From contig JBBTQB010000007.1 of NCBI GenBank assembly GCA_038065835.1, forward strand, positions 1 to 51,420: a DNA stretch of 51,420 nucleotides. Direction: 5' to 3'. Shown one piece after another: positions 1 through 51,420 of this stretch. The notes under the pieces are model-generated. The model ran no database searches. It worked only from the letters and a program-made list of their open reading frames with translations, and was not told the DNA's origin. Positions within the stretch are counted from its first letter, which is position 1, and each line of letters opens with the position of its first letter. The position numbers and the translations under genes are program-made. This DNA is from Patescibacteria group bacterium. Its GTDB lineage: Bacteria; Patescibacteriota; Minisyncoccia; Minisyncoccales; Staskawiczbacteraceae.

Positions 1-28
1 TATCTCATTTTTGAGATTCTCAATCTGA

Positions 29-51
29 TGATAGTTCGAATCCTGCACTCT
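29..51. repeat. Family-A repeat, solo right arm (TGATAGTTCGAATCCTGCACTCT)
   Basis: Exact 23-nt match to the right arm of the 51-bp palindrome at 28898-28948. With flanking bases (19-51) it is a 32/33-nt inverted copy of 51370-51401 at the opposite end of the window. Confidence 0.9.
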
Positions 52-75
52 AAGATTCAAGATTCAAGACTTATA

Positions 76-948
76 CTATCCAGAAACGCATTGATTAAAC
101 AGGTTTACCTCATTATTATACTGTAAAATGAGATTTTTAGTATCTTGAACCAAGGCATTATAATTATTTACCAACTGATTGTAATTTTGTACTAATTGAT
201 TGTACTCAGGTGATCTTTTATTTGTATTATCAATCTCGTTTTTTAACTCATTAATTTGCAAGGATAATTGGCTTAACTGGCTTTGATTAATGTCAATCTG
301 GTCCCTTAAGTTTAAGCTTGGCTGATCACAGCTTGAAAGCGGAAGTCCAAATTCCTGCACCCCGATCCAAGTTGTTTGCCCGTTGTATGTACCTTTTATA
401 ACTGCCACCCCAATTTCTGTAAACCTTTCATTTAAAATATTGGCCCTGTGACCGAGACTGTTCATCCAAAGTTGCACAACCTCTTTTTCATTTTTAAAGT
501 TACCTAAAATTAAGTTTTCCCCCGTAACTACATAGTCATAACTATAAGTTTTTACCAAGTCACCCGGCCCCACTCCAATTGGAGAGATGTGCTCAAAATA
601 TTGTTTCAAAAACATATCATTAGCTTTTGCCAAAGCAGCCTGGTTAAGCATTGTATTTTCAATTAATGGCAGCAACATTCCATTGTTATACCTTTGAATA
701 TTTGTCTCTGCAATTACTTTTGACCTAACTAAAACAACTTGGTTTGACTGTCCTCCAACATTCAGCGGAACTGGTGCTAAAACTTCTCTTTTAATTTCAT
801 TTATAATATTTCCTAAATCCGTCTTTTCAAATTTCTGCAAATTATCATTATAGCTTTTCAAAATTACGTCACGAAAAAAATAAACAAAACCTGCAGTAAC
901 CAAAATTAAAATAATTATTCTTATTAATACTTTTAAAAATTTACTCAT
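76..948 (-). CDS. Membrane-anchored CAP/SCP (PR-1, YkwD-like) domain protein with Q/N-rich coiled-coil tail
   Basis: 290-aa ORF. N-terminal hydrophobic anchor VLIRIIILILVTAGFVYFF. CAP-type core around GHRANILNERFTEIGVAV. The last ~80 aa are heptad-like and Q/N/L-rich. Confidence 0.65.
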   Translation of the reverse strand: MSKFLKVLIRIIILILVTAGFVYFFRDVILKSYNDNLQKFEKTDLGNIINEIKREVLAPVPLNVGGQSNQVVLVRSKVIAETNIQRYNNGMLLPLIENTMLNQAALAKANDMFLKQYFEHISPIGVGPGDLVKTYSYDYVVTGENLILGNFKNEKEVVQLWMNSLGHRANILNERFTEIGVAVIKGTYNGQTTWIGVQEFGLPLSSCDQPSLNLRDQIDINQSQLSQLSLQINELKNEIDNTNKRSPEYNQLVQNYNQLVNNYNALVQDTKNLILQYNNEVNLFNQCVSG

Positions 949-950
949 AT

Positions 951-1634
951 TTACAAAAAATTCTTCAGAATTTTGAAGTCCTCAAACATTTGCTGTTTCA
1001 AGCTGTTTTGATATAAAGCCACAGCGGGGTGATATAATGTTACGATTTTCACCCGGTCAAATTGTCTGACTGTGCCAGACACCGCTTCGCTTTGCGAAGC
1101 GGATTTGACTGGGTTAATGTCCCCATACCACCAAGCTTCTGCATCAAAAACTTTCCCATGAATTTGGCTGATTGGTTTTAATTCCCAAAGAAGTTTGAAT
1201 TTTTGCATAATATAAGCCATAGAATATCTCCCGAGGGTAGCAATAATTTTGGGCTGGATAATTTCAATTTGCCTGTCCAAAAAAGGAGCATATGTTCTTA
1301 TTTCGCTTGGCAACGGGTCTCTGTTATTGGGCGGCCTGTCTTTTATAATGTTGGTAATATAAACATCTTCGCGCCTTAAACTAATTGACTCTACTAGTTC
1401 AGTCAATATATCTCCCGCCGCTCCGCAAAAAGGCCTGCCAGTTTCCGCTTCATTTTTTCCCGGACCCTCTCCAACAAACACAACTTTTGCATCGTGGCTT
1501 CCTTCTCCAATTACGGGAAAAGCTCTATTCTTTATCCTTTCCTTATAAAGCGGTGAATCTTTTAAATTCACTATCTCTTCCTTGATTTGCCTTAAAAGTT
1601 CGTATTTTTCACTATTTGTCATGTTATTTGCCAT
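951..1634 (-). CDS. Uracil-DNA glycosylase, family 4
   Basis: 227-aa ORF with family-4 motifs GEGPGKNEAETGRPFCGAAG and HPAVALY. Contains an in-frame palindromic insert at 1051-1114. Confidence 0.85.
   Translation of the reverse strand: MANNMTNSEKYELLRQIKEEIVNLKDSPLYKERIKNRAFPVIGEGSHDAKVVFVGEGPGKNEAETGRPFCGAAGDILTELVESISLRREDVYITNIIKDRPPNNRDPLPSEIRTYAPFLDRQIEIIQPKIIATLGRYSMAYIMQKFKLLWELKPISQIHGKVFDAEAWWYGDINPVKSASQSEAVSGTVRQFDRVKIVTLYHPAVALYQNSLKQQMFEDFKILKNFL
1051..1114. repeat. Family-F structured palindromic element (closing stem plus two hairpins), intragenic in UDG
   Basis: Termini ACCCGGTCAAAT (1051-1062) and ATTTGACTGGGT (1103-1114) enclose hairpins TGTCTG-n7-CAGACA and CCGCTTCGC-ttt-GCGAAGCGG. 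Local G+C spike. Translated in frame as NPVKSASQSEAVSGTVRQFDRV. Confidence 0.85.
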
Positions 1635-1639
1635 ACAAA

Positions 1640-1963
1640 CTATAATTCTTTATTAATCCACTCTAAATATTCTTGACTTCCTTCAATAATTGGCAGAGCA
1701 ATAATTTCTGGCAATTCATAAGGATGAATTATCTTAATTTCCTTTTCTACTTTTTTATAATTACTCATTTTTGTTTTTATAATACATAAAAATTCTCTTG
1801 ATTTCTCAATTTTGCCATGCCAACGGTAAACACTTTCAATTGGTCCTGTGATTTGGACACAGGCAGAAAGTTTTTTATTTACTAAAGTTTTGGCAATTTT
1901 ATACGCATCATTTTTCTTTGTCGTTGTTGTAAAAATTTGTATGTATTTCTGCCTGTTTTTCAT
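1640..1963 (-). CDS. cutA: Divalent-cation tolerance protein CutA
   Basis: 107-aa ORF. Size and pattern (ACVQI..P.ESVYRW.GKIE...E..L.IKT....Y..VE..I...HPYE.PEI) are typical of the CutA1 family. Confidence 0.8.
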   Translation of the reverse strand: MKNRQKYIQIFTTTTKKNDAYKIAKTLVNKKLSACVQITGPIESVYRWHGKIEKSREFLCIIKTKMSNYKKVEKEIKIIHPYELPEIIALPIIEGSQEYLEWINKEL

Positions 1964-2012
1964 AATATTTTATAATGATATAATTAATCAAAGGTCTCTA
2001 TTCACTAAAATT

Positions 2013-2210
2013 ATGTTAATTCAACAAAAAACTTATTTTACTGTGGTTTCCACAATCTTTCTTATCATTGCTGTATTACATCTACTAAGAATAGTTTTAG
2101 GGTGGTACGCTGAAATCGGAGGATGGAGTGTCCCAATTTGGCTAAGCTGGATTGCTTTGATTATTTCTGGATACTTAGCTTTCGCTGGTTTTAAATTAGC
2201 AAAAAAATGA
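2013..2210 (+). CDS. Small two-helix membrane protein (unknown function)
   Basis: ATG at 2013 inside the longer 1848-2210 ORF, whose 5' part is antisense to cutA. 65 aa with two hydrophobic helices. One of the only plus-strand coding candidates. Followed by a bidirectional terminator. Confidence 0.35.
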   Translation: MLIQQKTYFTVVSTIFLIIAVLHLLRIVLGWYAEIGGWSVPIWLSWIALIISGYLAFAGFKLAKK

Positions 2211-2214
2211 TGAA

Positions 2215-2403
2215 ATGATGAATATATTTAAATCCTTCACCTTAAAATAGTGGCAGGGTAGTTTGTTTAAAATAGCTTTGCTTTCTCTCGGCATTGCCAT
2301 TGGTGCCAATTGGCCTGAATTATTTGTTGATTGGACGGGTGTTTTTCTTATTCTATTTATAGTATTATCCGGTTACGTTACAATAGTATGGTGGAAACAG
2401 TAA
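2215..2403 (+). pseudogene. Second small two-helix membrane ORF interrupted by an in-frame TAG
   Basis: The frame from ATG 2215 reads MMNIFKSFTLK-TAG(2248-2250)-WQGSLFKIALLSLGIAIGANWPELFVDWTGVFLILFIVLSGYVTIVWWKQ-TAA. A TTG at about 2263 could be an alternative start. Confidence 0.25.
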
Positions 2404-2420
2404 ACTAAATAGTGCCTTCC

Positions 2421-2464
2421 AACTATCCCATCTTTTTTGCAATTGCAAAAAAGATGGGATAGTT
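2421..2464. terminator. Bidirectional rho-independent terminator between convergent genes
   Basis: Perfect 44-nt palindrome AACTATCCCATCTTTTTTGCAATTGCAAAAAAGATGGGATAGTT, with T-runs usable on either strand. Confidence 0.7.
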
Positions 2465-2731
2465 TTATTCTAGCGAAATAATTTGCAATCCTTTTCCTTT
2501 AATTTCTTGTTCTGACCAGAATGACTCATCAATTTTTAATTTAAAAACATACGTCGCCTTTTTCTCAACCTTTCTGCCGGTATACTCTTTTGTTTTTGGA
2601 TCCCACTCTTCTAATACCAATGTATCGCCTTCTCTTATATCAAAATCATTCAATCTTAAATCAAACTTCTTTTTTCCTGAAACAATATCGTCAAAATATC
2701 CCGGCCAAACTTTCTTCTTAGTTACTGCCAT
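2465..2731 (-). CDS. ASCH-fold / DUF3850-like small RNA-binding-type protein
   Basis: 88-aa ORF. The pattern G.KKFDLRLNDFDIREGDTLVLEEWD....YTGR resembles the DUF3850/ASCH family. Confidence 0.5.
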   Translation of the reverse strand: MAVTKKKVWPGYFDDIVSGKKKFDLRLNDFDIREGDTLVLEEWDPKTKEYTGRKVEKKATYVFKLKIDESFWSEQEIKGKGLQIISLE

Positions 2732-2757
2732 ATTTTTTATTAGATAATAATGTACTG

Positions 2758-3278
2758 CTACTCTTTACCATGACATTTCTTATAATAGGGAGAGCCTTTG
2801 GGAAAATTATACATTTGCCGAACATCTTCTAAGTCGGTGGATCTTGCAACAATGGATTTATAACCTATTAACTCATCTCTGTTAACAACTGGTAAACACA
2901 TCTCGTAAATAAGAAACATTTTTGATCTAGAAAAATCGGTAGGATAGTTAATCCATTCGCCCGTTTTTGCATCATGTATTTTAACTTTATATGCACCCCC
3001 CAAATCAATTGGCTGATTATGATAATTTAACGTTAATAACATTAAGTTAAAGTGATCAGATTTATGTAGATAAGGACCTTTAACTATGAATCTCCTAACA
3101 TAATCAGTTAATACATCGAACCTGTCCTCTGGTATATCTATGTCTATATCGTATAAGGGGCGAGTTGAACATAAATACGAGCAGCAAAACCAGCTGTTAT
3201 CTGATAAGGGATTCTGTGGCTTTTTAGAATACTGCTTATCCAGACTAAAGCATTTTTCACTTTACAATCATTTCCCAT
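2758..3278 (-). pseudogene. Nucleotidyltransferase-fold protein (aminoglycoside/lincosamide NTase-like) with a frameshift in a G4/C4 run
   Basis: ATG at 3278 (overlaps the secA stop by 11 nt) reads MGNDCKVKNALVWISSILKSHRIPYQITAGFAARIYVQLAPYTI-stop(3144). The -1 frame continues RPLYDIDIDIPEDRF... into ORF 2758-3042. One extra C in the CCCC run (plus-strand GGGG 3157-3160) would give the NTase motif ...LAPLYDIDIDIPE. Confidence 0.5.
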
Positions 3279-5748
3279 GGCATTTTTTAAACTTTTTACC
3301 ACCCCCACACCAGCATGGGTCGTTTCGGCCAATTTGGGTGTTGGTTGTTTGATTTTGGGTATTAGATATTTGACTTTGATTCGCTAAGTTTTCGACAATC
3401 CTTGGTTGCCGTTGTGGTTGTACTTGCGTCCCTGCTCTCAAAATATTATCCACAACTTCAAAATCTATCTGATTTAATAGTTGTTGAAATAATCTTCTGC
3501 CCTCGTTTTTGTACTCAACTAAAGGATCTTTACCACCGTAAGCTCTTAATCTTACTGAATCTCTCATATGGTCCATATTGGTAAGATGTTCCTGCCATAG
3601 CATATCTAAAACCCTCAAGTTTATAAACTTAGCGGTCTGATAAAAGTTTTCTTCGCCTAATTCTTTTTTCTTTTTTACTAACTCTTCGGCATTTTGTAAA
3701 TTGTTTATTGTATATTGTTTATTTTCTAGGATTTCTGGTTTAGAGTTTTCAAGAAGTGCCTTGCGCTTCTTGTATATAATTTCCCTGTGCTTATTCATTA
3801 CGTCGTCATATTCTAGCAAGTGATGTCTTGCGTCAAAGTTAAATCCTTCAATTTTTGCCTGTGCAGATTCTAGAGCCCCTGAAATCATTTTTGCCTGAAT
3901 TGGCTCGTCTTCTGGCACCTTTAAAGCAGACATTAACCCTTTAATCCTGTCCCCACCAAAAACTCTCATTAAGTCATCTTCAACAGAAACAAAAAATTGG
4001 GTTGACCCCGGATCTCCCTGCCTTCCAGACCTTCCTCTTAGCTGATTATCAATTCTTCTTGCCTCGTGTCGTTCGGTTCCAATGACATACAAACCACCTA
4101 ATCCCAAAACCCTTAGACTTTGCTCAGGGTCCTGGGGGTTGCCCCCCAGAATAATATCAACCCCGCGGCCTGCCATATTGGTTGCGATAGTTACTGCCCC
4201 CTTTTTTCCGGCTTGAGCTATAATTTCTCCCTCCTTTTCATGGTTTTTAGCATTTAAAATTTGGTGTGGAACGCCTTCTAAATCCAGAAGTTTTCCCAAA
4301 TACTCATTTTTTTCAACGGATCTCGTACCTACCAATACTGGCTGGCCTTTTTGGTTTAGTTCTTTAATTTCTCTTACTACTGCTTTTAACTTTCCGGCTT
4401 CCGTTTTAAAAATCTTATCCTCCAAATCTTTTCTTATCATGGGTTTGTTAGTTAAAACTACAGCAACATCTAATTTGTAAACTTTATCAAACTCTTCAGC
4501 TGAAGTTAAAGCGGTCCCTGTCATACCTGAAAGCTTTTTATAAAGTCGGAAATAATTTTGAAAAGTAATGGTTGCCAATGTTACAGATTCTGGCTGTATT
4601 TTCACGTCCTCTTTTGCCTCAACTGCTTGGTGCAGTCCCTGTGACCAGCGGCGCCCCGGCAGCATTCTGCCAGTGAACTCATCAATAATTATTATTTCGT
4701 CGTTTTTTACAACATAATCTCTGTCTTTTTGAAACAAAGATTTTGCTCTTAATGCAGATTCTAACTGATGAGTTGACGTTATGTCGTTTTCTGCCCAAGG
4801 GTCAGCCCCCAGATTTTTTACAACTTTATCTTGGCCGACCTCGGTAAAATGGACTGCTTTTAATTTTTCGTCAACTGTATAATCTTCATCTCTAACTAAG
4901 GGAGCTACAACTTTTGTGAATTGATGGTATTTTTCCGTTGGATCTTCTGCCTGCCCTGAAATAATTAGAGGAACTCGTGCTTCATCAATTAAAATAGAGT
5001 CCACTTCGTCAACAATGACAAAGTTATGCCCTCTTTGCGATTGCTGGCCCAAATCATAAACCATGTTATCTCTCAAATAGTCAAAACCAAACTCATGGTT
5101 GGTCCCGTAAGTTATATCAGCTTCATATGCTTCTTTTTTACTAACGGGCCTTAAATAATCCTCCACTACCTTAAAACCACCCACCGTGTCTCTTTTTTTA
5201 TCCAAATCGTTCCTTTCTAAATTTTCATTTTGATTTTTGATTTTTGATTTTTGATTTTCGTATACGTATCCTCCTTCATGAGTTATACAACTCACAGACA
5301 ATCCCAAGGCAGTGTAAATTTGTCCCATCCAAACAGCGTCTCTTTTTGCCAAGTAGTCGTTAACCGTTACAATATGAACTCCTTTTCCCTCCAAAGCATT
5401 TATATAGGCAGGCAGAGTGGCAGTTAAAGTTTTTCCTTCTCCCGTTCTCATTTCAGCAATTTTTCCCTGATGCAAGATAATTCCACCCATCAACTGTACA
5501 TCGAAATGGCGCTGATTTAGAGTACGCAGTGCCGCTTCGCGAACCAATGCAAAAGCCTCTGATAAAATATCATCTAAAGTTCCTCCTTTTGCCAATCTTT
5601 CCTTTAATTCTTTTGTTTTTTCTTTTAATTGATCCTCCGATAACTTCTGAATTTCTGGCTCAAGAGAATTTATTTTTTCAGTAATTGGCTGCAGGCTTTT
5701 GGCAACTTTTTGGTTAGAATCCCCAAAAATTTTAGTAAAAATAGACAT
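3268..5748 (-). CDS. secA: Preprotein translocase ATPase SecA
   Basis: Start taken at MSIFTKIFGDSNQK (ATG 5748); the longer ORF to 5817 reads through an upstream terminator hairpin. Walker/DEAD-type VIVDEVDSILIDEARVPLIISG. C-terminal zinc motif CWCGGGKKFKKCHGK. Confidence 0.97.
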   Translation of the reverse strand: MSIFTKIFGDSNQKVAKSLQPITEKINSLEPEIQKLSEDQLKEKTKELKERLAKGGTLDDILSEAFALVREAALRTLNQRHFDVQLMGGIILHQGKIAEMRTGEGKTLTATLPAYINALEGKGVHIVTVNDYLAKRDAVWMGQIYTALGLSVSCITHEGGYVYENQKSKIKNQNENLERNDLDKKRDTVGGFKVVEDYLRPVSKKEAYEADITYGTNHEFGFDYLRDNMVYDLGQQSQRGHNFVIVDEVDSILIDEARVPLIISGQAEDPTEKYHQFTKVVAPLVRDEDYTVDEKLKAVHFTEVGQDKVVKNLGADPWAENDITSTHQLESALRAKSLFQKDRDYVVKNDEIIIIDEFTGRMLPGRRWSQGLHQAVEAKEDVKIQPESVTLATITFQNYFRLYKKLSGMTGTALTSAEEFDKVYKLDVAVVLTNKPMIRKDLEDKIFKTEAGKLKAVVREIKELNQKGQPVLVGTRSVEKNEYLGKLLDLEGVPHQILNAKNHEKEGEIIAQAGKKGAVTIATNMAGRGVDIILGGNPQDPEQSLRVLGLGGLYVIGTERHEARRIDNQLRGRSGRQGDPGSTQFFVSVEDDLMRVFGGDRIKGLMSALKVPEDEPIQAKMISGALESAQAKIEGFNFDARHHLLEYDDVMNKHREIIYKKRKALLENSKPEILENKQYTINNLQNAEELVKKKKELGEENFYQTAKFINLRVLDMLWQEHLTNMDHMRDSVRLRAYGGKDPLVEYKNEGRRLFQQLLNQIDFEVVDNILRAGTQVQPQRQPRIVENLANQSQISNTQNQTTNTQIGRNDPCWCGGGKKFKKCHGK
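5228..5258. repeat. Heptanucleotide tandem repeat (TTTTTGA x about 4) inside secA
   Basis: GA dinucleotides recur at 7-nt spacing (5232, 5239, 5246, 5253). Encodes KSKIKNQNEN within a lineage-specific SecA insert. Confidence 0.85.
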
Positions 5749-5788
5749 AGAATTATACTTCACTCTACATAAAAATGACACTTTTAGC

Positions 5789-5822
5789 AATAAAAAGGCT
5801 CGAGATCCGCGGATCACGAGCC
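5789..5822 (-). terminator. Rho-independent terminator of the G+C-rich gene
   Basis: Near-perfect 26-nt palindrome GGCTCGAGATCCGCGGATCACGAGCC (5797-5822), followed on the minus strand by TTTTTATT. It lies 10 nt after the stop at 5832. Confidence 0.7.
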
Positions 5823-5831
5823 ATGAATTGA

Positions 5832-6698
5832 TCAGTTGAAGCTCAGCTCAACAGCTGAGGCTTCGGGATGTTCACCGTGCCCGATGTGGGGTTGGTAATC
5901 TTTCTCATCCCGCCATTTGAGAACAGCAGATATGCCACTGCTCTCGTACAGCCGTCCCAACTCATCCTTGTATCCTGGCCGGAAGTGACGATGCAAGAGG
6001 CCATCAGTACCAATGAGTACCCATAACACCTGATGGAGGTGGTCGATGTGCACCATTGTTCGATATTGAAGAACGGTTGGATCCCCGTTTAGCGTGGCCC
6101 AGCCGCCCTTGCCGATGTTCTTGTTGGCGTAACGCACGCGCTTTTCCTGGTAGTGCGGGTAGTACAGATTCCAGGCTTCGCCTTTGTTGCCACCAGCTTG
6201 CTCGAGGCACTTGCCATAGGCATTAATGTCCTGCTCCTCGACTTCGTGAGCGGCTTGGTCGAAACCAGACACGAAGTGGTACCCTTCCAAATCCTTCCAG
6301 AGCTGGAAGCAATCTCCCCCTAGAAATGTGAGAGCGACGTTATCGAAAATCCGACAGATGGCGAAGCTTGCTCCGCCCACATCGTCTCCATTGCAAGGAT
6401 CTTTGCCGATGCTCTGGTGCATTCGGCGGACTCCATCGTTTGTCTGGCGGAGAAAAGAGTAGAGATCAATAGGGCCATTCAAGGCTGCCGCATTGGCAGT
6501 GAGTACTATTGAGGCCATTTGCCCTCCCGTAAGCCCGCAACACGGGTAACGCACGGGTGGGTGCTTTGGGCAGTAGGCTGCCGAGTCGCCATCCGCAGTG
6601 GCATAGACCTGAGCTTCGTCGTTGCAGGATACCGCATCCTCCCTGATAGCCCTCTCATCCGACGGTGGACGGGAGAAGGGTTTGGCAGAAAATCTCAT
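5832..6698 (-). CDS. PP2C-like (PF13672-type) putative Ser/Thr phosphatase, compositionally foreign
   Basis: ATG at 6698 (MRFSAKPF) preceded by GGAGAG. Motif series REDAV, ATADGDSAAY, GGASFAI, GGDCFQLW, IGTDGLL resembles PP2C_2 metal-binding motifs. Clearly G+C-rich relative to both flanks. Confidence 0.5.
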   Translation of the reverse strand: MRFSAKPFSRPPSDERAIREDAVSCNDEAQVYATADGDSAAYCPKHPPVRYPCCGLTGGQMASIVLTANAAALNGPIDLYSFLRQTNDGVRRMHQSIGKDPCNGDDVGGASFAICRIFDNVALTFLGGDCFQLWKDLEGYHFVSGFDQAAHEVEEQDINAYGKCLEQAGGNKGEAWNLYYPHYQEKRVRYANKNIGKGGWATLNGDPTVLQYRTMVHIDHLHQVLWVLIGTDGLLHRHFRPGYKDELGRLYESSGISAVLKWRDEKDYQPHIGHGEHPEASAVELSFN

Positions 6699-6782
6699 GC
6701 ATCTCTCCACTGAAATGTGCTACTGCAGAAACCAAATCCCCCGCAGTATGGGTGCTAAGCAGAAATGCAAAGCATAGTAAAT

Positions 6783-6811
6783 ATATTATGACAAAGATTA
6801 TATACTGTCAA
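6783..6811 (-). promoter_or_regulatory. Sigma-70-type promoter for the G+C-rich gene
   Basis: Minus strand TTGACA (6811-6806), 17 nt spacer, TAATAT (6788-6783). About 85 nt upstream of the ATG and just downstream of the hpf stop. Confidence 0.55.
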
Positions 6812-6851
6812 ACTAAAAAACCGCTACACCGGAGTTTTTAGTTTTTTATTT

Positions 6852-7205
6852 TTAGATAATTTCTCTCTTTGTTTTTCTGTACTTGCGGCGGGGCAGCTCA
6901 ACTGTTTTTGACTTATACTTTCTTATTTCTCTTTCCATCTCGCTCTTTACTTTTGTAATTACCCTGCCTAGATTTTCCCCATGAGACCTTGCCACCAGGT
7001 TGGTTCCGGGTAGATTAATCATTGCTTCTGATTTAAAAATATCTCCTTTACGATGGTGCTTTGTCTCTTTTTCTACCTCAAATAATAATTCTGAACTTTC
7101 CTGCAAATTTTTAACCAACTTTTTGAGACTTACCATTTTCTTATTAATTAAATTTTCTAGCGAATCAGTAAGCTCTAAATTTTTGGTCTTAATAATTATA
7201 TTCAT
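6852..7205 (-). CDS. hpf: Ribosome hibernation promoting factor / RaiA family (short form)
   Basis: 117-aa ORF. N-terminal MNIIIKTKNLELTDSLENLINKK and a basic C-terminus are typical of the S30AE/HPF family. Confidence 0.8.
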   Translation of the reverse strand: MNIIIKTKNLELTDSLENLINKKMVSLKKLVKNLQESSELLFEVEKETKHHRKGDIFKSEAMINLPGTNLVARSHGENLGRVITKVKSEMEREIRKYKSKTVELPRRKYRKTKREII

Positions 7206-7222
7206 ATTTTCTCTTTAGAGAT

Positions 7223-8197
7223 TTAAAGGCCAATGAATTGCACTTCTATCTCTAATTCTATATTATATTTATTCTTAACCTTTTTCTTAATCAGTTCAAC
7301 TAATTTTAAAACATCTTTTGCTTTTGCTCCGCCTAAATTTACAATGTAATTTGAGTGCTTTTTTGAAATCTGGGCCTGGCCGATCTTTTTACCTGCCAAA
7401 CCGGCCCCAATAATAAACCAGGCTGAAGGTATAATCAAGAAAGGATCTTTTTTTACTTTGTCTAAAAAAAGTTTCTGTATTTTCAGCGTAACTTTTCTAA
7501 AGTCTACATTCTTAAATATGCTGCCTGCATTCGGGTATTCCAAGGGATGCTTTTCTTTCCGATATTCAATGTGAGAATTTGCGATATTTTTTAAATTCTT
7601 TTTAATTCCCTTAACTAGCTTTAACTCTGCTGAAATCACAGCCCAATTTTTTTCCTTGAAAATTGACGACCTATAAGAAAATCTGCATTGTTCATTAGAT
7701 AATTTCCTTAATCTCAATTTATTGTCTAATGCCTCAACTGTTAAAATTGAATCCTTTATTTCTCCGCCAAAAGCACCGGCGTTCCCCCTTATAGCTCCTC
7801 CAAATGTTCCGGGTAATCCCCCTGACCATTCTAGTCCCTGCAGGGATTTATCTATTGAAAACTGGACAACTTTACCCAGTTGAATGCCGGCTGGGGTCTG
7901 AATAATATTTCTCCTTTTTAAAATTATCGGCTCCTTATTTTGTAACTTAACTACCAATCCCTTTATTCCATTATCTGAAACTAAGAGATTACTTCCTCCG
8001 CCTAATACAAAAACCGGTAATTTTAACTTTTTAGCTATTCTTATGGCCCTTAAAAGATCTCTTCTTTTTCTTGCAAATAAAAAATACTCGGCAGGGCCGC
8101 CGATTTTAAAAGTTGTATGGTTTTTCATCAAAACATTTCTTTTTATACCTGTGAACTCCTTTTTAAGAATCAAAAAAGCATTATCGCCTCGTTTCAT
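7223..8197 (-). CDS. murB: UDP-N-acetylenolpyruvoylglucosamine reductase MurB
   Basis: 324-aa ORF. FAD-binding motifs FKIGGPAEYF and VLGGGSNLLVSD. C-terminal MurB domain (NAGSIFKN). Confidence 0.9.
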   Translation of the reverse strand: MKRGDNAFLILKKEFTGIKRNVLMKNHTTFKIGGPAEYFLFARKRRDLLRAIRIAKKLKLPVFVLGGGSNLLVSDNGIKGLVVKLQNKEPIILKRRNIIQTPAGIQLGKVVQFSIDKSLQGLEWSGGLPGTFGGAIRGNAGAFGGEIKDSILTVEALDNKLRLRKLSNEQCRFSYRSSIFKEKNWAVISAELKLVKGIKKNLKNIANSHIEYRKEKHPLEYPNAGSIFKNVDFRKVTLKIQKLFLDKVKKDPFLIIPSAWFIIGAGLAGKKIGQAQISKKHSNYIVNLGGAKAKDVLKLVELIKKKVKNKYNIELEIEVQFIGL

Positions 8198-8209
8198 GTT
8201 TCATGTTTC

Positions 8210-8268
8210 CCGCCTTCGCCAACCTGTCTGCGTGCGGATACGCACAGGCAGGAGCTATGGCGGGCAGG
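8210..8268. mobile_element. Family-C G+C-rich palindromic insert flanked by 8-bp direct repeats
   Basis: CATGTTTC at 8202-8209 and 8269-8276 flank a 59-nt imperfect palindrome (CCGCC...CCTGTCTGCGTGC-GGATAC-GCACAGGCAGG...GGCGG). It sits between the peptidase stop (8275) and the murB start (8197). Confidence 0.7.
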
Positions 8269-8274
8269 CATGTT

Positions 8275-9951
8275 TCATAACTTCAATAATTGATTAATTT
8301 TTGCTCTTGTTAAAACCCCCGCAAAGCCTGTTGATGAGATTTGGTACTTTTGTTGAAAACGAATTACTGCAGCTTTTGTAAGATTGCCAAAATACCCAGT
8401 TATAAGGCCTTCGGGATAAATATTTGAATCCTGGACTTTTAAAAATTGCTGCAGACACTTTACTTGGTCGCTTGCTTTAACACCAATATAAAGATTAACG
8501 CTTATTAAAGAGCAAAAAGAATTTGCGCTACTCCCTGCTTGTAAAGTGGCGATTTGTTTTTTTAAATAATCAATTTGCGCCAAGAGTTTTTGGATTACAA
8601 GCTGGTCTTCCTCTGGTACAGCCCCCGTAATTGAAACTTTAAAGGTATAAGGATAAGTAAACTCAAATCCGTCAAATCCTGAAGTTTTGGTATGTAAAAA
8701 AGGCATAATAACCAGAGAATTATATTTACTTCCAAAATTTTTAATGCTGATTTCTCCTTTTTCTTTTTGGTCTAACTGTATGAAATTTATTGAATAATTG
8801 TTATCCTTGTCAAAAATTATGTAGGGAACTGTAAAATCGAGTCCGGGTATGCTTTCAAATTCAAGCTTTAAGTCTCCATTGCCACCAATAATTTTTTGCC
8901 AGTTCCCTGACCAATTTTTCGTAACATTAGTAACTGACAAAGAACTATTTCCAGATAAAGGCAAGAAATTAAGAATTGGATTTATTCTTAAATTAGAAAG
9001 ATTTTTATTTAAAAAGCAATATTTTAAATCAGGAGAACAGTAATTAAGTGTCATGGCTATAGTCCAATTTGTAAAAATCTGTTTGAAATCCTCTTTATAT
9101 CCATTTTTCAAAAGGAGTTCATTTATACTGGCTATACCAATCAGCTTAGATTTTAACGAATCAGCTAAAATATTTATTCCGTAATGGTCTACTAAATAAT
9201 GAAAAAAAACATTTACCACTCCGTAGTCATGTTTTGTTTCCTGCCATTCAGTTAAAGAATCTGAGGGTTTTTCCAAAAAATCTTTAACTCTTTTTGCAAG
9301 ATTACTACTATCGTAAATATTATTGTATCCTAAAATGGTTGAAGCATAGTCTGCCCTTGCTTCATTCAACCAAACTTCTTCTTGCACACCATGCACTCTG
9401 TCTTTTTGATTAAAAGTTATCAAGTGAACAAACTCATGAGCTAAAGCAACTTTTAGCCTGGGGAAATTATCAATGTGAGCAATTGGCAAATAAAGCATCT
9501 CTCTTTCATTTGAGATTGGAGTTTGCAGTTTTATGTGTTCGTCTGCCGAACGGAAGTATCCGCCAACTCCATCTTTCATTGAATGGAACAAAATGGTAAT
9601 TCTTTTGTCGCCATCAACTCCAGGATTCCATTCAGATCCAAAAACAGAAGTTAGGATTGGATATATAGTACTGCCAAACTCCAGAGATAGGGCGTCTATA
9701 TAAGCTAAGATTTCACTCTGTTTTGCCGGTAATTGCGCTTCCCACCAGTTTTTTTCAACATAAAAATAAAGATTGGGGTAAGTTTTTACTAAAGTTGCTG
9801 AAATTTGTGATTTTTCACTAACTTCGAAGTTTTTATCCACATTAAAGTTTACGTAATCACTTGCATTGGCGATTTTGGCGAACGAGAAACTAAAAAAGAC
9901 AAAAACTAATCCTATAACAAAAAAAACAATTCTATATTTTTTCTTAGGCAT
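8275..9951 (-). CDS. Secreted gluzincin-type metallopeptidase with C-terminal peptidoglycan-binding domain
   Basis: Start uncertain (MPKKKYRIVFFVIGLVFVFF signal/anchor from ATG 9951). HEFVH plus WLNEARADY (HExxH...NExxA). C-terminal PG_binding_1-like YFGNLTKAAVIRFQQKYQI. Confidence 0.6.
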   Translation of the reverse strand: MPKKKYRIVFFVIGLVFVFFSFSFAKIANASDYVNFNVDKNFEVSEKSQISATLVKTYPNLYFYVEKNWWEAQLPAKQSEILAYIDALSLEFGSTIYPILTSVFGSEWNPGVDGDKRITILFHSMKDGVGGYFRSADEHIKLQTPISNEREMLYLPIAHIDNFPRLKVALAHEFVHLITFNQKDRVHGVQEEVWLNEARADYASTILGYNNIYDSSNLAKRVKDFLEKPSDSLTEWQETKHDYGVVNVFFHYLVDHYGINILADSLKSKLIGIASINELLLKNGYKEDFKQIFTNWTIAMTLNYCSPDLKYCFLNKNLSNLRINPILNFLPLSGNSSLSVTNVTKNWSGNWQKIIGGNGDLKLEFESIPGLDFTVPYIIFDKDNNYSINFIQLDQKEKGEISIKNFGSKYNSLVIMPFLHTKTSGFDGFEFTYPYTFKVSITGAVPEEDQLVIQKLLAQIDYLKKQIATLQAGSSANSFCSLISVNLYIGVKASDQVKCLQQFLKVQDSNIYPEGLITGYFGNLTKAAVIRFQQKYQISSTGFAGVLTRAKINQLLKL

Positions 9952-10007
9952 CTTAAAATACATATTTAACTCTAACATATAAACAAAAAAACCTCTAAGC
10001 AACAGGT

Positions 10008-11864
10008 CTATTGGGTCTTATAATAGGGTGTAATATTTTTTAGGCCGGCAATAATTTCCTTGCTATTGCCTTTGTATAGTATATTTCTTAGTTTATTGAG
10101 ATCTTCCTTTATTGCATTAAAATTTACATCAGACATTTTTGCTATAAAAATCTTTTGGTTCTGCGTTACAACGGTTCCTTCTTCTGCCGTTAAAATTTCT
10201 TCGAATAATTTTTCCCCGGGTCTTATACCAGTAAAAACAATCGGTATATCCTTATCTGGTTTGTAACCTGATTGTTTAATCATTTCTTTTGCCAAGTTCA
10301 AAATTTTTATGGGTTTTCCCATATCTAAAACAAAAACTTCTCCTCCTTGGCCCATAGCTCCTGCCTGCATAACTAAAAGGCAGGCTTCAGAATTCAACAT
10401 AAAATATCTTTTCATTTCGGGATCCGTTACAGTAACTTCTTCTCCCCTTCTTATTTGCTCCCTGAATATCGGTATTACACTGCCCCTGCTATCCAAAACG
10501 TTTCCGAATCTTACTGAAATAAATTTCGTCTGATTTTTCTGATTATATGCCTGGCAAATCATTTCTCCGATTCTTTTGGTAGCCCCCATGACTGATATTG
10601 GGTTCACTGCTTTATCGGTGGAGATGAAAACAAGTTTCTCCACATCGCTTTGCAAGCTGGCTTTAACTAATATCTCAGTTCCAAAAATATTATTTTTAAC
10701 AGCTTGATCCGGCTGCATTTCCATTAAGGGTACGTGTTTGTAGGCCGCTGCGTGAAAAATTATCTGAGGCTTAAGGCTACTAAAAACATTTCTTATCTTT
10801 ATTTCATCTTTGATATCTGCAACGAATGATTTTATATCCAAACCGGAAAAATTTTTCTTGATTTCGCTTTCTACATTAAATATGCCTGTTTCATCTTGAT
10901 CCAAAAGTACTAACAAAGAAGGGTTAAACTTTGCAACTTGGCGTGACAGTTCAGAACCGATAGAGCCTGCGGCTCCAGTAATTAATACTCTTTTATCTCT
11001 TATAAAATTTTCAACTTGGCTTTTATCCAATGAAATCGGCTCCCTGCCTAATAAATTGCTGACATCAACATCTTTTAAGTTCTTTAAAGAAAGCTGGCTC
11101 TTGATAATAGCAAACACAGAAGGAACAATTTTTATTTTATACAAGCCGGCCTGTCGGCCTAGTTCAACTGCCTTTTTTATGAAATTATCGCCAGCCGAGG
11201 GAATGGCAATAATCAACTGCTTTATTTGGTGATTTTTGACAATATGGGGAATGTCTTGAATCTTGCCTAAAACCTTAATACCGTGGATTTTTACGCCTCT
11301 TTTAATAGGACTATCATCAACAAAACCAACAGGCAAGTAAGGATTTATTTTGGAAGATGAAATGTTTCTTAATATTTGCTCGCCGGCATCGCCAGCCCCA
11401 ACAATTAATGTCCTTTCTTTATTGGCCTTGCCACCTCTGCCTTTAATATTGAGATAAATCCTTTTAGAAAAACGAATCGCGCCACATAAGATAAAAACAA
11501 GAATATAACTTATAAAAATTGTTGATCGGGGAAAATTTTGAAAAAGGGGAAAATACTTGGAAATATAAATAGCAATAGCCCAAAAAATGAAGGCAATGGT
11601 GGTAGCTTTAAACAAAGATAAAGCCTCATTGACCGACACATAAGACCAGGAAAAAGAATACAATCTTTGGAAATAAAATATCGGTATAATAAAAACAACT
11701 GCCAGAATAGATAATCTCTCAATCAAAAAGTAATACCCGGGGGGAATCTCTCCCTCAAATCTTATAAAAAAAGAAAGCCAAATTGCCAAGGCAATAAAGA
11801 TAACATCGGCTAAAACAAAAAATAAAAATTTGATTATTGGATTTTCTTCAATTAAGTCCTTCAT
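10008..11864 (-). CDS. Membrane-anchored UDP-HexNAc 4,6-dehydratase (CapD/PglF/WbpM family)
   Basis: 618 aa. Four N-terminal helices, two Rossmann segments (LIVGAGDAGEQ, LITGAAGSIGSEL) and the CapD-type core. Confidence 0.85.
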   Translation of the reverse strand: MKDLIEENPIIKFLFFVLADVIFIALAIWLSFFIRFEGEIPPGYYFLIERLSILAVVFIIPIFYFQRLYSFSWSYVSVNEALSLFKATTIAFIFWAIAIYISKYFPLFQNFPRSTIFISYILVFILCGAIRFSKRIYLNIKGRGGKANKERTLIVGAGDAGEQILRNISSSKINPYLPVGFVDDSPIKRGVKIHGIKVLGKIQDIPHIVKNHQIKQLIIAIPSAGDNFIKKAVELGRQAGLYKIKIVPSVFAIIKSQLSLKNLKDVDVSNLLGREPISLDKSQVENFIRDKRVLITGAAGSIGSELSRQVAKFNPSLLVLLDQDETGIFNVESEIKKNFSGLDIKSFVADIKDEIKIRNVFSSLKPQIIFHAAAYKHVPLMEMQPDQAVKNNIFGTEILVKASLQSDVEKLVFISTDKAVNPISVMGATKRIGEMICQAYNQKNQTKFISVRFGNVLDSRGSVIPIFREQIRRGEEVTVTDPEMKRYFMLNSEACLLVMQAGAMGQGGEVFVLDMGKPIKILNLAKEMIKQSGYKPDKDIPIVFTGIRPGEKLFEEILTAEEGTVVTQNQKIFIAKMSDVNFNAIKEDLNKLRNILYKGNSKEIIAGLKNITPYYKTQ

Positions 11865-12982
11865 TTTATAATATTAAGCACTGCTTTTAATTGCCTAACC
11901 ACAAAGTCAATTTGGTTTTCCCGTAAGTCGTTAAAAAATGGCAGAGCAATGGTTCTTTTGCTGATATCCTCACACACGGGAAAATCACCTTCTTTAAACC
12001 CAAGTATTTCTTTATAAAACGGCTGTAAATGTATTGACTTATAATAATCTCTGGATTCTATTCCCCTTTCTTTAAGTTTTTCCATCACAATATCTCTTTT
12101 ACCAGCAGCGTTTCCGATTAACTTAATAACATATATCCACCAATGTAATTTAACATCTTTGGCAACATAGGGGATTTCTATATCTTTGATATATTTTAAT
12201 TTTTTATTGTATAACGATGCGGCTTTCTGCCGTTTTCTCATTGTATCTTTTATTCTTCTTAGCTGAGATAGTCCTACCGCACAGCTCATTTCGTTTAACC
12301 GATAGTTATAACCTAATCTTATGTGCTCTAACCATTTGCCGCCTTCAATTTTTCTCCCTTGGCTAGCTGAGCTTCTGCAAAAGTTAGCAATCTCTTCATT
12401 ATCAGTTAAGACCATTCCGCCTTCACCGATTGTAATTTGCTTGTTGGGCGAAAAAGCAAAAATACTAGCATCCCCAAAGTTTCCGCATCTTTTTCCCCTA
12501 TACTCACTGCCGACGGATTCAGCTGAATCTTCAATTAAAAATAGGTTATGTTTTTTGGCGATTTTACTTAAGGCATCCCAGTCGGCTGGATGAGCAAACA
12601 TGTCGGGCGCTAAAATTGCCTTGGTCTTTTGAGTAATACGTCTTTGGATAAGCTCAGGGTTGATATTAAGGGTATCACCCTTAATATCAACAAATACCGG
12701 TTTGGCTCTTTCAAATAAAATGCAATTAGCAGAGGCAATAAATGAAAAAGGACTGGTAATGACTTCATCACCGTCTTTAATGCCCAGTGCTCTTATAATT
12801 AAATGCAAGGCGCTGGTTCCGGAGTTTACAGCAACGGCATACTTTACGCCCGCAAAACCAGCCAATTTTTCCTCAAATTCTTTTACCTTGGGACCTATGG
12901 AAAGTTTTTGCGATCTCAAAACTTCTAAAACTTCTTTTATTTCTTTATTGGTAATATCCGCCTGAAAAAGAGGTACATTCAT
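11861..12982 (-). CDS. DegT/DnrJ/EryC1/StrS sugar aminotransferase (PglE-like)
   Basis: 373 aa. PLP-lysine context FAFSPNKQITIGEGGMVLT. 4-nt overlap with the dehydratase. Confidence 0.85.
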   Translation of the reverse strand: MNVPLFQADITNKEIKEVLEVLRSQKLSIGPKVKEFEEKLAGFAGVKYAVAVNSGTSALHLIIRALGIKDGDEVITSPFSFIASANCILFERAKPVFVDIKGDTLNINPELIQRRITQKTKAILAPDMFAHPADWDALSKIAKKHNLFLIEDSAESVGSEYRGKRCGNFGDASIFAFSPNKQITIGEGGMVLTDNEEIANFCRSSASQGRKIEGGKWLEHIRLGYNYRLNEMSCAVGLSQLRRIKDTMRKRQKAASLYNKKLKYIKDIEIPYVAKDVKLHWWIYVIKLIGNAAGKRDIVMEKLKERGIESRDYYKSIHLQPFYKEILGFKEGDFPVCEDISKRTIALPFFNDLRENQIDFVVRQLKAVLNIIK

Positions 12983-12986
12983 TAAT

Positions 12987-13391
12987 TTAGGATTTATGAT
13001 TTATTTTACGAACGACTTTTGCTGGAATCCCAAAAGCCACAACATTATCTGGAATGTCTTTGTTCACAAAACTAAAAGCTCCAACGATTGAATTTTTCCC
13101 GATAGCAACGCCTGGCATAACTACCGAGTGGCTCCCTATTTTGCAATTTTCTTTTAAAACAACTTTGGCATTTTTTTCTCCTATGCTGGAATAAGAATAT
13201 ATTGAGCAATGAGATCCTATTTGAACATAATCTTCAATTACAACACCGTTCTTGGCATTAATGTAAGTAAAAATTCCTATATCTGTTTTATATCCTAATT
13301 TTAGATTTTTTACATGCTGAACAACCCAGCCATATTTGGTTGGTTTCATTTCTTTAATCACCGGCTTTTTCCAATTTTTGAATCGTTCCAT
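12987..13391 (-). CDS. Left-handed beta-helix (hexapeptide) sugar N-acetyltransferase (PglD/WbbJ-like)
   Basis: Hexapeptide repeats IGSHCSIYSYSSIGEKNAKVVLKENCKIGSHSVVMPGVAIGKNSIVGAFSFV. ATG at 13391 preferred over GTG at 13400. Confidence 0.75.
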   Translation of the reverse strand: MERFKNWKKPVIKEMKPTKYGWVVQHVKNLKLGYKTDIGIFTYINAKNGVVIEDYVQIGSHCSIYSYSSIGEKNAKVVLKENCKIGSHSVVMPGVAIGKNSIVGAFSFVNKDIPDNVVAFGIPAKVVRKINHKS

Positions 13392-13400
13392 AGAAGTCAC

Positions 13401-13570
13401 GGAGGCAGGTCGCTCGCCTTATCGTCCTCGCTTCGCTCGGACTAGCTCCTCGACCCGCTTAGCGGGTCTTCGGTTCCGGCTCGCTCCTTAGAAACCCACG
13501 GTTTCTAACGTGTCCGCTTCGCGGCACTGTTTTCCTACACGGGGAAACCGAAGTTTCCCCGACCCCCTTC
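13401..13570. repeat. G+C-rich cluster of four or more stem-loops (intercistronic)
   Basis: GACCCGC-tta-GCGGGTC (13452-13468), TTAGAAACC-cac-GGTTTCTAA (13487-13507), CCGC-ttc-GCGG (13514-13524), CGGGGAAAC-cgaa-GTTTCCCCG (13540-13561). The last one is C(UUCG)G on the gene strand. Confidence 0.8.
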
Positions 13571-13603
13571 CAGTTGTATTAATAATAGTTAATCTAATAT
13601 GAA

Positions 13604-14269
13604 TTACTTATTAATTTCTCTTATTAACATAAACGCTTCAGCATATTCTAAGCCAGCTTCTATTCCCCTCTTCTTTGCTAAAATTTCTATTCCCTCCAGT
13701 GACCGGGGATGAGGATACTCTTTCAATTCGCTTTTGTAACAAGCCATGGCTTCTTTTTTGGCATCAACAAAACCTGAAATATCTTCGTAGTAATTTGGCA
13801 CGAACACGCTATCTCTGGGCATATTCCATTCAGTTTCAGATAACACTTCATAAGCAAATATTTTTTTTACTAATGATCCGGGTTTAGGACGAGCGGCAAC
13901 CAAACCAGCTCTGGAAACTATTTGATGGTCGTGGTTAATGTCGCCAAAAAATGGAATGTATAAAATTTGCGGTTTTAACTTTTCGCAAATTTTAATAAGC
14001 TGGTCGTTCAAGTCTTTTTGGGCAATAGTGTCCAGTCTCAAGGCTGGCAAATCCAAAAAGAAGGTTTCTTTAAAACCTAATGCCTTATTTGAGGCTTCTA
14101 TTTCCTTCTGTTTACTTGCAATATACTCCTCTGACCAATCGGGAACTCGAGGTTTTGTTATAATACAAAGATAAACCTCATCTCCGGATTCCACATATTT
14201 TTTAATTGTTCCTCCGCAACCCAAAACCTCGTCGTCTGGATGCGGAGCAATTACTAAGATTTTGCTCAT
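13604..14269 (-). CDS. PIG-L/LmbE family N-acetyl-sugar deacetylase
   Basis: 221 aa. Signature VIAPHPDDEVLGCGGT and a downstream HxDH-type histidine cluster (DINHDHQ). Confidence 0.8.
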   Translation of the reverse strand: MSKILVIAPHPDDEVLGCGGTIKKYVESGDEVYLCIITKPRVPDWSEEYIASKQKEIEASNKALGFKETFFLDLPALRLDTIAQKDLNDQLIKICEKLKPQILYIPFFGDINHDHQIVSRAGLVAARPKPGSLVKKIFAYEVLSETEWNMPRDSVFVPNYYEDISGFVDAKKEAMACYKSELKEYPHPRSLEGIEILAKKRGIEAGLEYAEAFMLIREINK

Positions 14270-14302
14270 CTTTTGCGAGCTTTAGCGAGCATAAAAGTGA
14301 GC

Positions 14303-14455
14303 ACCCCGCTCAAATTTTGCCATCGCAATTACTCTTCTTACGATAAATCTGGCTAAAAAATTTGGACTCTTACAACCTGCGTGGGGCGAATAGCCCCATC
14401 CCTTGTTGAGCGAAGCGGGTTGCCACCCAGCGTCTTGCAAAATTTGAGCTGGGGT
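14303..14455. repeat. Large family-F-like structured element in the leader of the PIG-L gene
   Basis: 18-19-nt inverted termini ACCCCGCTCAAATTTTGC (14303-14320) and GCAAAATTTGAGCTGGGGT (14437-14455), closely resembling family-F termini. Internal hairpin TGGGGC-gaata-GCCCCA. G+C-rich. Confidence 0.75.
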
Positions 14456-14519
14456 CATAATCATTTAATATATTTAATTTCTTTAATACTATCAGATTTT
14501 TTCCTTAAAGCAATAATTT

Positions 14520-14552
14520 AAATAAAAAATCCGCTGCAGCTTCCTGCAACGG
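14520..14552 (-). terminator. Rho-independent terminator after the WbqC gene
   Basis: Minus strand CCGTTGCAG-gaag-CTGCAGCGG followed by ATTTTTTATTT. Confidence 0.7.
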
Positions 14553-14690
14553 ATATGTTTAGTTGTCTAACTAAGCACAAGCGACAAGACTCCTTTTTTG
14601 TTCGTCAGAAAAATCTATCACAGAGTCTTACCCTTTCTTATAGAGTAACCCTTGATCCAATCAAAGAACCTTTTTAAGGATACCATACTA

Positions 14691-15443
14691 TTATAAATAG
14701 TCAATACTTTTCTTAATTACTTCAAGACTCTTCGGCCCTTCATTAAATAATAAATCAATTGCGGAAAGATTTTCCATAAATGGCTCAAATCTTTGGGGGT
14801 AAATTGGGTGTTTGAAGTCCGAAAAAACGAGCTTTAGATTATTATCTTTAAACTTTTCTATTTCAATATAGGATTTTCCACCTGATCCCGAAAGATAGCT
14901 GTTTGCCTTGAATTCCTTGCATAATTCAATTATTAAATCTGTTCTTTCCAGAACGGGATTTTTCGCTTCGCGAATAAATCTCGCGTTCAGACCTTTAAAA
15001 TCGTAATCAGAACTTTTGATAAGGGTGGTTTTAATGCCTAATTCCCTCTTGATATATTGAATGATAGTCTCGTTCAAATCCACCAATTTTTGCCATTTTT
15101 TTGAATAAAGCTTTTCAAAGAACCCGCTGTATTTGTCAAAAAATGGAGTTCTCTTGTAATTAAAATAAATAAGTTGCCAATGGTGTTTTGCCCAGGGAGT
15201 AGAATTGTCTATTTGAACTTCATTTATCTTTTGGTATCCCTTTTTGTTGGCAAGAACTGGCACTGTCAGCCAAACCCAGCCCTGAGAATTAGAGTTAGTT
15301 CTAATTCGGTTACGATTTTGAAATCCCTTTCTAGAGAATTGAAGATGGTCAACCAAAATAAATTCATCGGCTTTAGCCATCTTATAAAAAAAGCCGAGGT
15401 AAGGAAGGTATTCTGGCTGATGAGCAGAAATAGTCATAAACAT
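14691..15443 (-). CDS. WbqC-family protein (copy 1)
   Basis: 250 aa. N-terminal AHQPEYLPYLGFF and FQNRNRIRT are typical of PF08889. Confidence 0.75.
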   Translation of the reverse strand: MFMTISAHQPEYLPYLGFFYKMAKADEFILVDHLQFSRKGFQNRNRIRTNSNSQGWVWLTVPVLANKKGYQKINEVQIDNSTPWAKHHWQLIYFNYKRTPFFDKYSGFFEKLYSKKWQKLVDLNETIIQYIKRELGIKTTLIKSSDYDFKGLNARFIREAKNPVLERTDLIIELCKEFKANSYLSGSGGKSYIEIEKFKDNNLKLVFSDFKHPIYPQRFEPFMENLSAIDLLFNEGPKSLEVIKKSIDYL

Positions 15444-15450
15444 GACACAA

Positions 15451-15540
15451 ATCTACAAATTTAATGCAAATTTACAGATATGCGAATACGTATTTGCATA
15501 TTCGTAGATTGGCATTATTTGCATCGTATTCGTATCTTAC
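15451..15540. repeat. Family-D AT-rich repeat array (ATTCGTA / ATTTGCAT words, imperfect palindrome)
   Basis: Near-palindrome ATGCGAATACGTATTTGCAT (15480-15499). ATTTGCAT occurs three times (one inverted) and ATTCGTA twice to three times. Shares words with 38588-38672. Confidence 0.7.
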
Positions 15541-15543
15541 AAT

Positions 15544-16212
15544 TTATTCGGGGGGCTTGTTTACGCCCTCTTTACCATAAACTCCGCGTCTTGACAAAAC
15601 CGCAAAAAAACCTAAAAATAATATTTTAAAATCCAGCCAAAAAGACCGATTTTCAACATACCAGACATCTAATTCTAACCTTTCCCGCCAAGATGATACA
15701 AAACCTCTTCCTTTAATATCCACTAAACATATTAGGCCAGGTTTTACTGATACTCTCTTTTGCCAAAGTGTAGCTGGAAGAATATTTTGGTTAGGATACT
15801 GAGGTAGAGGCCTTGGCCCAACTAGACTCATTTCTCCTTTTAAAATATTAATAAATTGGGGCAGCTCATCAAGCGTCCATTCTCTTAAAAATCTGCCTAC
15901 TCTTGTAATGCGGAAATCATCTTTTGAAACTCCAAGACCTAAACCAATTTTTTCTGCATTTTCTACCATTGTTCTGAACTTTAAAAACTTAAATAACTTT
16001 CCATTCTTTCCTACTCTGTCTTGAATAAAAAAAATCGGGCCTTTAGAGTCCAACTTTATTAATAAGGCAATAAGTAAAAACAGAGGCATTAAAAAAACAA
16101 AGGCAATTAAAGTTATCGTGAAGTCAATTATATTTTTTACCCCGTTAAATAATTTTGCCTTTGGTAAAATTACCGCCCTGCGGTATTTAACTGGGTGAAT
16201 TTTTTCCTTCAT
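15544..16212 (-). CDS. Small monotopic phosphoglycosyltransferase (bacterial sugar transferase, PglC/WbaP C-terminal type), copy 1
   Basis: KLDSKGPIFFIQDRVGKNGKLFKFLKFRTM and DELPQFINILKGEMSLVGPRP. Residues about 5-25 are encoded by repeat 16139-16196. Confidence 0.85.
   Translation of the reverse strand: MKEKIHPVKYRRAVILPKAKLFNGVKNIIDFTITLIAFVFLMPLFLLIALLIKLDSKGPIFFIQDRVGKNGKLFKFLKFRTMVENAEKIGLGLGVSKDDFRITRVGRFLREWTLDELPQFINILKGEMSLVGPRPLPQYPNQNILPATLWQKRVSVKPGLICLVDIKGRGFVSSWRERLELDVWYVENRSFWLDFKILFLGFFAVLSRRGVYGKEGVNKPPE
16139..16196. repeat. Family-F structured element spanning the WbqC stop / PGT N-terminus
   Basis: Termini ACCCCGTTAAATA (16139-16151) and TATTTAACTGGGT (16184-16196). 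Inner hairpins ATTTTGCC-ttt-GGTAAAAT and TACCGC-cct-GCGGTA. Confidence 0.85.
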
Positions 16213-16903
16213 CTGAGTTAAATATTATCTGTTTGCTCTCAGGACCCTTATTAAATAATAAATCGATTGATGACATGTTTGGCACGAATGGTTCATATTT
16301 TTGTTTGTAAATAGGGTGTTTGAATTCGCAATATTGATGAGAAAGCCCTGCTTTTTTAAACTTTGATTCATCAACATAAAGCTTGCCACCCTGTCCTGAC
16401 AAATAACCTTCAGCCCCTATCTTTTTGCACATGTCCAAGAGCATATCTGTTTTTTCGCCGACAATATTGTAATCAGAGTTTCTTAAAATTTTAATATCAG
16501 TGTCCAATATTTTAAAAATAGTCCTTAAAATAGTTTCGTTTAAATCTACAAGTTTTTCCCATTTTTTTGAATATATTTCTTCAAAAAAGGGAATGTAATT
16601 TTCAAAAAAGGGAGTGCTTTTATAAGAGTAATATATTGATTTAAAATGTTTTTCCCTCCATTTTAATTTGTTATTTATTAAAACATCTTTTATCTTTTGA
16701 TGGAAACGCCCATGTGTTATAACAGGAACTGTTAGCCAAATCCAGCCATCGGGCCCATTTGAAGTTCTTATTCTATTTCTATTTTGAAACGATTTTTTGG
16801 CATATTGGGTATTGTCAACAAAAACAAAAGTATCGGCATGCATTGCCTTACAAATAAGGCCTATATAAGGGAGATATTCTGGCTGATGTCCTGCGATTAT
16901 CAT
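16187..16903 (-). CDS. WbqC-family protein (copy 2)
   Basis: 238 aa. GHQPEYLPYIGL and FQNRNRIRT. Its TAA stop (16187-16189) lies inside the repeat terminus. Confidence 0.75.
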   Translation of the reverse strand: MIIAGHQPEYLPYIGLICKAMHADTFVFVDNTQYAKKSFQNRNRIRTSNGPDGWIWLTVPVITHGRFHQKIKDVLINNKLKWREKHFKSIYYSYKSTPFFENYIPFFEEIYSKKWEKLVDLNETILRTIFKILDTDIKILRNSDYNIVGEKTDMLLDMCKKIGAEGYLSGQGGKLYVDESKFKKAGLSHQYCEFKHPIYKQKYEPFVPNMSSIDLLFNKGPESKQIIFNSDEGKNSPS

Positions 16904-16914
16904 ATTTAGATATT

Positions 16915-16981
16915 GGGTGTTTGGTGTTAGGTTTTGGCTTATAACGATTCCCCGTTATCTAATACCTAACACCTAAAACCC
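16915..16981. repeat. Intercistronic long hairpin
   Basis: GGGTGTTTGGTGTTAGGT (16915-16932) pairs with ACCTAACACCTAAAACCC (16964-16981) at 16/18 positions. Inner ATAACG-attcc-CGTTAT contains the CCCCGTTA word. Confidence 0.75.
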
Positions 16982-16993
16982 ATCACCTAGCGC

Positions 16994-17611
16994 CTACTCA
17001 TAATCTTTAGAAATTCCGTCTTTGTCATACTGCAAATTGGTCAGCAGAATCATAAAGGGGGTTAAAAATAATATCTTAGAATCCAGCCACAAAGACCAAT
17101 GTTCTATGTACCAAATGTCCCATATTATCCTTTGTTTCCAGGGGAGATTATTGCCTCCCTTTATTATATCCATATTTGTAATCCCAGGTTTCGCCAAAAG
17201 TCTTTTCTTTTCGAGCTCTGTATATTTGACCACTTGGTGGGGCGAAGCCGGCCTAGGGCCCACCAAAGACATGCCATCAAAAATAACATTTATAAGCTGA
17301 GGAATTTCATCTAGTCCAACTCTTCTTATAACTTTCCCAACTCTTGTGACTCTTGGGTCGTCTTTAGATGTTTCATATCTCATGCCAATATGTTCTGTGT
17401 TTTGCTGCATTGTTCTAAATTTTAGCATTATAAATTCTTTTCCATTCCTACCTACCCTTTTTTGCTTAAAAATCACGGGGCCTTTTGAATCAAGCTTTAT
17501 CAAGATAGCTATAACTAAACATAATGGACTCAATAATATAAGCAAAAAAATAGAAAATAAAAGATCTATTATATCTTTTATAACGTACTGAATAGTTAGG
17601 CTTTTTTTCAC
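16994..17611 (-). CDS. Small monotopic phosphoglycosyltransferase, copy 2
   Basis: 205 aa. KLDSKGPVIFKQKRVGRNGKEFIMLKFRTM and DEIPQLINVIFDGMSLVGPRP. GTG start at 17611 lies inside the repeat terminus. Confidence 0.85.
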   Translation of the reverse strand: MKKSLTIQYVIKDIIDLLFSIFLLILLSPLCLVIAILIKLDSKGPVIFKQKRVGRNGKEFIMLKFRTMQQNTEHIGMRYETSKDDPRVTRVGKVIRRVGLDEIPQLINVIFDGMSLVGPRPASPHQVVKYTELEKKRLLAKPGITNMDIIKGGNNLPWKQRIIWDIWYIEHWSLWLDSKILFLTPFMILLTNLQYDKDGISKDYE

Positions 17612-17731
17612 GCCGTTAGAAGTCTGTTCTTATGGTACTTTAAAGTTATTTTGAACAGATATGTTACTTTAATATTAATTTGTTAGTACGTAACAGGAAA
17701 ATTTCAATGAAATTTTCCTGTCTAACGGGGT
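17610..17731. repeat. Family-B stop-to-start palindromic element (short copy)
   Basis: Termini ACGCCGTTAGAAGT (17610-17623) and GTCTAACGGGGT (17720-17731). The upstream TGA (17732-17734) abuts it and the downstream GTG (17611-17609) is embedded. Internal perfect hairpin CAGGAAAATTT-caatg-AAATTTTCCTG. Confidence 0.85.
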
Positions 17732-19624
17732 TCATCTTACTTTTCTTGCTTCCAAATAAAAGTTATGTGAAAAAATAATAAACAATGGTAAAAAAAGATT
17801 AAAAAAACGGTGAATTCTAAGCTTTATAATAACATCTGCCATAAAATCCAAAAAACTTGGCATAACATAAACACCTTTTAAATTAAATCTATCAAAACCA
17901 TTTTGCCTCATCAAGCCTTTGAATCTGTAGGGATTGTATCTTATTAACTTTTCTTTCTGTAATAAAATATCTAAAGCAAAAACATTTAAAGTAACAATAA
18001 TTAAAAGTCCGTCTTTTTTTAAAACTCTTTTTAATTCACCAATAGCTCTTTCTGAATCAGATAAAACTTGAAGAACTCCTTTACAAATAACAATATCAAA
18101 AAAACCATCTTCAAACGGCAAATTATAAGCATCAGCCACTTGGAAATTTATACTTTTGTCTTTATTTTTTGCAGCTTCAATAATTTCTGGAATATAATCG
18201 ACTCCATAGCATTGAAAACCTAATTCTAATAAGGGCATCAGGGTGTCTCCAAAACCACAGCCGACATCAAGTATTTTATTTTTTAAATTATAATCTCTAC
18301 TTCCAATATGCTTTTTAAAATAATCAAAAAAATAAACATTATCATTTCTAAATCCGGTTTTAGAATGAAACATTATTTCATGCTCTTTTTTCCCGTCCCT
18401 GGCAGCCCGACTGTATTTTGAAAACCATTCATCTTCAAGTCTAGTATTAAGTTTTTTCTTGATTAACTCTTCATAGGCAGAACCCAATCTTTCAAGAACT
18501 ATTTTTTTGCTGAATTTTTGAATAACTTTTTTTCTCCCCATGATTCCCATCTCTCTTGCTATTTCTGGGTTATCTAAAAGATAACCTATGGCACTCACGA
18601 TTTTGTTCGGGTTATTTACGGGAATTAATATGCCTGTTTTGCCATCATCAACTGCCTCAAGAATTCCTCCGGTATTAGTGGCTATGACCGGCCTCTCCAT
18701 TGACGAAGCTTCTAATATTACTGCTCCCAAACCTTCCCTGCGAGACGGCAAAACAAAAATATCCATCACCGAATACAGCTCCTGAACATCAGTCCTATCT
18801 CCCAGGAAAATAACATTACTGCCAAAGCCATAGGATTTAATTGTTTCAAGGTTAATGGGATCTTTTTTTTCCGGCTCAAGGGGCCCTACAACCAAAAGCA
18901 CGACATTATCGTATTTCTTTAAAATTTCCTGAAAAGCTTCGAATAATTCCAAGTACCCTTTTTCAACTACTAATCTGGCAACAATTCCAACTATTCTTTT
19001 ATCATCAGGTATACTTAATTCTTTTTTCTTCCTCTTTTTGAATTCATCGTTAAAGTTTTGAGGATTGAATCTATCAGTATCTATATCCCTCCCCAGGTAC
19101 AAAAGAACATCGGCAGAGAATATTTTATGTTCTTTGGCTTTGTTAATTATATCGTCACTTATTGAAAAAACTACTGATGAATATTTTCCAGTTATCTTTT
19201 GGAGCAACAGGTAAAGTTTTTTCTGCCAATAAGGAAGAGATCTGGGTAAGTCAGATCCAAATCCATGTAAAGTATTTAAAATAATGGGAACTCCCGCCAA
19301 GTAAGCTGATAACTGGCCGTAAATTTCAGCTTTGGGAGTATGAACATGAACAATATCAAACTTTTCTTTCTTGAAATAAAAAAATAACCTTATAAAAGCC
19401 AGTAAATCAGAAAATGGACTTATCATTCTTCTAGATAGTTTTATTGTTTTAACTTTAATGCCTTCGTTTTCTAGGCTCTGAATCCACTTTCCAGGGCTAC
19501 AAACAGCATGAACATCATAATCTTGAGATCGCAAAAACTTTAACTGGTCAAACAGCATAAATCTTAAGGTAAAGTCGGAGCTGACAACTTGGCAGATTTT
19601 GACATTTCTTTCTTTATTGTTCAT
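17732..19624 (-). CDS. Fusion: GT4 glycosyltransferase + class I SAM methyltransferase + C-terminal membrane helix
   Basis: 630 aa. GT4 E-x7-E region EGLGAVILEASSMERPVIATNTGG. Methyltransferase motif I ILDVGCGFGDT. Hydrophobic tail FFNLFLPLFIIFS. Confidence 0.75.
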   Translation of the reverse strand: MNNKERNVKICQVVSSDFTLRFMLFDQLKFLRSQDYDVHAVCSPGKWIQSLENEGIKVKTIKLSRRMISPFSDLLAFIRLFFYFKKEKFDIVHVHTPKAEIYGQLSAYLAGVPIILNTLHGFGSDLPRSLPYWQKKLYLLLQKITGKYSSVVFSISDDIINKAKEHKIFSADVLLYLGRDIDTDRFNPQNFNDEFKKRKKKELSIPDDKRIVGIVARLVVEKGYLELFEAFQEILKKYDNVVLLVVGPLEPEKKDPINLETIKSYGFGSNVIFLGDRTDVQELYSVMDIFVLPSRREGLGAVILEASSMERPVIATNTGGILEAVDDGKTGILIPVNNPNKIVSAIGYLLDNPEIAREMGIMGRKKVIQKFSKKIVLERLGSAYEELIKKKLNTRLEDEWFSKYSRAARDGKKEHEIMFHSKTGFRNDNVYFFDYFKKHIGSRDYNLKNKILDVGCGFGDTLMPLLELGFQCYGVDYIPEIIEAAKNKDKSINFQVADAYNLPFEDGFFDIVICKGVLQVLSDSERAIGELKRVLKKDGLLIIVTLNVFALDILLQKEKLIRYNPYRFKGLMRQNGFDRFNLKGVYVMPSFLDFMADVIIKLRIHRFFNLFLPLFIIFSHNFYLEARKVR

Positions 19625-20900
19625 TCTTTAACATTTTATTGATAAATAATAAGTACATCCAACCAAAAAAATAAGTCAGCATAAGAACGGTGACCGCCCC
19701 CATAAGTGAAAACCTAGGGATTAAATACCAATTCAGTAAAATATTAATAAGAAACATGGATAATGAGAATACCATAATCAGTCTAGCCTCCTTAAGGCTT
19801 TTTGAATATAAAAGCCAATTATAAACGTTATAAATGAAAAATAATATTGACGCCAAGGCAAATAAAAACATCAAAAGATAATCAGTCGGGTAATCTTTGC
19901 CAAAAAGTTTTAAAACTATCAATTCAAATAAAAACAAAGCAACTAGGCCAAACACGAACAAGGGTAAGGTTGATTTTCTAATTATTCTCAAAATCTTAAC
20001 TTTAGAAACGTATTGGGAGGCAGTTGGGAAAAAAACGGCAACAAAAATAGTACTGGCAAACATCATTAAGTTAAGCGACGAAAAATAATAAGCATTGTAA
20101 ATGCCAACTTCAGATACGGTTAAAAACTTATTGATCATTAGTTTGCTTAATGGCGGAAGAAGGAAAAACAGGAAACTTCCGCCGGTAGCATAAAGCCCGT
20201 ACTCAAGGACTTTCTTTAACCAATTTTTGTCAATTTGAAAAGAAAGATATTTAGCAATATTAATGAGTACTAACACAAAAACAGCTAGGTAACTAAAACA
20301 AGCTATTAAAATTACTGTTATAAAGGAAATGCTATTTTTAAGTAAAAAAAGCGACAAGAGTAAAACCACAAAAAATCCGAACAAAGCTCTAATTAGCGAT
20401 AAACTCTTCATCTTATGCAAACCCCGTAAAGTATCAGTAGCCAACATATACAAGGCGTAACAAACTGCAAAAATAATAGACAAATAAAATACTGTCAGAG
20501 AAACTTTAATTGTCTTTGACAAGGGGCCTGCAAAAACAAAGAACAAAACAGTAATGATAATTAAAAAAACAGCTACTACTAAATAAGATGTTGAGATTAT
20601 TTTTTTTGAGGTAAGATAATCTTTTGTTTGGGCAGTATAGCGCACCAAGGCCATGCTAATGCCAAGAGTCATCAAAAGGTATAAAAAAGTTGCTATTGAA
20701 TCTACTAAGGCATACTTGCCGTATTCCTCCGGCCCCAAAATTCTACCAGCTAAAACCTGAAATAAAAGGAGCAGAACTGCTGAAATACCGTAGCCAAACA
20801 CCAAGCTCTGGAAGTTATCGAAAAAAATTTTAATTGCAGGGGTAACTCTTTCTCTAAAAATTATTTCGTATATTTTTATGAGTAATTTTTGTAAGAACAT
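19614..20900 (-). CDS. Wzx-like oligosaccharide flippase (MOP superfamily), copy 1
   Basis: 428 aa, about 12 hydrophobic helices, positioned within the glycan locus. Confidence 0.6.
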   Translation of the reverse strand: MFLQKLLIKIYEIIFRERVTPAIKIFFDNFQSLVFGYGISAVLLLLFQVLAGRILGPEEYGKYALVDSIATFLYLLMTLGISMALVRYTAQTKDYLTSKKIISTSYLVVAVFLIIITVLFFVFAGPLSKTIKVSLTVFYLSIIFAVCYALYMLATDTLRGLHKMKSLSLIRALFGFFVVLLLSLFLLKNSISFITVILIACFSYLAVFVLVLINIAKYLSFQIDKNWLKKVLEYGLYATGGSFLFFLLPPLSKLMINKFLTVSEVGIYNAYYFSSLNLMMFASTIFVAVFFPTASQYVSKVKILRIIRKSTLPLFVFGLVALFLFELIVLKLFGKDYPTDYLLMFLFALASILFFIYNVYNWLLYSKSLKEARLIMVFSLSMFLINILLNWYLIPRFSLMGAVTVLMLTYFFGWMYLLFINKMLKNEQ

Positions 20901-20921
20901 TATTTATAAAACTTAGTAATT

Positions 20922-20949
20922 AGAGTGCAGGATTCCAATCCTGCACTCT
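20922..20949. repeat. Family-A repeat, short hairpin form
   Basis: AGAGTGCAGGAT-tcca-ATCCTGCACTCT. Arms equal the outer 12 nt of the 51-bp palindrome arms. The last base overlaps the TAA stop of the epimerase gene. Confidence 0.9.
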
Positions 20950-21893
20950 TATTTCTCATGTTGCTTTTTGAACCAATCTACTGTTGAAGACAATCCCTTA
21001 TCTAAGTTGTATTGAGGCTGCCATCTAATAGCTCGTTTTGCCTTCTTAATAGACAAAGCTCCCCTTTTTAATACGCCTGTTGGCAAGGGAATATGTTTGG
21101 CTTCTTTTTTAAATCCGGTAATCTTCTTTAATTTATTAAAGATTTCCATAACTGAAGTTTCTCTGCCTGTGGCTACATTAATAATTCCATTGATATTTTT
21201 ATTGCAAGCAGCCATAGTAACTTTTATAGCATCATCAATAAAAATATAATCTTTTGTCTGCTTGCCGCTACCGTGGATAACACATTGTTTGCCCTGCAGC
21301 ATATTGTTAGCAAAAATTGCAACTACGCCCGCTTCTCCAAATGGATTCTGCCTGGGCCCATAAACATTACCGTAGCGCAGTGCCAAATAGCCTATGTTGT
21401 ACATCATAAAATAAGAATCCAAGTATTTCTCAAAAGCCAATTTGGCAACGCCGTAAGGAGATAAGGGACAAGGAAGATAATCTTCAGGTGTTGGCATGAC
21501 CTTTGCCCGGCCATATATTTCTCCTCCGCTAGAAGCAAAAACTATTTTTTTAACCCCAACACTGCGGCAGTTTTCCAAGATATTTAAACTTCCCAAAATA
21601 TTTGCTTTGGCATCAAAAATTGGATCTTTGACTGACTGCCTAGCTTCAATATGGGCGGCAAAATGAAAAACCATTTCCGGTTTTTCTTTCCTAAAAATAT
21701 TACCAATTTTAAAATCCGTAATGTCTTTTTTATAGAATTTAGCTCTCGCATTTATATTTTCCTTTTTACCGGCGGAAAGGTTATCAATAATAACTACTTT
21801 GTGGCCTTGTTCAAGCAGATTATCAACAAGATGGCTACCTATGAATCCGGCTCCACCAGTAACTAAGATATTTTTTTTGCTAAAACTTTTCAT
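20949..21893 (-). CDS. NAD-dependent sugar-nucleotide epimerase/dehydratase (GalE/WbpP-like SDR)
   Basis: 314 aa. ILVTGGAGFIGSHLV and catalytic SPYGVAKLAFEKY (YxxxK). Confidence 0.8.
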   Translation of the reverse strand: MKSFSKKNILVTGGAGFIGSHLVDNLLEQGHKVVIIDNLSAGKKENINARAKFYKKDITDFKIGNIFRKEKPEMVFHFAAHIEARQSVKDPIFDAKANILGSLNILENCRSVGVKKIVFASSGGEIYGRAKVMPTPEDYLPCPLSPYGVAKLAFEKYLDSYFMMYNIGYLALRYGNVYGPRQNPFGEAGVVAIFANNMLQGKQCVIHGSGKQTKDYIFIDDAIKVTMAACNKNINGIINVATGRETSVMEIFNKLKKITGFKKEAKHIPLPTGVLKRGALSIKKAKRAIRWQPQYNLDKGLSSTVDWFKKQHEK

Positions 21894-21898
21894 CTTAT

Positions 21899-23503
21899 TT
21901 ATAATTTTAGATACTTCTCTAAAAGTGGCACTTTGACGTTCTTTAATCTATCAAGTCCGAAGGGTAGTAGGCATAAAAGGGCTAAAAATGCCGGCATTCT
22001 AATTCTAGTTATCATGCCAAAATTATTTATGTAAAGAGACAAAACTCCAAAAATAAGAAGACTGAAAATAATTAAAGGCAAGATAACTTTGTAATTTACT
22101 TTTATGGATTTTAGCATACCCTTTATAATAAAGAATAGCAGAAAATACCAGGGGATTACTTCTGGCAAAACAAAAAGGTGTTTGGCTTTTTTTAACTGCC
22201 AGGGGAAGGGACCCAAAATAGAGTAAACAAAAGATAAGGAATTGCTTTTAAGAAATGAAATGGGATTGTCAAAACCAGCATCTATTACAATTGAGGAATC
22301 TTGAGCTATTGTACTTTTACCCTCTGGCAGAGGTATGGTTTCTTCTGCTTTTTTGGTTTCTTGAAGCTGAGATTTTGGGGGATAAGCTAGTTCTCTATAA
22401 CCAACAATTGTTTGGGGATTTAAAAAATTTTTAATAGCTTTTACACCCATATATCCTTGAGTAGCTCCGTCTAATGGAGCAATTCTCGGCAAAAAACCAA
22501 GAAGAAGAATCATTATAATTCCATAAATAACTCTTTTTTTAATTCTTAAATCACAAAAGCTAAACCAACAAATTATGAAACTTAAAATAAGTGCATAACC
22601 AATATAAAAACGGAAATGGGTCACTCCAGCCAACACAATATAGAAAATCAAAAAATTTAACCAGGAGAATTTTTTAATTATCTTTAAGGTCAACAACAAC
22701 CCAATAACGCTCAGTAAAACAACTAAAGCATCTTTTAATAACAAACTTCCGTAGAACGCCAAAGAGGGGTAAAAACAAACAATTAATCCCACAATGAAAC
22801 CTTCTTTTTTTGAACGACCTATTTGACAAACCAATAAAAAAACAAATACGGCTATGAGGGCAACTATCCAAGCGTTAAGCAACTGACCCATCAGCATGCT
22901 GGGAACTGTTAGAAGATAAACATAACCAATAGCAAGCGGATAGTAGTGGACCAGCGGCAAACCTAAGAATGGTAAACCTTCTAAAGAAAAATTTCCCGCA
23001 GAAACTCTTTTTGATATTTCTAGTGCAATTGCATGATATTCATTGAAATCTCCCCTTCCCTCACTGAATGGTTGAAAATCTGCATAATATACAAAAACAA
23101 CCATTACGATATGAATCAAAAAAACAATTAAAAAGAGTAGGGTTAAAAACTTTACCGTTTCCCCGCCCGCATCGCTATGCCAGCCTGCATTACCTGCGTT
23201 ATTATGTCTGGCAGGCGAAGCATTGCGGGCAGGCTTTTCTTTTACCCAGTTAGAAAGCTCTGCTTCTTTTTTCTCTTTTTCTAAAAAAGGACTATTGTTT
23301 GTTAAAATATTGCCCTTTCTAACGGGGTTTATTGTGTTAATAAAAAATAAAGCAATAGAAGATAAAAAAACAACAAATATAGCTCCTACAGCCAAATCTT
23401 TGTCAATCAAGGAAAGCAAAGCTAATATAATACAGATTAATATAACTTTATGATACCTTGAAAATGATTCTAAAAAATCCACCTCGTTAGAAGTTATGGG
23501 CAA
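21899..23503 (-). CDS. Polytopic membrane protein, GT-C-like (ArnT/PMT-type) or glycan polymerase/ligase; N-terminus built from repeats
   Basis: 534-aa ORF with at least 9 hydrophobic helices. An acidic loop GDFNEYH follows the helix FLTLLFLIVFLIHIVMVVFVYY. The first ~125 codons overlap three repeat copies, so the start is uncertain (TTG 23503 or GTG 23482). Confidence 0.4.
   Translation of the reverse strand: MPITSNEVDFLESFSRYHKVILICIILALLSLIDKDLAVGAIFVVFLSSIALFFINTINPVRKGNILTNNSPFLEKEKKEAELSNWVKEKPARNASPARHNNAGNAGWHSDAGGETVKFLTLLFLIVFLIHIVMVVFVYYADFQPFSEGRGDFNEYHAIALEISKRVSAGNFSLEGLPFLGLPLVHYYPLAIGYVYLLTVPSMLMGQLLNAWIVALIAVFVFLLVCQIGRSKKEGFIVGLIVCFYPSLAFYGSLLLKDALVVLLSVIGLLLTLKIIKKFSWLNFLIFYIVLAGVTHFRFYIGYALILSFIICWFSFCDLRIKKRVIYGIIMILLLGFLPRIAPLDGATQGYMGVKAIKNFLNPQTIVGYRELAYPPKSQLQETKKAEETIPLPEGKSTIAQDSSIVIDAGFDNPISFLKSNSLSFVYSILGPFPWQLKKAKHLFVLPEVIPWYFLLFFIIKGMLKSIKVNYKVILPLIIFSLLIFGVLSLYINNFGMITRIRMPAFLALLCLLPFGLDRLKNVKVPLLEKYLKL
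23161..23234. repeat. Family-C G+C-rich imperfect palindrome, intragenic
   Basis: GCCCGCA...TGCGGGC, TCGC/GCGA and GCCAG/CTGGC pairings. Shares the words GGCGAAG, GCGGGCAGGC and CCTGC with 8210-8268. Read in frame as ...ARNASPARHNNAGNAGWHSDAGGE... Confidence 0.7.
23244..23328. repeat. Family-B-type element, intragenic, opposite orientation
   Basis: Termini ACCCAGTTAGAAAG (23244-23257) and CTTTCTAACGGGGT (23315-23328), 13/14 complementary. Read in frame as NPVRKGNILTNNSPFLEKEKKEAELSNWV. Confidence 0.75.
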
Positions 23504-23670
23504 AATGTCATATGGGACATTTTGCTTACTCTTTGTTAATTTTTATTATTTACCTTATTTTAACCCATTGAAGTTTTAATTATCCTCATACAAACCCCGT
23601 TAGGGGTTTGTTTCTTTTGCATTTACCTTAAAACTCCTTGACCTCTAACGGGGCAAACTTCTAACGGAGT
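23481..23670. repeat. Family-B stop-to-start palindromic element (long copy 2)
   Basis: Termini ACCTCGTTAGAAGT (23481-23494) and ACTTCTAACGGAGT (23657-23670). Nested pair ACCCCGTTAGGGG (23594-23606) and ACCTCTAACGGGG (23641-23653). TGA of the upstream GT4 at 23671-23673 abuts it. High similarity to 33804-34027. Confidence 0.9.
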
Positions 23671-24687
23671 TCATCTTAAAACGTTATTGATTAAATCCAG
23701 CCATTCTTGGTTAAACCTTTCTATAGTAAAATCTTTGGCGTAATTATAACCTATCTGACCGATTTTTTTTCTTTCCTCTGAATTATTCAGTAAATATTCC
23801 ACCTTCTGTTTTAATTCCTTAAAATCGGTGCAAATTATCTGTCCCCCATTCTCCAATAACTCTCTCATTCCACCCATTCCAGAACCAATTGTAGGCACTT
23901 TCAAAAGCATTGCCTCATGAGTGGTCATAGACCAACCCTCTTTAAATTTAGACATCGTTACAACAACGGAAGATGCTTTCAGCAAGATTAAATAATTTTT
24001 ATAATCTAAATCAAGATTTAGCGTTGGGACTTCAACTTCTTTTCTGCCAGAGGTAACAAGATAAACATCTAAGTCTTTAAGCGCTTCATAAGCATCAACG
24101 ACACCTTTTGGTTTTTGACAGTTTCCAAGATATACTATCGGTTTTCCTTCTAACTTATATTTTTTCTTAAACTCTGAAACTTCTTCTGCTGTAATGTTAA
24201 AATTATTCATACTAAACCCGCAATAAATTTTGCAGACATTTTTGTATCCTTTCTCTAAAAAATAATTCTTCCAGTATTCAGATATTACAACAGTAGCATC
24301 TGCTCTTTTTACCTGAATGTAAAAAAAAGTTTTTTCTAATAAGGGTAACAGCAATCTTGGAATTAAACGAAACCCCGAAAAATCAATGTGAAAAATCAAA
24401 GTTAAGTTTTTGCCTCTTGTATTTTTTTTATTTAATGTGATTGTTGAATAAAAATCTCTTATCCAAAGGTCTTTTTTGCCTCTAAAAAACAAAAGCTTTA
24501 TAAAAGACTCTAAACTTTTAAGGTATCTGTTTTTAAAATAATTTGCCTCTAAATTTACGTACTCTACATCAAAAGTTCCAGATAAGGTGTTAATAACTTG
24601 ATTTTTGTAAATATTCCCCCCAGATCTTTTTGAAAAAATGTTAATCAAACCGATAGTTTCCATGATAGTTATACTGTTTCCCTCCAA
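23671..24687 (-). CDS. GT4-family glycosyltransferase
   Basis: 338 aa. C-terminal EGWSMTTHEAMLLKVPTIGSGMGGMRELLENG (E-x7-E). The true start may be ATG 24663 (METIGLINIF). Confidence 0.7.
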   Translation of the reverse strand: MEGNSITIMETIGLINIFSKRSGGNIYKNQVINTLSGTFDVEYVNLEANYFKNRYLKSLESFIKLLFFRGKKDLWIRDFYSTITLNKKNTRGKNLTLIFHIDFSGFRLIPRLLLPLLEKTFFYIQVKRADATVVISEYWKNYFLEKGYKNVCKIYCGFSMNNFNITAEEVSEFKKKYKLEGKPIVYLGNCQKPKGVVDAYEALKDLDVYLVTSGRKEVEVPTLNLDLDYKNYLILLKASSVVVTMSKFKEGWSMTTHEAMLLKVPTIGSGMGGMRELLENGGQIICTDFKELKQKVEYLLNNSEERKKIGQIGYNYAKDFTIERFNQEWLDLINNVLR

Positions 24688-25634
24688 TAATTAAGCGTGT
24701 CCTCTAGGGTTTTTTCAAAAGGAATCTGTAGTTCCCATCCAGTCGCAGCTTTGAATTTATGGCAATCACCCAAAAGAATCTGCACGTCCGAAGGCCTCAT
24801 TCTGGCAGGATCTTGCCTTACCTCAATGTGTTTCTTTGTGCTTTTGCTAAGCAGTAAATCCAAAACTTCTTGAATCTTCCATGCTCTGCCAGAACAAACA
24901 TTATAGGGCTCGCCAAAATTGCATTTTTCGGTTGCCAGCCAATAAGCATGAACAATATCCCGAACATCTAAGTAGTCTCTTTGTGCCTCTAAATTTCCCA
25001 CATAAATTACCGGCTCCTTTTTACCCTTTTCAATTTCTGCTATCTGTTTTGCAAAGTTAGAAGTAACAAAGGCTTCTCCTCTTCTTGGCCCCTCATGGTT
25101 AAAGCCCCGCGTAACTACTGTCTTTAGTCCATAGCTATAATGGTATTGGCAAGCCAAGGTATCTTGAGCTACCTTGGAAACGCCATAAGGAGACAGGGGT
25201 CTTAAAGGATTTGATTCTTTTATCGGCAACTCACCTTCTTTTACCAACCCATACTCTTCTGATGATCCGGCAATATGGATTACCGGGTGTATTCTCATTT
25301 CCCTGACCGCTTCAAAAATGTTCAACTCTGAAATAATATTATTGGTTAGGGTATCTTCGGGAGACTGCCATGAAACAGGCACGAAACTCTGGGCAGCCAA
25401 ATGGAAAATTTTATCCGGCTTTACTTTTTCCATTACCCGCTGGACTGCAACCCTATTTTGTAGGTTGCACTCCAAAAGCTCTATTTTATCCTTAAGATGC
25501 TCAACTCTTTTGAGCTCATCCCCTAAGTGATGTGAAAAAACCGTCCCATAGACTTTTACGTCCGGCTTTGATAGGCAATATTCCGCTAAATGGCTGCCAA
25601 CAAACCCCGTGATACCCGTAATCAAAACTTTCAT
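24669..25634 (-). CDS. GDP-4-keto-6-deoxy-D-mannose reductase-like SDR (Rmd/GMD family)
   Basis: 321 aa. VLITGITGFVGSHL, SPYGVSKVAQD, FNHEGPRRG, YNVCSG...QDPARMRPSDV. Confidence 0.7.
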   Translation of the reverse strand: MKVLITGITGFVGSHLAEYCLSKPDVKVYGTVFSHHLGDELKRVEHLKDKIELLECNLQNRVAVQRVMEKVKPDKIFHLAAQSFVPVSWQSPEDTLTNNIISELNIFEAVREMRIHPVIHIAGSSEEYGLVKEGELPIKESNPLRPLSPYGVSKVAQDTLACQYHYSYGLKTVVTRGFNHEGPRRGEAFVTSNFAKQIAEIEKGKKEPVIYVGNLEAQRDYLDVRDIVHAYWLATEKCNFGEPYNVCSGRAWKIQEVLDLLLSKSTKKHIEVRQDPARMRPSDVQILLGDCHKFKAATGWELQIPFEKTLEDTLNYWRETV

Positions 25635-25730
25635 TTATAATAATTTTAATAAAAATTGAAAGGCATAACATCATAGCTCTGATTAATAGACCTTACCACA
25701 AAAATCAGCTTATTTTCAAGTATTTATATT

Positions 25731-25897
25731 GTGAGCTTGGTGAATAATGCCATATTGGCGTCTTTATCTAAAATATCGGCTGCAAATTGGTAAAGATTAT
25801 TCAACGATGCCCTCTGGCATCGCCTCATAATCTTTACCAATTTTCGCTGTGATATTTTAAACAAATCCATCCAAAGAGCATTATTCACCAAGCTCAC
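25731..25897. repeat. 167-bp nested palindrome upstream of the SDR/GT4 sub-operon
   Basis: Perfect 20-bp inverted repeat GTGAGCTTGGTGAATAATGC (25731-25750) / GCATTATTCACCAAGCTCAC (25878-25897). Inside it are the 16-bp pair AATTGGTAAAGATTAT / ATAATCTTTACCAATT and the core GATGCC-ctct-GGCATC. Confidence 0.9.
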
Positions 25898-25921
25898 GTT
25901 ATAATGTACAAACATGGCGCG

Positions 25922-25963
25922 CACAGACACCGGGTGTCTGTGAGGCTGGGTGTCTGTGAGGCT
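25922..25963. promoter_or_regulatory. Iteron-like 10-mers (GGTGTCTGTG, two direct plus one inverted)
   Basis: CACAGACACC (25922-25931) is followed by the 16-nt unit GGGTGTCTGTGAGGCT repeated in tandem (25932-25947, 25948-25963). Directly downstream of the ParB-like gene terminator. Confidence 0.75.
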
Positions 25964-25990
25964 CACTATTTTTAAAATCAGGCATTAACA

Positions 25991-26019
25991 ATAAAAAAAG
26001 CTGCTAGTTTCCTAACAGC
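25991..26019 (-). terminator. Rho-independent terminator of the ParB-like gene
   Basis: Minus strand GCTGTTAG-GAAA-CTAGCAGC followed by TTTTTTTAT. Confidence 0.7.
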
Positions 26020-26040
26020 CTTTGGTGATGTTGGCTAGAT

Positions 26041-26871
26041 TTAAATATTTTTTAATTCTAGTTTCATAATCACCTGTTTGAGAACGCCGATGATTTGCCT
26101 GATCGTCGGATTAGGTTCAGGAAAACTTACCGATACCACAGCCCCATACAGAGTCTCAAAGGAACGTTTATAGCCTTTTTCTTTGCGGGGTCTTCCGCTG
26201 CGTTCTTTACGCTCTTCCTTACCCCTGTCTTTTGCATTATGCAACTGCTCGCGAAGTCTGCCACCAGGAATTTTTTCATCAATTACCTCTTGAAGAACCT
26301 TTGGCTGCTCCTTTTCGGGAATTCCTGATACTTGGTAAAGATTTTCCATTCCAACCTTGCTCGCTCCTGCTGAAGATGCGATCTTTTTAGCTTTTGGGCC
26401 AAGATTCTTAGCAACACTAAGCACCTTGCTAACCCATGATTCGCTTTTATGAACCATTGCTGCAATCTCTATTAAAGTTTTCTTGCGTTCTTCTTTATGA
26501 GCTAGCAACTCTTCTGCTAATTCTATGGGCGACAGATCTTCCCTATGAAGATTTTCGATCAGCCGGATTTTGCTAATGTTGCCATCGCTGATGTCAGCAA
26601 CAATTACCGGAATGGCATGCAAGTTGGCTAATTTGGCCGCTCGTCTGCGACGATCGCCGCATACGGTTTCATATCTCAAACTGCCCTTTTTAGGACGCGC
26701 TAACACCGGCTGAATTATGCCGACATCGGCGATACTCTGAGACAATTCCCTTAGGGAAGAGTCTCCCTTTGTAGGATCAACTGTCCTCAATGCTTTGGCC
26801 GGCGGCTCTAAATGTTTGACTTTCATCATCAAAAACTGAGGATTCCATTTTTCGATTCCGATGACAGCCAT
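26041..26871 (-). CDS. Orphan ParB/KorB-like DNA-binding protein (ParB N-terminal domain + HTH)
   Basis: 276 aa. Arginine patch GDRRRRAA, IENLHREDLSPIELAE, HTH-like SESWVSKVLSVAKNL, basic tail. Strong SD GGAGGT 5 nt before the ATG. G+C visibly above the neighbours. Confidence 0.75.
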   Translation of the reverse strand: MAVIGIEKWNPQFLMMKVKHLEPPAKALRTVDPTKGDSSLRELSQSIADVGIIQPVLARPKKGSLRYETVCGDRRRRAAKLANLHAIPVIVADISDGNISKIRLIENLHREDLSPIELAEELLAHKEERKKTLIEIAAMVHKSESWVSKVLSVAKNLGPKAKKIASSAGASKVGMENLYQVSGIPEKEQPKVLQEVIDEKIPGGRLREQLHNAKDRGKEERKERSGRPRKEKGYKRSFETLYGAVVSVSFPEPNPTIRQIIGVLKQVIMKLELKNI

Positions 26872-26921
26872 AGGTGACCTCCATGGAAAAAGTGTTTGTT
26901 AAGGTTCAGAACAACAGTTTT

Positions 26922-26950
26922 ATCATACAATAGTTTCGCTTAATTTACAA
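26922..26950 (-). promoter_or_regulatory. Sigma-70-type promoter of the ParB-like gene
   Basis: Minus strand TTGTAA (26950-26945), 17 nt spacer, TATGAT (26927-26922). Confidence 0.5.
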
Positions 26951-26979
26951 ATTAGCATAACCAAGCAAGTGTATTATTT

Positions 26980-27729
26980 TTATGGTTTTTTAAAATATAC
27001 TCCTGTATAATCTATTTTTATTAAATCCGGCCTTACATTTCGCTTTAAAAAAAATTCTTCTAAAGCCTTTTTCGCCCCTTCCCAGTGGCCATAATCATCA
27101 ATTATTATATATCCTCCAACTATAACATTGTCGTATAAATTATCAAGGCAACATTTCGTGGATTCATACCAGTCCCCGTCTAACCTTAGGATGGAAATTT
27201 TCCCTATTTTTTCTCTCGCTTTTGGCAAAGTGTTCTGAAACCAGCCTTTTTCAATAACTATGTTATCTTTTTTTAACCTCAACACTTCAAAAAGCACTTC
27301 TTTTACATCTTTTAAAGATGCTACGCATTGCTCTATTGTTTGAAGTTTGCCTTCTGTTTTATTGCCAGCATACTCTTTTGCTACAAGCCCGTCTTCTTTA
27401 GTTGGCTCCGGTAAACCTTCAAAAGAGTCAAAAAGCCATGTTTTGCGATTTGAATTATATTTTTTTGCCACAAAAGCCATTATTGCTGAACATCCTCCTT
27501 TCCATACCCCACATTCAACAAAAGCACCATTTATTTTCTTTCCCTCTATTTTTTTTGCCAATTGGTAGACATTGGACAGTCTTTTGTAGCCAGACATAGT
27601 ATAGGGATAAACTTTCAAGAACAGCCACAATTTTTCAAAGTTAAAAAAATCTTGCGGTGAAATTCCGCTCCAAAATCTTAACTTTTGGTATAATTGACTT
27701 TCTCTTATTAAATTTTTAATTATTTGCAT
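26980..27729 (-). CDS. TylF/MycF-family (macrocin-O-methyltransferase-like) sugar O-methyltransferase
   Basis: 249 aa. ECGVWKGG and LRLDGDWYEST motifs. Confidence 0.75.
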   Translation of the reverse strand: MQIIKNLIRESQLYQKLRFWSGISPQDFFNFEKLWLFLKVYPYTMSGYKRLSNVYQLAKKIEGKKINGAFVECGVWKGGCSAIMAFVAKKYNSNRKTWLFDSFEGLPEPTKEDGLVAKEYAGNKTEGKLQTIEQCVASLKDVKEVLFEVLRLKKDNIVIEKGWFQNTLPKAREKIGKISILRLDGDWYESTKCCLDNLYDNVIVGGYIIIDDYGHWEGAKKALEEFFLKRNVRPDLIKIDYTGVYFKKP

Positions 27730-28882
27730 TTTCTAGAAACTGCCACTCTTTAATAATATTTTTAATATCAAAATCCAATGCTCTTTTTATTGATTTTTCT
27801 TTAAGTTCATTTAATAAATTTTCATCTGAAAGGAGTTTTACCGCGGCCTCGCTTAATTTATCTTTATCCCTTGGCCTTACCAATGTCCCGTATTCTGCAT
27901 ATTCAATATCTTCTGTTTCAAAACCGAAATTAGTATCGGGAGCTAAAATCTCCCTTGGTCCAGATTTACAATCAAAAGAAACAATGGGTAGACTGCAAAC
28001 CATTGCCTCTAACAGAACATAGGGCAAACCCTCCCACAAAGAAGATAATAAAAAAAGTTTTGACCTTGCAAGAAATTTAAATGGGTTTTTCTGCCACCCA
28101 AGAAAGTAAATATCTTTATCTAAACCTAATCTTTTTGAAAGTTCTTTTAATTCTCTCTCCAGCTCTCCCTGTCCGAGAATCACTAATTTTACATTTTTTA
28201 TTTCCTTCTTTATCTTTAAAAATGCTTCTATTAGGCTTTTTTGATTCTTTTGAAAAGTAAGTCTGCCCACATTTATAATAACAGGATTATCAAATATTTC
28301 TTGATACTTTGTTTCAAGAGGTTCTTCTGCTAATTTTTCAATTTCTTTTACATTTAAGGGGTTGTAAATTACTTTGATTTTATTAGCTTTTACCCCAAAA
28401 TTCTCAATTAAATCTTTAGCGGAAGCTTTTGACACATCAATAACAAAATATGCTTTGTTAAAAAACCTCTTAATAAAAAATTTATAAATTCTGCCGCCTA
28501 AATCATAACAAGAATTGGACAAAAATCCTTCTACTCTGACAATAGCTCTTTGCTCCCTGCCTGCCGGCAGGCAGGCGGAAAGAATATTGATGACGTTGGC
28601 AGGATGCCCGAAGCTTATTACATAGTCTGGATTCTCTGTTTTAACTATTTTCCTAAACTTCAGTAAACCCAGTAAATAATGGAAAATCTTGGAAAACGGA
28701 TTTTTTAGCGGTAAGGGAATATTTAAGGAAATTAAATTTCCTTTATAAGGATAAGAAACTTCTTTTTTAAATAAAACAATAACCCTCTCCATGGACTCGG
28801 GCAAATTTAAAGAAAGTTCTGAAACTACCCTTTCTCCCCCGCCAATGCTTAGAGTTGGTATTAAAAATAAAACCTTCTTCAT
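27716..28882 (-). CDS. GT4-family glycosyltransferase
   Basis: Start taken at MKKVLFLIPTLSIGGGERV (ATG 28882); the longer ORF to 28945 reads through the 51-bp palindrome. EGLPYVLLEAMVCSLPIVSFDCKSGPREIL. Carries the 20-nt palindrome at 28556-28575 in frame. Confidence 0.8.
   Translation of the reverse strand: MKKVLFLIPTLSIGGGERVVSELSLNLPESMERVIVLFKKEVSYPYKGNLISLNIPLPLKNPFSKIFHYLLGLLKFRKIVKTENPDYVISFGHPANVINILSACLPAGREQRAIVRVEGFLSNSCYDLGGRIYKFFIKRFFNKAYFVIDVSKASAKDLIENFGVKANKIKVIYNPLNVKEIEKLAEEPLETKYQEIFDNPVIINVGRLTFQKNQKSLIEAFLKIKKEIKNVKLVILGQGELERELKELSKRLGLDKDIYFLGWQKNPFKFLARSKLFLLSSLWEGLPYVLLEAMVCSLPIVSFDCKSGPREILAPDTNFGFETEDIEYAEYGTLVRPRDKDKLSEAAVKLLSDENLLNELKEKSIKRALDFDIKNIIKEWQFLENANN
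28556..28575. repeat. 20-nt perfect palindrome CCTGCCTGCCGGCAGGCAGG (copy 1, inside GT4)
   Basis: Identical to 28997-29016. Read as ACLPAGR. Confidence 0.95.
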
Positions 28883-28897
28883 GAAATATCGATGCTT

Positions 28898-28948
28898 AGA
28901 GTGCAGGATTCGAACTATCATCAATTGATAGTTCGAATCCTGCACTCT
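28898..28948. repeat. Family-A 51-bp perfect palindrome (23-bp arms, 5-nt loop)
   Basis: AGAGTGCAGGATTCGAACTATCA-tcaat-TGATAGTTCGAATCCTGCACTCT. Contains the TGA stop of the methyltransferase and ends 15 nt before the GT4 ATG. Confidence 0.95.
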
Positions 28949-29946
28949 TTAGCGAATAGGCACATACGAATTATTGGCTGCATTAGTATGCATTTGCCTG
29001 CCTGCCGGCAGGCAGGTATATTGGTATCGCGGTTTATTTGTAGTTCAACAAACATTATTCCGTTATTGCGACCCGTTAATCTTCCAAACGTCCACAAAAA
29101 AAACGCCGGGACAAATCCTATTAAATACATCTTAATCTTTGCCAGAATATACAGTACCTTGGCAAGCAGAGAAGATTTTTTGTTTTCAATAGAATTGCTA
29201 GCCGTCCTAGCTGCTAATCCTGACCTAAATCTGCCGTCTATTGCGCCCATTATCATTTTAAACTGCTCTACATAGCAAAAATCCGATATTTCAAAGTTAA
29301 TTTTTGAAAATAAATTAGAAATTGCCTCTTTATTCCACCTTGTGAGGTGATGTGGGGGGAAATCCCAATTATTCCAATTTGCCAGCATGCGTTCCCTAGA
29401 TGGAGTGCTTATTATCATCTTTCCCCCCGGTTTTAACAACTTCTTTGCGCTTTTGATGAATTTCAAAGGATCTTGGACGTGCTCTATCACTTCAAAAAAG
29501 ACAACATAATCAAACAAGGGCAAATTTTGCCTTTTAAAAAAACCTTCAAATGGTTCAGCAAATACATTTTTTAAGCCAAAATATTTTTTGGCTAATTCAA
29601 TGCCTTTTCGGTCAAAATCAACTCCAAAAACCGTATATCCTCTTTTTTCCAGTTCAGCAATAAACTCTCCCGAGCCGCAACCTAGTTCAAGTACGGCAGT
29701 ACCTGCTGGAAACTGCAAATACTTCTGTAAAAACTTTTTGTGGGACCCGCGATATATCTTTGGGCCTATTACATTTTTTATTTCGTAATCGCTTGTCTCT
29801 TCATACCAATGAGCTCCTGGGTTTTTCGCGCCCCAAAAGAATTGCACCTTACAATCTTTGCATTGGTACATAAAAAACTCATTATATTTCATGATGGGTA
29901 TTAGTTCTCTGCTTTCTTTACAAATTGGGCAAACATTGGGATTCAT
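28921..29946 (-). CDS. Zinc-ribbon + class I SAM methyltransferase with membrane helix; repeat-encoded C-terminus
   Basis: CPICKES...CKDCKVQ. Motif I VLELGCGSGEF. Helix MYLIGFVPAFFLWTF. The last ~30 codons run through the 20-nt palindrome and the 51-bp palindrome. Confidence 0.7.
   Translation of the reverse strand: MNPNVCPICKESRELIPIMKYNEFFMYQCKDCKVQFFWGAKNPGAHWYEETSDYEIKNVIGPKIYRGSHKKFLQKYLQFPAGTAVLELGCGSGEFIAELEKRGYTVFGVDFDRKGIELAKKYFGLKNVFAEPFEGFFKRQNLPLFDYVVFFEVIEHVQDPLKFIKSAKKLLKPGGKMIISTPSRERMLANWNNWDFPPHHLTRWNKEAISNLFSKINFEISDFCYVEQFKMIMGAIDGRFRSGLAARTASNSIENKKSSLLAKVLYILAKIKMYLIGFVPAFFLWTFGRLTGRNNGIMFVELQINRDTNIPACRQAGKCILMQPIIRMCLFAKECRIRTIN
28997..29016. repeat. 20-nt perfect palindrome CCTGCCTGCCGGCAGGCAGG (copy 2, inside methyltransferase tail)
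   Basis: Identical to 28556-28575. Read in a different frame as PACRQAG. Confidence 0.95.
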
Positions 29947-31439
29947 TTTTGTGATGTCAAAAACCTTTTTATTTCCTTGCAGATAAACTGGTAATTATTT
30001 TTATCATTTGGGTCTTTCGCATAAAGGATATCTGCCAAGATACTGTTCCTCAAATAAGAAATAATGAATCTCATATTAATTTCCTCCAAATTCACCCCGT
30101 TAGAGGTTTGCTTTGTTTCATTTTCTCTCAAGACTCCCTGATCTCTAATGGGGTTGGGTAAATCCCAATTTATTTGAAGGTCTCTTTTTATTTTTTCCTT
30201 TAAGTCTTCAAAGTTTACTACCTTTTGGCATAAAGGATGATAAGAATAAAATACGTTTCCCAAAACATAGACTGGTTTTCCCTGTATTGCCGCTTCCATG
30301 CCAACCGTGCTGGTCATGGTAATTACGCCTATTGAATTAGCAATAACGTTTGGCGTTGATTCTTCTGAAGACAACAATACAGCATTGGGTATTTTTTTTA
30401 TCTCTTCGTAAAACTGATTGGTCCTTGAGCCAATAGAGCCCGGATGCTCTTTTAAACATAATTTATAAGGAAATGGCAGGGTGGCTGAAACATATTTTAT
30501 GGTAGCTAACTGGTTTGAATAATAGGTTGCTAAAACTAAAGTTGAAGCTTCCGGCTCGTATTGAATAGGAAAAAAGAAATATTTGTCTTTTGAGCTAAGC
30601 TTATTAAATATATTTCCCTGGAGTTTGATTTTAATATTTTTTTTAATGGTTCTAAATGGAGCCATAAGGCTTCTCCTTAACACTGCCTCGCTTTCGTAGT
30701 CAAATCTCTTAACTTTGGACCTATCCAAAAAATACCTGAAGAAAACGTAGCTGGATTCTTTAAGTCTTCTTAAGTAATGTCTAATATAATCAAATAAACT
30801 AAATCTTACTTTGACTATATAATAAGAAGAATAAATGGTTTTGTGAGATATGAACTTTTTTATGAAATTTTTGGCAAATTCTGTTTCGCCCGGCAAAAAA
30901 TCTTCCTTTTTCAAATTTTTGAAATTATCTTCAAATTTTGAGCAGGTCCATTCTAAGTCCCAAATATCTATCCTACCCGGGAAGCGCGATTCGGCGATGC
31001 CACAAAAAGGAATATTATTTTTTTTAGTAAAATAGTAAGCCACCTCGCCAAAAAGCCCTGGCGGCGGTTCCCCAATTACAATATCTGGCTTTTCATAACT
31101 AAAAATGTAGTCAAAAAATTGATAAAGTTGATTTACTATATCCAAAGATTGATTGTAATTGTACCTATTATAAAGATTAAACCTTTCAAAAACAGTAAAA
31201 AGCTCTCTCCAGCTCAAATTCCCAAAGTCTTTTTTTGAAGAATCGTAGTTTTTAATGCACCAATCTATTTTTGATAAAAACTTGGAATTTTTAGGAAAAA
31301 ACTTGCCCTTTTCATACTCAGCAATCTTGCTGTTAAAAACAACCAAACATTCATCTCCTTCTTTTGTAAGCTGATGGGAAATCTTGCCTAAAAATTCAAA
31401 TAAATATGACGCATCATTTATTAAAAATAGCCATTTCAT
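29943..31439 (-). CDS. Capsule polysaccharide biosynthesis protein (KpsS/LpsZ-like, Capsule_synth family)
   Basis: 498 aa. YFFFPIQYEPEAS...CLKEHPGS...ITMTSTVGMEAAIQGKPVYVLG pattern. Carries the in-frame repeat 30094-30154 near the C-terminus. Confidence 0.5.
   Translation of the reverse strand: MKWLFLINDASYLFEFLGKISHQLTKEGDECLVVFNSKIAEYEKGKFFPKNSKFLSKIDWCIKNYDSSKKDFGNLSWRELFTVFERFNLYNRYNYNQSLDIVNQLYQFFDYIFSYEKPDIVIGEPPPGLFGEVAYYFTKKNNIPFCGIAESRFPGRIDIWDLEWTCSKFEDNFKNLKKEDFLPGETEFAKNFIKKFISHKTIYSSYYIVKVRFSLFDYIRHYLRRLKESSYVFFRYFLDRSKVKRFDYESEAVLRRSLMAPFRTIKKNIKIKLQGNIFNKLSSKDKYFFFPIQYEPEASTLVLATYYSNQLATIKYVSATLPFPYKLCLKEHPGSIGSRTNQFYEEIKKIPNAVLLSSEESTPNVIANSIGVITMTSTVGMEAAIQGKPVYVLGNVFYSYHPLCQKVVNFEDLKEKIKRDLQINWDLPNPIRDQGVLRENETKQTSNGVNLEEINMRFIISYLRNSILADILYAKDPNDKNNYQFICKEIKRFLTSQK
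30094..30154. repeat. Family-B core hairpin, intragenic and in frame
   Basis: ACCCCGTTAGAGGT (30094-30107) and ATCTCTAATGGGGT (30141-30154). About 80 percent identical by eye to the inner unit of 33951-34010. Translated NPIRDQGVLRENETKQTSNGV. Confidence 0.85.
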
Positions 31440-32871
31440 GGATTAAACTCTTTAAAAATATAAATTCCTTACTACTAAAACCTTTTAATAATGCCATTAA
31501 TGCTAAATAAACAATAATGCTAAATACTATTGATAGTATTAATCCCGGCAATCCCTGCAAATCAATCAAAAGAATAAAAAAAGCTATAAAAATAGAGGCT
31601 ATTGTGGTTTTTAAAACAAAAGCCCATTCTACCTTGAAACGGAATTCTCTAAAAGCAAAATAATGCATCAATAAGAGGGCGCATAAATAAGCTAAAAATG
31701 TGGTGATGGCAGCCCCCAAAATACCTAAAAAGGGAATGAAAATAATGTTTAACCCTAAATTTAAAAAAGCGGCTGCAGCCCAAATAGATGCAATGATTTT
31801 TGTTTTTTTTGCCAAAACCAAAATTTGGCTGAAAAAATAAGTAAGGCCGTACAGGAAAATACCCGCAGCTATAAAAGGAACAACAAAATAAGCGTTATTG
31901 GCAATTTCTCTTGTGGAAAAAAGTATAAGCAGCTTTCTTGAAAGCACCGATATGACAAAGGCAGCAGGAAGTACAATCCCCCAAAAATATTTTAGTGAAT
32001 TTCTCAAATAGTTTTGGACTTGGACCATATTGTCTTCATCAAAAAACTTGGGTAAAATCACCGATAGCATAAAAGAGAGAGGAAAAATAAAAGTGGTAAG
32101 AAGATAAGCAATTGAGTAAGCAGGCACGTAATAACCCACAAAAATTATGCCCAAAAAAAACGCTATTAAATATCTGTCTGAAGAGGTAACTATCCAGTAA
32201 AAAAGGCCGTCAGCCATAGTGGGAAGCCCAAAAGACAAATATTTTTTAACCAGTGAAAAATCAGGAAACTTAAACCCGATTTTTTTAATTATGTAAAAAA
32301 GCAAAGATATGAAAAAAAGAATTTTAACCAATAAATAAGAAATTACCACCCCGAGAATACCGTACCCCAAGAAGATAACAATCGTTAACAGTATTATTTC
32401 GGAAGTCATTTTTGAGGCCATAAACCAAAAGTATTTCCCTATTTCTCTTTTTGCCCTGATTGCAACCAAAAAAATGCTGTTTAATGACTCAAAAATAACT
32501 ATCAAAGACAGTATTTTGACAAAAGTTTGGCTAATTTTTAAAAATGAAGCCACGTAATCAGAAAACGCCATCAAAAACAAAGATATTGCCAAATTGATAC
32601 AAAACATCAAAAAAACCGAAGAATAAACTCCTTCTTTAACATTTTTTTCGTCTTTATCCCCCGGGATAAATCTTATCAGGGCTTCGTGCATTCCTAAAAA
32701 GGCAACAGAAACCACCAATCCTACAGTAACCCTTATTTGAGACCAAATACCATAATCTACTGCACCCAAGGTTTTTGTTATTAAAGATAAAAAAATTAAA
32801 CCTTGAGCCATCCCTAAAAAATCAAGGAATCCGACAGTAAATATATTTTTTGCAAATTTAATGTACGACAT
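31414..32871 (-). CDS. Wzx-like oligosaccharide flippase (MOP superfamily), copy 2
   Basis: 485 aa, about 12-14 hydrophobic helices. Confidence 0.6.
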   Translation of the reverse strand: MSYIKFAKNIFTVGFLDFLGMAQGLIFLSLITKTLGAVDYGIWSQIRVTVGLVVSVAFLGMHEALIRFIPGDKDEKNVKEGVYSSVFLMFCINLAISLFLMAFSDYVASFLKISQTFVKILSLIVIFESLNSIFLVAIRAKREIGKYFWFMASKMTSEIILLTIVIFLGYGILGVVISYLLVKILFFISLLFYIIKKIGFKFPDFSLVKKYLSFGLPTMADGLFYWIVTSSDRYLIAFFLGIIFVGYYVPAYSIAYLLTTFIFPLSFMLSVILPKFFDEDNMVQVQNYLRNSLKYFWGIVLPAAFVISVLSRKLLILFSTREIANNAYFVVPFIAAGIFLYGLTYFFSQILVLAKKTKIIASIWAAAAFLNLGLNIIFIPFLGILGAAITTFLAYLCALLLMHYFAFREFRFKVEWAFVLKTTIASIFIAFFILLIDLQGLPGLILSIVFSIIVYLALMALLKGFSSKEFIFLKSLIHEMAIFNK

Positions 32872-33805
32872 TTATTATTTTACCATTGTTATTCGCGCTT
32901 TTTTTTATGGCAAACAAAACTTTTAGAACTTCCAATCCGTCCTGCCCCGTGCTTTGAGGCCGTTCTCTTTTTTCTAAGCAAGAGACAATATGCCAAACCA
33001 TTTGAGCCATTAAACTTCTCTGGCTTCCTATTTTTAAATTATTGTAACTTATCTGCATCCCTAATTTTTTAAGAAATAATTTATTCTTTTCACCATAGAA
33101 AGACCATTCGGTAAGTTTTTGCTTTTCGCTTACAGATTGAAGAAATGCCCTTGCTCCACTTTTAAAGAAGATTATTGCATCAACGTTTTTATCTCTTTTG
33201 GGGTTGGATGTTAAATTATTGTAAAAACCAATTACCTCCTTTACTTCGCCTAGAAACATTCTCAGTAAATCCATAATATGGGTTCCATTATTAAAAAGAC
33301 CATTGTGGTAAGCCGAATAAGATTGCAACACGTTTCCCAAAATTCCATTCTTAACTTTTCTTTGCCATCTTTGTATTAAAGAATCAAAGTGCCTTGAGTG
33401 GTTTACAAACAAAAGGCATTTTTTCTGACGACACAATTTAACCATCTCTTTGGCTTCCCCAAGAGAATCAGCAATTGGTTTTTCACAAACTATTGCTTTT
33501 ACTCCCAAGCCCGCTGCCATTTTAACAAACTTATAGTGGGTATTAGTATGAGTCGCTACCGAGACAATATCGGGTTTGGTTTCTTTAAGCATCTTTTTGG
33601 CTGATGAATATAAAGAGACGTCTGGAAAAAGTTTCTTAGCTTTTTTTAATTTTTCAGAATCAATATCACAAAGACCTACCAATTCAATTTTGGAGTTTTT
33701 AAAATAAGCCGCGGCGTGAGTAGCTGGCCTTACGTTTCTTGAGTAATTCCATTCTTGGGCTCCAATCCGACCGCAACCAATAACTACTGCTTTGTATTTT
33801 TTCAC
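32858..33805 (-). CDS. Gfo/Idh/MocA-family sugar-nucleotide oxidoreductase
   Basis: 315 aa. N-terminal Rossmann KAVVIGCGRIG. GTG start at 33805 embedded in the repeat terminus. Confidence 0.8.
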   Translation of the reverse strand: MKKYKAVVIGCGRIGAQEWNYSRNVRPATHAAAYFKNSKIELVGLCDIDSEKLKKAKKLFPDVSLYSSAKKMLKETKPDIVSVATHTNTHYKFVKMAAGLGVKAIVCEKPIADSLGEAKEMVKLCRQKKCLLFVNHSRHFDSLIQRWQRKVKNGILGNVLQSYSAYHNGLFNNGTHIMDLLRMFLGEVKEVIGFYNNLTSNPKRDKNVDAIIFFKSGARAFLQSVSEKQKLTEWSFYGEKNKLFLKKLGMQISYNNLKIGSQRSLMAQMVWHIVSCLEKRERPQSTGQDGLEVLKVLFAIKKSANNNGKIINVVH

Positions 33806-34027
33806 CCCGTTAGAAGTATGGGCAAAATGTTAATCATGAGACCTGGTCTTATCAACGAGGCCGGGTCTCGTTGTGACAATTTGCTTGCTCTTTGTTAATA
33901 ATTATCATATTAAATTTTGACTCATTAAAGCTTTTTACTACCTTATCCAAACCCCGTTAGAGGTTTGTTTCTTTTGCATTTACCTTAAAGCTCCTTGACC
34001 TCTAACGGGGCAAACTTCTAACGGGGT
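33804..34027. repeat. Family-B stop-to-start palindromic element (long copy 1, with nested insert)
   Basis: Termini ACCCCGTTAGAAGT (33804-33817) and ACTTCTAACGGGGT (34014-34027). Nested pair at 33951-33964 / 33998-34010. A 44-nt G+C-rich insert (33831-33874) splits a hairpin that is intact in the 23481-23670 copy. Confidence 0.9.
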
Positions 34028-34894
34028 TCATTCTTTTACACAATCAACCAAGAAAGCATTGGCCATGAAATGGCCGTACCAATCTTTTGATTTTTTTACT
34101 TCCAATTGTCTTTTAAATCTTTCTAACTTATCTTTATATTTATTTTCTATCAATCTAGGTAGGGGGAAAAAGCTATAAAAATATTTCTGCAATAACCTGA
34201 GTTTGTACTTAGCGAGTTCTTCACCAATCGTTAAGGGGTTGGTTGTTTCAACATAAATATTATCCCTAGCAATCTTAGCTGAATAATCTGGCTTGTTTGG
34301 GTGTGTTATTAGGCTCTCTAGGTCCTTAACTATGCCTTTGCCTAATAACTTTTCTAACCTCAACGGTTCAAAAAACTTCTCTTCAAAAAAATAAATGGTG
34401 TATTTATTGAAAGTGAATAAATCAAAAAGAGCGTTTTGGAAGGTAGCCATCATATGGCCTTTGGGTTTTAGTAAGCGATGAATTTTTATATACAATTGGC
34501 TTCTTTTTTTTGGAGGCAAATACTGAAATACTCCCATTAGAATAACAAAATCAAAAGAATTTTTAGGCAAGCTACCTAATTCTTTGATACTTCCCCTAAT
34601 AATGCTGTCTTCACTAAAACCCGCTTCTTTGAGACGTCCTTTTGCTAATCTGAATAATTCCTTGCCTTTTTCAATTCCCTTAGCTTTAATACCGAGCTTT
34701 AGCATTTTCAATAGCAAAGCTCCCCCGCCGCATCCAAAATCTAAGACAGTAATCTTGCTTTTATTTTTTTCTCTATACTCTGGCAGGATTAACTCAAGAA
34801 ATATTTCGTCTCTGGGAGCATGAGCTGAAAAATAACCTTCGGCTAAATCTTCAAAATACTTTTTTGTTTTTTTGGCATTATATTTATGAACCAT
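34028..34894 (-). CDS. Class I SAM-dependent methyltransferase
   Basis: 288 aa. Motif I VLDFGCGGGALL. Confidence 0.7.
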   Translation of the reverse strand: MVHKYNAKKTKKYFEDLAEGYFSAHAPRDEIFLELILPEYREKNKSKITVLDFGCGGGALLLKMLKLGIKAKGIEKGKELFRLAKGRLKEAGFSEDSIIRGSIKELGSLPKNSFDFVILMGVFQYLPPKKRSQLYIKIHRLLKPKGHMMATFQNALFDLFTFNKYTIYFFEEKFFEPLRLEKLLGKGIVKDLESLITHPNKPDYSAKIARDNIYVETTNPLTIGEELAKYKLRLLQKYFYSFFPLPRLIENKYKDKLERFKRQLEVKKSKDWYGHFMANAFLVDCVKE

Positions 34895-35921
34895 TTTTTA
34901 AGATATTATTTATAAAATTTATTACTTTATAGGTTGAATTATTTCTGGTATATTTTTCAAATTCTTCTTTTTTAGCAAGGGGCTTCCTGAAAATATTTCT
35001 TAAAGCAGAATCAAGCTTTTCCTTTTTGTAAACTGGAAAAGACCAGCCGTTTTTGTTGCTTAAAAGCGTGTCGTTTTTTTTGTTTTTACCTGGCTGATAG
35101 CTAACTACTCTTTTACCCATTAAAGAAGCGTCAACAAGTGCTATGGAATTCATGCCAATTGTTAACTCAGCTTTTTGGGCCAATCTTTTACTATCTTCCT
35201 GTTTGCCTGCTTTTTTAATTTTTAATATTGAATTTTTGATTATATGATCGTACTTTTTCCTATTTTTTTCATCATTTTCCTTTGTTGGGTGGAACTTAAT
35301 AATAATTTCTTTTTCAGGATAAACTCCCTCTAAAACACCGACAATGTCTCTGAAAATTTGCAATTCATGTAAATTTCTTCTTGAAAGGGGTTGGGAATAA
35401 AAAATTACCAAATTCTTCCTCTCTTTAACTTTCTTTCCACCAGACAATATGTCAAAACGGGGAGAGCCGGTGATTTTAATTATAGCCTGTGGAATTCCTA
35501 ATTTCTCCAAATCATCTTTCATTTTTCTATCTATTGCCAAAATAGTATTTGGAAGGCTTGATCCTAATCTTTTTTGGTATGAATCCCATGAATCCAGAAT
35601 GATAACTGTTTTTTTATTTAACTTTTTTGAGGCAACAATGAATTTTTTAGCAATGGAAAATTTAAAATCAGAATCATTGGTATCTGCAAAAACAATATCA
35701 GGATTTATTTTTTTGATTATCTTTTCAATATTTGAAAAAGAGCTGTCAGTTAGTAACCTGCATTTGATTTTTTGATTTCTTGCAAAGCGGTATATGTTTT
35801 TATTATCTGAAAAAAGGAGGACAGTAAATTTTCTATTTTTAATCTTTTCAATTATCGGCAAAAAAATGTCTAGTCCTCCCCTTTGTTCTGCGGCAAAAAT
35901 AATCTTAAAGCTTTTTCTCAT
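34884..35921 (-). CDS. GT-B-like protein of unresolved family (candidate sugar-nucleotide 2-epimerase/hydrolase or capsule-type transferase)
   Basis: 345 aa. Weak resemblance only: ITGSPRFD, IIKFHPT, IGMNSIALVDASLMGKRVV. Confidence 0.3.
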   Translation of the reverse strand: MRKSFKIIFAAEQRGGLDIFLPIIEKIKNRKFTVLLFSDNKNIYRFARNQKIKCRLLTDSSFSNIEKIIKKINPDIVFADTNDSDFKFSIAKKFIVASKKLNKKTVIILDSWDSYQKRLGSSLPNTILAIDRKMKDDLEKLGIPQAIIKITGSPRFDILSGGKKVKERKNLVIFYSQPLSRRNLHELQIFRDIVGVLEGVYPEKEIIIKFHPTKENDEKNRKKYDHIIKNSILKIKKAGKQEDSKRLAQKAELTIGMNSIALVDASLMGKRVVSYQPGKNKKNDTLLSNKNGWSFPVYKKEKLDSALRNIFRKPLAKKEEFEKYTRNNSTYKVINFINNILKNGS

Positions 35922-37203
35922 AATCCTTCAGTGCTTTAATGTTCAACTCAATTTTTTCTATGGCTTTAATAAATAGGTCAATTTCCTTCTTGGTTTGGTT
36001 TGGCTGGCAAATATCCGTGCATAACAGTTCTTTTTCGTACATCCTTTCAGCTACCGGACATATGCCTTTGCTATAATCTATTTGATGTGGGTAATCTTTT
36101 GAAACAAATGGAAACTGGGAGTGAGAGTACACTTCTTTCTTTTGGTACATGGGAAACAAGTAAATGGGCTCTTGGTACCCTTGGCCTAAGGGGAAACCTT
36201 CGGCTTTCATTGCTTTGGCAAAAGTTTCTCTTTTTATTCCAATCTTCCTATCCCAAAATCTGATTGGATACGTATAATAAATATGAATATTTTCTTTGGG
36301 TAGGGAAGGAACAACGAGCCAGTTAAACTTTTTCAACCTTTTGGTCAAATAATTAGCTAATATTATTTTTTTATTATTTAGTTTTTTAAGTTTTTTAAGC
36401 TGCTCTGTAACAATTACTGCCTGTAACTCTGTCATACGATAATTACTTCCCAAAACTGGCTCAAAGACACCCTTATTCTTCAAATCATTCATTACTGCCT
36501 CTCCATGATTTCTTATTAACTGGGTGCGAAAAGCGTAGTTTTTATTGTTAGTTACCAGCATACCACCCTCACCAGATTGAATGACTTTATGAACATTAAA
36601 ACTAAATATTCCAATATCGCCTATCGTGGCTAAAAATTTATTTTTGTAAGTAGCTCCAGCTGATTGGGCATTATCTTCAATAATTTTTAAATTATATTTT
36701 TTAGCTATCTTTAAAATTTTACTATAATCAGCAGTTCCACCAAATAAATTAACGGTTAAAATGGCTTTGGTGTTTTTGTTTATCAATGGTTCAATTTTAT
36801 CTGGATCGATACAAAAATCATTTTCATTAATATCACAAAATACGGGCAAGGCATTGTTAAAAAGAATAGCTGAAGCTGTAGCTGACATGGTAAAAGGCGT
36901 AGTAATGACTTCGTCGCCGGGCCCAATACCCAAAGCCCCAATAGCTGCCTGCAGAGCGGTTGAAGCTGAATTGAAAGAAACAGCATACTTTATTTTGAAG
37001 TATTGGCAAAACTTTTTTTCTAATTCTTTTACATAATGTCCCCCTAAAAAATACTGCCCTTCCCTGCCCAAAAAAGCAGAAAGAACTTTAGTCTTCATCA
37101 CCTTTAAAGCAGCTCTTTCTTCTTCTTTTCCCAGCGAGTTGTAAGGTGGCAGTGGATTTTTCAACACCGGCCTGCCTCCAAAAATAGCGAGTTTATTTTT
37201 CAT
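35905..37203 (-). CDS. DegT/DnrJ/EryC1/StrS sugar aminotransferase (long form)
   Basis: 432 aa. PLP lysine in FSFNVHKVIQSGEGGMLVT. Confidence 0.8.
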   Translation of the reverse strand: MKNKLAIFGGRPVLKNPLPPYNSLGKEEERAALKVMKTKVLSAFLGREGQYFLGGHYVKELEKKFCQYFKIKYAVSFNSASTALQAAIGALGIGPGDEVITTPFTMSATASAILFNNALPVFCDINENDFCIDPDKIEPLINKNTKAILTVNLFGGTADYSKILKIAKKYNLKIIEDNAQSAGATYKNKFLATIGDIGIFSFNVHKVIQSGEGGMLVTNNKNYAFRTQLIRNHGEAVMNDLKNKGVFEPVLGSNYRMTELQAVIVTEQLKKLKKLNNKKIILANYLTKRLKKFNWLVVPSLPKENIHIYYTYPIRFWDRKIGIKRETFAKAMKAEGFPLGQGYQEPIYLFPMYQKKEVYSHSQFPFVSKDYPHQIDYSKGICPVAERMYEKELLCTDICQPNQTKKEIDLFIKAIEKIELNIKALKDYEKKL

Positions 37204-37228
37204 GTTTTTTAAGAATCATAAATCATTC

Positions 37229-37284
37229 ACCCGGTTAAATAGCCCAAGGGGCTAATTTCGCAAAGCGAAATTATTTAACTGGGT
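37229..37284. repeat. Family-F structured element, intergenic copy
   Basis: ACCCGGTTAAAT (37229-37240) and ATTTAACTGGGT (37273-37284). Hairpins AGCCC-aag-GGGCT and AATTTCGC-aaa-GCGAAATT. Followed by the tandem repeat (AAATCGT x3). Confidence 0.85.
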
Positions 37285-37308
37285 AAATCGTAAATCGTAA
37301 ATCAAAAA

Positions 37309-38568
37309 TCAATCACCTTCCCACCCTCGACCAATTAAAACATATTTATCTTCCTTTTCTTTTACTCCCACTCCTTCTCTTTTGTTAATAATAAATTGAC
37401 AATTATCCTTTTTAGTTAATCTAGCCGAATCAACGCCCTCATCTTTTGCATGATTGATTACAGAATCTTGGAGTTGCCACTGATTTCTTTTATTCTTTTT
37501 CCAAATTTCTGGATCTCTTTTCTTGTCAATATAAGACCAGAATTCCTTTTCTGGCATTGAAATCCAACTTAAAAATAATTGTAAGGCTTTTTTGCTTGGT
37601 TTTAAATTCTGATATTTTCTTACAAGTTCAATCCCCTTTTCCTGGGTTAGGCGCTTTAACCTAATTTCTCTAGTTGCATGATCGGTAGCTTTTCCGTAAC
37701 CCCATTTTAAAAATTTAATATAATCATGTAATTCAGAATAATTAAAACAGTCTACATCGTTATATGTGTCAAAAGTTCTTGGCTGCAAAACTGTTTTGTA
37801 GCCATAAAGATTTATCATCAACTCGTGCTGTTTTTTTGAGTCCCAGCGGATATAATTTGAAAGATAAATTCCTCTGACTCCAACTTTTTCTATTTCCTTA
37901 TCGTGAGGGTATTTATAGGGAGTAACATCACTTTCTGATATATTGTCATCAATCAAATCTTCCGATTCAAAACCCATCAAATCATGGTCTTTTCTATACC
38001 TTCTCGTCATTTCTACCTCGTCTAAATGGCTAAACTGACCAACTTGGTCAACTCCTTGATGAACCCCCCAAATGATAAGAGGAATTTTAAATCTAACAGC
38101 GATTTGAACCGGAAAAACAGTCTGCCCGGCAATACAATGCCAGTATACGCTGCCCATTTTTTCTATTGTATACCTCGTTATCTTCTTAACGGTTTCTGGG
38201 GAAATCGTTAAAGTAAATAAATCGCATCCAAAAATGGTTTTTAAATAGGCTAAGTTTCTTATTCCCAATTTTGTGTTGTATTGCTTGTTGTAAGTTACCA
38301 ATAAAGGATGCATTTTATAAACATTTTTTACGGTATGAACTATAAAATAAGAATCTCTAGCTCCGCTAACTGGTATAATGCAGTCATAATTTTTGCCGTC
38401 TTTATTTCTATACTGCTCCAGTATTTTTTTTAATTTTTTCTCACGCTCCGACCAATTAATAACGTCTTTTTCTCCATGGATAAGACACCCGCTGCAAACA
38501 CTTTTTTCATTAAAGATTATGCCAAGAGGATGATTTGCTGGGTATAAACATCTTACACAATATTTCAT
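37309..38568 (-). CDS. N-acetyl sugar amidotransferase (WbuX/PseA/LfnA-type PP-loop enzyme), copy 2
   Basis: 419 aa. N-terminal Cys cluster CVRCLYP...CSGC. PP-loop-like IIPVSGARDS. Confidence 0.75.
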   Translation of the reverse strand: MKYCVRCLYPANHPLGIIFNEKSVCSGCLIHGEKDVINWSEREKKLKKILEQYRNKDGKNYDCIIPVSGARDSYFIVHTVKNVYKMHPLLVTYNKQYNTKLGIRNLAYLKTIFGCDLFTLTISPETVKKITRYTIEKMGSVYWHCIAGQTVFPVQIAVRFKIPLIIWGVHQGVDQVGQFSHLDEVEMTRRYRKDHDLMGFESEDLIDDNISESDVTPYKYPHDKEIEKVGVRGIYLSNYIRWDSKKQHELMINLYGYKTVLQPRTFDTYNDVDCFNYSELHDYIKFLKWGYGKATDHATREIRLKRLTQEKGIELVRKYQNLKPSKKALQLFLSWISMPEKEFWSYIDKKRDPEIWKKNKRNQWQLQDSVINHAKDEGVDSARLTKKDNCQFIINKREGVGVKEKEDKYVLIGRGWEGD

Positions 38569-38587
38569 AATTTACTGCGATAAATTT

Positions 38588-38672
38588 CCTACGAATAGCG
38601 AATATTTTCGAATTACGAATTATTACGTGTGATTTTTTTTATTCGTAATTCGTTGCATTCGTAATTCGTAGG
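38588..38672. repeat. Family-D repeat array (ATTCGTAATTCGT direct and inverted)
   Basis: CCTACGAAT (38588-38596) pairs with ATTCGTAGG (38664-38672). CGAATTACGAAT (38609-38620) pairs with ATTCGTAATTCG (38641-38652). A second direct copy is at 38657-38669. Confidence 0.8.
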
Positions 38673-38676
38673 GCCT

Positions 38677-39546
38677 TTATATAATTTCTTCTTTAATATA
38701 TTCGAATCTAAGCTTATCTAAATAATTTTCCGGCCTTTTTGCTATTCTCCCGTTTTCCACAAAATTTATCTCTTGGTAATTGGCATAGGTATCTAATCTA
38801 ACATCTACCCCTTTTTTAATTAAAAATGATTTTAACGTTATCGGACTATGTTCTGTAAAATGGAAAAAGTTTCCTGCAGCCGAGGCCAAAGCGCTAGTTT
38901 TAGTGAAAACTTCCAAGAAATGTTTGGGCTGCCCAGCTCCTCCGCAGGCAATGACAGGGATTGAAACAGCTTTACTTATTTTTTTAATTATCTGCAGGTC
39001 ATAGCCTCGTTTTGAGCCATCCCTATCAATAGAATTAAGCAATATTTCTCCGGCCCCCAAATTTTCAACTTCTCTTGCCCATTTTACGGGATCCAATCCA
39101 GTAGGATTTTTGCCATTGTCAGAATAAACTTCATATTTGCCGTTTTTTCTTTTTACATCCATGGAAACTACGATGCACTGGTTTCCAAAAATTTCTGCTG
39201 CCTTTTTAATGATACTTGGATTTTTTAATGCCAATGCATTGATTGAAATTTTATCTGCCCCTTCTCGTATGATTTTCCTCATATCATCCAAGTTTCTTAT
39301 TCCTCCTCCTACAGTTAATGGCACGAAACTTTTTTTAGAAACTTCTGTTATCAATTTAAAATCTGGTCCCTTACCCTGCCTCGTTTTATCAATGTCAAGC
39401 AAAATTATCTCGTCTATGCCCCACTTATTTAAAAATTCAATACAAACACCAATGCTTCCAATCGGCAAATACTTTTTAAATCCTACGCTTTGCACAACAA
39501 TTCCGTCTTTAATGATTAATGTAGCGACAATTCTTTTTTTAAGCAT
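38677..39546 (-). CDS. HisF-like cyclase subunit (WbuZ-type) of a glycan amidotransferase complex
   Basis: 289 aa. LLDIDKT, TVGGGIR, NSIDRDGSKRGYD, ACGGAG. Confidence 0.85.
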   Translation of the reverse strand: MLKKRIVATLIIKDGIVVQSVGFKKYLPIGSIGVCIEFLNKWGIDEIILLDIDKTRQGKGPDFKLITEVSKKSFVPLTVGGGIRNLDDMRKIIREGADKISINALALKNPSIIKKAAEIFGNQCIVVSMDVKRKNGKYEVYSDNGKNPTGLDPVKWAREVENLGAGEILLNSIDRDGSKRGYDLQIIKKISKAVSIPVIACGGAGQPKHFLEVFTKTSALASAAGNFFHFTEHSPITLKSFLIKKGVDVRLDTYANYQEINFVENGRIAKRPENYLDKLRFEYIKEEII

Positions 39547-39552
39547 AGTAAT

Positions 39553-41589
39553 TTATTCCCTTGCGCTTTTTAACGCACTATAAAATGTTTCGTATTCTTT
39601 TACTAATTGGTAGTCATCAACATTCGCAACAAGATCATCATATTTTTGTGCATTTATAGTTTTTAAAGACTGACGTATTTTCTCAAAAACACCCTTGATT
39701 TTTTCTTCGGACGGATTTCTGGTGTCGACTATATATTCATAATGGCTTAATATGGGCGATTTGCTTAATAAGTATTTTAGTTCCGTAGCATCTTCTTCTT
39801 TTGTTCCAGGTGAAAAATCAAAGAATAATTCTGGCATAGCTTCCCTCATTTTTACTCTAAATCTTGGACTCTCTTTGAGGAGTTTCTCAAAATCTTTATG
39901 AGATTTTAATTCTTCAAACACTTCCCTTTGTAGGTTGTTATCTAAAAAAATCAACGATTGTGCATGGTAATCTGAAAGTGTTTTATTTTTTAAGTAATTT
40001 TTAAGAATACCCCTAAAATCTAGTTCAGAATTTGTTTGCGAAATCTTATATAGCGTTTCAATTTCAGTCCTGTCTGCACTCTCTGCAATTTTTAAGTATT
40101 CTTGTCCAATTGCTTTAATAAATGGTTTTGGTAGTCCCTGCGGCACTCCTTGTTTTTTCATCAGTTCCAATGCTCTTGATACATAAAACTGCTTTTCTTC
40201 TTCTGGGCTTACATGACCTCCTACATCACCAGGTTTTTCCATTTTCAAGGCATAAAAAGACAGAATGTGTTTTAATTGTTCTTCCTTATTTGGAGCAGTA
40301 TCTTTAAGGTCTTTTCCAATTGCATTAACCACAGGCTCCATTCTGGTGAGCGTATAATCTAAACCTTCTATCTCTTTAGTATCTAAATTTCTCTTTGCCC
40401 ACGTAGTATCAATGATAACCGCATTTGCAGCACCCCCTCTTGAAACAGTAACGAATGTATTCCAAGCATGTCCGCTCTTATTCATTTGTTGCTTGTTCCA
40501 ATCCTCTCTTTTGGGAGCAAAAGTTTCTGTGCCTTTTTCATATAGGCAATAAGTATCACGAAGTTGACTGAACTGCGTTTGGTTTTCCTTTAATGCTTCA
40601 AAAACTGCTTTAATAGCACTGGCAAAATTTCTGCAGACTCCATTACCCTTCCAATCTTTATTATCTCTTTTTTTCTTTCCTTCTTTCAAAAGTTCCAAGG
40701 TAGTGCTTTCATCTGCCTCTGTTTTTTCTGGCTCACCCGTATAAATTCCTTTGTATTTTTTTACATCACTCCACTTATATTTCGTTAAATCAATAACTAT
40801 TTGAGTTGCTAACTCTATTGCTTGTTTTGGAGTAAGTGCATCTAAATGTTCAATTTTTAACTGCTTCAAAATGTCTTGACCATCCTTTTGGAGATGTTCA
40901 GAAACAAAAGCAAAGAGCTTTTTCTCCCAATCTTTTTCTTTAATTGTTTCTTGATACGTTGAAGCTCCCGGTTCAGTTCCGTCCAGTCTTCCTTCCCCTA
41001 TTAAATACTTTTTAATGGAATCTGGTATTTCGTGAGTCTCTTTTGACGGGGCAACATTTGGATTAAATGCGGTAAGTTCTTCAAAGGCAATCTTTTCATT
41101 TTCAGCTGTTTTAATTTCAAGCAAGGGATTACGTGTTAACTTTTCCTCATCTTTTCTCCTTTCTAAAAAATAATCCTTAGCTTCGTTCCAGGTATCAAAT
41201 TCTTTATAGGTTGTGCCAATATAATGACCTGTTTTTGTATCAACTAATCCCGGAAGCATAACTCTAAATTTGCCCTCTGGATTTTCATCAATTCTGAAGA
41301 AATATTTTGAATATGTTTTTTCCAGCGAGGCTCTTTCAAATTGCTCTTTCACATCTTCTTTTACTTGTTCTACGGCTGTCTCAGCTTCTTGTCTTGTTTC
41401 AAAAATTTTCTTGGTTGTTCCAAAAATCAACCTTTTATTTTTATCCAAAAGACCGGGCATATTAACTTCAAAACCATTTTCAACTGGACTTATTTCATAC
41501 AAACCTATCACAGATTTCTTTTTTTCTGGCTTTAACCGTTCTTTATTATCTTGTGATTGTTGTTGTGACTGCTCATTTTTTTTTGACAT
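39553..41589 (-). CDS. Large cytoplasmic protein with transglutaminase/papain-like Cys-His-Asp core and duplicated N-terminal module
   Basis: 678 aa, no signal peptide. Candidate triad GVCRNFA / SGHAWNTFV / IIDTTW. Two ~50-aa N-terminal repeats (NGFEVNMPGLLDKNKRLIFGTTKKIFETRQEAE and GKFRVMLPGLVDTKTGHYIGTTYKEFDTWNEAK). Confidence 0.45.
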   Translation of the reverse strand: MSKKNEQSQQQSQDNKERLKPEKKKSVIGLYEISPVENGFEVNMPGLLDKNKRLIFGTTKKIFETRQEAETAVEQVKEDVKEQFERASLEKTYSKYFFRIDENPEGKFRVMLPGLVDTKTGHYIGTTYKEFDTWNEAKDYFLERRKDEEKLTRNPLLEIKTAENEKIAFEELTAFNPNVAPSKETHEIPDSIKKYLIGEGRLDGTEPGASTYQETIKEKDWEKKLFAFVSEHLQKDGQDILKQLKIEHLDALTPKQAIELATQIVIDLTKYKWSDVKKYKGIYTGEPEKTEADESTTLELLKEGKKKRDNKDWKGNGVCRNFASAIKAVFEALKENQTQFSQLRDTYCLYEKGTETFAPKREDWNKQQMNKSGHAWNTFVTVSRGGAANAVIIDTTWAKRNLDTKEIEGLDYTLTRMEPVVNAIGKDLKDTAPNKEEQLKHILSFYALKMEKPGDVGGHVSPEEEKQFYVSRALELMKKQGVPQGLPKPFIKAIGQEYLKIAESADRTEIETLYKISQTNSELDFRGILKNYLKNKTLSDYHAQSLIFLDNNLQREVFEELKSHKDFEKLLKESPRFRVKMREAMPELFFDFSPGTKEEDATELKYLLSKSPILSHYEYIVDTRNPSEEKIKGVFEKIRQSLKTINAQKYDDLVANVDDYQLVKEYETFYSALKSARE

Positions 41590-41635
41590 AAGTTCAATAT
41601 CTGACCAATCATCTGCGAGATGGACAAATTACTCA

Positions 41636-42262
41636 CTATGAAATGCTTAGATGATTGAAGAATGACCTAAACAACTTCAAGCCGTTGTTTTGTGATTTCT
41701 CGGGGTGAAATTGGACTCCAAAAATATTATCTTTTTGCACCGCCACCGCCATCTCTTGGCCATAATTACAAGTTGCCGCAGTATATTTTCTATTACACTC
41801 TAAATAGTAGCTATGGTCAAAATAAAAATTTGAACCATCTGATAATTTTGAGAATAAAGGCTCTTTTTTAAAAATATTTATTGTATTCCATCCAACGTGA
41901 GGTATTCTAAATCCCTTTTTTTCTTTAAACCTTACAACATTCCCGCTTATAAAACCCAATCCCCTGTGAAATCCGTTTTCTTCTGACCAGTCAGCAAACA
42001 CCTGGAATCCCAGGCAAATTCCTAAAATCGGCTTTTTCTTTTTTAAAACTTGTTGCTTTAACAATTGAGTGATTTTAAACTTTTCAAGATTCTTCATTGC
42101 TTCGCCAAAAGCGCCAACACCGGGTAAAATAAGAACCTTGGCATTTTCAATGTCCTTTTTTTTATTTGAAACCAAAAAATCATATCCTAAGGATTCAAGC
42201 GCGTTTATCACCGATTGATCATTTCCAACCCCATAATCAATAATAAGAATGGGTTTGTTCAT
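41636..42262 (-). CDS. HisH-like glutamine amidotransferase subunit (WbuY-type)
   Basis: 208 aa. Nucleophile elbow GICLGFQV. HVGWN. FGVQFHPEKS. Confidence 0.85.
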   Translation of the reverse strand: MNKPILIIDYGVGNDQSVINALESLGYDFLVSNKKKDIENAKVLILPGVGAFGEAMKNLEKFKITQLLKQQVLKKKKPILGICLGFQVFADWSEENGFHRGLGFISGNVVRFKEKKGFRIPHVGWNTINIFKKEPLFSKLSDGSNFYFDHSYYLECNRKYTAATCNYGQEMAVAVQKDNIFGVQFHPEKSQNNGLKLFRSFFNHLSIS

Positions 42263-43383
42263 TTTAACTCTACTTTTAATTTAAATTTCTCATTTCTATC
42301 TTTTTTCCAGATGTTTTTATTACGATATGATTCAGCAACTTTCCAAAATTTCTTTTCTGAAATTCCAAGGTATTTACAAAATCTTTTAATAAATCTATCA
42401 GCGCATTTGCCATCGTACTTTTTAACAAACTCTATTGCTTTTTTTCTTGTTATCATTTTGAGTCTCACTGCTTCAGCTATCTGGTCGGTAACTTGGCCAA
42501 AACCAAATTTTAAATATTTTAGCATCTGGTTTACCACTACATAGTCTTCGTCTAAGGCGCCGAAGCCATAAATATCTCCAATATCTTCAGGCGGATCGTC
42601 CCGCACCATCAAACCTCTTTTAACAGCAAATTCAGCATTTTTAAACCTTGTGAAATCTTTTATATAGTAACCCAAATAAACAATTCTCAATTTTGCCCAC
42701 TCTAATTCTTCATCTTCAGGATATTTGTATAAAATAAGATCTTGGTCCTCCATTTCTTCAGTCACTAAATTATTTTTTCTTGGATCTCCCCCTTGCAACG
42801 TATGATAATATTTCATTTTGTTTGCATCTCCTGTTAAAGATCCGACACCCGTATCTCCCATGGCGATAGCTGGATTTTCTCCTAAAAATATAAGAGGGAT
42901 ATGATAGGCAATAGCAACCTTAGGAGCCGACGCGTAAAGAGCCATCTCTGTTGATTTACACCAATTTCCATATTTCAAAAACCCTTGCAACATTAATTTT
43001 TTCCATACTTTAGGATTTGGAGCCGTTGTAATACAGTCAAAACCCAGGGAAATGAGATTTGATATGTTGCGAGCTCCCCTTTCTGCAAGCTGCTCTGGTG
43101 GGTATTGGCAAGAAACCAATAACGGCTTTAATCCTAGCTCATCTCTAACAAATATGGACTGGCGAGTACTGTCTTTTCCTCCGCTCACCCCAATAATACA
43201 ATCGTATCCTGAAACATTATGTTTCTTCCCATATTCAGCAATTTCCTTTAATTCCCTAGCTCTTTCCCCCCAATCAATTGCTTGGGTCTGTTTAGCAAAA
43301 AAACAGGCCAGGCAAACCCCATTTTTATCAAATTGAATGCCAGGCCTGGTATCTGGTTGAACACATTCTTTGCAATATTTCAT
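42259..43383 (-). CDS. N-acetyl sugar amidotransferase (WbuX/PseA/LfnA-type), copy 1
   Basis: 374 aa. CKECVQPDTRPG...CLAC. Canonical PP-loop IIGVSGGKDS. Confidence 0.8.
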   Translation of the reverse strand: MKYCKECVQPDTRPGIQFDKNGVCLACFFAKQTQAIDWGERARELKEIAEYGKKHNVSGYDCIIGVSGGKDSTRQSIFVRDELGLKPLLVSCQYPPEQLAERGARNISNLISLGFDCITTAPNPKVWKKLMLQGFLKYGNWCKSTEMALYASAPKVAIAYHIPLIFLGENPAIAMGDTGVGSLTGDANKMKYYHTLQGGDPRKNNLVTEEMEDQDLILYKYPEDEELEWAKLRIVYLGYYIKDFTRFKNAEFAVKRGLMVRDDPPEDIGDIYGFGALDEDYVVVNQMLKYLKFGFGQVTDQIAEAVRLKMITRKKAIEFVKKYDGKCADRFIKRFCKYLGISEKKFWKVAESYRNKNIWKKDRNEKFKLKVELK

Positions 43384-43405
43384 TTATTATTAATTTCGGT
43401 TAAAT

Positions 43406-44116
43406 TTAACTTGATTTTCTAGCGTCTTCAATAAATATAGCCACTCCCTCTTTGGATTTTGCCGATACTAAGGATTTAGCAAGGGCTTCCGGAGGAATAG
43501 TTATGGCGTGGCCTCCAGCTCTTGAAAAGTATTCAACGTTTTCTGGACTCCTTACGGAAGCTATTAAAATTTCAACACCATTAATCTGATAACAATCAAG
43601 CCAATCGCGCGTATTTTTAATTGCGTTAAAAGCGACTTGAACTCCGTGCTCTTCTGCGATTCTACCCGCAAAAATGCTGATGAAATGAGGTTTTTTTGCA
43701 TTTGCAGATTGTAAACCATTGGCAAGAGTTTTTGCTGTCAATATTGCCTGATTATAGGTCATCACTGAGGTCACGTTTATAATTATTCCCTCTTTGACCA
43801 ATTGATTAATCGCTGAAAGCAAAGAGTTGCCATTTCTGTCAATTACAGTCACTTTCACTACTATATTTAGAGCCCAGTTGGTAAATTCTCTTGCCTGGCT
43901 TATAATTTCTTCTGGGTTTTCTGATGTTACTTCAACACTTAGTGGTCTTGGATCAATTAATTTTGCAATTTCCAGGATTCTTTCCTTAACTTTTTCCTTG
44001 TCCAAAATTCCCGCTTTTACAAAAGTTGTGGGATTGGTAGTAACCCCGTCGCAAAGCCCTTCTGCAAGATATTTTTTAATTTCCTCTATGCTGGCTGTGT
44101 CTATAAATATTTTCAT
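43406..44116 (-). CDS. Fructose-6-phosphate aldolase / type-3B transaldolase family protein
   Basis: 236 aa. MKIFIDTASIEEIKK and DGVTTNPT. Confidence 0.8.
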   Translation of the reverse strand: MKIFIDTASIEEIKKYLAEGLCDGVTTNPTTFVKAGILDKEKVKERILEIAKLIDPRPLSVEVTSENPEEIISQAREFTNWALNIVVKVTVIDRNGNSLLSAINQLVKEGIIINVTSVMTYNQAILTAKTLANGLQSANAKKPHFISIFAGRIAEEHGVQVAFNAIKNTRDWLDCYQINGVEILIASVRSPENVEYFSRAGGHAITIPPEALAKSLVSAKSKEGVAIFIEDARKSS

Positions 44117-44133
44117 ATTTTGTTCTTTTTAAT

Positions 44134-46380
44134 TTAACTTTGTTTTACGAGATTGCCAATCCAATTAATTCTTTTGGGGACCGAGGTACTTTCTGCTTTT
44201 GTAGATACATAGTTTACTAAATCAAAATATCTGTTTGTCGAATTTTCATTGTCAAAATAACCATGCAAATATAAATTATTGTTCAACATACGAACATTAT
44301 CCTCAATAAAGACGGCTGAATGCGTTGTAAACTTATGCTCTTCTGGTCCCTTATCAGAATCTTGAAAAAGGTAAAGATTTTTCAGTTCTCCTTCTTTAAA
44401 GGCTCTTTTAAGGTCTTCAAGAACTTGCTCTTTAGAGACATTATTTGTAAGCTTGAACCTAAAATCAAGCATTGAAACTCCGTCGTAGGGAACGACGGTG
44501 TAATTTACCGTAAAATTATTTTTGTTAATGAAATCTAAAAGATTAGGTCCTGATTTTTCAAGAGTACAAAATTTTCTGTTCATAGTATTAAAATCTTTAA
44601 GTTTGTAATTGGGAACACTGTGTACAAAGTTAGCATCGCTTTCCAAAACGCCGTACTTTTTATTGATATAATTTGTTAAAGGAACATATGAGTTGACTGT
44701 GCAAGAACCGTAAGAAATTACCTTCATGTCTTTATTGTATTCAAGATGATTAAAACCATAAATTAAATTTTTAGCGTCCCATGAAGTTGCAGAAATTACT
44801 ACTAATTTTGTGTTGTCTAGAATATACTTTTCACAGTCTTTGGCAATATTGTTTTTACCAGAGCATTCCAAAAATATATTAGGCTTTCCTACCCAAGGTA
44901 TTTGGTCTTTTAATTTGTTTGTATACTCTATAGTAACCTTTGCGGCATCTGAGTCAGAAAAAACCAAATTACTTTGCAATATACTCACCTTATAATCTTT
45001 AAAAGAAACGTAAGAGTCATTATTAATGATAGAAAGCGCATCTTCAATTGAAAGAAAATTATCGTTAATGTAATTAATTTCAAAATTAGCGCTGTTTTTC
45101 CTATCAAGCCAATACCTTAAAAGGTGAAGTCCGAACCTGCCAAATCCATTTATTCCAGTAGTTGTTATAGGCCTTGTTTTAATAATGAGGGTTTCTTGTA
45201 TTTTATCTTCTATTTTCAGTAAATCTTCAAGTGTATCTGCAGAACTTATAATTTGATTGGTCCTTGCAGCTGAATGTACCAGGGGTTTTACTCTATCTCC
45301 AATTTTAGACCTGAAATAGACATCTCGCACCCCCCTTATATTTTTAAGTTCTTCTGCCCCTTGAATATCAACAATGATTCCTGAATCATGGATTACCGAA
45401 ATGGTAGAAGACCATTTCACCCATTTGGGCACCAAGTCAACCGGATCTAATGGAAGCCCACAGGCAATATCTATTGTAGCTTTTAAGATATCCATGCCAA
45501 AGCTATAGGGTTTTCTCAGTTGTGAATCAAATCCTCCGGAAGTTCTGGCAGTTACTTCAAGAATTCTTACATTTCCCTCTTCATCTACTAATAAATCTCC
45601 CTTAAATGCTCCATCCGTGACACCCAAGACCTTGGCAGCTTTATCCATTTTTTCATACATGGCGCTCTGCACGCTTTCTGGCAGTAAAGAGGGAGTGCGG
45701 GAGCCAATATGCACCGCATATTTTTCCTTTGGCAGGAAAATCCTGTCTGAAACGCCAGCGGGATATAATTTACCCTGATACAAAACTGTGTCCACACTAT
45801 ATTCTTCACCTTTTAATTCTTCTTCAATTAAAACTTCTTTTGTAAAGTTGCAAAAACTTAACGCTAAGTTAAATGCTTGCTCTAACTGGTCTTCGCTAGT
45901 TATTTTAGTTATCCCCTTACAAGCCCAGCTGTCTGCTGGCTTTACATAACAGGGGAAACCAACATCTTTTACTGCTTCCTCAACTTCCTGTAGGTTCTTA
46001 GCCGTGGCGAAGCGGACATTTTCTACGCCAGCCCCCGAAAGAATGTGACGCATTCTAATTTTACTCTTGCAATTTAAAGCAGCTTCGGGGTCTATGCCGG
46101 GCAAACCAGCTTCTTTTGCAGCATAAGCTACGGTGTAAGCGACATCATGTCCTTGAGTGTATACTGCAATGATTTTGCCTTCTGACTTTAACTGCTTTGC
46201 CACTTTAGCTGCTCCACCTAAGTCATTTATATCAACGCAATAGAAAAAGTCAGCGTATTCTCTTGCAACACAGTTTTCTGAACCATCTAAAAGATAGGTG
46301 GTAAAACCAAGCTCTTTTGCCTTCTTCAAACCCGGTATCTGCAGCTCACCCCCCCCAATAATTAAAATTCCTTTTTCCAT
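44134..46380 (-). CDS. Fusion protein: N-terminal ATP-grasp ligase + C-terminal divergent GAPDH-like dehydrogenase
   Basis: 748 aa. Residues about 1-400 are ATP-grasp-like (GFPCYVKPADSWACKG, ILEVTARTSGG). Residues about 405-748 carry GAPDH landmarks INGFGRFGLHLLR, SYGSCTVNSYVPL (catalytic Cys context) and YFDNENSTNRYFDLV. Confidence 0.7.
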   Translation of the reverse strand: MEKGILIIGGGELQIPGLKKAKELGFTTYLLDGSENCVAREYADFFYCVDINDLGGAAKVAKQLKSEGKIIAVYTQGHDVAYTVAYAAKEAGLPGIDPEAALNCKSKIRMRHILSGAGVENVRFATAKNLQEVEEAVKDVGFPCYVKPADSWACKGITKITSEDQLEQAFNLALSFCNFTKEVLIEEELKGEEYSVDTVLYQGKLYPAGVSDRIFLPKEKYAVHIGSRTPSLLPESVQSAMYEKMDKAAKVLGVTDGAFKGDLLVDEEGNVRILEVTARTSGGFDSQLRKPYSFGMDILKATIDIACGLPLDPVDLVPKWVKWSSTISVIHDSGIIVDIQGAEELKNIRGVRDVYFRSKIGDRVKPLVHSAARTNQIISSADTLEDLLKIEDKIQETLIIKTRPITTTGINGFGRFGLHLLRYWLDRKNSANFEINYINDNFLSIEDALSIINNDSYVSFKDYKVSILQSNLVFSDSDAAKVTIEYTNKLKDQIPWVGKPNIFLECSGKNNIAKDCEKYILDNTKLVVISATSWDAKNLIYGFNHLEYNKDMKVISYGSCTVNSYVPLTNYINKKYGVLESDANFVHSVPNYKLKDFNTMNRKFCTLEKSGPNLLDFINKNNFTVNYTVVPYDGVSMLDFRFKLTNNVSKEQVLEDLKRAFKEGELKNLYLFQDSDKGPEEHKFTTHSAVFIEDNVRMLNNNLYLHGYFDNENSTNRYFDLVNYVSTKAESTSVPKRINWIGNLVKQS

Positions 46381-46396
46381 ATTATAGACTTGCTTT

Positions 46397-46427
46397 GTAA
46401 TAATTTTTCGTGACGAAAAATTATTAC
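46397..46427. repeat. Intercistronic 14-bp perfect hairpin incorporating the HAD stop codon
   Basis: GTAATAATTTTTCG-tga-CGAAAAATTATTAC. Confidence 0.85.
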
Positions 46428-47122
46428 GCAGTAAGTTTTTTTTCTAATTCTTTTAAACTTTTAACTATTATTAAATTGTCTTTAACTAAATTTTCTTTGT
46501 TATTCGTTATCCAACAAACTTTAGCTCCCATATTAAGAAATCCCTCAACATCATTTTTAAAATTATCACCTATATAAAGAAACTCTTCTGGAAATTTTAC
46601 TGATATTTTATTCAAATATTTATTAAGACTTTCAAGTATTTTTTTGGTTGGTTTTTTATCTTTCTTGCCTTTTCCGTAAATAACGAAGTCAAAATAATCA
46701 TAAATTCCGGCCTTTTTTATTCTTCCTTCCTGGTACGACCGTTTTCCATCTGTAATAATTCCCATTTTAAATACAGTTTTCTTTATTGATTCCAATAAAT
46801 CTTTTGCGCCATTTAGGAGTTTTTCGTCTTGGAAAGTTTTTCTTAGTTCTAATAAAATCTCTTCTTTAAATTCCTTGCCAATTTTAAGCTCGGCTAAAGT
46901 ATCATCTAAGTGAAATTTGTAATTTGGTCCCTTCTTATTATATATCTCAAAAAACCTTTTTTCCAAATTTGGTGATAAAAAACTGTAATCTCTTAAAACT
47001 TTTTGCCACCTTTGTCTTATTGAATACTGCCCGTCAATCAAAGTATCATCAAAATCAAATCCAATTGCTCTTATGTTTCCAAAAAATTTAGTATTTCCTG
47101 ATTTTTTCTGTAATTTTGCCAT
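46424..47122 (-). CDS. HAD-superfamily phosphatase
   Basis: 232 aa. DxDxT motif GFDFDDTLIDG. ITDGK. YIGDNFKNDVEG. Confidence 0.7.
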   Translation of the reverse strand: MAKLQKKSGNTKFFGNIRAIGFDFDDTLIDGQYSIRQRWQKVLRDYSFLSPNLEKRFFEIYNKKGPNYKFHLDDTLAELKIGKEFKEEILLELRKTFQDEKLLNGAKDLLESIKKTVFKMGIITDGKRSYQEGRIKKAGIYDYFDFVIYGKGKKDKKPTKKILESLNKYLNKISVKFPEEFLYIGDNFKNDVEGFLNMGAKVCWITNNKENLVKDNLIIVKSLKELEKKLTA

Positions 47123-47777
47123 ATTTTTTCCTTAGCTGGCTAATTCCTTTTTCTACAACTTTTTCATCAAAAGTCAAACTGCCTTCTGTTCTTATGTAGA
47201 CATATAGGGGAATGGGTAGGTGTTTGCCTATTTTTTTGGCTTTCATCATTCTCAACAAAAAGTCATATTCTGCAAATACAAAATCTTTGTTGTAAAGCCC
47301 TAATTCTTTGAATAATTCTTTCTTAAACATTATTGCAGTAGCCAAGCTGTTAAATATGTTTTTTTTTAAAGAAACCTTTTTCCTTTTTACGCCATAAAAA
47401 GGCTTTTCAAAATAATCACAATAAACAAAGTCCGCAAATTTATCCTTTTCAAATTCCTTCAACATTTTTTCTAAAGTATAGGGAAGAAACTGGTCATCTG
47501 AATCAAGTAAAGTTACATATTTGCCCCGGCTTTCCAAAATACCTCTATTGGTTGCAGGAGTACCTCCCAAGTGTTCTTGATGAATTAATCTTATTTTCCC
47601 TTTGTAATTTTTTAGGATATCCAGTGTATTGTCTTCTGACCCATCATCTATTACCAGGATTTCGTAAAGTTCTTTATTTAATGTTTGACGAAGAGCGCTG
47701 TCAATAGCTTTTTTCACGAATTTCCCTGAGTTATAAGTACGTATTATAACGCTTATTTTTGGTTTGTTATTTTTCAT
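47088..47777 (-). CDS. GT2-family glycosyltransferase
   Basis: 229 aa. ISVIIRTYNSGKF, VIDDGSEDNT, LLDSDDQF. Confidence 0.8.
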   Translation of the reverse strand: MKNNKPKISVIIRTYNSGKFVKKAIDSALRQTLNKELYEILVIDDGSEDNTLDILKNYKGKIRLIHQEHLGGTPATNRGILESRGKYVTLLDSDDQFLPYTLEKMLKEFEKDKFADFVYCDYFEKPFYGVKRKKVSLKKNIFNSLATAIMFKKELFKELGLYNKDFVFAEYDFLLRMMKAKKIGKHLPIPLYVYIRTEGSLTFDEKVVEKGISQLRKKYGKITEKIRKY

Positions 47778-47786
47778 TTCAAATTT

Positions 47787-48893
47787 TCATTTTGAAAGCA
47801 CGTGTTCCCAACTTATGCTCCGATATTTTTGCAGATTTTTTGTTGCTTTATATCCCCCAACCAGCAATTCGTAATACTTAGGGTCCAATCCTCTTCTATG
47901 ATTGCCCGGTCTTAAAACGGCAATATTTTCCCTGCTGAATTTTTCCCCCTTTTTAATGTTTTTTATGGCAAAGACGCATCTTTGAGCAAAGGATCTAGGA
48001 ATCATTTCATTTTTATAAGCTTTTCTTTCTGGACTCCCTAGTAATTGGTTTTGAATCTTTATTTTCCTGCCTATTTTCATCTCTTTTTCTGTTCGCCTTA
48101 TGGTTTTTACCATTAAAGTAAGCTCTTTGGGCTCTAGGGCAAAAAAGTGATCAGGCCCTGGCATATTTTTATCTAGTGTTATATGTTTTTCAATGATTTT
48201 TGCTCCCAATGCCACGGCTGCCCTTGGCGCAATTATTGGGTCAGCTGAATGGTCTGAATATCCTATCACTATATCAGGAAAAGCTGTCTTTAGGGCGTAA
48301 ATCACAGAAAGATTAAGTCTATTCAGGGGTGCTCCGTATTCGGCAATGCAATGCAGAAGGGCTATTCTATTGTTTTTTTCCTCTTTAAATATTTCCAGTG
48401 CCTCTGCTATCTCTTTTATTTCAGCTGCCCCACAGGAAAATATAATTGGCTTCTGGAATCTAGCCACATATCTTAAAAGTGGAATGTGGGTTATTTCATA
48501 CGAGGCAAACTTAAAAGCTGGCATTTTGTATTTTTTTAAGATATCCGCCCCCTTCTCTTCGCAGACAGTGCAAAAAAATTCTAACCCCTTACTTTCAGCA
48601 TATTTCTTTAATTTGGGAATCCAACTTTGGGGCAATTGGGCACTTTTGACTATTTGATATATATTCTTCTTCCTGCCTTGACCGCTTTTATCATTTCCGG
48701 CGCTAGGAGGATACATTTTTTTAGCAAAAAACAGTTGAAATTTTACCGCATCGCAACCGGCCCTTGCCGCTGAATCTATCAATTTTAAGGCATTTTCGTA
48801 TTCTCCATTAAAGTTAATACCAACTTCAGCAACTATAAAACAGGGGTTGCTGCCTCCAATTTTAGTTTTTCCAATGTTAAACTCTTTTGCCAT
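47787..48893 (-). CDS. Nonulosonic-acid synthase (NeuB/PseI/LegI family) with SAF domain
   Basis: 368 aa. CFIVAEVGINFNG, DAVKFQLF, GYSDHS. C-terminal SAF-like RENIAVLRPG. Confidence 0.85.
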   Translation of the reverse strand: MAKEFNIGKTKIGGSNPCFIVAEVGINFNGEYENALKLIDSAARAGCDAVKFQLFFAKKMYPPSAGNDKSGQGRKKNIYQIVKSAQLPQSWIPKLKKYAESKGLEFFCTVCEEKGADILKKYKMPAFKFASYEITHIPLLRYVARFQKPIIFSCGAAEIKEIAEALEIFKEEKNNRIALLHCIAEYGAPLNRLNLSVIYALKTAFPDIVIGYSDHSADPIIAPRAAVALGAKIIEKHITLDKNMPGPDHFFALEPKELTLMVKTIRRTEKEMKIGRKIKIQNQLLGSPERKAYKNEMIPRSFAQRCVFAIKNIKKGEKFSRENIAVLRPGNHRRGLDPKYYELLVGGYKATKNLQKYRSISWEHVLSK

Positions 48894-48913
48894 AAATTAT
48901 AATTTTGATATTT

Positions 48914-48969
48914 ATCCCGCACTTAAAAATATATCTCAGCTACAAAATCATAATTTTTAAGTGCGGGAT
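48914..48969. repeat. 17-bp perfect inverted repeat, family-A-like core (AGTGCGGGAT)
   Basis: ATCCCGCACTTAAAAAT (48914-48930) pairs with ATTTTTAAGTGCGGGAT (48953-48969), 22-nt loop. Core GTGC[G]GGATT resembles the family-A GTGCAGGATT. Confidence 0.8.
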
Positions 48970-49035
48970 TCCGCTCGTAATTTAAGCTTCCTATAAGTAA
49001 GCAAAAACTTGTTAATAGGGCTTGAATTACTCGCT

Positions 49036-50232
49036 TCATTTTCTGTAATATGCAATAATTTTTATTACGGCCCTAACAACATCCTCTGCATCTTTCTTGC
49101 CTAAATCAGGATGCATAGGCAAGGAAATTATTCTGTCAAAAATATATTCTGCATTGGGAAAATTACCTCGTCTAAATCCAAATTTTTCCTTATAATAAGG
49201 GTGCAAATGGACAGGAATAAAATGAACGCTGGCTCCAATATTTTCTGCGTCCAAAGCAATGAAAAACTGATTTCTGTCTACTTTTAATTTATCAATGTCA
49301 ATTAAAATTGAGTACAGGTGCCTAGCGTGCTTTATGTACTTTCTTGGAGTAGGAATAGTGATTTCTTTAACATGTTTAAAATTCTTGTTATAAAACTGGG
49401 CTATTTTTTCTCTCTTCCTAATAAAACCCTCCAATTTTTTAATTTGATGCATGCCCATAGAGGCCTGGATGTCTGTCATATTATATTTAAATCCAGGATA
49501 CTTTATCTCATAATACCAATATCCTTTCTTAGAATACCTTTTCCAGGCATCCCTATTCATACCGTGTAGACTCATTACTCTTATCTTTTCTTCTGCGTTA
49601 TTATCTTTTAAGCAAACCATTCCACCTTCGGCAGTCGTTATATTTTTTGTTGCGTAAAAGCTGAAGGTTGTATAATCACTGATTGTTCCTATATTTCTGC
49701 CTTTATACTTAGCTCCTATGGCGTGAGCCGCGTCCTCTATTACTACTAAGTTATGCTTCTTGGCAATCTTTAAAATTTCATCCATATCGCAGGGATGTCC
49801 TCCGTAGTGCACGGGCATTATGGCTTTGGTTTTCTTTGTTATAGCTCTTTCAATTAAACTAGGATCAATATTATAGGTATCTTTTTGAATATCAACGAAA
49901 ACCGGTTTTGCTCCAACATGCAAAATGACATTAGAAGTAGCCGCAAAAGTAAACGGGGTTGTAATAACTTCATCCCCGAACCCAATACCAGCTGCAATTA
50001 GTGATAAATGTAGCCCGGCAGTACAGGAATTTAAAGCTACGGTATATTTGCAACCCACATATTTTCTAAGTATCTGTTCAAATTTATGTGTTTTTGGACC
50101 AGTGGTTATCCAGCCCGATTTTAAAGTATCAACTACTTCACTAACTTCCTCCTTGCCAAAAGAATAAGGGAAGGGAGATAGTTGACTTTTTCTTACTTTT
50201 TTACCACCGGCAATAGCTGGTTTCTCTATCAT
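49036..50232 (-). CDS. DegT/DnrJ/EryC1/StrS sugar aminotransferase (PseC/LegC/ArnB-like)
   Basis: 398 aa. PLP lysine in FSFYATKNITTAEGGMV. Confidence 0.85.
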   Translation of the reverse strand: MIEKPAIAGGKKVRKSQLSPFPYSFGKEEVSEVVDTLKSGWITTGPKTHKFEQILRKYVGCKYTVALNSCTAGLHLSLIAAGIGFGDEVITTPFTFAATSNVILHVGAKPVFVDIQKDTYNIDPSLIERAITKKTKAIMPVHYGGHPCDMDEILKIAKKHNLVVIEDAAHAIGAKYKGRNIGTISDYTTFSFYATKNITTAEGGMVCLKDNNAEEKIRVMSLHGMNRDAWKRYSKKGYWYYEIKYPGFKYNMTDIQASMGMHQIKKLEGFIRKREKIAQFYNKNFKHVKEITIPTPRKYIKHARHLYSILIDIDKLKVDRNQFFIALDAENIGASVHFIPVHLHPYYKEKFGFRRGNFPNAEYIFDRIISLPMHPDLGKKDAEDVVRAVIKIIAYYRK

Positions 50233-50984
50233 ATTCTATTTCTTTGAACTATATGAGCGTTAATTTCTTTTAATTCCGGCTTTTGATTAATAAACTCTAA
50301 AACTTCTTCTGTTCCAAAAAATTCTCCTTTCTTATACAAATTTTCGTAAATTTTAGTTATTAATTCCAAGTCTTCTTTAGTATCAAGAGTTAAGCGCAAA
50401 TCAGGATTTTGGAAGTATTTGGGAAGTTCTACCTTGCTAATCTTAAAAATATTGGGGTTTTCTTGAAAATAAGATGTAAGGTTTTCTCTGTTATAGGTGT
50501 CTCCTGCCTTTTTATAAGCCAAATCTAATGCTTGAAAATTCAAAACTGCTACATCTAATCCCAAAGGCAGAAGCCTTGAGGGATAAGAGGTGTCAGTATA
50601 GTCAGAATTTCTGTCTATGTGTTGTTTAATTGTTAAATCAATTATCTCTGGATCAATTAGGGGCTTATCAGCCGGAACTTCTACAACAACGTCACAGCCA
50701 TTTTCTTTAGCCGCTAAATAAACCCTTTCTAGAACTTCTTTTTCGCTGCCTCGGTAATAGGAAATCGAGTTTTCCAAGGCAAATTTCTCTAAAATATCAT
50801 TCTCTTTTGTATTAGGAATCGCTAAAATAATCTGGCTCATCAATTTTGAAAACCTTAAGCGCTCAATGATGTGCTGCAGTACAGATTGGCCAAAAATAGG
50901 AAGTAAAACTTTTCCTGGCAATCTTTCAGAGCTCATTCTTGCTTGAATAATTGCAGATATTTTTTTTTGCTCCGAGTTTACCAT
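50229..50984 (-). CDS. NulO/acylneuraminate cytidylyltransferase-family protein (SpsF/PseF-like)
   Basis: 251 aa. AIIQARMSSERLPGKVL. Confidence 0.75.
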   Translation of the reverse strand: MVNSEQKKISAIIQARMSSERLPGKVLLPIFGQSVLQHIIERLRFSKLMSQIILAIPNTKENDILEKFALENSISYYRGSEKEVLERVYLAAKENGCDVVVEVPADKPLIDPEIIDLTIKQHIDRNSDYTDTSYPSRLLPLGLDVAVLNFQALDLAYKKAGDTYNRENLTSYFQENPNIFKISKVELPKYFQNPDLRLTLDTKEDLELITKIYENLYKKGEFFGTEEVLEFINQKPELKEINAHIVQRNRI

Positions 50985-51226
50985 TTCTCAATTACTTTTT
51001 TAGTTTTTTCCCGGAGGTTCTTATAAATTTTATAGACCTTAACATCAAGCTTTGGAGAAACAAGCTTTAATATTTCATGCCCCCAAATTCTGTACTGGCC
51101 CGAAACTTTATAAGCTTCAATAATACCGTTTTTTAGCATTCTTTTCATTGTACTCTCGCTAATCTTTAAAAAATCGCGGGTTTCCTTTGAGGTATATATT
51201 TTATCTGGTTTAATTTGTTCTACCAT
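50978..51226 (-). CDS. Excisionase-family helix-turn-helix (HTH_17/MerR-like) DNA-binding protein, first gene of the locus
   Basis: 82 aa. IYTSKETRDFLKISESTMKRMLKNGIIEAYKVSGQYRI. Overlaps the next gene by 7 nt. Confidence 0.65.
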   Translation of the reverse strand: MVEQIKPDKIYTSKETRDFLKISESTMKRMLKNGIIEAYKVSGQYRIWGHEILKLVSPKLDVKVYKIYKNLREKTKKVIEKW

Positions 51227-51247
51227 TTTCTTTATGTTTCATGATCT

Positions 51248-51297
51248 ATGTTAAACCCCTATTGACGGGGTGTCAATAGGGGTCAAAATAGGTCAAA
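51248..51297 (-). promoter_or_regulatory. Candidate locus promoter with overlapping palindromic operator and phased TTGAC repeats
   Basis: Minus strand TTGACA (51276-51271), 17 nt spacer, TAACAT (51253-51248). The spacer lies within the palindrome CCCCTATTGAC-ggggt-GTCAATAGGGG (51256-51282). Two further TTTGACC repeats sit at 10-nt spacing (51281-51297). Confidence 0.5.
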
Positions 51298-51369
51298 TTG
51301 ATTATAGAACAGTTGGCTTTGCTGTATCTTTTTTTCGTAATCCAAAATTAAATCAATGATTTTACTTAA

Positions 51370-51401
51370 AGAGTGCAGGATTCGAACTATCATCAATTGA
51401 G
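51370..51401. repeat. Family-A repeat, solo left arm (AGAGTGCAGGATTCGAACTATCATCAATTGAG)
   Basis: The first 31 nt are identical to 28898-28928. Inverted copy of 19-51. Confidence 0.9.
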
Positions 51402-51420
51402 CGTCGGGTCTCTGGCTTTT

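What the first reader, a model, noticed from the sequence alone, without database searches (positions are those of the whole stretch)
43406..47122. Aldolase + (ATP-grasp-GAPDH) + HAD phosphatase: a predicted in-locus supply line for a C3 acyl substituent
Three consecutive genes form a coherent hypothetical route:
1. An FSA/transaldolase-type aldolase cleaves fructose-6-P, giving glyceraldehyde-3-P.
2. The GAPDH-like domain oxidises it to a 3-phosphoglyceroyl intermediate.
3. The ATP-grasp domain couples it to an amino sugar.
4. The HAD enzyme (DxDxT) removes the phosphate.

Four methyltransferases elsewhere in the locus could O-methylate the product. Di-O-methylglyceroyl pseudaminic acid derivatives are known from Campylobacter flagellin. 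Central-metabolism enzyme paralogs dedicated to glycan decoration would be notable in a reduced genome.
Basis: inference. Interest (0 to 1): 0.6.

Follow-up and report, generated by a model that had tools for sequence, protein, structure and literature searches.

The report
Acylation module for sialic-acid-like sugars
Three neighbouring genes in a tiny groundwater bacterium (a phosphatase, an ATP-dependent ligase fused to a divergent GAPDH-like dehydrogenase, and a transaldolase) are real; the first two are an uncharacterised module found in sialic-acid-like sugar operons of many bacteria and archaea that probably attaches a small hydroxy-acid side chain, though whether that chain has three carbons is unproven.

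Summary
Coordinates 43406-47122 (- strand) hold a transaldolase, an ATP-grasp/GAPDH-like fusion and a HAD phosphatase. They sit in one operon between NeuB/PseC/CMP-transferase genes and acetamidino genes.

HAD + ATP-grasp + GAPDH-like recurs next to NeuB in at least 18 distinct loci. Hosts include CPR, Woesearchaeota, SAR86, Pelagibacteraceae and Prochlorococcus. Fusions occur in both directions, so the three genes are functionally linked.

The genome has a separate housekeeping GAPDH. The transaldolase is its only one, but it is not housekeeping:
- 36 of 40 relatives lack any transaldolase.
- The genome has no transketolase and no PFK.
- FBA and TPI already supply G3P.

- The aldolase has transaldolase-type residues (Glu/Phe), not FSA-type.
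- It accompanies the module in only one CPR locus family.
- The GAPDH-like family keeps Cys/His and the NAD site but has lost Thr179, Arg231 and the Pi loop. It carries a family-specific RKxCTLE motif.

In seven other loci a bona fide PdxA-family enzyme takes the GAPDH-like slot. This hints at a C4 (4-phospho-tetronate) chain rather than C3.

My best reading is that the module ligates a phospho-hydroxy-acid to the sugar amine and then dephosphorylates it. Precedents are Neisseria PglB2 and C. jejuni Cj1438/Cj1435. The biochemistry is untested.

The parts
46424..47122 (-). HAD-IA phosphatase, 232 aa. It has motif I DFDDT, a later IITDG, and GDNFKND.
   Evidence: Pfam HAD_2 E 6e-23. The best NCBIfam match is TIGR02253, 104 bits, below its 169.75 cut-off. 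The closest solved structures are PH1655 and human/mouse N-acylneuraminate-9-phosphatase, E 1e-11. In other lineages it is fused N-terminally to the ATP-grasp (P0015, P0031, L064, L066).
45166..46380 (-). ATP-grasp ligase domain, residues 1-405 of the 748-aa fusion. It is of the L-amino-acid-ligase/Ddl type.
   Evidence: Pfam Dala_Dala_lig_C, ATP-grasp_4 and LAL_C2. PDB by sequence: 4DIM, 3VOT, BacD. Foldseek: 3VOT TM 0.84. There are 51 invariant columns across 14 family members, including K147, E186, E193, D262, E275 and R279.
44134..45165 (-). Divergent GAPDH-superfamily dehydrogenase domain, residues 406-748.
   Evidence: Gp_dh_N E 8.7e-9. TIGR01534 scores 112.7 bits against a 367 cut-off. 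Cys149, His176, the NGFGR motif, the NAD Asp and the DNE motif are kept. Thr179, Arg231, the 206-215 loop and Cys153 are lost. The family-specific motif R-K-x-C-T-L-E is conserved, with the C-x-L-E core invariant in the 30 members aligned. The clade is monophyletic, 100/100, on a very long branch from GapA/Epd. Only 49 clusters at 50% identity reach E<=1e-30 among 1.84 billion representatives.
43406..44116 (-). Short (about 240 aa) Patescibacteria-type transaldolase.
   Evidence: Pfam TAL_FSA E 1.9e-36. The alignment to Thermoplasma transaldolase 3S0C keeps Asp6, Glu60, Lys86, Phe132 and Arg135. It is the only TAL_FSA gene in the genome. Hundreds of CPR homologues have 56-63% identity.
47088..50984 (-). 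Upstream operon genes: GT2 (47088-47777), NeuB-family synthase (47787-48893), PseC-like aminotransferase (49036-50232), CMP-NulO cytidylyltransferase (50229-50984).
   Evidence: PseC TIGR03588 scores 405.6 bits against a 423.5 cut-off. NeuB Pfam E 2e-79.
37309..43383 (-). Downstream acetamidino-forming set: WbuX (42259-43383), HisH (41636-42262), an inserted 678-aa gene (39553-41589), WbuZ/HisF (38677-39546), and a second WbuX-like gene (37309-38568).
   Evidence: The synteny is conserved in L004, L061, L104 and L105.

Best explanation
HAD, ATP-grasp and the GAPDH-like dehydrogenase form a horizontally mobile tailoring module of pseudaminic/legionaminic-type NulO operons. The transaldolase is a fourth gene added in one CPR locus family.

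The most likely chemistry is inferred, not shown:
1. The GAPDH-like domain uses NAD+ and its Cys/His pair to oxidise a small phosphorylated aldose to the matching phospho-aldonic acid. The candidates are glyceraldehyde-3-P or erythrose-4-P, the two aldose phosphates a transaldolase normally handles.
2. The ATP-grasp domain activates that acid as an acyl phosphate. It then joins it by an amide bond to an amino group of the sugar intermediate, most simply the 4-amino group made by the PseC-like aminotransferase, which becomes N7 of the NulO.
3. The HAD enzyme removes the terminal phosphate.

The product would be an N-glyceroyl (C3) or N-tetronoyl (C4) NulO. In this locus it would also be converted to the 5-acetamidino form by WbuX/HisH/HisF.

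My odds within this reading are roughly C3 40%, C4 40%, other acid 20%. The role of the transaldolase is unresolved.
For: **Linkage of the three genes**
- The order HAD, ATP-grasp, GAPDH-like, usually adjacent to or near NeuB, occurs in 7 loci of the window's type and 11 other distinct loci. Hosts are Peribacteria, Yonathbacteria, other CPR, Woesearchaeota, SAR86, Pelagibacteraceae, a Prochlorococcus single-cell genome and unclassified Proteobacteria.
- ATP-grasp is fused to GAPDH-like here. HAD is fused to ATP-grasp in P0015 and P0031, and GNAT-HAD-ATP-grasp fusions occur in L064 and L066.
- The fusion here arose by loss of the stop codon in a GTGA/ATGA overlap.

**The enzymes look active**
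- ATP-grasp and HAD catalytic motifs are intact.
- The dehydrogenase keeps Cys149, His176 and the NAD motifs, and has a complete GAPDH fold.

**A phosphorylated intermediate is implied**
- The constant partner is a phosphatase.
- In other contexts the family sits next to an IMPase-family phosphatase, nucleotidyltransferases and a D-threonate-kinase-like gene.
- In seven loci a PdxA-family enzyme takes its place.

**The module is dedicated, not housekeeping**
- A separate housekeeping GAPDH exists.
- None of 40 relatives has the module, and 36 of 40 lack a transaldolase.
- The GAPDH-like tree is scrambled with respect to taxonomy.

**A free amino group is plausible.** No PseH-type GNAT was found in this genome or in the operon.

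**Precedents**
- The PglB2 ATP-grasp domain determines 4-glyceramido-2-acetamido-trideoxyhexose in Neisseria (PMC11130364, PMC6959607).
- The Cj1438C amidoligase plus the Cj1435 HAD phosphatase were shown in vitro (PMC11800397, PMC11800379).
- N-glyceroyl Pse exists in Tannerella forsythia and Campylobacter. As of 2017 the enzymes were unknown (PMC5378307, PMC5420450).
Against: - No member of the module has been assayed.
- The GAPDH-like family lacks Thr179, Arg231 and the 206-215 loop that bind the substrate phosphate and inorganic phosphate in GAPDH. E. coli Epd keeps Arg231. Neither G3P nor E4P is therefore an orthodox fit. A new anion site made by the conserved Arg-Lys of RKxCTLE is only my inference.
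- 3-phosphoglycerate is abundant everywhere, so a dedicated G3P dehydrogenase seems unnecessary.
- This genome has no transketolase, so E4P has no obvious source here. A transaldolase cannot make E4P without sedoheptulose-7-P.
- In SAR86, L005 and Woesearchaeota a PseH-like GNAT sits beside, or is fused to, the HAD-ATP-grasp pair. The ligase therefore does not simply replace PseH everywhere, and its acceptor atom is uncertain.
- PdxA chemistry (oxidation, normally with decarboxylation) does not produce an acid. The equivalence of the two dehydrogenases is not explained.
- No homologue was found in T. forsythia by the pattern-based scans.
Confidence: 0.45

Rival explanations
1. The aldolase splits fructose-6-P to give G3P. 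The GAPDH-like domain makes a 3-phosphoglyceroyl intermediate. The ATP-grasp couples it to the amino sugar, and the HAD enzyme removes the phosphate. Locus methyltransferases then make a di-O-methylglyceroyl NulO.
For: - N-glyceroyl and dihydroxypropionyl Pse derivatives are known (PMC5378307; bioRxiv 10.64898/2026.04.20.719630).
- The PglB2 precedent is for glyceramido.
- With no transketolase and no PFK, fructose-6-P is the only likely donor for the transaldolase here. G3P would be its only aldose product.
- A Methyltransf_23-type gene lies directly upstream of the HAD gene in several other module loci: L006, L007, L063, L073 and L075.
Against: - The residues are transaldolase-type (Glu60, Phe132), not FSA-type (Gln59, Tyr131). 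Release of G3P therefore needs an acceptor aldehyde.
- FBA, TPI and housekeeping GAPDH already provide G3P and 3-PG.
- The transaldolase is absent from the module outside one CPR locus family.
- The G3P phosphate-binding residues are lost.
- The PdxA and threonate-kinase associations do not fit a C3 unit.
- The window's methyltransferases lie 9-26 kb from the module.
Confidence: 0.2
2. This is mirror-image ligation, as in C. jejuni Cj1438C/Cj1435. The ATP-grasp would activate a sugar carboxylate, for example C1 of the NulO or a uronic acid. It would join it to a phosphorylated amine. In the PdxA variant that amine could be the PdxA product 3-amino-2-oxopropyl phosphate. The HAD enzyme then removes the phosphate. 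The dehydrogenase would make or trim the small partner.
For: - It is the only version of this logic proven in vitro (PMC11800397, PMC11800379).
- It gives the PdxA-family partner (TIGR00557, 325-341 bits, above its cut-off) a natural product, which is a phospho-amine.
- It is compatible with loci that keep a PseH-like GNAT.
Against: - A GAPDH-type Cys/His enzyme makes acids, not amines.
- Cj1438C is a TupA-like ATP-grasp, whereas this one is the Ddl/L-amino-acid-ligase type.
- I know of no report that CMP activation tolerates a C1 amide (my own knowledge).
- The module sits among precursor-stage genes (PseC, NeuB, CMP-transferase), not polymer-stage genes.
Confidence: 0.12
3. This is amino-acid ligation. 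The L-amino-acid-ligase-like ATP-grasp would attach a phosphorylated amino acid, such as O-phosphoserine or 4-phosphohydroxythreonine. The HAD enzyme dephosphorylates it, and in some lineages a GNAT caps its amino group. The dehydrogenases feed the amino-acid precursor pathway.
For: - The closest characterised ATP-grasp relatives are L-amino-acid ligases (3VOT, BacD; the LAL_C2 domain).
- GNAT-HAD-ATP-grasp fusions exist.
- N-aminoacyl and N-acetyl-aminoacyl NulOs are known (my own knowledge).
- Epd (a GAPDH paralogue) and PdxA both belong to the 4-phosphohydroxythreonine pathway in E. coli (established pathway knowledge; epd fetched).
Against: - The module has no PdxB/SerA-type or SerC-type partner as a constant member.
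- PdxA would destroy 4-phosphohydroxythreonine rather than supply it.
- This window's locus has no GNAT.
Confidence: 0.1
4. The fused ATP-grasp/GAPDH-like protein would run in the reductive direction as a carboxylate reductase: acid to acyl phosphate to aldehyde. This resembles aspartate kinase plus aspartate-semialdehyde dehydrogenase. The aldehyde would be extended by the transaldolase or NeuB, and the HAD enzyme would remove a phosphate afterwards.
For: - An acyl phosphate is the one labile intermediate shared by the two enzyme classes, which rationalises the fusion (inference).
- The transaldolase needs an aldehyde acceptor.
- The HAD enzyme resembles N-acylneuraminate-9-phosphatase, an enzyme that acts after an aldol-type condensation.
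Against: - The NAD-type Asp after the first beta-strand is conserved, which fits an oxidative NAD+ enzyme.
- The transaldolase is absent from most module loci.
- No candidate acid substrate is evident.
- The 6-deoxy precursors implied by the PseC-like gene leave no 9-phosphate.
Confidence: 0.07
5. The transaldolase, and possibly the GAPDH-like gene, would be ordinary central-metabolism genes that happen to lie in the glycan locus.
For: - It is the only transaldolase in the genome.
- It belongs to the common roughly 240-aa Patescibacteria transaldolase family.
Against: - A separate housekeeping GAPDH exists.
- 36 of 40 relatives lack a transaldolase.
- There is no transketolase partner.
- The position between the GAPDH-like gene and WbuX or PseB is conserved in the 6 loci whose contig extends past the dehydrogenase gene (of 7 of this type), at 63-72% transaldolase identity.
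- In L106 the same transaldolase family sits in a heptose pathway locus, so glycan-dedicated use has a parallel.
Confidence: 0.03

Closest known systems
Neisseria meningitidis PglB2 (phosphoglycosyltransferase with an ATP-grasp domain) making 4-glyceramido-2-acetamido-2,4,6-trideoxyhexose (PMC11130364, PMC6959607)
   Same: In PglB2 an ATP-grasp domain stands where an N-acetyltransferase normally acts on a UDP-4-amino-4,6-dideoxy-hexosamine. The result is a hydroxy-acyl (glyceroyl) amide on the 4-amino group. The PseC-like enzyme here should make the same kind of acceptor.
   Different: - The PglB2 assignment rests on genetics and mass spectrometry.
- Its acid donor is not described in the papers I could read.
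- PglB2 is fused to a phosphoglycosyltransferase, not to a dehydrogenase.
- Specific homology of the two ATP-grasp domains was not tested here because no sequence was obtainable.
Campylobacter jejuni Cj1438 C-terminal amidoligase plus Cj1435 HAD phosphatase (PMC11800397, PMC11800379)
   Same: This system performs ATP-dependent amide formation with a phosphorylated small partner. A dedicated HAD phosphatase then removes the phosphate. The genes lie together in a surface-glycan locus, and the reactions were shown in vitro.
   Different: - The polarity is reversed there: a sugar carboxylate is joined to a phospho-amine.
- The ligase is a TupA-like ATP-grasp, not a Ddl/L-amino-acid-ligase type.
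- It acts on the growing polymer.
- It has no dehydrogenase partner.
Phosphorylating GAPDH (GapA) and erythrose-4-phosphate dehydrogenase (Epd)
   Same: - The whole fold is shared (Foldseek TM 0.85-0.89).
- The Rossmann NGFGR motif, the NAD Asp, catalytic Cys149/His176 and the C-terminal DNE motif are shared.
   Different: - Scores lie far below the family cut-offs: 112.7 against 367 for GAPDH-I, and 64 against 530 for Epd.
- Thr179, Arg231, Cys153 and the 206-215 loop are lost, and the S-loop region is about 17 residues shorter.
- The family carries its own conserved RKxCTLE motif.
- It forms a separate clade of about 50 clusters found only in glycan-type loci.
Canonical CMP-pseudaminic acid pathway PseB-C-H-G-I-F, and the Pse5Am7Gra sugar of Tannerella forsythia (PMC5378307, PMC5420450)
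   Same: - A PseC-like aminotransferase, a NeuB-family synthase and a CMP-transferase are present, together with acetamidino-forming genes.
- An N7-hydroxyacyl, N5-acetamidino NulO would resemble the Tannerella sugar, for which the modifying enzymes were reported unknown in 2017.
   Different: - No PseH is present in this genome.
- PseB and PseG were not identified in the window.
- No homologue of the module was found in Tannerella by the scans used.
Short archaeal/bacterial transaldolase (Thermoplasma acidophilum, PDB 3S0C) versus fructose-6-phosphate aldolase FSA
   Same: The catalytic Asp6, Glu60, Lys86, Phe132 and Arg135 align with the Thermoplasma transaldolase.
   Different: - The protein is not FSA-like: it has Glu, not Gln, and Phe, not Tyr.
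- It lies in a glycan operon of a genome with no transketolase.

Membership tests
Transaldolase (Pfam PF00923, short TalC/archaeal type) | Family score above the curated cut-off. | tested here: met
   Pfam scores 126.3 bits against a cut-off of 27. The NCBIfam equivalogs are not reached: fsa_talC_mipB 113.8 against 245.95, and transald_staph 107.7 against 281.95.
Transaldolase (Pfam PF00923, short TalC/archaeal type) | Schiff-base Lys86, Asp6, the general acid/base Glu60, and Phe132 (Thermoplasma numbering). | tested here: met
   The HMMER alignment to 3S0C matches IVVKVT to AVVKIP, SVEV to SVEV, SIFAGR to SPFVGR, and FIDTA to FLDTA.
Fructose-6-phosphate aldolase (FSA) | Gln59 in place of Glu, and catalytic Tyr131 in place of Phe (established from FSA/TalB studies; my own knowledge). 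| tested here: not met
   Both positions are transaldolase-type, Glu and Phe.
Type I phosphorylating GAPDH (TIGR01534) | Catalytic Cys149/His176 and the NAD-binding motifs. | tested here: met
   The motifs GSCTVN, VHS, NGFGR, IND and FDNE are conserved across the 30 family members aligned.
Type I phosphorylating GAPDH (TIGR01534) | Anion sites: Thr179, Arg195 and Arg231 (the Ps site), and the Ser148/Thr208-Gly209 loop (the Pi site). | tested here: not met
   Thr179 is replaced by Pro, Gln or Ala. Arg231 is replaced by Val, Ile or Gly in all members. There is a 10-residue deletion at 206-215. MAFFT and HMMER alignments agree on Thr179 and Arg231.
Type I phosphorylating GAPDH (TIGR01534) | Score above the equivalog cut-off. 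| tested here: not met
   It scores 112.7 bits against 367.2, and only model positions 3-186 are matched. The housekeeping copy scores 414 bits.
Erythrose-4-phosphate dehydrogenase Epd (TIGR01532) | Score above the cut-off, and retention of Arg231 as in E. coli Epd. | tested here: not met
   It scores 64.4 bits against 530.55. Epd has VRVP where the family has TVVP. The family is a separate clade. Activity on E4P is not excluded by this.
ATP-grasp superfamily, L-amino-acid-ligase/Ddl-like | ATP-grasp domain models above their cut-offs, plus the LAL C-terminal domain. | tested here: met
   Dala_Dala_lig_C scores 53.4 against 24, ATP-grasp_4 scores 45.9 against 27, and LAL_C2 scores 41.8 against 29.4. 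Foldseek gives 3VOT a TM of 0.84.
PglB2-type glyceramido-forming ATP-grasp | Specific sequence relatedness to the PglB2 C-terminal domain. | not tested
   No PglB2 sequence could be obtained.
Cj1438C-type amidoligase with Cj1435 HAD partner | TupA-like ATP-grasp fold. | tested here: not met
   The Pfam hits are Ddl, LAL and CPSase types, and no TupA-like model is listed. Cj1438C is described as TupA-like (PMC11800379).
Cj1438C-type amidoligase with Cj1435 HAD partner | A dedicated HAD phosphatase encoded next to the ligase. | tested here: met
   The HAD gene is directly upstream here. It is adjacent or fused in all 25 module loci examined.
HAD superfamily phosphatase, subfamily IA | Motifs I-IV, with the Asp nucleophile and the Asp+2 residue. 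| tested here: met
   The motifs DFDDT, IITDG, a Lys-rich motif III region and GDNFKND are read from the translation. HAD_2 scores 82.2 against 23.8.
N-acylneuraminate-9-phosphatase / TIGR02253 family | Score above the family cut-off. | tested here: not met
   TIGR02253 scores 104.4 against 169.75. Human NANP scores only 48 bits. This is a resemblance, not membership.
CMP-pseudaminic acid pathway | PseC, PseI and PseF present. | tested here: inconclusive
   PseC scores 405.6 against 423.5. PseI scores 266 against 340, and the NeuB model scores 302 against 400. CTP_transf_3 is present. Pse-type versus Leg-type is not decided.
CMP-pseudaminic acid pathway | PseH N-acetyltransferase present. | tested here: not met
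   TIGR03585 finds nothing in the whole genome at E<=0.01. There is no GNAT in the operon.

The most novel reading that the evidence does not exclude
The RKxCTLE GAPDH-like family and the PdxA-family enzymes that replace it in the same gene slot may be two interchangeable suppliers of a 4-phospho-tetronate (4-phosphoerythronate or 4-phosphothreonate). One route would oxidise erythrose-4-P. The other would run the PdxA2-type reaction backwards from dihydroxyacetone-P and CO2. The module would then install an N-trihydroxybutanoyl group on nonulosonic acids. I know of no report of that decoration. It would occur on the surfaces of CPR, DPANN, SAR86, SAR11 and Prochlorococcus cells.
Probability: 0.2. 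Interest if true: 0.8.

Novelty: new variant of a known kind. Interest (0 to 1): 0.6.

Why it matters
Nonulosonic acids are the outermost sugars on many microbial surfaces, and their N-acyl groups set charge, antigenicity and phage or host recognition. As of 2017 the enzymes that install hydroxy-acyl groups such as glyceroyl were still unidentified (PMC5378307, PMC5420450), and I found no later assignment.

This module is a concrete candidate that can be cloned:
- It consists of three small soluble enzymes, here compacted into two.
- It is spread by horizontal transfer through ecologically dominant but mostly uncultured lineages.
- It contains an undescribed branch of the GAPDH superfamily whose substrate site has been rebuilt.

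In a 0.69-Mb genome that spends a 51-kb contig (about 7% of the assembly) on glycan genes, importing copies of central-metabolism folds for surface decoration shows how much these reduced cells invest in their surface.

Tried and rejected
**PglB2 homology.** A direct comparison with PglB2 was not possible.
- Chamot-Rooke 2007 and Viburiene 2013 are not held.

**Organisms with a known NulO structure.**
- Pattern-based scans with two ATP-grasp alignments and one GAPDH-like alignment found no Tannerella, Campylobacter or Neisseria locus.
- These scans need exact peptide patterns, so this is weak negative evidence.

**Literature.**
- A search for C4 hydroxy-acyl NulOs (dihydroxybutanoyl, trihydroxybutanoyl, erythronoyl, threonoyl) returned nothing relevant.
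- Searches that combined ATP-grasp, GAPDH, HAD and nonulosonic or glyceric acid found no description of the module.
- Riegert 2022 was not held.

**Structure.** The AlphaFold model and Foldseek confirmed the folds only. Coordinates could not be inspected, so I could not test whether the RKxCTLE residues line the active site.

**Ideas considered and rejected.**
- The transaldolase supplies G3P. FBA, TPI and GAPDH are already present.
- The transaldolase supplies E4P on its own. That needs sedoheptulose-7-P, and there is no transketolase.
- The HAD enzyme is a NulO-9-phosphate phosphatase. The PseC-type chemistry implies a 9-deoxy sugar.
- The ATP-grasp universally replaces PseH. PseH-like GNATs are adjacent or fused in some lineages.

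Full report
**1. What is in the sequence**

The window is a whole 51,420-bp contig (C7) of a 692-kb genome in 68 contigs that is about 95% complete. Earlier notes of this scan call it a groundwater Patescibacteria (CPR) genome. All genes lie on the - strand.

At the stated coordinates there are three ORFs:
- 46424-47122: 232 aa.
- 44134-46380: 748 aa.
- 43406-44116: 236 aa.

Pfam assigns them as follows:
- HAD_2: E 6e-23.
- ATP-grasp families plus LAL_C2 at residues 106-401, and Gp_dh_N at 409-509.
- TAL_FSA: E 1.9e-36.

The genes are separated by 43 and 17 nt, and the upstream GT2 gene overlaps the HAD gene. No terminator-like site lies on the - strand between 42000 and 51420. The best promoter-like site lies upstream of the HTH gene at the contig end.

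The surrounding genes are these:
- Upstream: a CMP-sugar cytidylyltransferase, a PseC-like aminotransferase (405.6 bits against a cut-off of 423.5), a NeuB-family synthase and a GT2.
- Downstream: WbuX, HisH, an inserted 678-aa gene, WbuZ/HisF, a second WbuX-like gene, a second DegT aminotransferase, a methyltransferase, a GFO oxidoreductase and a flippase.

**2.

(a) Housekeeping gap. A canonical GAPDH lies on contig C2 and scores 414 bits, above the TIGR01534 cut-off. The locus copy scores about 100-113 bits and matches only the first half of the model.

(b) Housekeeping tal. The locus gene is the only TAL_FSA gene in the genome. It is still not a housekeeping gene of this lineage:
- Of 40 relatives (24 in the same genus), only 4 have any transaldolase, and those share 32-36% identity with it.
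- The genome has no transketolase and no PFK.
- It does have class II FBA, TPI and GAPDH.
- None of the 40 relatives has the ATP-grasp or the GAPDH-like gene, although about a third have NeuB.

The whole set is accessory. The caveat is that the assembly is only about 95% complete.

(c) Co-occurrence. See sections 3 and 4.

**3. A conserved three-gene module**

Searches with the fusion protein, and with alignments of its halves, gave the following:
- Six fused homologues with 74-79% identity.
- Many stand-alone ATP-grasp proteins of about 411 aa with 34-61% identity.
- HAD-ATP-grasp fusions: P0015 and P0031.
- Woesearchaeota proteins in which a PseH-like GNAT, HAD and ATP-grasp are joined in one ORF. 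L066 is 859 aa. L064 is 1334 aa and also carries a B12/radical-SAM domain.

The gene order HAD, ATP-grasp, GAPDH-like, adjacent to or near NeuB, recurs in these hosts:
- A 687-kb CPR scaffold (L006).
- Yonathbacteria (L063).
- Peribacteria (L011).
- An uncultured bacterium (L012).
- Woesearchaeota (L040/L064 and L066).
- SAR86 (L009).
- A Proteobacteria MAG (L023).
- A Pelagibacteraceae single-cell genome (L045, partial).
- A Prochlorococcus single-cell genome (L067).
- Contig L005.

Fusions in both directions, together with conserved adjacency across bacterial and archaeal phyla, are strong evidence that the three enzymes act in one process linked to NulO synthesis.

The window's fusion is recent. 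In L104 and L105 the ATP-grasp is 83-88% identical and the GAPDH-like gene 70-74% identical to the window's halves. There the two genes are separate and overlap by GTGA or ATGA. The window reads through that junction: IIKTKQS* followed by VTTTGINGFG has become IIKTRPITTTGINGFG.

**4. The transaldolase is a clade-specific addition**

A transaldolase follows the GAPDH-like gene in the six loci of the window's own type that extend past it: the window, L004, L060, L061, L104 and L105, at 63-72% transaldolase identity; L062 ends at the fusion gene. No other module locus has one within the fetched flanks.

The protein belongs to the common roughly 240-aa Patescibacteria transaldolase family, which has hundreds of homologues at 56-63% identity.

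Its alignment to Thermoplasma transaldolase 3S0C keeps Asp6, Glu60, Lys86, Phe132 and Arg135. FSA is distinguished by Gln and Tyr at the Glu60 and Phe132 positions (my knowledge of the FSA/TalB literature). This is therefore a transaldolase, not a fructose-6-P aldolase.

In a Paceibacterota contig (L106) the same family sits with an HldE-kinase-like PfkB, a GmhA-like SIS protein, a HAD and a GT9 heptosyltransferase. Use of this transaldolase as a sugar-phosphate supplier for glycans thus has a parallel.

Here its role stays unresolved:
- G3P is already available.
- E4P cannot be made from fructose-6-P by a transaldolase alone.
- Fructose-6-P is the only likely donor in a genome without transketolase.

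Among 20 other host genomes of the module or of the GAPDH-like gene, 19 have a transketolase match above the Pfam cut-off and 6 have a transaldolase. The one genome examined that lacks transketolase is the one whose module carries a transaldolase. I cannot explain this mechanistically.

**5. The GAPDH-like enzyme is a distinct small family with a rebuilt substrate site**

Family size. In 1.84 billion representative proteins, only 49 clusters reach E<=1e-30, and canonical GAPDHs follow at 90 bits or less.

Phylogeny. The family is monophyletic (100/100) on a very long branch from E. coli GapA, E. coli Epd and the genome's own GAPDH. Taxonomy inside it is scrambled; for example a Woesearchaeota sequence is sister to a Prochlorococcus sequence, which indicates horizontal transfer.

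Residues. The alignments show:
- Conserved: NGFGR, the NAD Asp, Ser-Cys149-Thr, His176 and the DNE motif.
- Lost: Thr179; Arg231, which is Val, Ile or Gly in every member whereas Epd keeps it; Cys153; and about 17 residues of the S-loop and 206-215 region.
- Gained: a conserved R-K-x-C-T-L-E motif, whose C-x-L-E core is invariant in the members aligned.

Fold. The AlphaFold model (pLDDT 87) superposes on GAPDH and on an Acinetobacter E4P dehydrogenase with a TM of 0.85-0.89.

The enzyme therefore probably still forms a thioester from an aldehyde, but it is not an orthodox G3P or E4P dehydrogenase. That the Arg-Lys pair provides a new anion site is my inference.

Other contexts. About two-thirds of the family's loci lack the ATP-grasp. 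There the gene is coupled to the following:
- RfaE-II/TagD-like cytidylyltransferases, one with a TagF-like transferase (L013, L018).
- HddC-like nucleotidyltransferases with a PGM/PMM (L029, L030).
- An IMPase-family phosphatase (L016).
- An AMP-binding enzyme and an SDR (L015).
- A D-threonate-kinase-like DUF1537 protein (L027).
- A carbamoyltransferase and a methyltransferase (L034).

The common theme is a small phosphorylated building block for glycans.

**6. A second variant with PdxA**

In seven distinct loci the slot after HAD and ATP-grasp, usually just before NeuB, holds a PdxA-family dehydrogenase. The hosts are a Nanoarchaeota, Euryarchaeota SM23-78, two Gastranaerophilales, a Bacteroidales, a Prevotellaceae and an uncultured bacterium. 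Their ATP-grasp is 43-56% identical to the window's.

The three PdxA partners scanned against NCBIfam score 325-341 bits, above the TIGR00557 cut-off of 290; the other four match Pfam PdxA at E 1e-96 or better. The three also match the D-threonate-4-phosphate dehydrogenase model at 255-313 bits.

All characterised PdxA-family substrates are 4-phospho C4 hydroxy-acids (established knowledge: PdxA, and PdxA2 working with DUF1537 kinases). Epd, a GAPDH paralogue, makes 4-phosphoerythronate in the same E. coli pathway (the epd gene was fetched).

This coincidence and the DUF1537 neighbour give the C4 reading about as much support as the C3 reading. Against C4, no such NulO decoration is known to me, none was found in the literature search, and this genome has no evident E4P source.

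**7. The other two enzymes**

ATP-grasp. It is of the L-amino-acid-ligase/Ddl type, with 4DIM, 3VOT and BacD as closest solved relatives. Its invariant residues fit an ATP-using ligase.

HAD. It has all the catalytic motifs. Its closest solved relatives are P. horikoshii PH1655 and human/mouse N-acylneuraminate-9-phosphatase at E 1e-11. This fits a substrate with a terminal CH(OH)-CH2-O-phosphate on a NulO-like scaffold, but it is only a resemblance, because TIGR02253 scores below its cut-off.

Acceptor. The genome has no PseH-type GNAT, so the 4-amino group made by the PseC-like enzyme is a plausible acceptor here. In SAR86, L005 and Woesearchaeota a PseH-like GNAT is adjacent or fused, with a best NCBIfam hit to PseH of 34-50 bits, below the cut-off. 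The acceptor position is therefore not settled in general.

**8. Comparison with what is known**

- Tannerella forsythia. It makes Pse5Am7Gra, and CMP-Pse5Am7Gra is present in its nucleotide-sugar pool. As of 2017 the enzymes for the Am and Gra groups were reported as unknown (PMC5378307, PMC5420450).
- Campylobacter. Glyceroyl-type Pse derivatives are reported.
- Neisseria. The ATP-grasp-containing PglB2 allele determines a 4-glyceramido sugar in place of diNAcBac (PMC11130364, PMC6959607).
- C. jejuni. The Cj1438 C-terminal ATP-grasp amidoligase joins serinol-P or ethanolamine-P to glucuronate, and the HAD enzyme Cj1435 then removes the phosphate. This was shown in vitro (PMC11800397, PMC11800379).

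The module here combines both ideas and adds a dedicated dehydrogenase. I found no description of it in the searchable literature.

Earlier AI notes of this scan had flagged the same trio in a Yonathbacteria genome as conserved and uncharacterised. I reproduced that independently with L063.

**9. Verdict**

- The 'supply line plus ligase plus phosphatase' idea is reasonable for HAD, ATP-grasp and GAPDH-like, and comparative genomics supports it well as a functional unit.
- The FSA-type cleavage step is not supported.
- The transaldolase is a lineage-specific extra of unknown role.
- The identity of the acyl group (C3, C4 or other) and the acceptor atom are open.
- The link to methylation is only suggestive. 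A Methyltransf_23 gene abuts the module in several other lineages, but not here.

I rate it a new variant of a known kind of system, namely ATP-grasp-based acylation of amino sugars followed by HAD trimming. It contains an undescribed GAPDH-superfamily branch. Interest is 0.6.

Noticed in passing
L007/L065, L070-L075 (loci): A second version of the module has a bona fide PdxA-family dehydrogenase in the exact slot of the GAPDH-like gene. The three scanned with NCBIfam are above the TIGR00557 cut-off. Hosts are Nanoarchaeota, Euryarchaeota, Gastranaerophilales, Bacteroidales and Prevotellaceae.
   Followed up: partly
L064:3232-7236 and L066:4657-7236: Woesearchaeota encode giant fusions. L066 is GNAT (PseH-like) + HAD + ATP-grasp, 859 aa. 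L064 is GNAT + B12-binding/radical-SAM + HAD + ATP-grasp, 1334 aa. The neighbouring CMP-transferase is fused to a class III aminotransferase (721 aa).
   Followed up: partly
L013:7579-9035, L018:7468-8996: In two Planctomycetota loci the GAPDH-like gene is translationally coupled to an RfaE-II/TagD-like cytidylyltransferase. In L013 a TagF-like glycerophosphotransferase follows it. This hints at a CMP- or ADP-activated phospho-acid or phospho-alcohol.
   Followed up: partly
L106:4036-8849: A Paceibacterota transaldolase (59% identical to the window's) lies between an HldE-kinase-like PfkB gene and a HAD, a GmhA-like SIS gene and a GT9 heptosyltransferase. This looks like a dedicated sedoheptulose-7-P supply for heptose synthesis.
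   Followed up: partly
window 44134-45165 and alignment A2: The GAPDH-like family has a second invariant cysteine, in RKxCTLE. The Cys153 of canonical GAPDH is lost. Its role is unknown.
   Followed up: no
window 39553-41589: A 678-aa gene with no Pfam or NCBIfam match splits the HisH/WbuZ pair. It is absent at this position in L004, L061, L104 and L105. Earlier notes call it a transglutaminase-like insertion.
   Followed up: no
whole genome G000: No transketolase, no PFK (PF00365) and no PseH-like GNAT were detected, while class II FBA, TPI and GAPDH are present. Transketolase is patchy in the genus: 7 of 15 same-genus genomes sampled have it above the Pfam cut-off. Transaldolase is rare: 2 of 24.
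   Followed up: partly
window 26041-26871: A ParB_N-domain gene sits in the middle of the glycan gene array, between a TylF-type methyltransferase and a sugar dehydratase.
   Followed up: no
window 10008-17611: A second sugar block resembles a bacillosamine-type pathway. It has a PglF-like dehydratase, a DegT aminotransferase, a small hexapeptide acetyltransferase and a PIG-L deacetylase. It also has two WbqC-like genes, each paired with a Bac_transf gene.
   Followed up: no
L012/L069:5995-7226: In one uncultured bacterium the ATP-grasp of the module is split into two ORFs (137 and 276 aa). This may be a frameshift or a sequencing error. A second, distant ATP-grasp plus a HAD lie 3 kb downstream.
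   Followed up: no

Follow-up and report, generated by a model that had tools for sequence, protein, structure and literature searches.

PglB2 from Neisseria, one of the described systems closest to the locus analysed here, is an ATP-grasp/phosphoglycosyltransferase protein linked to GATDH in the literature. Its ATP-grasp domain replaces the N-acetyltransferase for the 4-amino group of 2-acetamido-4-amino-2,4,6-trideoxyhexose, resulting in the 4-glyceramido sugar GATDH, and the substrate is an intermediate of the same class as that feeding Pse and Leg synthesis. This role was inferred from an allele-glycan correlation, and PglB2 is compared with our protein by description only. Unlike the protein described below, PglB2 has its ATP-grasp fused to a phosphoglycosyltransferase instead of a dehydrogenase, and descriptions of it mention neither a HAD nor a GAPDH-like partner.

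Other systems are related through their products. Nonulosonic acids (NulOs) with glyceroyl-type N-acyl groups are found in Campylobacter jejuni NCTC 11168 (di-O-methylglyceroyl-Pse) and in Tannerella forsythia (Pse5Am7Gra), the latter also bearing an acetamidino group. In C. jejuni, formation of 5-(2,3-di-O-methylglyceroyl)-Pse genetically requires Cj1295. The literature calls the genetic basis of N-glyceroyl NulOs unknown, and neither a GAPDH-like nor an ATP-grasp gene has been linked to these sugars in C. jejuni or T. forsythia. SfmE (SO_3265) from Shewanella oneidensis and CA_C2189 from Clostridium acetobutylicum are ATP-grasp ligases of about 410 amino acids encoded beside NeuB in flagellin NulO loci, where their neighbours are methyltransferase, dehydrogenase (SDR), ACP or HAD genes, but not a GAPDH-like partner. 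The mono-acetylated Pse of Shewanella carries a nitrogen-free, O-methylated, acid-like C9H16O7 moiety. Deletion of sfmE in S. oneidensis causes only a partial mass loss, and both ligases are again compared with our protein by description only.

The formation of glyceryl-ACP from 1,3-bisphosphoglycerate by FkbH-type systems is also known. In general terms, their logic resembles that of our locus: the product of a GAPDH-type enzyme and a HAD-like phosphatase are involved, and a glyceryl unit is activated and then, in many cases, O-methylated. They rely on a housekeeping GAPDH and a carrier protein, have no ATP-grasp, and serve polyketide rather than glycan chemistry.

In this work, we analyse a 748-residue protein in which an ATP-grasp ligase is fused to a GAPDH-like dehydrogenase. 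It is encoded on a contig of a Patescibacteria group bacterium (JBBTQB010000007.1), whose whole analysed stretch of 51,420 nucleotides we call the window. The ligase-dehydrogenase pair belongs to a conserved and widespread putative NulO-tailoring module, for which we propose a role in attaching an unusual acyl group to a NulO precursor.

Gene context of the fusion

The preliminary description of this DNA placed the fusion inside a glycan locus, which was borne out, even though the term is too general: judging by its genes, this is specifically a NulO operon, with a CMP-transferase, a PseC-like aminotransferase, NeuB, two WbuX proteins and HisH/HisF. All the genes mentioned below lie on the minus strand. 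The CMP-nonulosonate cytidylyltransferase (CTP_transf_3; 50229..50984; Pfam 1.6e-32) is joined by a PseC/LegC-like sugar aminotransferase (49036..50232; DegT 2.5e-137; 405.6 bits with the PseC model against a cutoff of 423.5) and a NeuB-family nonulosonic acid synthase (47787..48893; Pfam NeuB 2e-79), which scores 302 bits with the NCBIfam NeuB model and 266 bits with the PseI model, both below cutoff. A GT2 glycosyltransferase (47088..47777; Pfam 8e-33), conserved in the fusion lineage by synteny, separates NeuB from a HAD-IA phosphatase (46424..47122; HAD_2 6e-23; TIGR02253 7e-30) with motif I DFDDT at residues 23-27, the nearest solved relatives of which are PH1655 and N-acylneuraminate-9-phosphatase. 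The synthase, the CMP-transferase and a PseC/LegC-type aminotransferase are found together in one operon in the window, in its relatives L001 and L034, and in most loci of the census described below, and the NulO context is common to the window and all fusion relatives.

On the other side of the fusion lies a small transaldolase (43406..44116; TAL_FSA 2e-36; PDB 3s0c 1e-23 with alignment). It keeps the Schiff-base Lys and the Glu and has Phe rather than Tyr, which argues for a transaldolase-type rather than an FSA-type enzyme. This gene is lineage-specific, being syntenic in L001, L034, L035 and L037 and absent from L036. It is accompanied by a WbuX-family N-acetyl sugar amidotransferase for acetamidino formation (42259..43383; TIGR03573 2e-94, above cutoff), a HisH-like glutamine amidotransferase (41636..42262; Pfam GATase 1.4e-23), a HisF-like cyclase/ammonia channel subunit (38677..39546; Pfam His_biosynth 1.3e-60) and a second WbuX copy (37309..38568; TIGR03573 1e-101). 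Further along are a second DegT aminotransferase (35905-37203) and a GT-B-like protein of 345 amino acids (34884-35921), a candidate NDP-sugar hydrolase or 2-epimerase whose L001 orthologue has a faint Epimerase_2 match. Pfam also identifies a Methyltransf_23 methyltransferase (28921-29946), a GT4 (27716-28945) and a TylF-type O-methyltransferase (26980-27729). These two methyltransferase families are the same as those beside the GAPDH-like gene in Magnetofaba australis and in locus L120, and we infer that the window methyltransferases (26980..29946 region) are members of the module.

No GNAT or hexapeptide acetyltransferase was found in the window, L001 or L008, no class-III aminotransferase in the window or its lineage, and no Cj1295 homologue in the window. 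The analogy with PglB2 drawn earlier, in which an ATP-grasp replaces an N-acetyltransferase, is a sensible one for a window devoid of GNAT and hexapeptide acetyltransferases.

A real and polymorphic fusion

The fusion ORF (44134..46380, minus strand) is uninterrupted in the ORF list, and its two parts were delimited with Pfam, NCBIfam, AlphaFold2 (AF2) and Foldseek, the AF2 model being confident (pLDDT 91, pTM 0.77). The same protein, identical over its 748 residues, is present on at least seven contigs from at least three independent samples. Six further fused proteins have this architecture; their identity to the window protein is 80-89% in the N-half and 67-70% in the C-half, and their in-frame linkers of 6-9 residues differ from each other in sequence. 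The fusion is thus real and no assembly artefact, since an identical protein in at least three samples and six diverged relatives with the same architecture contradict the possibility, also raised in the preliminary description, of two genes joined by a sequencing error.

The linker of the window protein, RPITTT (residues 403-408; 45157..45174, minus strand), was delimited by comparing fused (the window, L001, L034 and L035) and split (L036 and L037) loci. In the split sister contigs, which are 80-88% identical, the stop codon of the ATP-grasp gene and the GAPDH-like start overlap as ATGA at the position of the linker, and within that lineage these split forms are as frequent as the fused ones. 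In the wider census, the two genes are separate in 44 loci and fused in 4. The fusion had been called unusual; it is rare, but it is one polymorphic state of a translationally coupled and very common adjacent gene pair. It would only stabilise the 1:1 complex already implied by the ATGA-coupled split genes.

The ATP-grasp half

The N-terminal half (residues 1-402; 45175..46380, minus strand) is of the L-amino-acid-ligase type according to Pfam, PDB sequence matches, Foldseek and family invariants. ATP-grasp models span residues 106-312 and LAL_C2 residues 333-401, with E-values of 3e-14 for Dala_Dala_lig_C, 6e-12 for ATP-grasp_4 and 1e-10 for LAL_C2, all above gathering scores. PDB sequence matches include 4dim, 3vot and BacD, and the model superposes on L-amino-acid ligases with a target-normalised TM of 0.89 for 3vot. 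The hinge (EEELKGEEYSVD, residues 186-197) and the Mg/ATP loop (EVTARTSGG, residues 275-283) are readily recognised, and K107, K147, E186, D262, E275 and R279 are among the family invariants in an alignment of 28 sequences; the nucleotide and Mg roles of these residues are presumably those of ATP-grasp enzymes in general. By predicted fold and conserved residues, this half belongs with the L-amino-acid-ligase-type ATP-grasp carboxylate-amine ligases. These ligases (BL00235/3vot, RizA and BacD/YwfE) are its best structural and sequence matches and have LAL_C2 in common with it, but identity is only about 17-21%, and the context differs, with dipeptide antibiotic synthesis for the known enzymes and sugar tailoring for the window ligase.

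The GAPDH-like half

The C-terminal half (residues 409-748; 44134..45156, minus strand) was assigned through full-length matches to PDB GAPDHs, an alignment of 163 subfamily sequences and Foldseek. The four landmarks reported from the letters alone are all present: INGFGRFG (GxGxxG, residues 410-417), SCTVNS (559-564), VHSVP (586-590) and FDNENSTNRYFDL (709-721, with FDNEN at 709-713). The second contains Cys560, equivalent to GAPDH Cys149 (codon 44701..44703, minus strand) and invariant in 163/163 subfamily members, and the third His587, equivalent to His176 (codon 44620..44622, minus strand) and likewise invariant. Pfam detects Gp_dh_N at residues 409-509 above its gathering score (36.0 against 31.7 bits) and Gp_dh_C at residues 626-702 below it (18.8 against 24.4 bits). 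Solved GAPDHs are matched over their whole length (query 3-321 to chain 5-331, with E down to 2e-26), and the model superposes on them with TM 0.84-0.87. The last 18 or so residues are disordered in the AF2 model. Domain searches, PDB alignment, model and superposition therefore agree with both folds as originally stated.

The strong divergence noted for this half was also borne out. The protein does not reach the type I GAPDH cutoff (TIGR01534, 112.7 against 367.2 bits, with only model positions 3-186 matched) or that of erythrose-4-P dehydrogenase, Epd (TIGR01532, 64.4 against 530.55 bits); its structural similarity to 8zn1 is TM 0.81. The phosphorylating GapA and its non-phosphorylating homologue Epd share with it the fold (TM 0.81-0.87), GxGxxG, Asp32, Ser148-Cys149-Thr150, His176 and Asn313-Glu314. 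It differs from them in the replaced Thr179 and Arg231, in a Tyr instead of Asp181 and in a shorter, remodelled S-loop/Pi-loop segment that reads RKFCTLE(KSGP), seen as the subfamily motif RKFCTLEKSGP at residues 602-612. In the window protein, Pro590 stands at Thr179 and Val629 at Arg231. These Ps ligands are replaced in 163/163 sequences, Thr179 by Gln, Pro or Ala and Arg231 by Val, Leu or Ile, never Arg, whereas nine of nine canonical GAPDH controls have both Thr179 and Arg231. Ser148 and Thr150 are conserved in the subfamily, as is an Arg that falls on or close to Arg195. MAFFT, phmmer and hmmalign each align the shortened segment 180-210 differently, so that the Ser-Gly possibly standing for Thr208-Gly209 in 85/163 sequences, including the window protein, lies in a region of unreliable alignment; it precedes the helix that in GAPDH comes after Thr208-Gly209.

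Thus, a strict glyceraldehyde-3-P dehydrogenase identity does not hold: the replaced residues and the sub-cutoff score point to an enzyme that has lost the Ps substrate-phosphate site. Conservation across the 163 sequences predicts that the NAD site is intact along with Cys560 and His587, in line with the earlier claim. The Asp of the Asp32 column, which specifies NAD, is kept in 154/156 standalone members and in 7/7 fusion proteins, and this favours an oxidative role for the dehydrogenase. The subfamily comprises more than 500 clusters at 90% identity; each context examined was a NulO or flagellin-glycan locus, also in organisms that have a canonical GAPDH.

A widespread putative tailoring module

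Our census covers 115 loci from CPR bacteria, DPANN archaea, Prochlorococcus, SAR86, Bacteroidales and phage-like contigs. Across them, the window pair is part of a conserved (GNAT)-HAD phosphatase-ATP-grasp-dehydrogenase module that is almost always beside NeuB and CTP_transf_3. The HAD gene precedes the ATP-grasp in 68 loci and in 6 the two are fused, and the dehydrogenase downstream is GAPDH-like in 48 (44 separate and 4 fused) and PdxA in 37, with an SDR in 7 distant loci. Rosetta-stone fusions join HAD to ATP-grasp, GNAT to HAD and ATP-grasp and, as in the window ORF, ATP-grasp to the GAPDH-like protein. A phosphatase is always found beside the GAPDH-like gene, yet the GAPDH-like protein has lost the Ps phosphate site, an observation that goes against our main reading given below.

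The dehydrogenase partner can be swapped. ATP-grasps with about 56% identity pair with PdxA, which passes the equivalog cutoff for 4-hydroxythreonine-4-P dehydrogenase, and more distant ones with an SDR; these swaps argue for a ligase that acts independently, with ATP, and does not depend on an acyl-phosphate handed over by a GAPDH-type domain. GNAT genes are adjacent or fused to the module in many other loci, and L006, whose PseI is above cutoff, has a complete Pse gene set including GNAT, so that there the module would add to N-acetylation and not replace it. Module loci often include a HemL-like class-III aminotransferase, which can even be fused to the CMP-transferase.

In Magnetofaba australis, where it adjoins a flagellin gene, and in L120, the GAPDH-like gene is accompanied by an AMP-binding ligase, a PP-binding carrier, an Inositol_P phosphatase and two methyltransferases. 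This adenylating set appears to stand in for ATP-grasp and HAD, as an analogous gene displacement. L120 additionally carries a DUF2172/DUF4910 gene of the Cj1295 family, and thus the Cj1295 family (DUF2172), methyltransferases, carrier protein and phosphatase co-occur with the GAPDH-like subfamily in L120/Magnetofaba.

Proposed function and alternative readings

We give about an even chance (roughly 0.5) to a reading in which a small hydroxy acid is formed in an NAD+-linked reaction and then linked as an amide to a NulO precursor in place of acetyl. Going by the conserved residues, the GAPDH-like half would use NAD+ and Cys560/His587 to oxidise a small sugar-phosphate-derived hydroxy-aldehyde through a thiohemiacetal and a thioester to the acid, and the co-transcribed HAD phosphatase, a constant companion, would strip the phosphate ester from the precursor or an intermediate. 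The ATP-grasp half, as its fold and family suggest, would convert acid and ATP into an acyl-phosphate and then form the amide with the free amino group of the NulO precursor. The most likely acceptor would be a nucleotide-linked 4-amino-4,6-dideoxy-HexNAc, acylated at its 4-amino group (the later N7), although an alternative amine, hydroxyl or carboxylate partner could also serve. The ligase would thereby replace the missing PseH/LegH/PglD acetyltransferase, and WbuX/HisH/HisF, by family function, would turn N-acetyl into acetamidino, the expected NulO being of the type "Am + unusual acyl", as in Tannerella Pse5Am7Gra.

Our leading guess for the acyl group is glyceroyl, possibly O-methylated, an idea that gains indirect support from the link of the GAPDH-like subfamily to the Cj1295 family and methyltransferases. 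A plain glyceroyl version is weakened by the fact that 3-phosphoglycerate and glycerate can be obtained without a dedicated dehydrogenase. The main alternative is erythronate or a similar C4 acid, for which the adjacent transaldolase would provide erythrose-4-P. Since PdxA is not acid-forming, the idea of an acid made by the dehydrogenase cannot simply be carried over to PdxA loci.

Other readings place the two halves in a different relation. The dehydrogenase might run in the reductive direction, the ATP-grasp phosphorylating a carboxylate and Cys560 capturing the acyl-phosphate for reduction to an aldehyde, as in ArgB/ArgC or aspartokinase/ASADH; the aldehyde would then be transaminated or condensed, so that a carboxyl on the sugar or its side chain would end up as an aminomethyl or an extended group. 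The GAPDH reaction is reversible, the order of ATP-grasp then dehydrogenase suits this idea, a fusion would shield the labile acyl-phosphate, and the aldehyde could be an acceptor for the transaldolase. The frequent HemL-like aminotransferase belongs to a semialdehyde-acting family, and GNAT, a kinase-like step, a reductase and a class-III aminotransferase recall the general logic of the arginine/lysine pathways. However, the window and its lineage lack that aminotransferase, Asp32 indicates NAD and not NADPH, PdxA and SDR beside closely related ATP-grasps cannot reduce acyl-phosphates, the ATP-grasp, with its LAL_C2 domain, belongs to the amide-ligase (LAL) type, and the ever-present phosphatase is left without a role, which makes this reading unlikely. 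A shade less likely still is a direct hand-off, the idea of the preliminary description, in which an unphosphorylated aldehyde would be oxidised, the oxidation energy kept as an enzyme-bound thioester or, once the thioester is resolved by Pi, as an acyl-phosphate, and this passed straight to the ATP-grasp for amide formation without ATP use, or even with ATP being made. Acyl-phosphates are both ATP-grasp intermediates and GAPDH products, loss of the Ps site suits an unphosphorylated substrate, and the retained Ser148, Thr150 and Arg near Arg195, with Ser-Gly in about half of the subfamily, make a Pi-type site possible; the channel would physically rest on the fusion and the translationally coupled ATGA pairs. 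If true, this would be a new coupling of substrate-level oxidation to ligation, with a sugar amide bond paid for by NAD+ reduction and not by ATP, or with ATP regenerated. Nevertheless, the ATP-grasp retains the nucleotide and Mg motifs of its family, the PdxA and SDR partners of related ATP-grasps (about 56% identity, and more distant for SDR) cannot make acyl-phosphates, the GAPDH-like gene of Magnetofaba and L120 is paired with an adenylating enzyme, and the Pi-loop alignment is unreliable, with Ser-Gly missing from about half of the family.

The amide might instead be formed on a carboxylate: the GAPDH-like half would oxidise an aldehyde on the sugar to a carboxylate, and the ATP-grasp would join an amine or amino acid to it, or else to the carboxylate of a uronate or of NulO C1. 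Joining a carboxylate to an amino-acid amine is indeed the L-amino-acid ligase reaction, amide-linked amino acids and amino-alcohols are generally known on sugar acids in O-antigens and archaeal N-glycans, and the PdxA product, 3-amino-2-oxopropyl phosphate, is itself an amine that HAD could dephosphorylate. We consider this very improbable, given that uronate-forming genes are absent beside the module and that the window and L008 have no other enzyme to acylate the 4-amino group; to our knowledge, neither an amidated carboxylate nor a carboxylate at C9 has been described in a NulO. Finally, a small change at the ATGA overlap is all that separates split from fused genes, and the C-half might thus be a housekeeping (or decaying) GAPDH joined by assembly error or read-through with no functional coupling. 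We give this practically no credence: besides the recurrence of the identical ORF in at least three samples, there are seven diverged fused proteins with different in-frame linkers, the subfamily shows no variation in Cys, His or the NAD site but consistent replacement of Thr179 and Arg231, and it keeps to NulO or flagellin-glycan loci wherever its context was examined, also in organisms with a canonical GAPDH.

A genuine but labile fusion

The ORF at 44134..46380 (minus strand) runs for 748 codons without interruption in the ORF listing of the window. In Pfam, residues 106-312 match ATP-grasp models and 333-401 match LAL_C2, the C-terminal domain of L-amino-acid ligases; then come the GAPDH NAD-binding domain at 409-509, whose 36.0 bits exceed the gathering score of 31.7, and, below threshold, the GAPDH C-terminal domain at 626-702. 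Among solved structures, the first 405 residues hit 4dim, BacD and the L-amino-acid ligase BL00235, and GAPDHs align across the whole length of the C-terminal 343 residues (best E-value 2e-26). The AlphaFold2 model, built from a balanced alignment of fusions and standalone halves, is confident (pLDDT 91, pTM 0.77), and in Foldseek its N-half superposes on L-amino-acid ligases (3vot, TM 0.89) and its C-half on GAPDHs (TM 0.84-0.87) and erythrose-4-phosphate dehydrogenase (0.81). The two folds read from the sequence in the preliminary description are thus borne out, and the four landmarks it had named are all found, at residues 410-417, 559-564, 586-590 and 709-721.

That description had also called the fusion unusual, while considering that two genes might have been joined by a sequencing error. 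At least three independent samples (ERR3858113; ERZ1292641, whose contig name Hain_H51_02um suggests groundwater of the Hainich aquifer; and SRR32696705) contain an identical protein, on seven or more contigs. The architecture is shared by six more proteins, which match the window protein at 80-89% identity in the N-half and 67-70% in the C-half, and whose in-frame linkers of 6-9 residues carry many substitutions between them. This recurrence across samples, together with the diverged fused relatives and their varied linkers, rules out a sequencing or assembly join. Even though the fusion is real, it is a small, labile step and, as such, a minor polymorphism: standalone ATP-grasps of ~405 aa are as numerous as fused ones within the lineage according to a profile search (P0353, P0359, with 88% identity, P0362, P0364, P0366-P0368 and P0370). 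In L036 and L037, two loci from this lineage, the genes are separate, with an ATGA stop/start overlap and an ATP-grasp half 80-83% identical, the gene order of L037 being that of the window, and fused and split forms interleave in a neighbour-joining tree that is indicative at most.

A GAPDH-like subfamily without the Ps site

The C-terminal half belongs to a distinct, mostly standalone subfamily of ~326 aa. Searched exhaustively, 1.84 billion representatives yielded 49 clusters at E<1e-30, which are 35-50% identical; canonical GAPDHs come in only at about 1e-20 and 28% identity. The indexed search recovered 518 clusters (90% identity) at E<=1e-10, and the top 120 among these are standalone without exception. 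Within the GAPDH superfamily, this group of over 500 clusters (90% identity) had so far gone unnoticed. By family criteria, the C-half is a member of neither type I GAPDH nor Epd, since its scores fall below both cutoffs (112.7 bits against 367.2, and 64.4 against 530.55, respectively).

Seven fusion C-halves, 156 standalone members and nine canonical GAPDHs were aligned, taking as numbering ruler the G. stearothermophilus GAPDH sequence, with which eight canonical database GAPDHs agree at the positions quoted here. Essentially invariant are the GxGxxG motif, the NAD-specifying Asp32, Ser148-Cys149-Thr150, His176, Pro233 and Asn313-Glu314, so that the catalytic cysteine (Cys149) and histidine (His176) are retained. 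The substrate-phosphate (Ps) ligands, however, are always substituted, Thr179 by Gln, Pro or Ala and Arg231 by Val, Leu or Ile, and further changes include Asp181 to Tyr and Thr151 to Val. Segment 180-210 is shortened and remodelled to the subfamily motif R-K-F-C-T-L-E-(K-S-G-P), residues 602-612 of the window protein, and its alignment differs between MAFFT, phmmer and hmmalign. An S-G dipeptide directly precedes the helix equivalent to GAPDH helix 210-216 in roughly half of the subfamily, in a region that aligns unreliably. A deletion of the Thr208-Gly209-Ala210 loop of the inorganic-phosphate (Pi) site was considered and withdrawn, as the profile alignment and the secondary structure of the model show that 180-210 is not reliably alignable. 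Judging from these residues, the subfamily has kept the thiol and NAD machinery and lost the Ps site, the Pi site being uncertain. A housekeeping GAPDH is contradicted by the loss of the Ps site, by the scores below the cutoffs and by the presence of the gene always in glycan loci.

A nonulosonic acid operon in the window

All genes of the window lie on the minus strand, in DNA of about 34% G+C. The fusion is preceded by genes for a CMP-transferase (50984-50229), a PseC-like aminotransferase (50232-49036), NeuB (48893-47787), a GT2 (47777-47088) and a HAD phosphatase (47122-46424), and followed by those for a small transaldolase (44116-43406), a WbuX-family N-acetyl-sugar amidotransferase (43383-42259, 2e-94), HisH (42262-41636), a 678-aa ORF matching no Pfam or NCBIfam family (41589-39553), HisF (39546-38677), a second WbuX-family amidotransferase (38568-37309, 1e-101), a second DegT (37203-35905), a GT-B-like protein (35921-34884), a methyltransferase (34894-34028), a GFO/IDH/MocA oxidoreductase (33805-32858), Wzx (32871-31414) and a 498-aa Capsule_synth protein (31439-29943). 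The latter weakly matches (9e-08) the BFO_1060 family, which includes the nonulosonic acid (NulO) transferase for legionaminic/pseudaminic acid of Tannerella forsythia, making it a candidate NulO transferase of this locus. The remaining glycan genes encode a PglF-like dehydratase, DegT, PIG-L, two WbqC, two Bac_transf proteins and several glycosyltransferases and methyltransferases, with TylF-type and Methyltransf_23 methyltransferases a few genes from the fusion, and the window ends with MurB and SecA, a neighbourhood common to locus L008. The same synteny is seen in the fusion relatives. The window contains neither acetyltransferases of the GNAT or hexapeptide type nor a class-III aminotransferase, and Rfam and tRNA scans found no RNA genes in it.

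Homologues of WbuX, HisH and HisF form acetamidino sugars in Pseudomonas, Legionella and Methanococcus. By its gene content, the locus is a NulO operon with an acetamidino-forming unit, which makes the glycan locus of the preliminary description more specific. The 678-aa ORF, which sits between the HisH-like and HisF-like genes, is a lineage-specific insertion in this unit, since HisH is directly followed by HisF in three related loci (L001, L035 and L037). The window has two WbuX genes and a single HisH/HisF pair, which suggests that two steps form amidines or that one acts on an acyl group other than acetyl. The transaldolase is not a core part of the module described below, given that it occurs in the fusion lineage alone and is absent even from L036; a fructose-6-phosphate aldolase (FSA) type, which would yield glyceraldehyde-3-phosphate (G3P), was rejected for this gene, which is transaldolase-type, with Phe and not Tyr.

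A widespread three-to-four-gene module

ATP-grasp neighbourhoods were collected from contigs with specific homologues, 25 named-genome loci and 80 metagenome loci, and annotated by our own ORF calling and phmmer single queries from window proteins, so that diverged partners may escape the counts that follow. A HAD phosphatase lies directly upstream of the ATP-grasp in 68 of the 115 loci and is fused to it in six more of the 115 (one HAD+ATP-grasp and five GNAT+HAD+ATP-grasp triple fusions, on Woesearchaeota-type contigs). Downstream, the partner is a separate GAPDH-like gene in 44 loci, a fused one in 4, PdxA in 37, an ORF of unknown type in 8 (7 being an SDR of a distant group) and an AAA33 kinase-like gene, with a diverged GAPDH-like gene after it, in 1; 2 loci have none within 400 nt, and in 19 the contig is too short to tell. 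CMP-transferase and NeuB adjoin the module nearly always. The PdxA partner scores above the NCBIfam equivalog cutoff for 4-hydroxythreonine-4-phosphate dehydrogenase, the kinase-like gene of locus L003 weakly resembles homoserine kinase, and the class-III aminotransferase frequent in module loci is HemL-like. At least three swaps between GAPDH-like and PdxA partners are seen among closely related ATP-grasps in the neighbour-joining tree, which is indicative.

The hosts include CPR bacteria (Yonathbacteria and Peribacteria, with the ATP-grasps closest to the window protein), DPANN archaea, Prochlorococcus, SAR86, Gastranaerophilales, gut Bacteroidales/Prevotellaceae, Nitrospinota, Acidobacteria and Solirubrobacterales. 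Together with the sample name, the G+C content and the MurB-SecA neighbourhood common to L008, the closest relatives of the ATP-grasp make a CPR-type groundwater bacterium the probable host of the window. None of the 25 loci from the genome scan, which was limited to exact peptide patterns, is a Tannerella forsythia module.

Several arrangements stand beside the common one. The triple-domain proteins measure 859-1334 aa (L010:7232-11236, L012:8657-11236, L050, L053 and L115), and the same contigs carry ~700-aa fusions of CMP-transferase and class-III aminotransferase, in each case with a standalone GAPDH-like gene and NeuB downstream. Many PdxA-type modules, some with NeuB behind them, immediately follow a phage portal gene (PHROG 1216, 5e-24 and 1e-17) in L092:2721-4853, L103:2051-4177 and neighbours, and also across L091-L113, contigs that appear phage-like with NulO-tailoring genes. 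Loci L023-L031 (Acidobacteria, Solirubrobacterales, Nitrospinota and Gemmatimonadaceae) hold a distant ATP-grasp branch (34-37% identity) with no HAD; a HemL-like aminotransferase and a methyltransferase lie upstream of it and an SDR dehydrogenase downstream, in a layout like that of the Shewanella sfm operon.

In the cultured Magnetofaba australis IT-1 (L119, LVJN01000020.1, 1377605-1396603), the GAPDH-like gene, P0341, adjoins a flagellin gene in an operon with TylF-like and Methyltransf_23/14 methyltransferases, a PP-binding carrier, an AMP-binding ligase and an Inositol_P-family phosphatase. In a second genome, locus L120, this set is joined by an Antibiotic_NAT-family gene and a DUF4910/DUF2172/HTH_47 gene; an ATP-grasp is missing from both loci. 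Constant across the variants are the GAPDH-like gene and the methyltransferases, while the acid activator (ATP-grasp versus adenylating enzyme plus carrier) and the phosphatase (HAD versus IMPase family) are exchanged. Fusions of three kinds connect the parts of the module, and so do analogous gene displacements, the latter as expected from a stepwise pathway from phosphorylated aldehyde to acid, activated acyl group and NulO.

Proposed pathway and alternatives

The GAPDH-like half would oxidize a small hydroxy-aldehyde to the acid, with NAD+ specificity suggested by Asp32, and the HAD would dephosphorylate either the precursor or an intermediate. The ATP-grasp would then activate the acid with ATP and form an amide with an amino group of the NulO precursor, most plausibly the 4-amino group of a nucleotide-linked 4-amino-4,6-dideoxy-HexNAc (the future N7), since the window, L001 and L008 have no other enzyme to acylate it. 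WbuX/HisH/HisF would convert an N-acetyl into an acetamidino group, giving a NulO with acetamidino and unusual N-acyl groups. Following the displacements, the route would lead from phosphorylated aldehyde to acid, through dephosphorylation and O-methylation to activation, and finally to a flagellin or surface NulO. A role of the HAD as NulO-9-phosphate phosphatase, by similarity to NANP, was not adopted because the loci look Pse/Leg-like and 9-deoxy; the NeuB of L006 scores as PseI above cutoff, and the HAD-IA similarity of 1e-11 is insufficient to fix the substrate.

By analogy, the acyl group may be a glyceroyl, possibly O-methylated. Precedents are the GATDH of PglB2, Pse5Am7Gra of T. forsythia, which has the same pattern as the product predicted for the window operon, and a C. 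jejuni derivative, 5-(2,3-di-O-methylglyceroyl) pseudaminic acid, for which Cj1295, of the DUF2172 family like the L120 gene, is needed; the two methyltransferases point the same way. A simple route from G3P through 3-phosphoglycerate to glycerate is disfavoured by the lost Ps site, and a dedicated dehydrogenase would be redundant for its first step, as 3-phosphoglycerate is abundant in any cell. The main alternative is a C4 acid, 4-phosphoerythronate formed from erythrose-4-phosphate by an Epd-like reaction: erythrose-4-phosphate is a product of the transaldolase of the fusion lineage, and the GAPDH-like protein (compare Epd), PdxA and the homoserine-kinase-like gene all have homologues acting on 4-phospho-C4 acids.

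The preliminary description had raised a direct hand-off of an acyl-phosphate from the GAPDH-like half to the ATP-grasp. Even though a Pi-type site may survive, this is less likely than ATP-dependent activation of a free acid, as the dehydrogenase is interchangeable with PdxA or an SDR, a variant with an adenylating enzyme exists, and the nucleotide motifs of the ATP-grasp are intact. The flow could also be reductive, with the ATP-grasp as an acyl-phosphate synthetase and the GAPDH-like half as an ArgC/ASADH-like reductase whose aldehyde is transaminated, for which the frequent HemL-like aminotransferase would speak; this does not fit the window, where that aminotransferase is absent, and it clashes with the PdxA/SDR variants and the ligase type of the ATP-grasp. 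No genes speak for the amidation of a sugar carboxylate, a further possibility.

Relation to known systems

ATP-grasp, HAD and carrier-protein genes have already been noted in NulO/flagellin glycosylation loci (S. oneidensis sfmE, C. acetobutylicum CA_C2189), and in Neisseria PglB2 an ATP-grasp is known genetically to replace the acetyltransferase; PglB2, SfmE, CA_C2189 and the Tannerella genes are likened here to the window fusion by description. In the literature, we found no description of the GAPDH-like partner, the Ps-less subfamily, the HAD-ATP-grasp-dehydrogenase module or the non-core genes of the T. forsythia NulO locus, and nothing relevant combining transaldolase or GAPDH with NulO. 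Database names are no more specific than 'ATP-grasp domain-containing protein', 'biotin carboxylase' or 'glyceraldehyde 3-phosphate dehydrogenase'. N-acyl tailoring of amino sugars by an ATP-grasp ligase is therefore classed as known, and the dedicated GAPDH-fold dehydrogenase alongside it as new.

The interest rests on the module and the question it addresses rather than on the fusion as such. Pseudaminic, legionaminic and related nonulosonic acids decorate flagella, S-layers, capsules and LPS and influence immune recognition and phage susceptibility, and a large share of their diversity consists of N-acyl groups other than acetyl. The genes for glyceroyl-type groups are partly known at most (C. 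jejuni Cj1295), the genetic basis in T. forsythia being stated as unknown, and this widespread module of three to four genes is a candidate answer. Given its occurrence in CPR, DPANN, Prochlorococcus, SAR86, Bacteroidales and phage-like contigs, it probably adds cell-surface diversity in many uncultured lineages. The ligase and dehydrogenase are a candidate enzyme pair for the chemoenzymatic synthesis of modified NulOs, and Magnetofaba australis is a cultured organism where the product could be sought.

Other features of the window

A 292-aa ORF with a GTG start and no Pfam family (5832-6710, minus strand) belongs to a 1-kb region whose G+C content of 50% exceeds the ~34% background and in which Rfam and tRNA scans found no RNA gene; the region may be foreign DNA. 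The glycan locus also contains a tandemly duplicated gene pair, a WbqC-like gene (14691-15443 and 16187-16903) and a Bac_transf phosphoglycosyltransferase gene (15544-16212 and 16994-17611).
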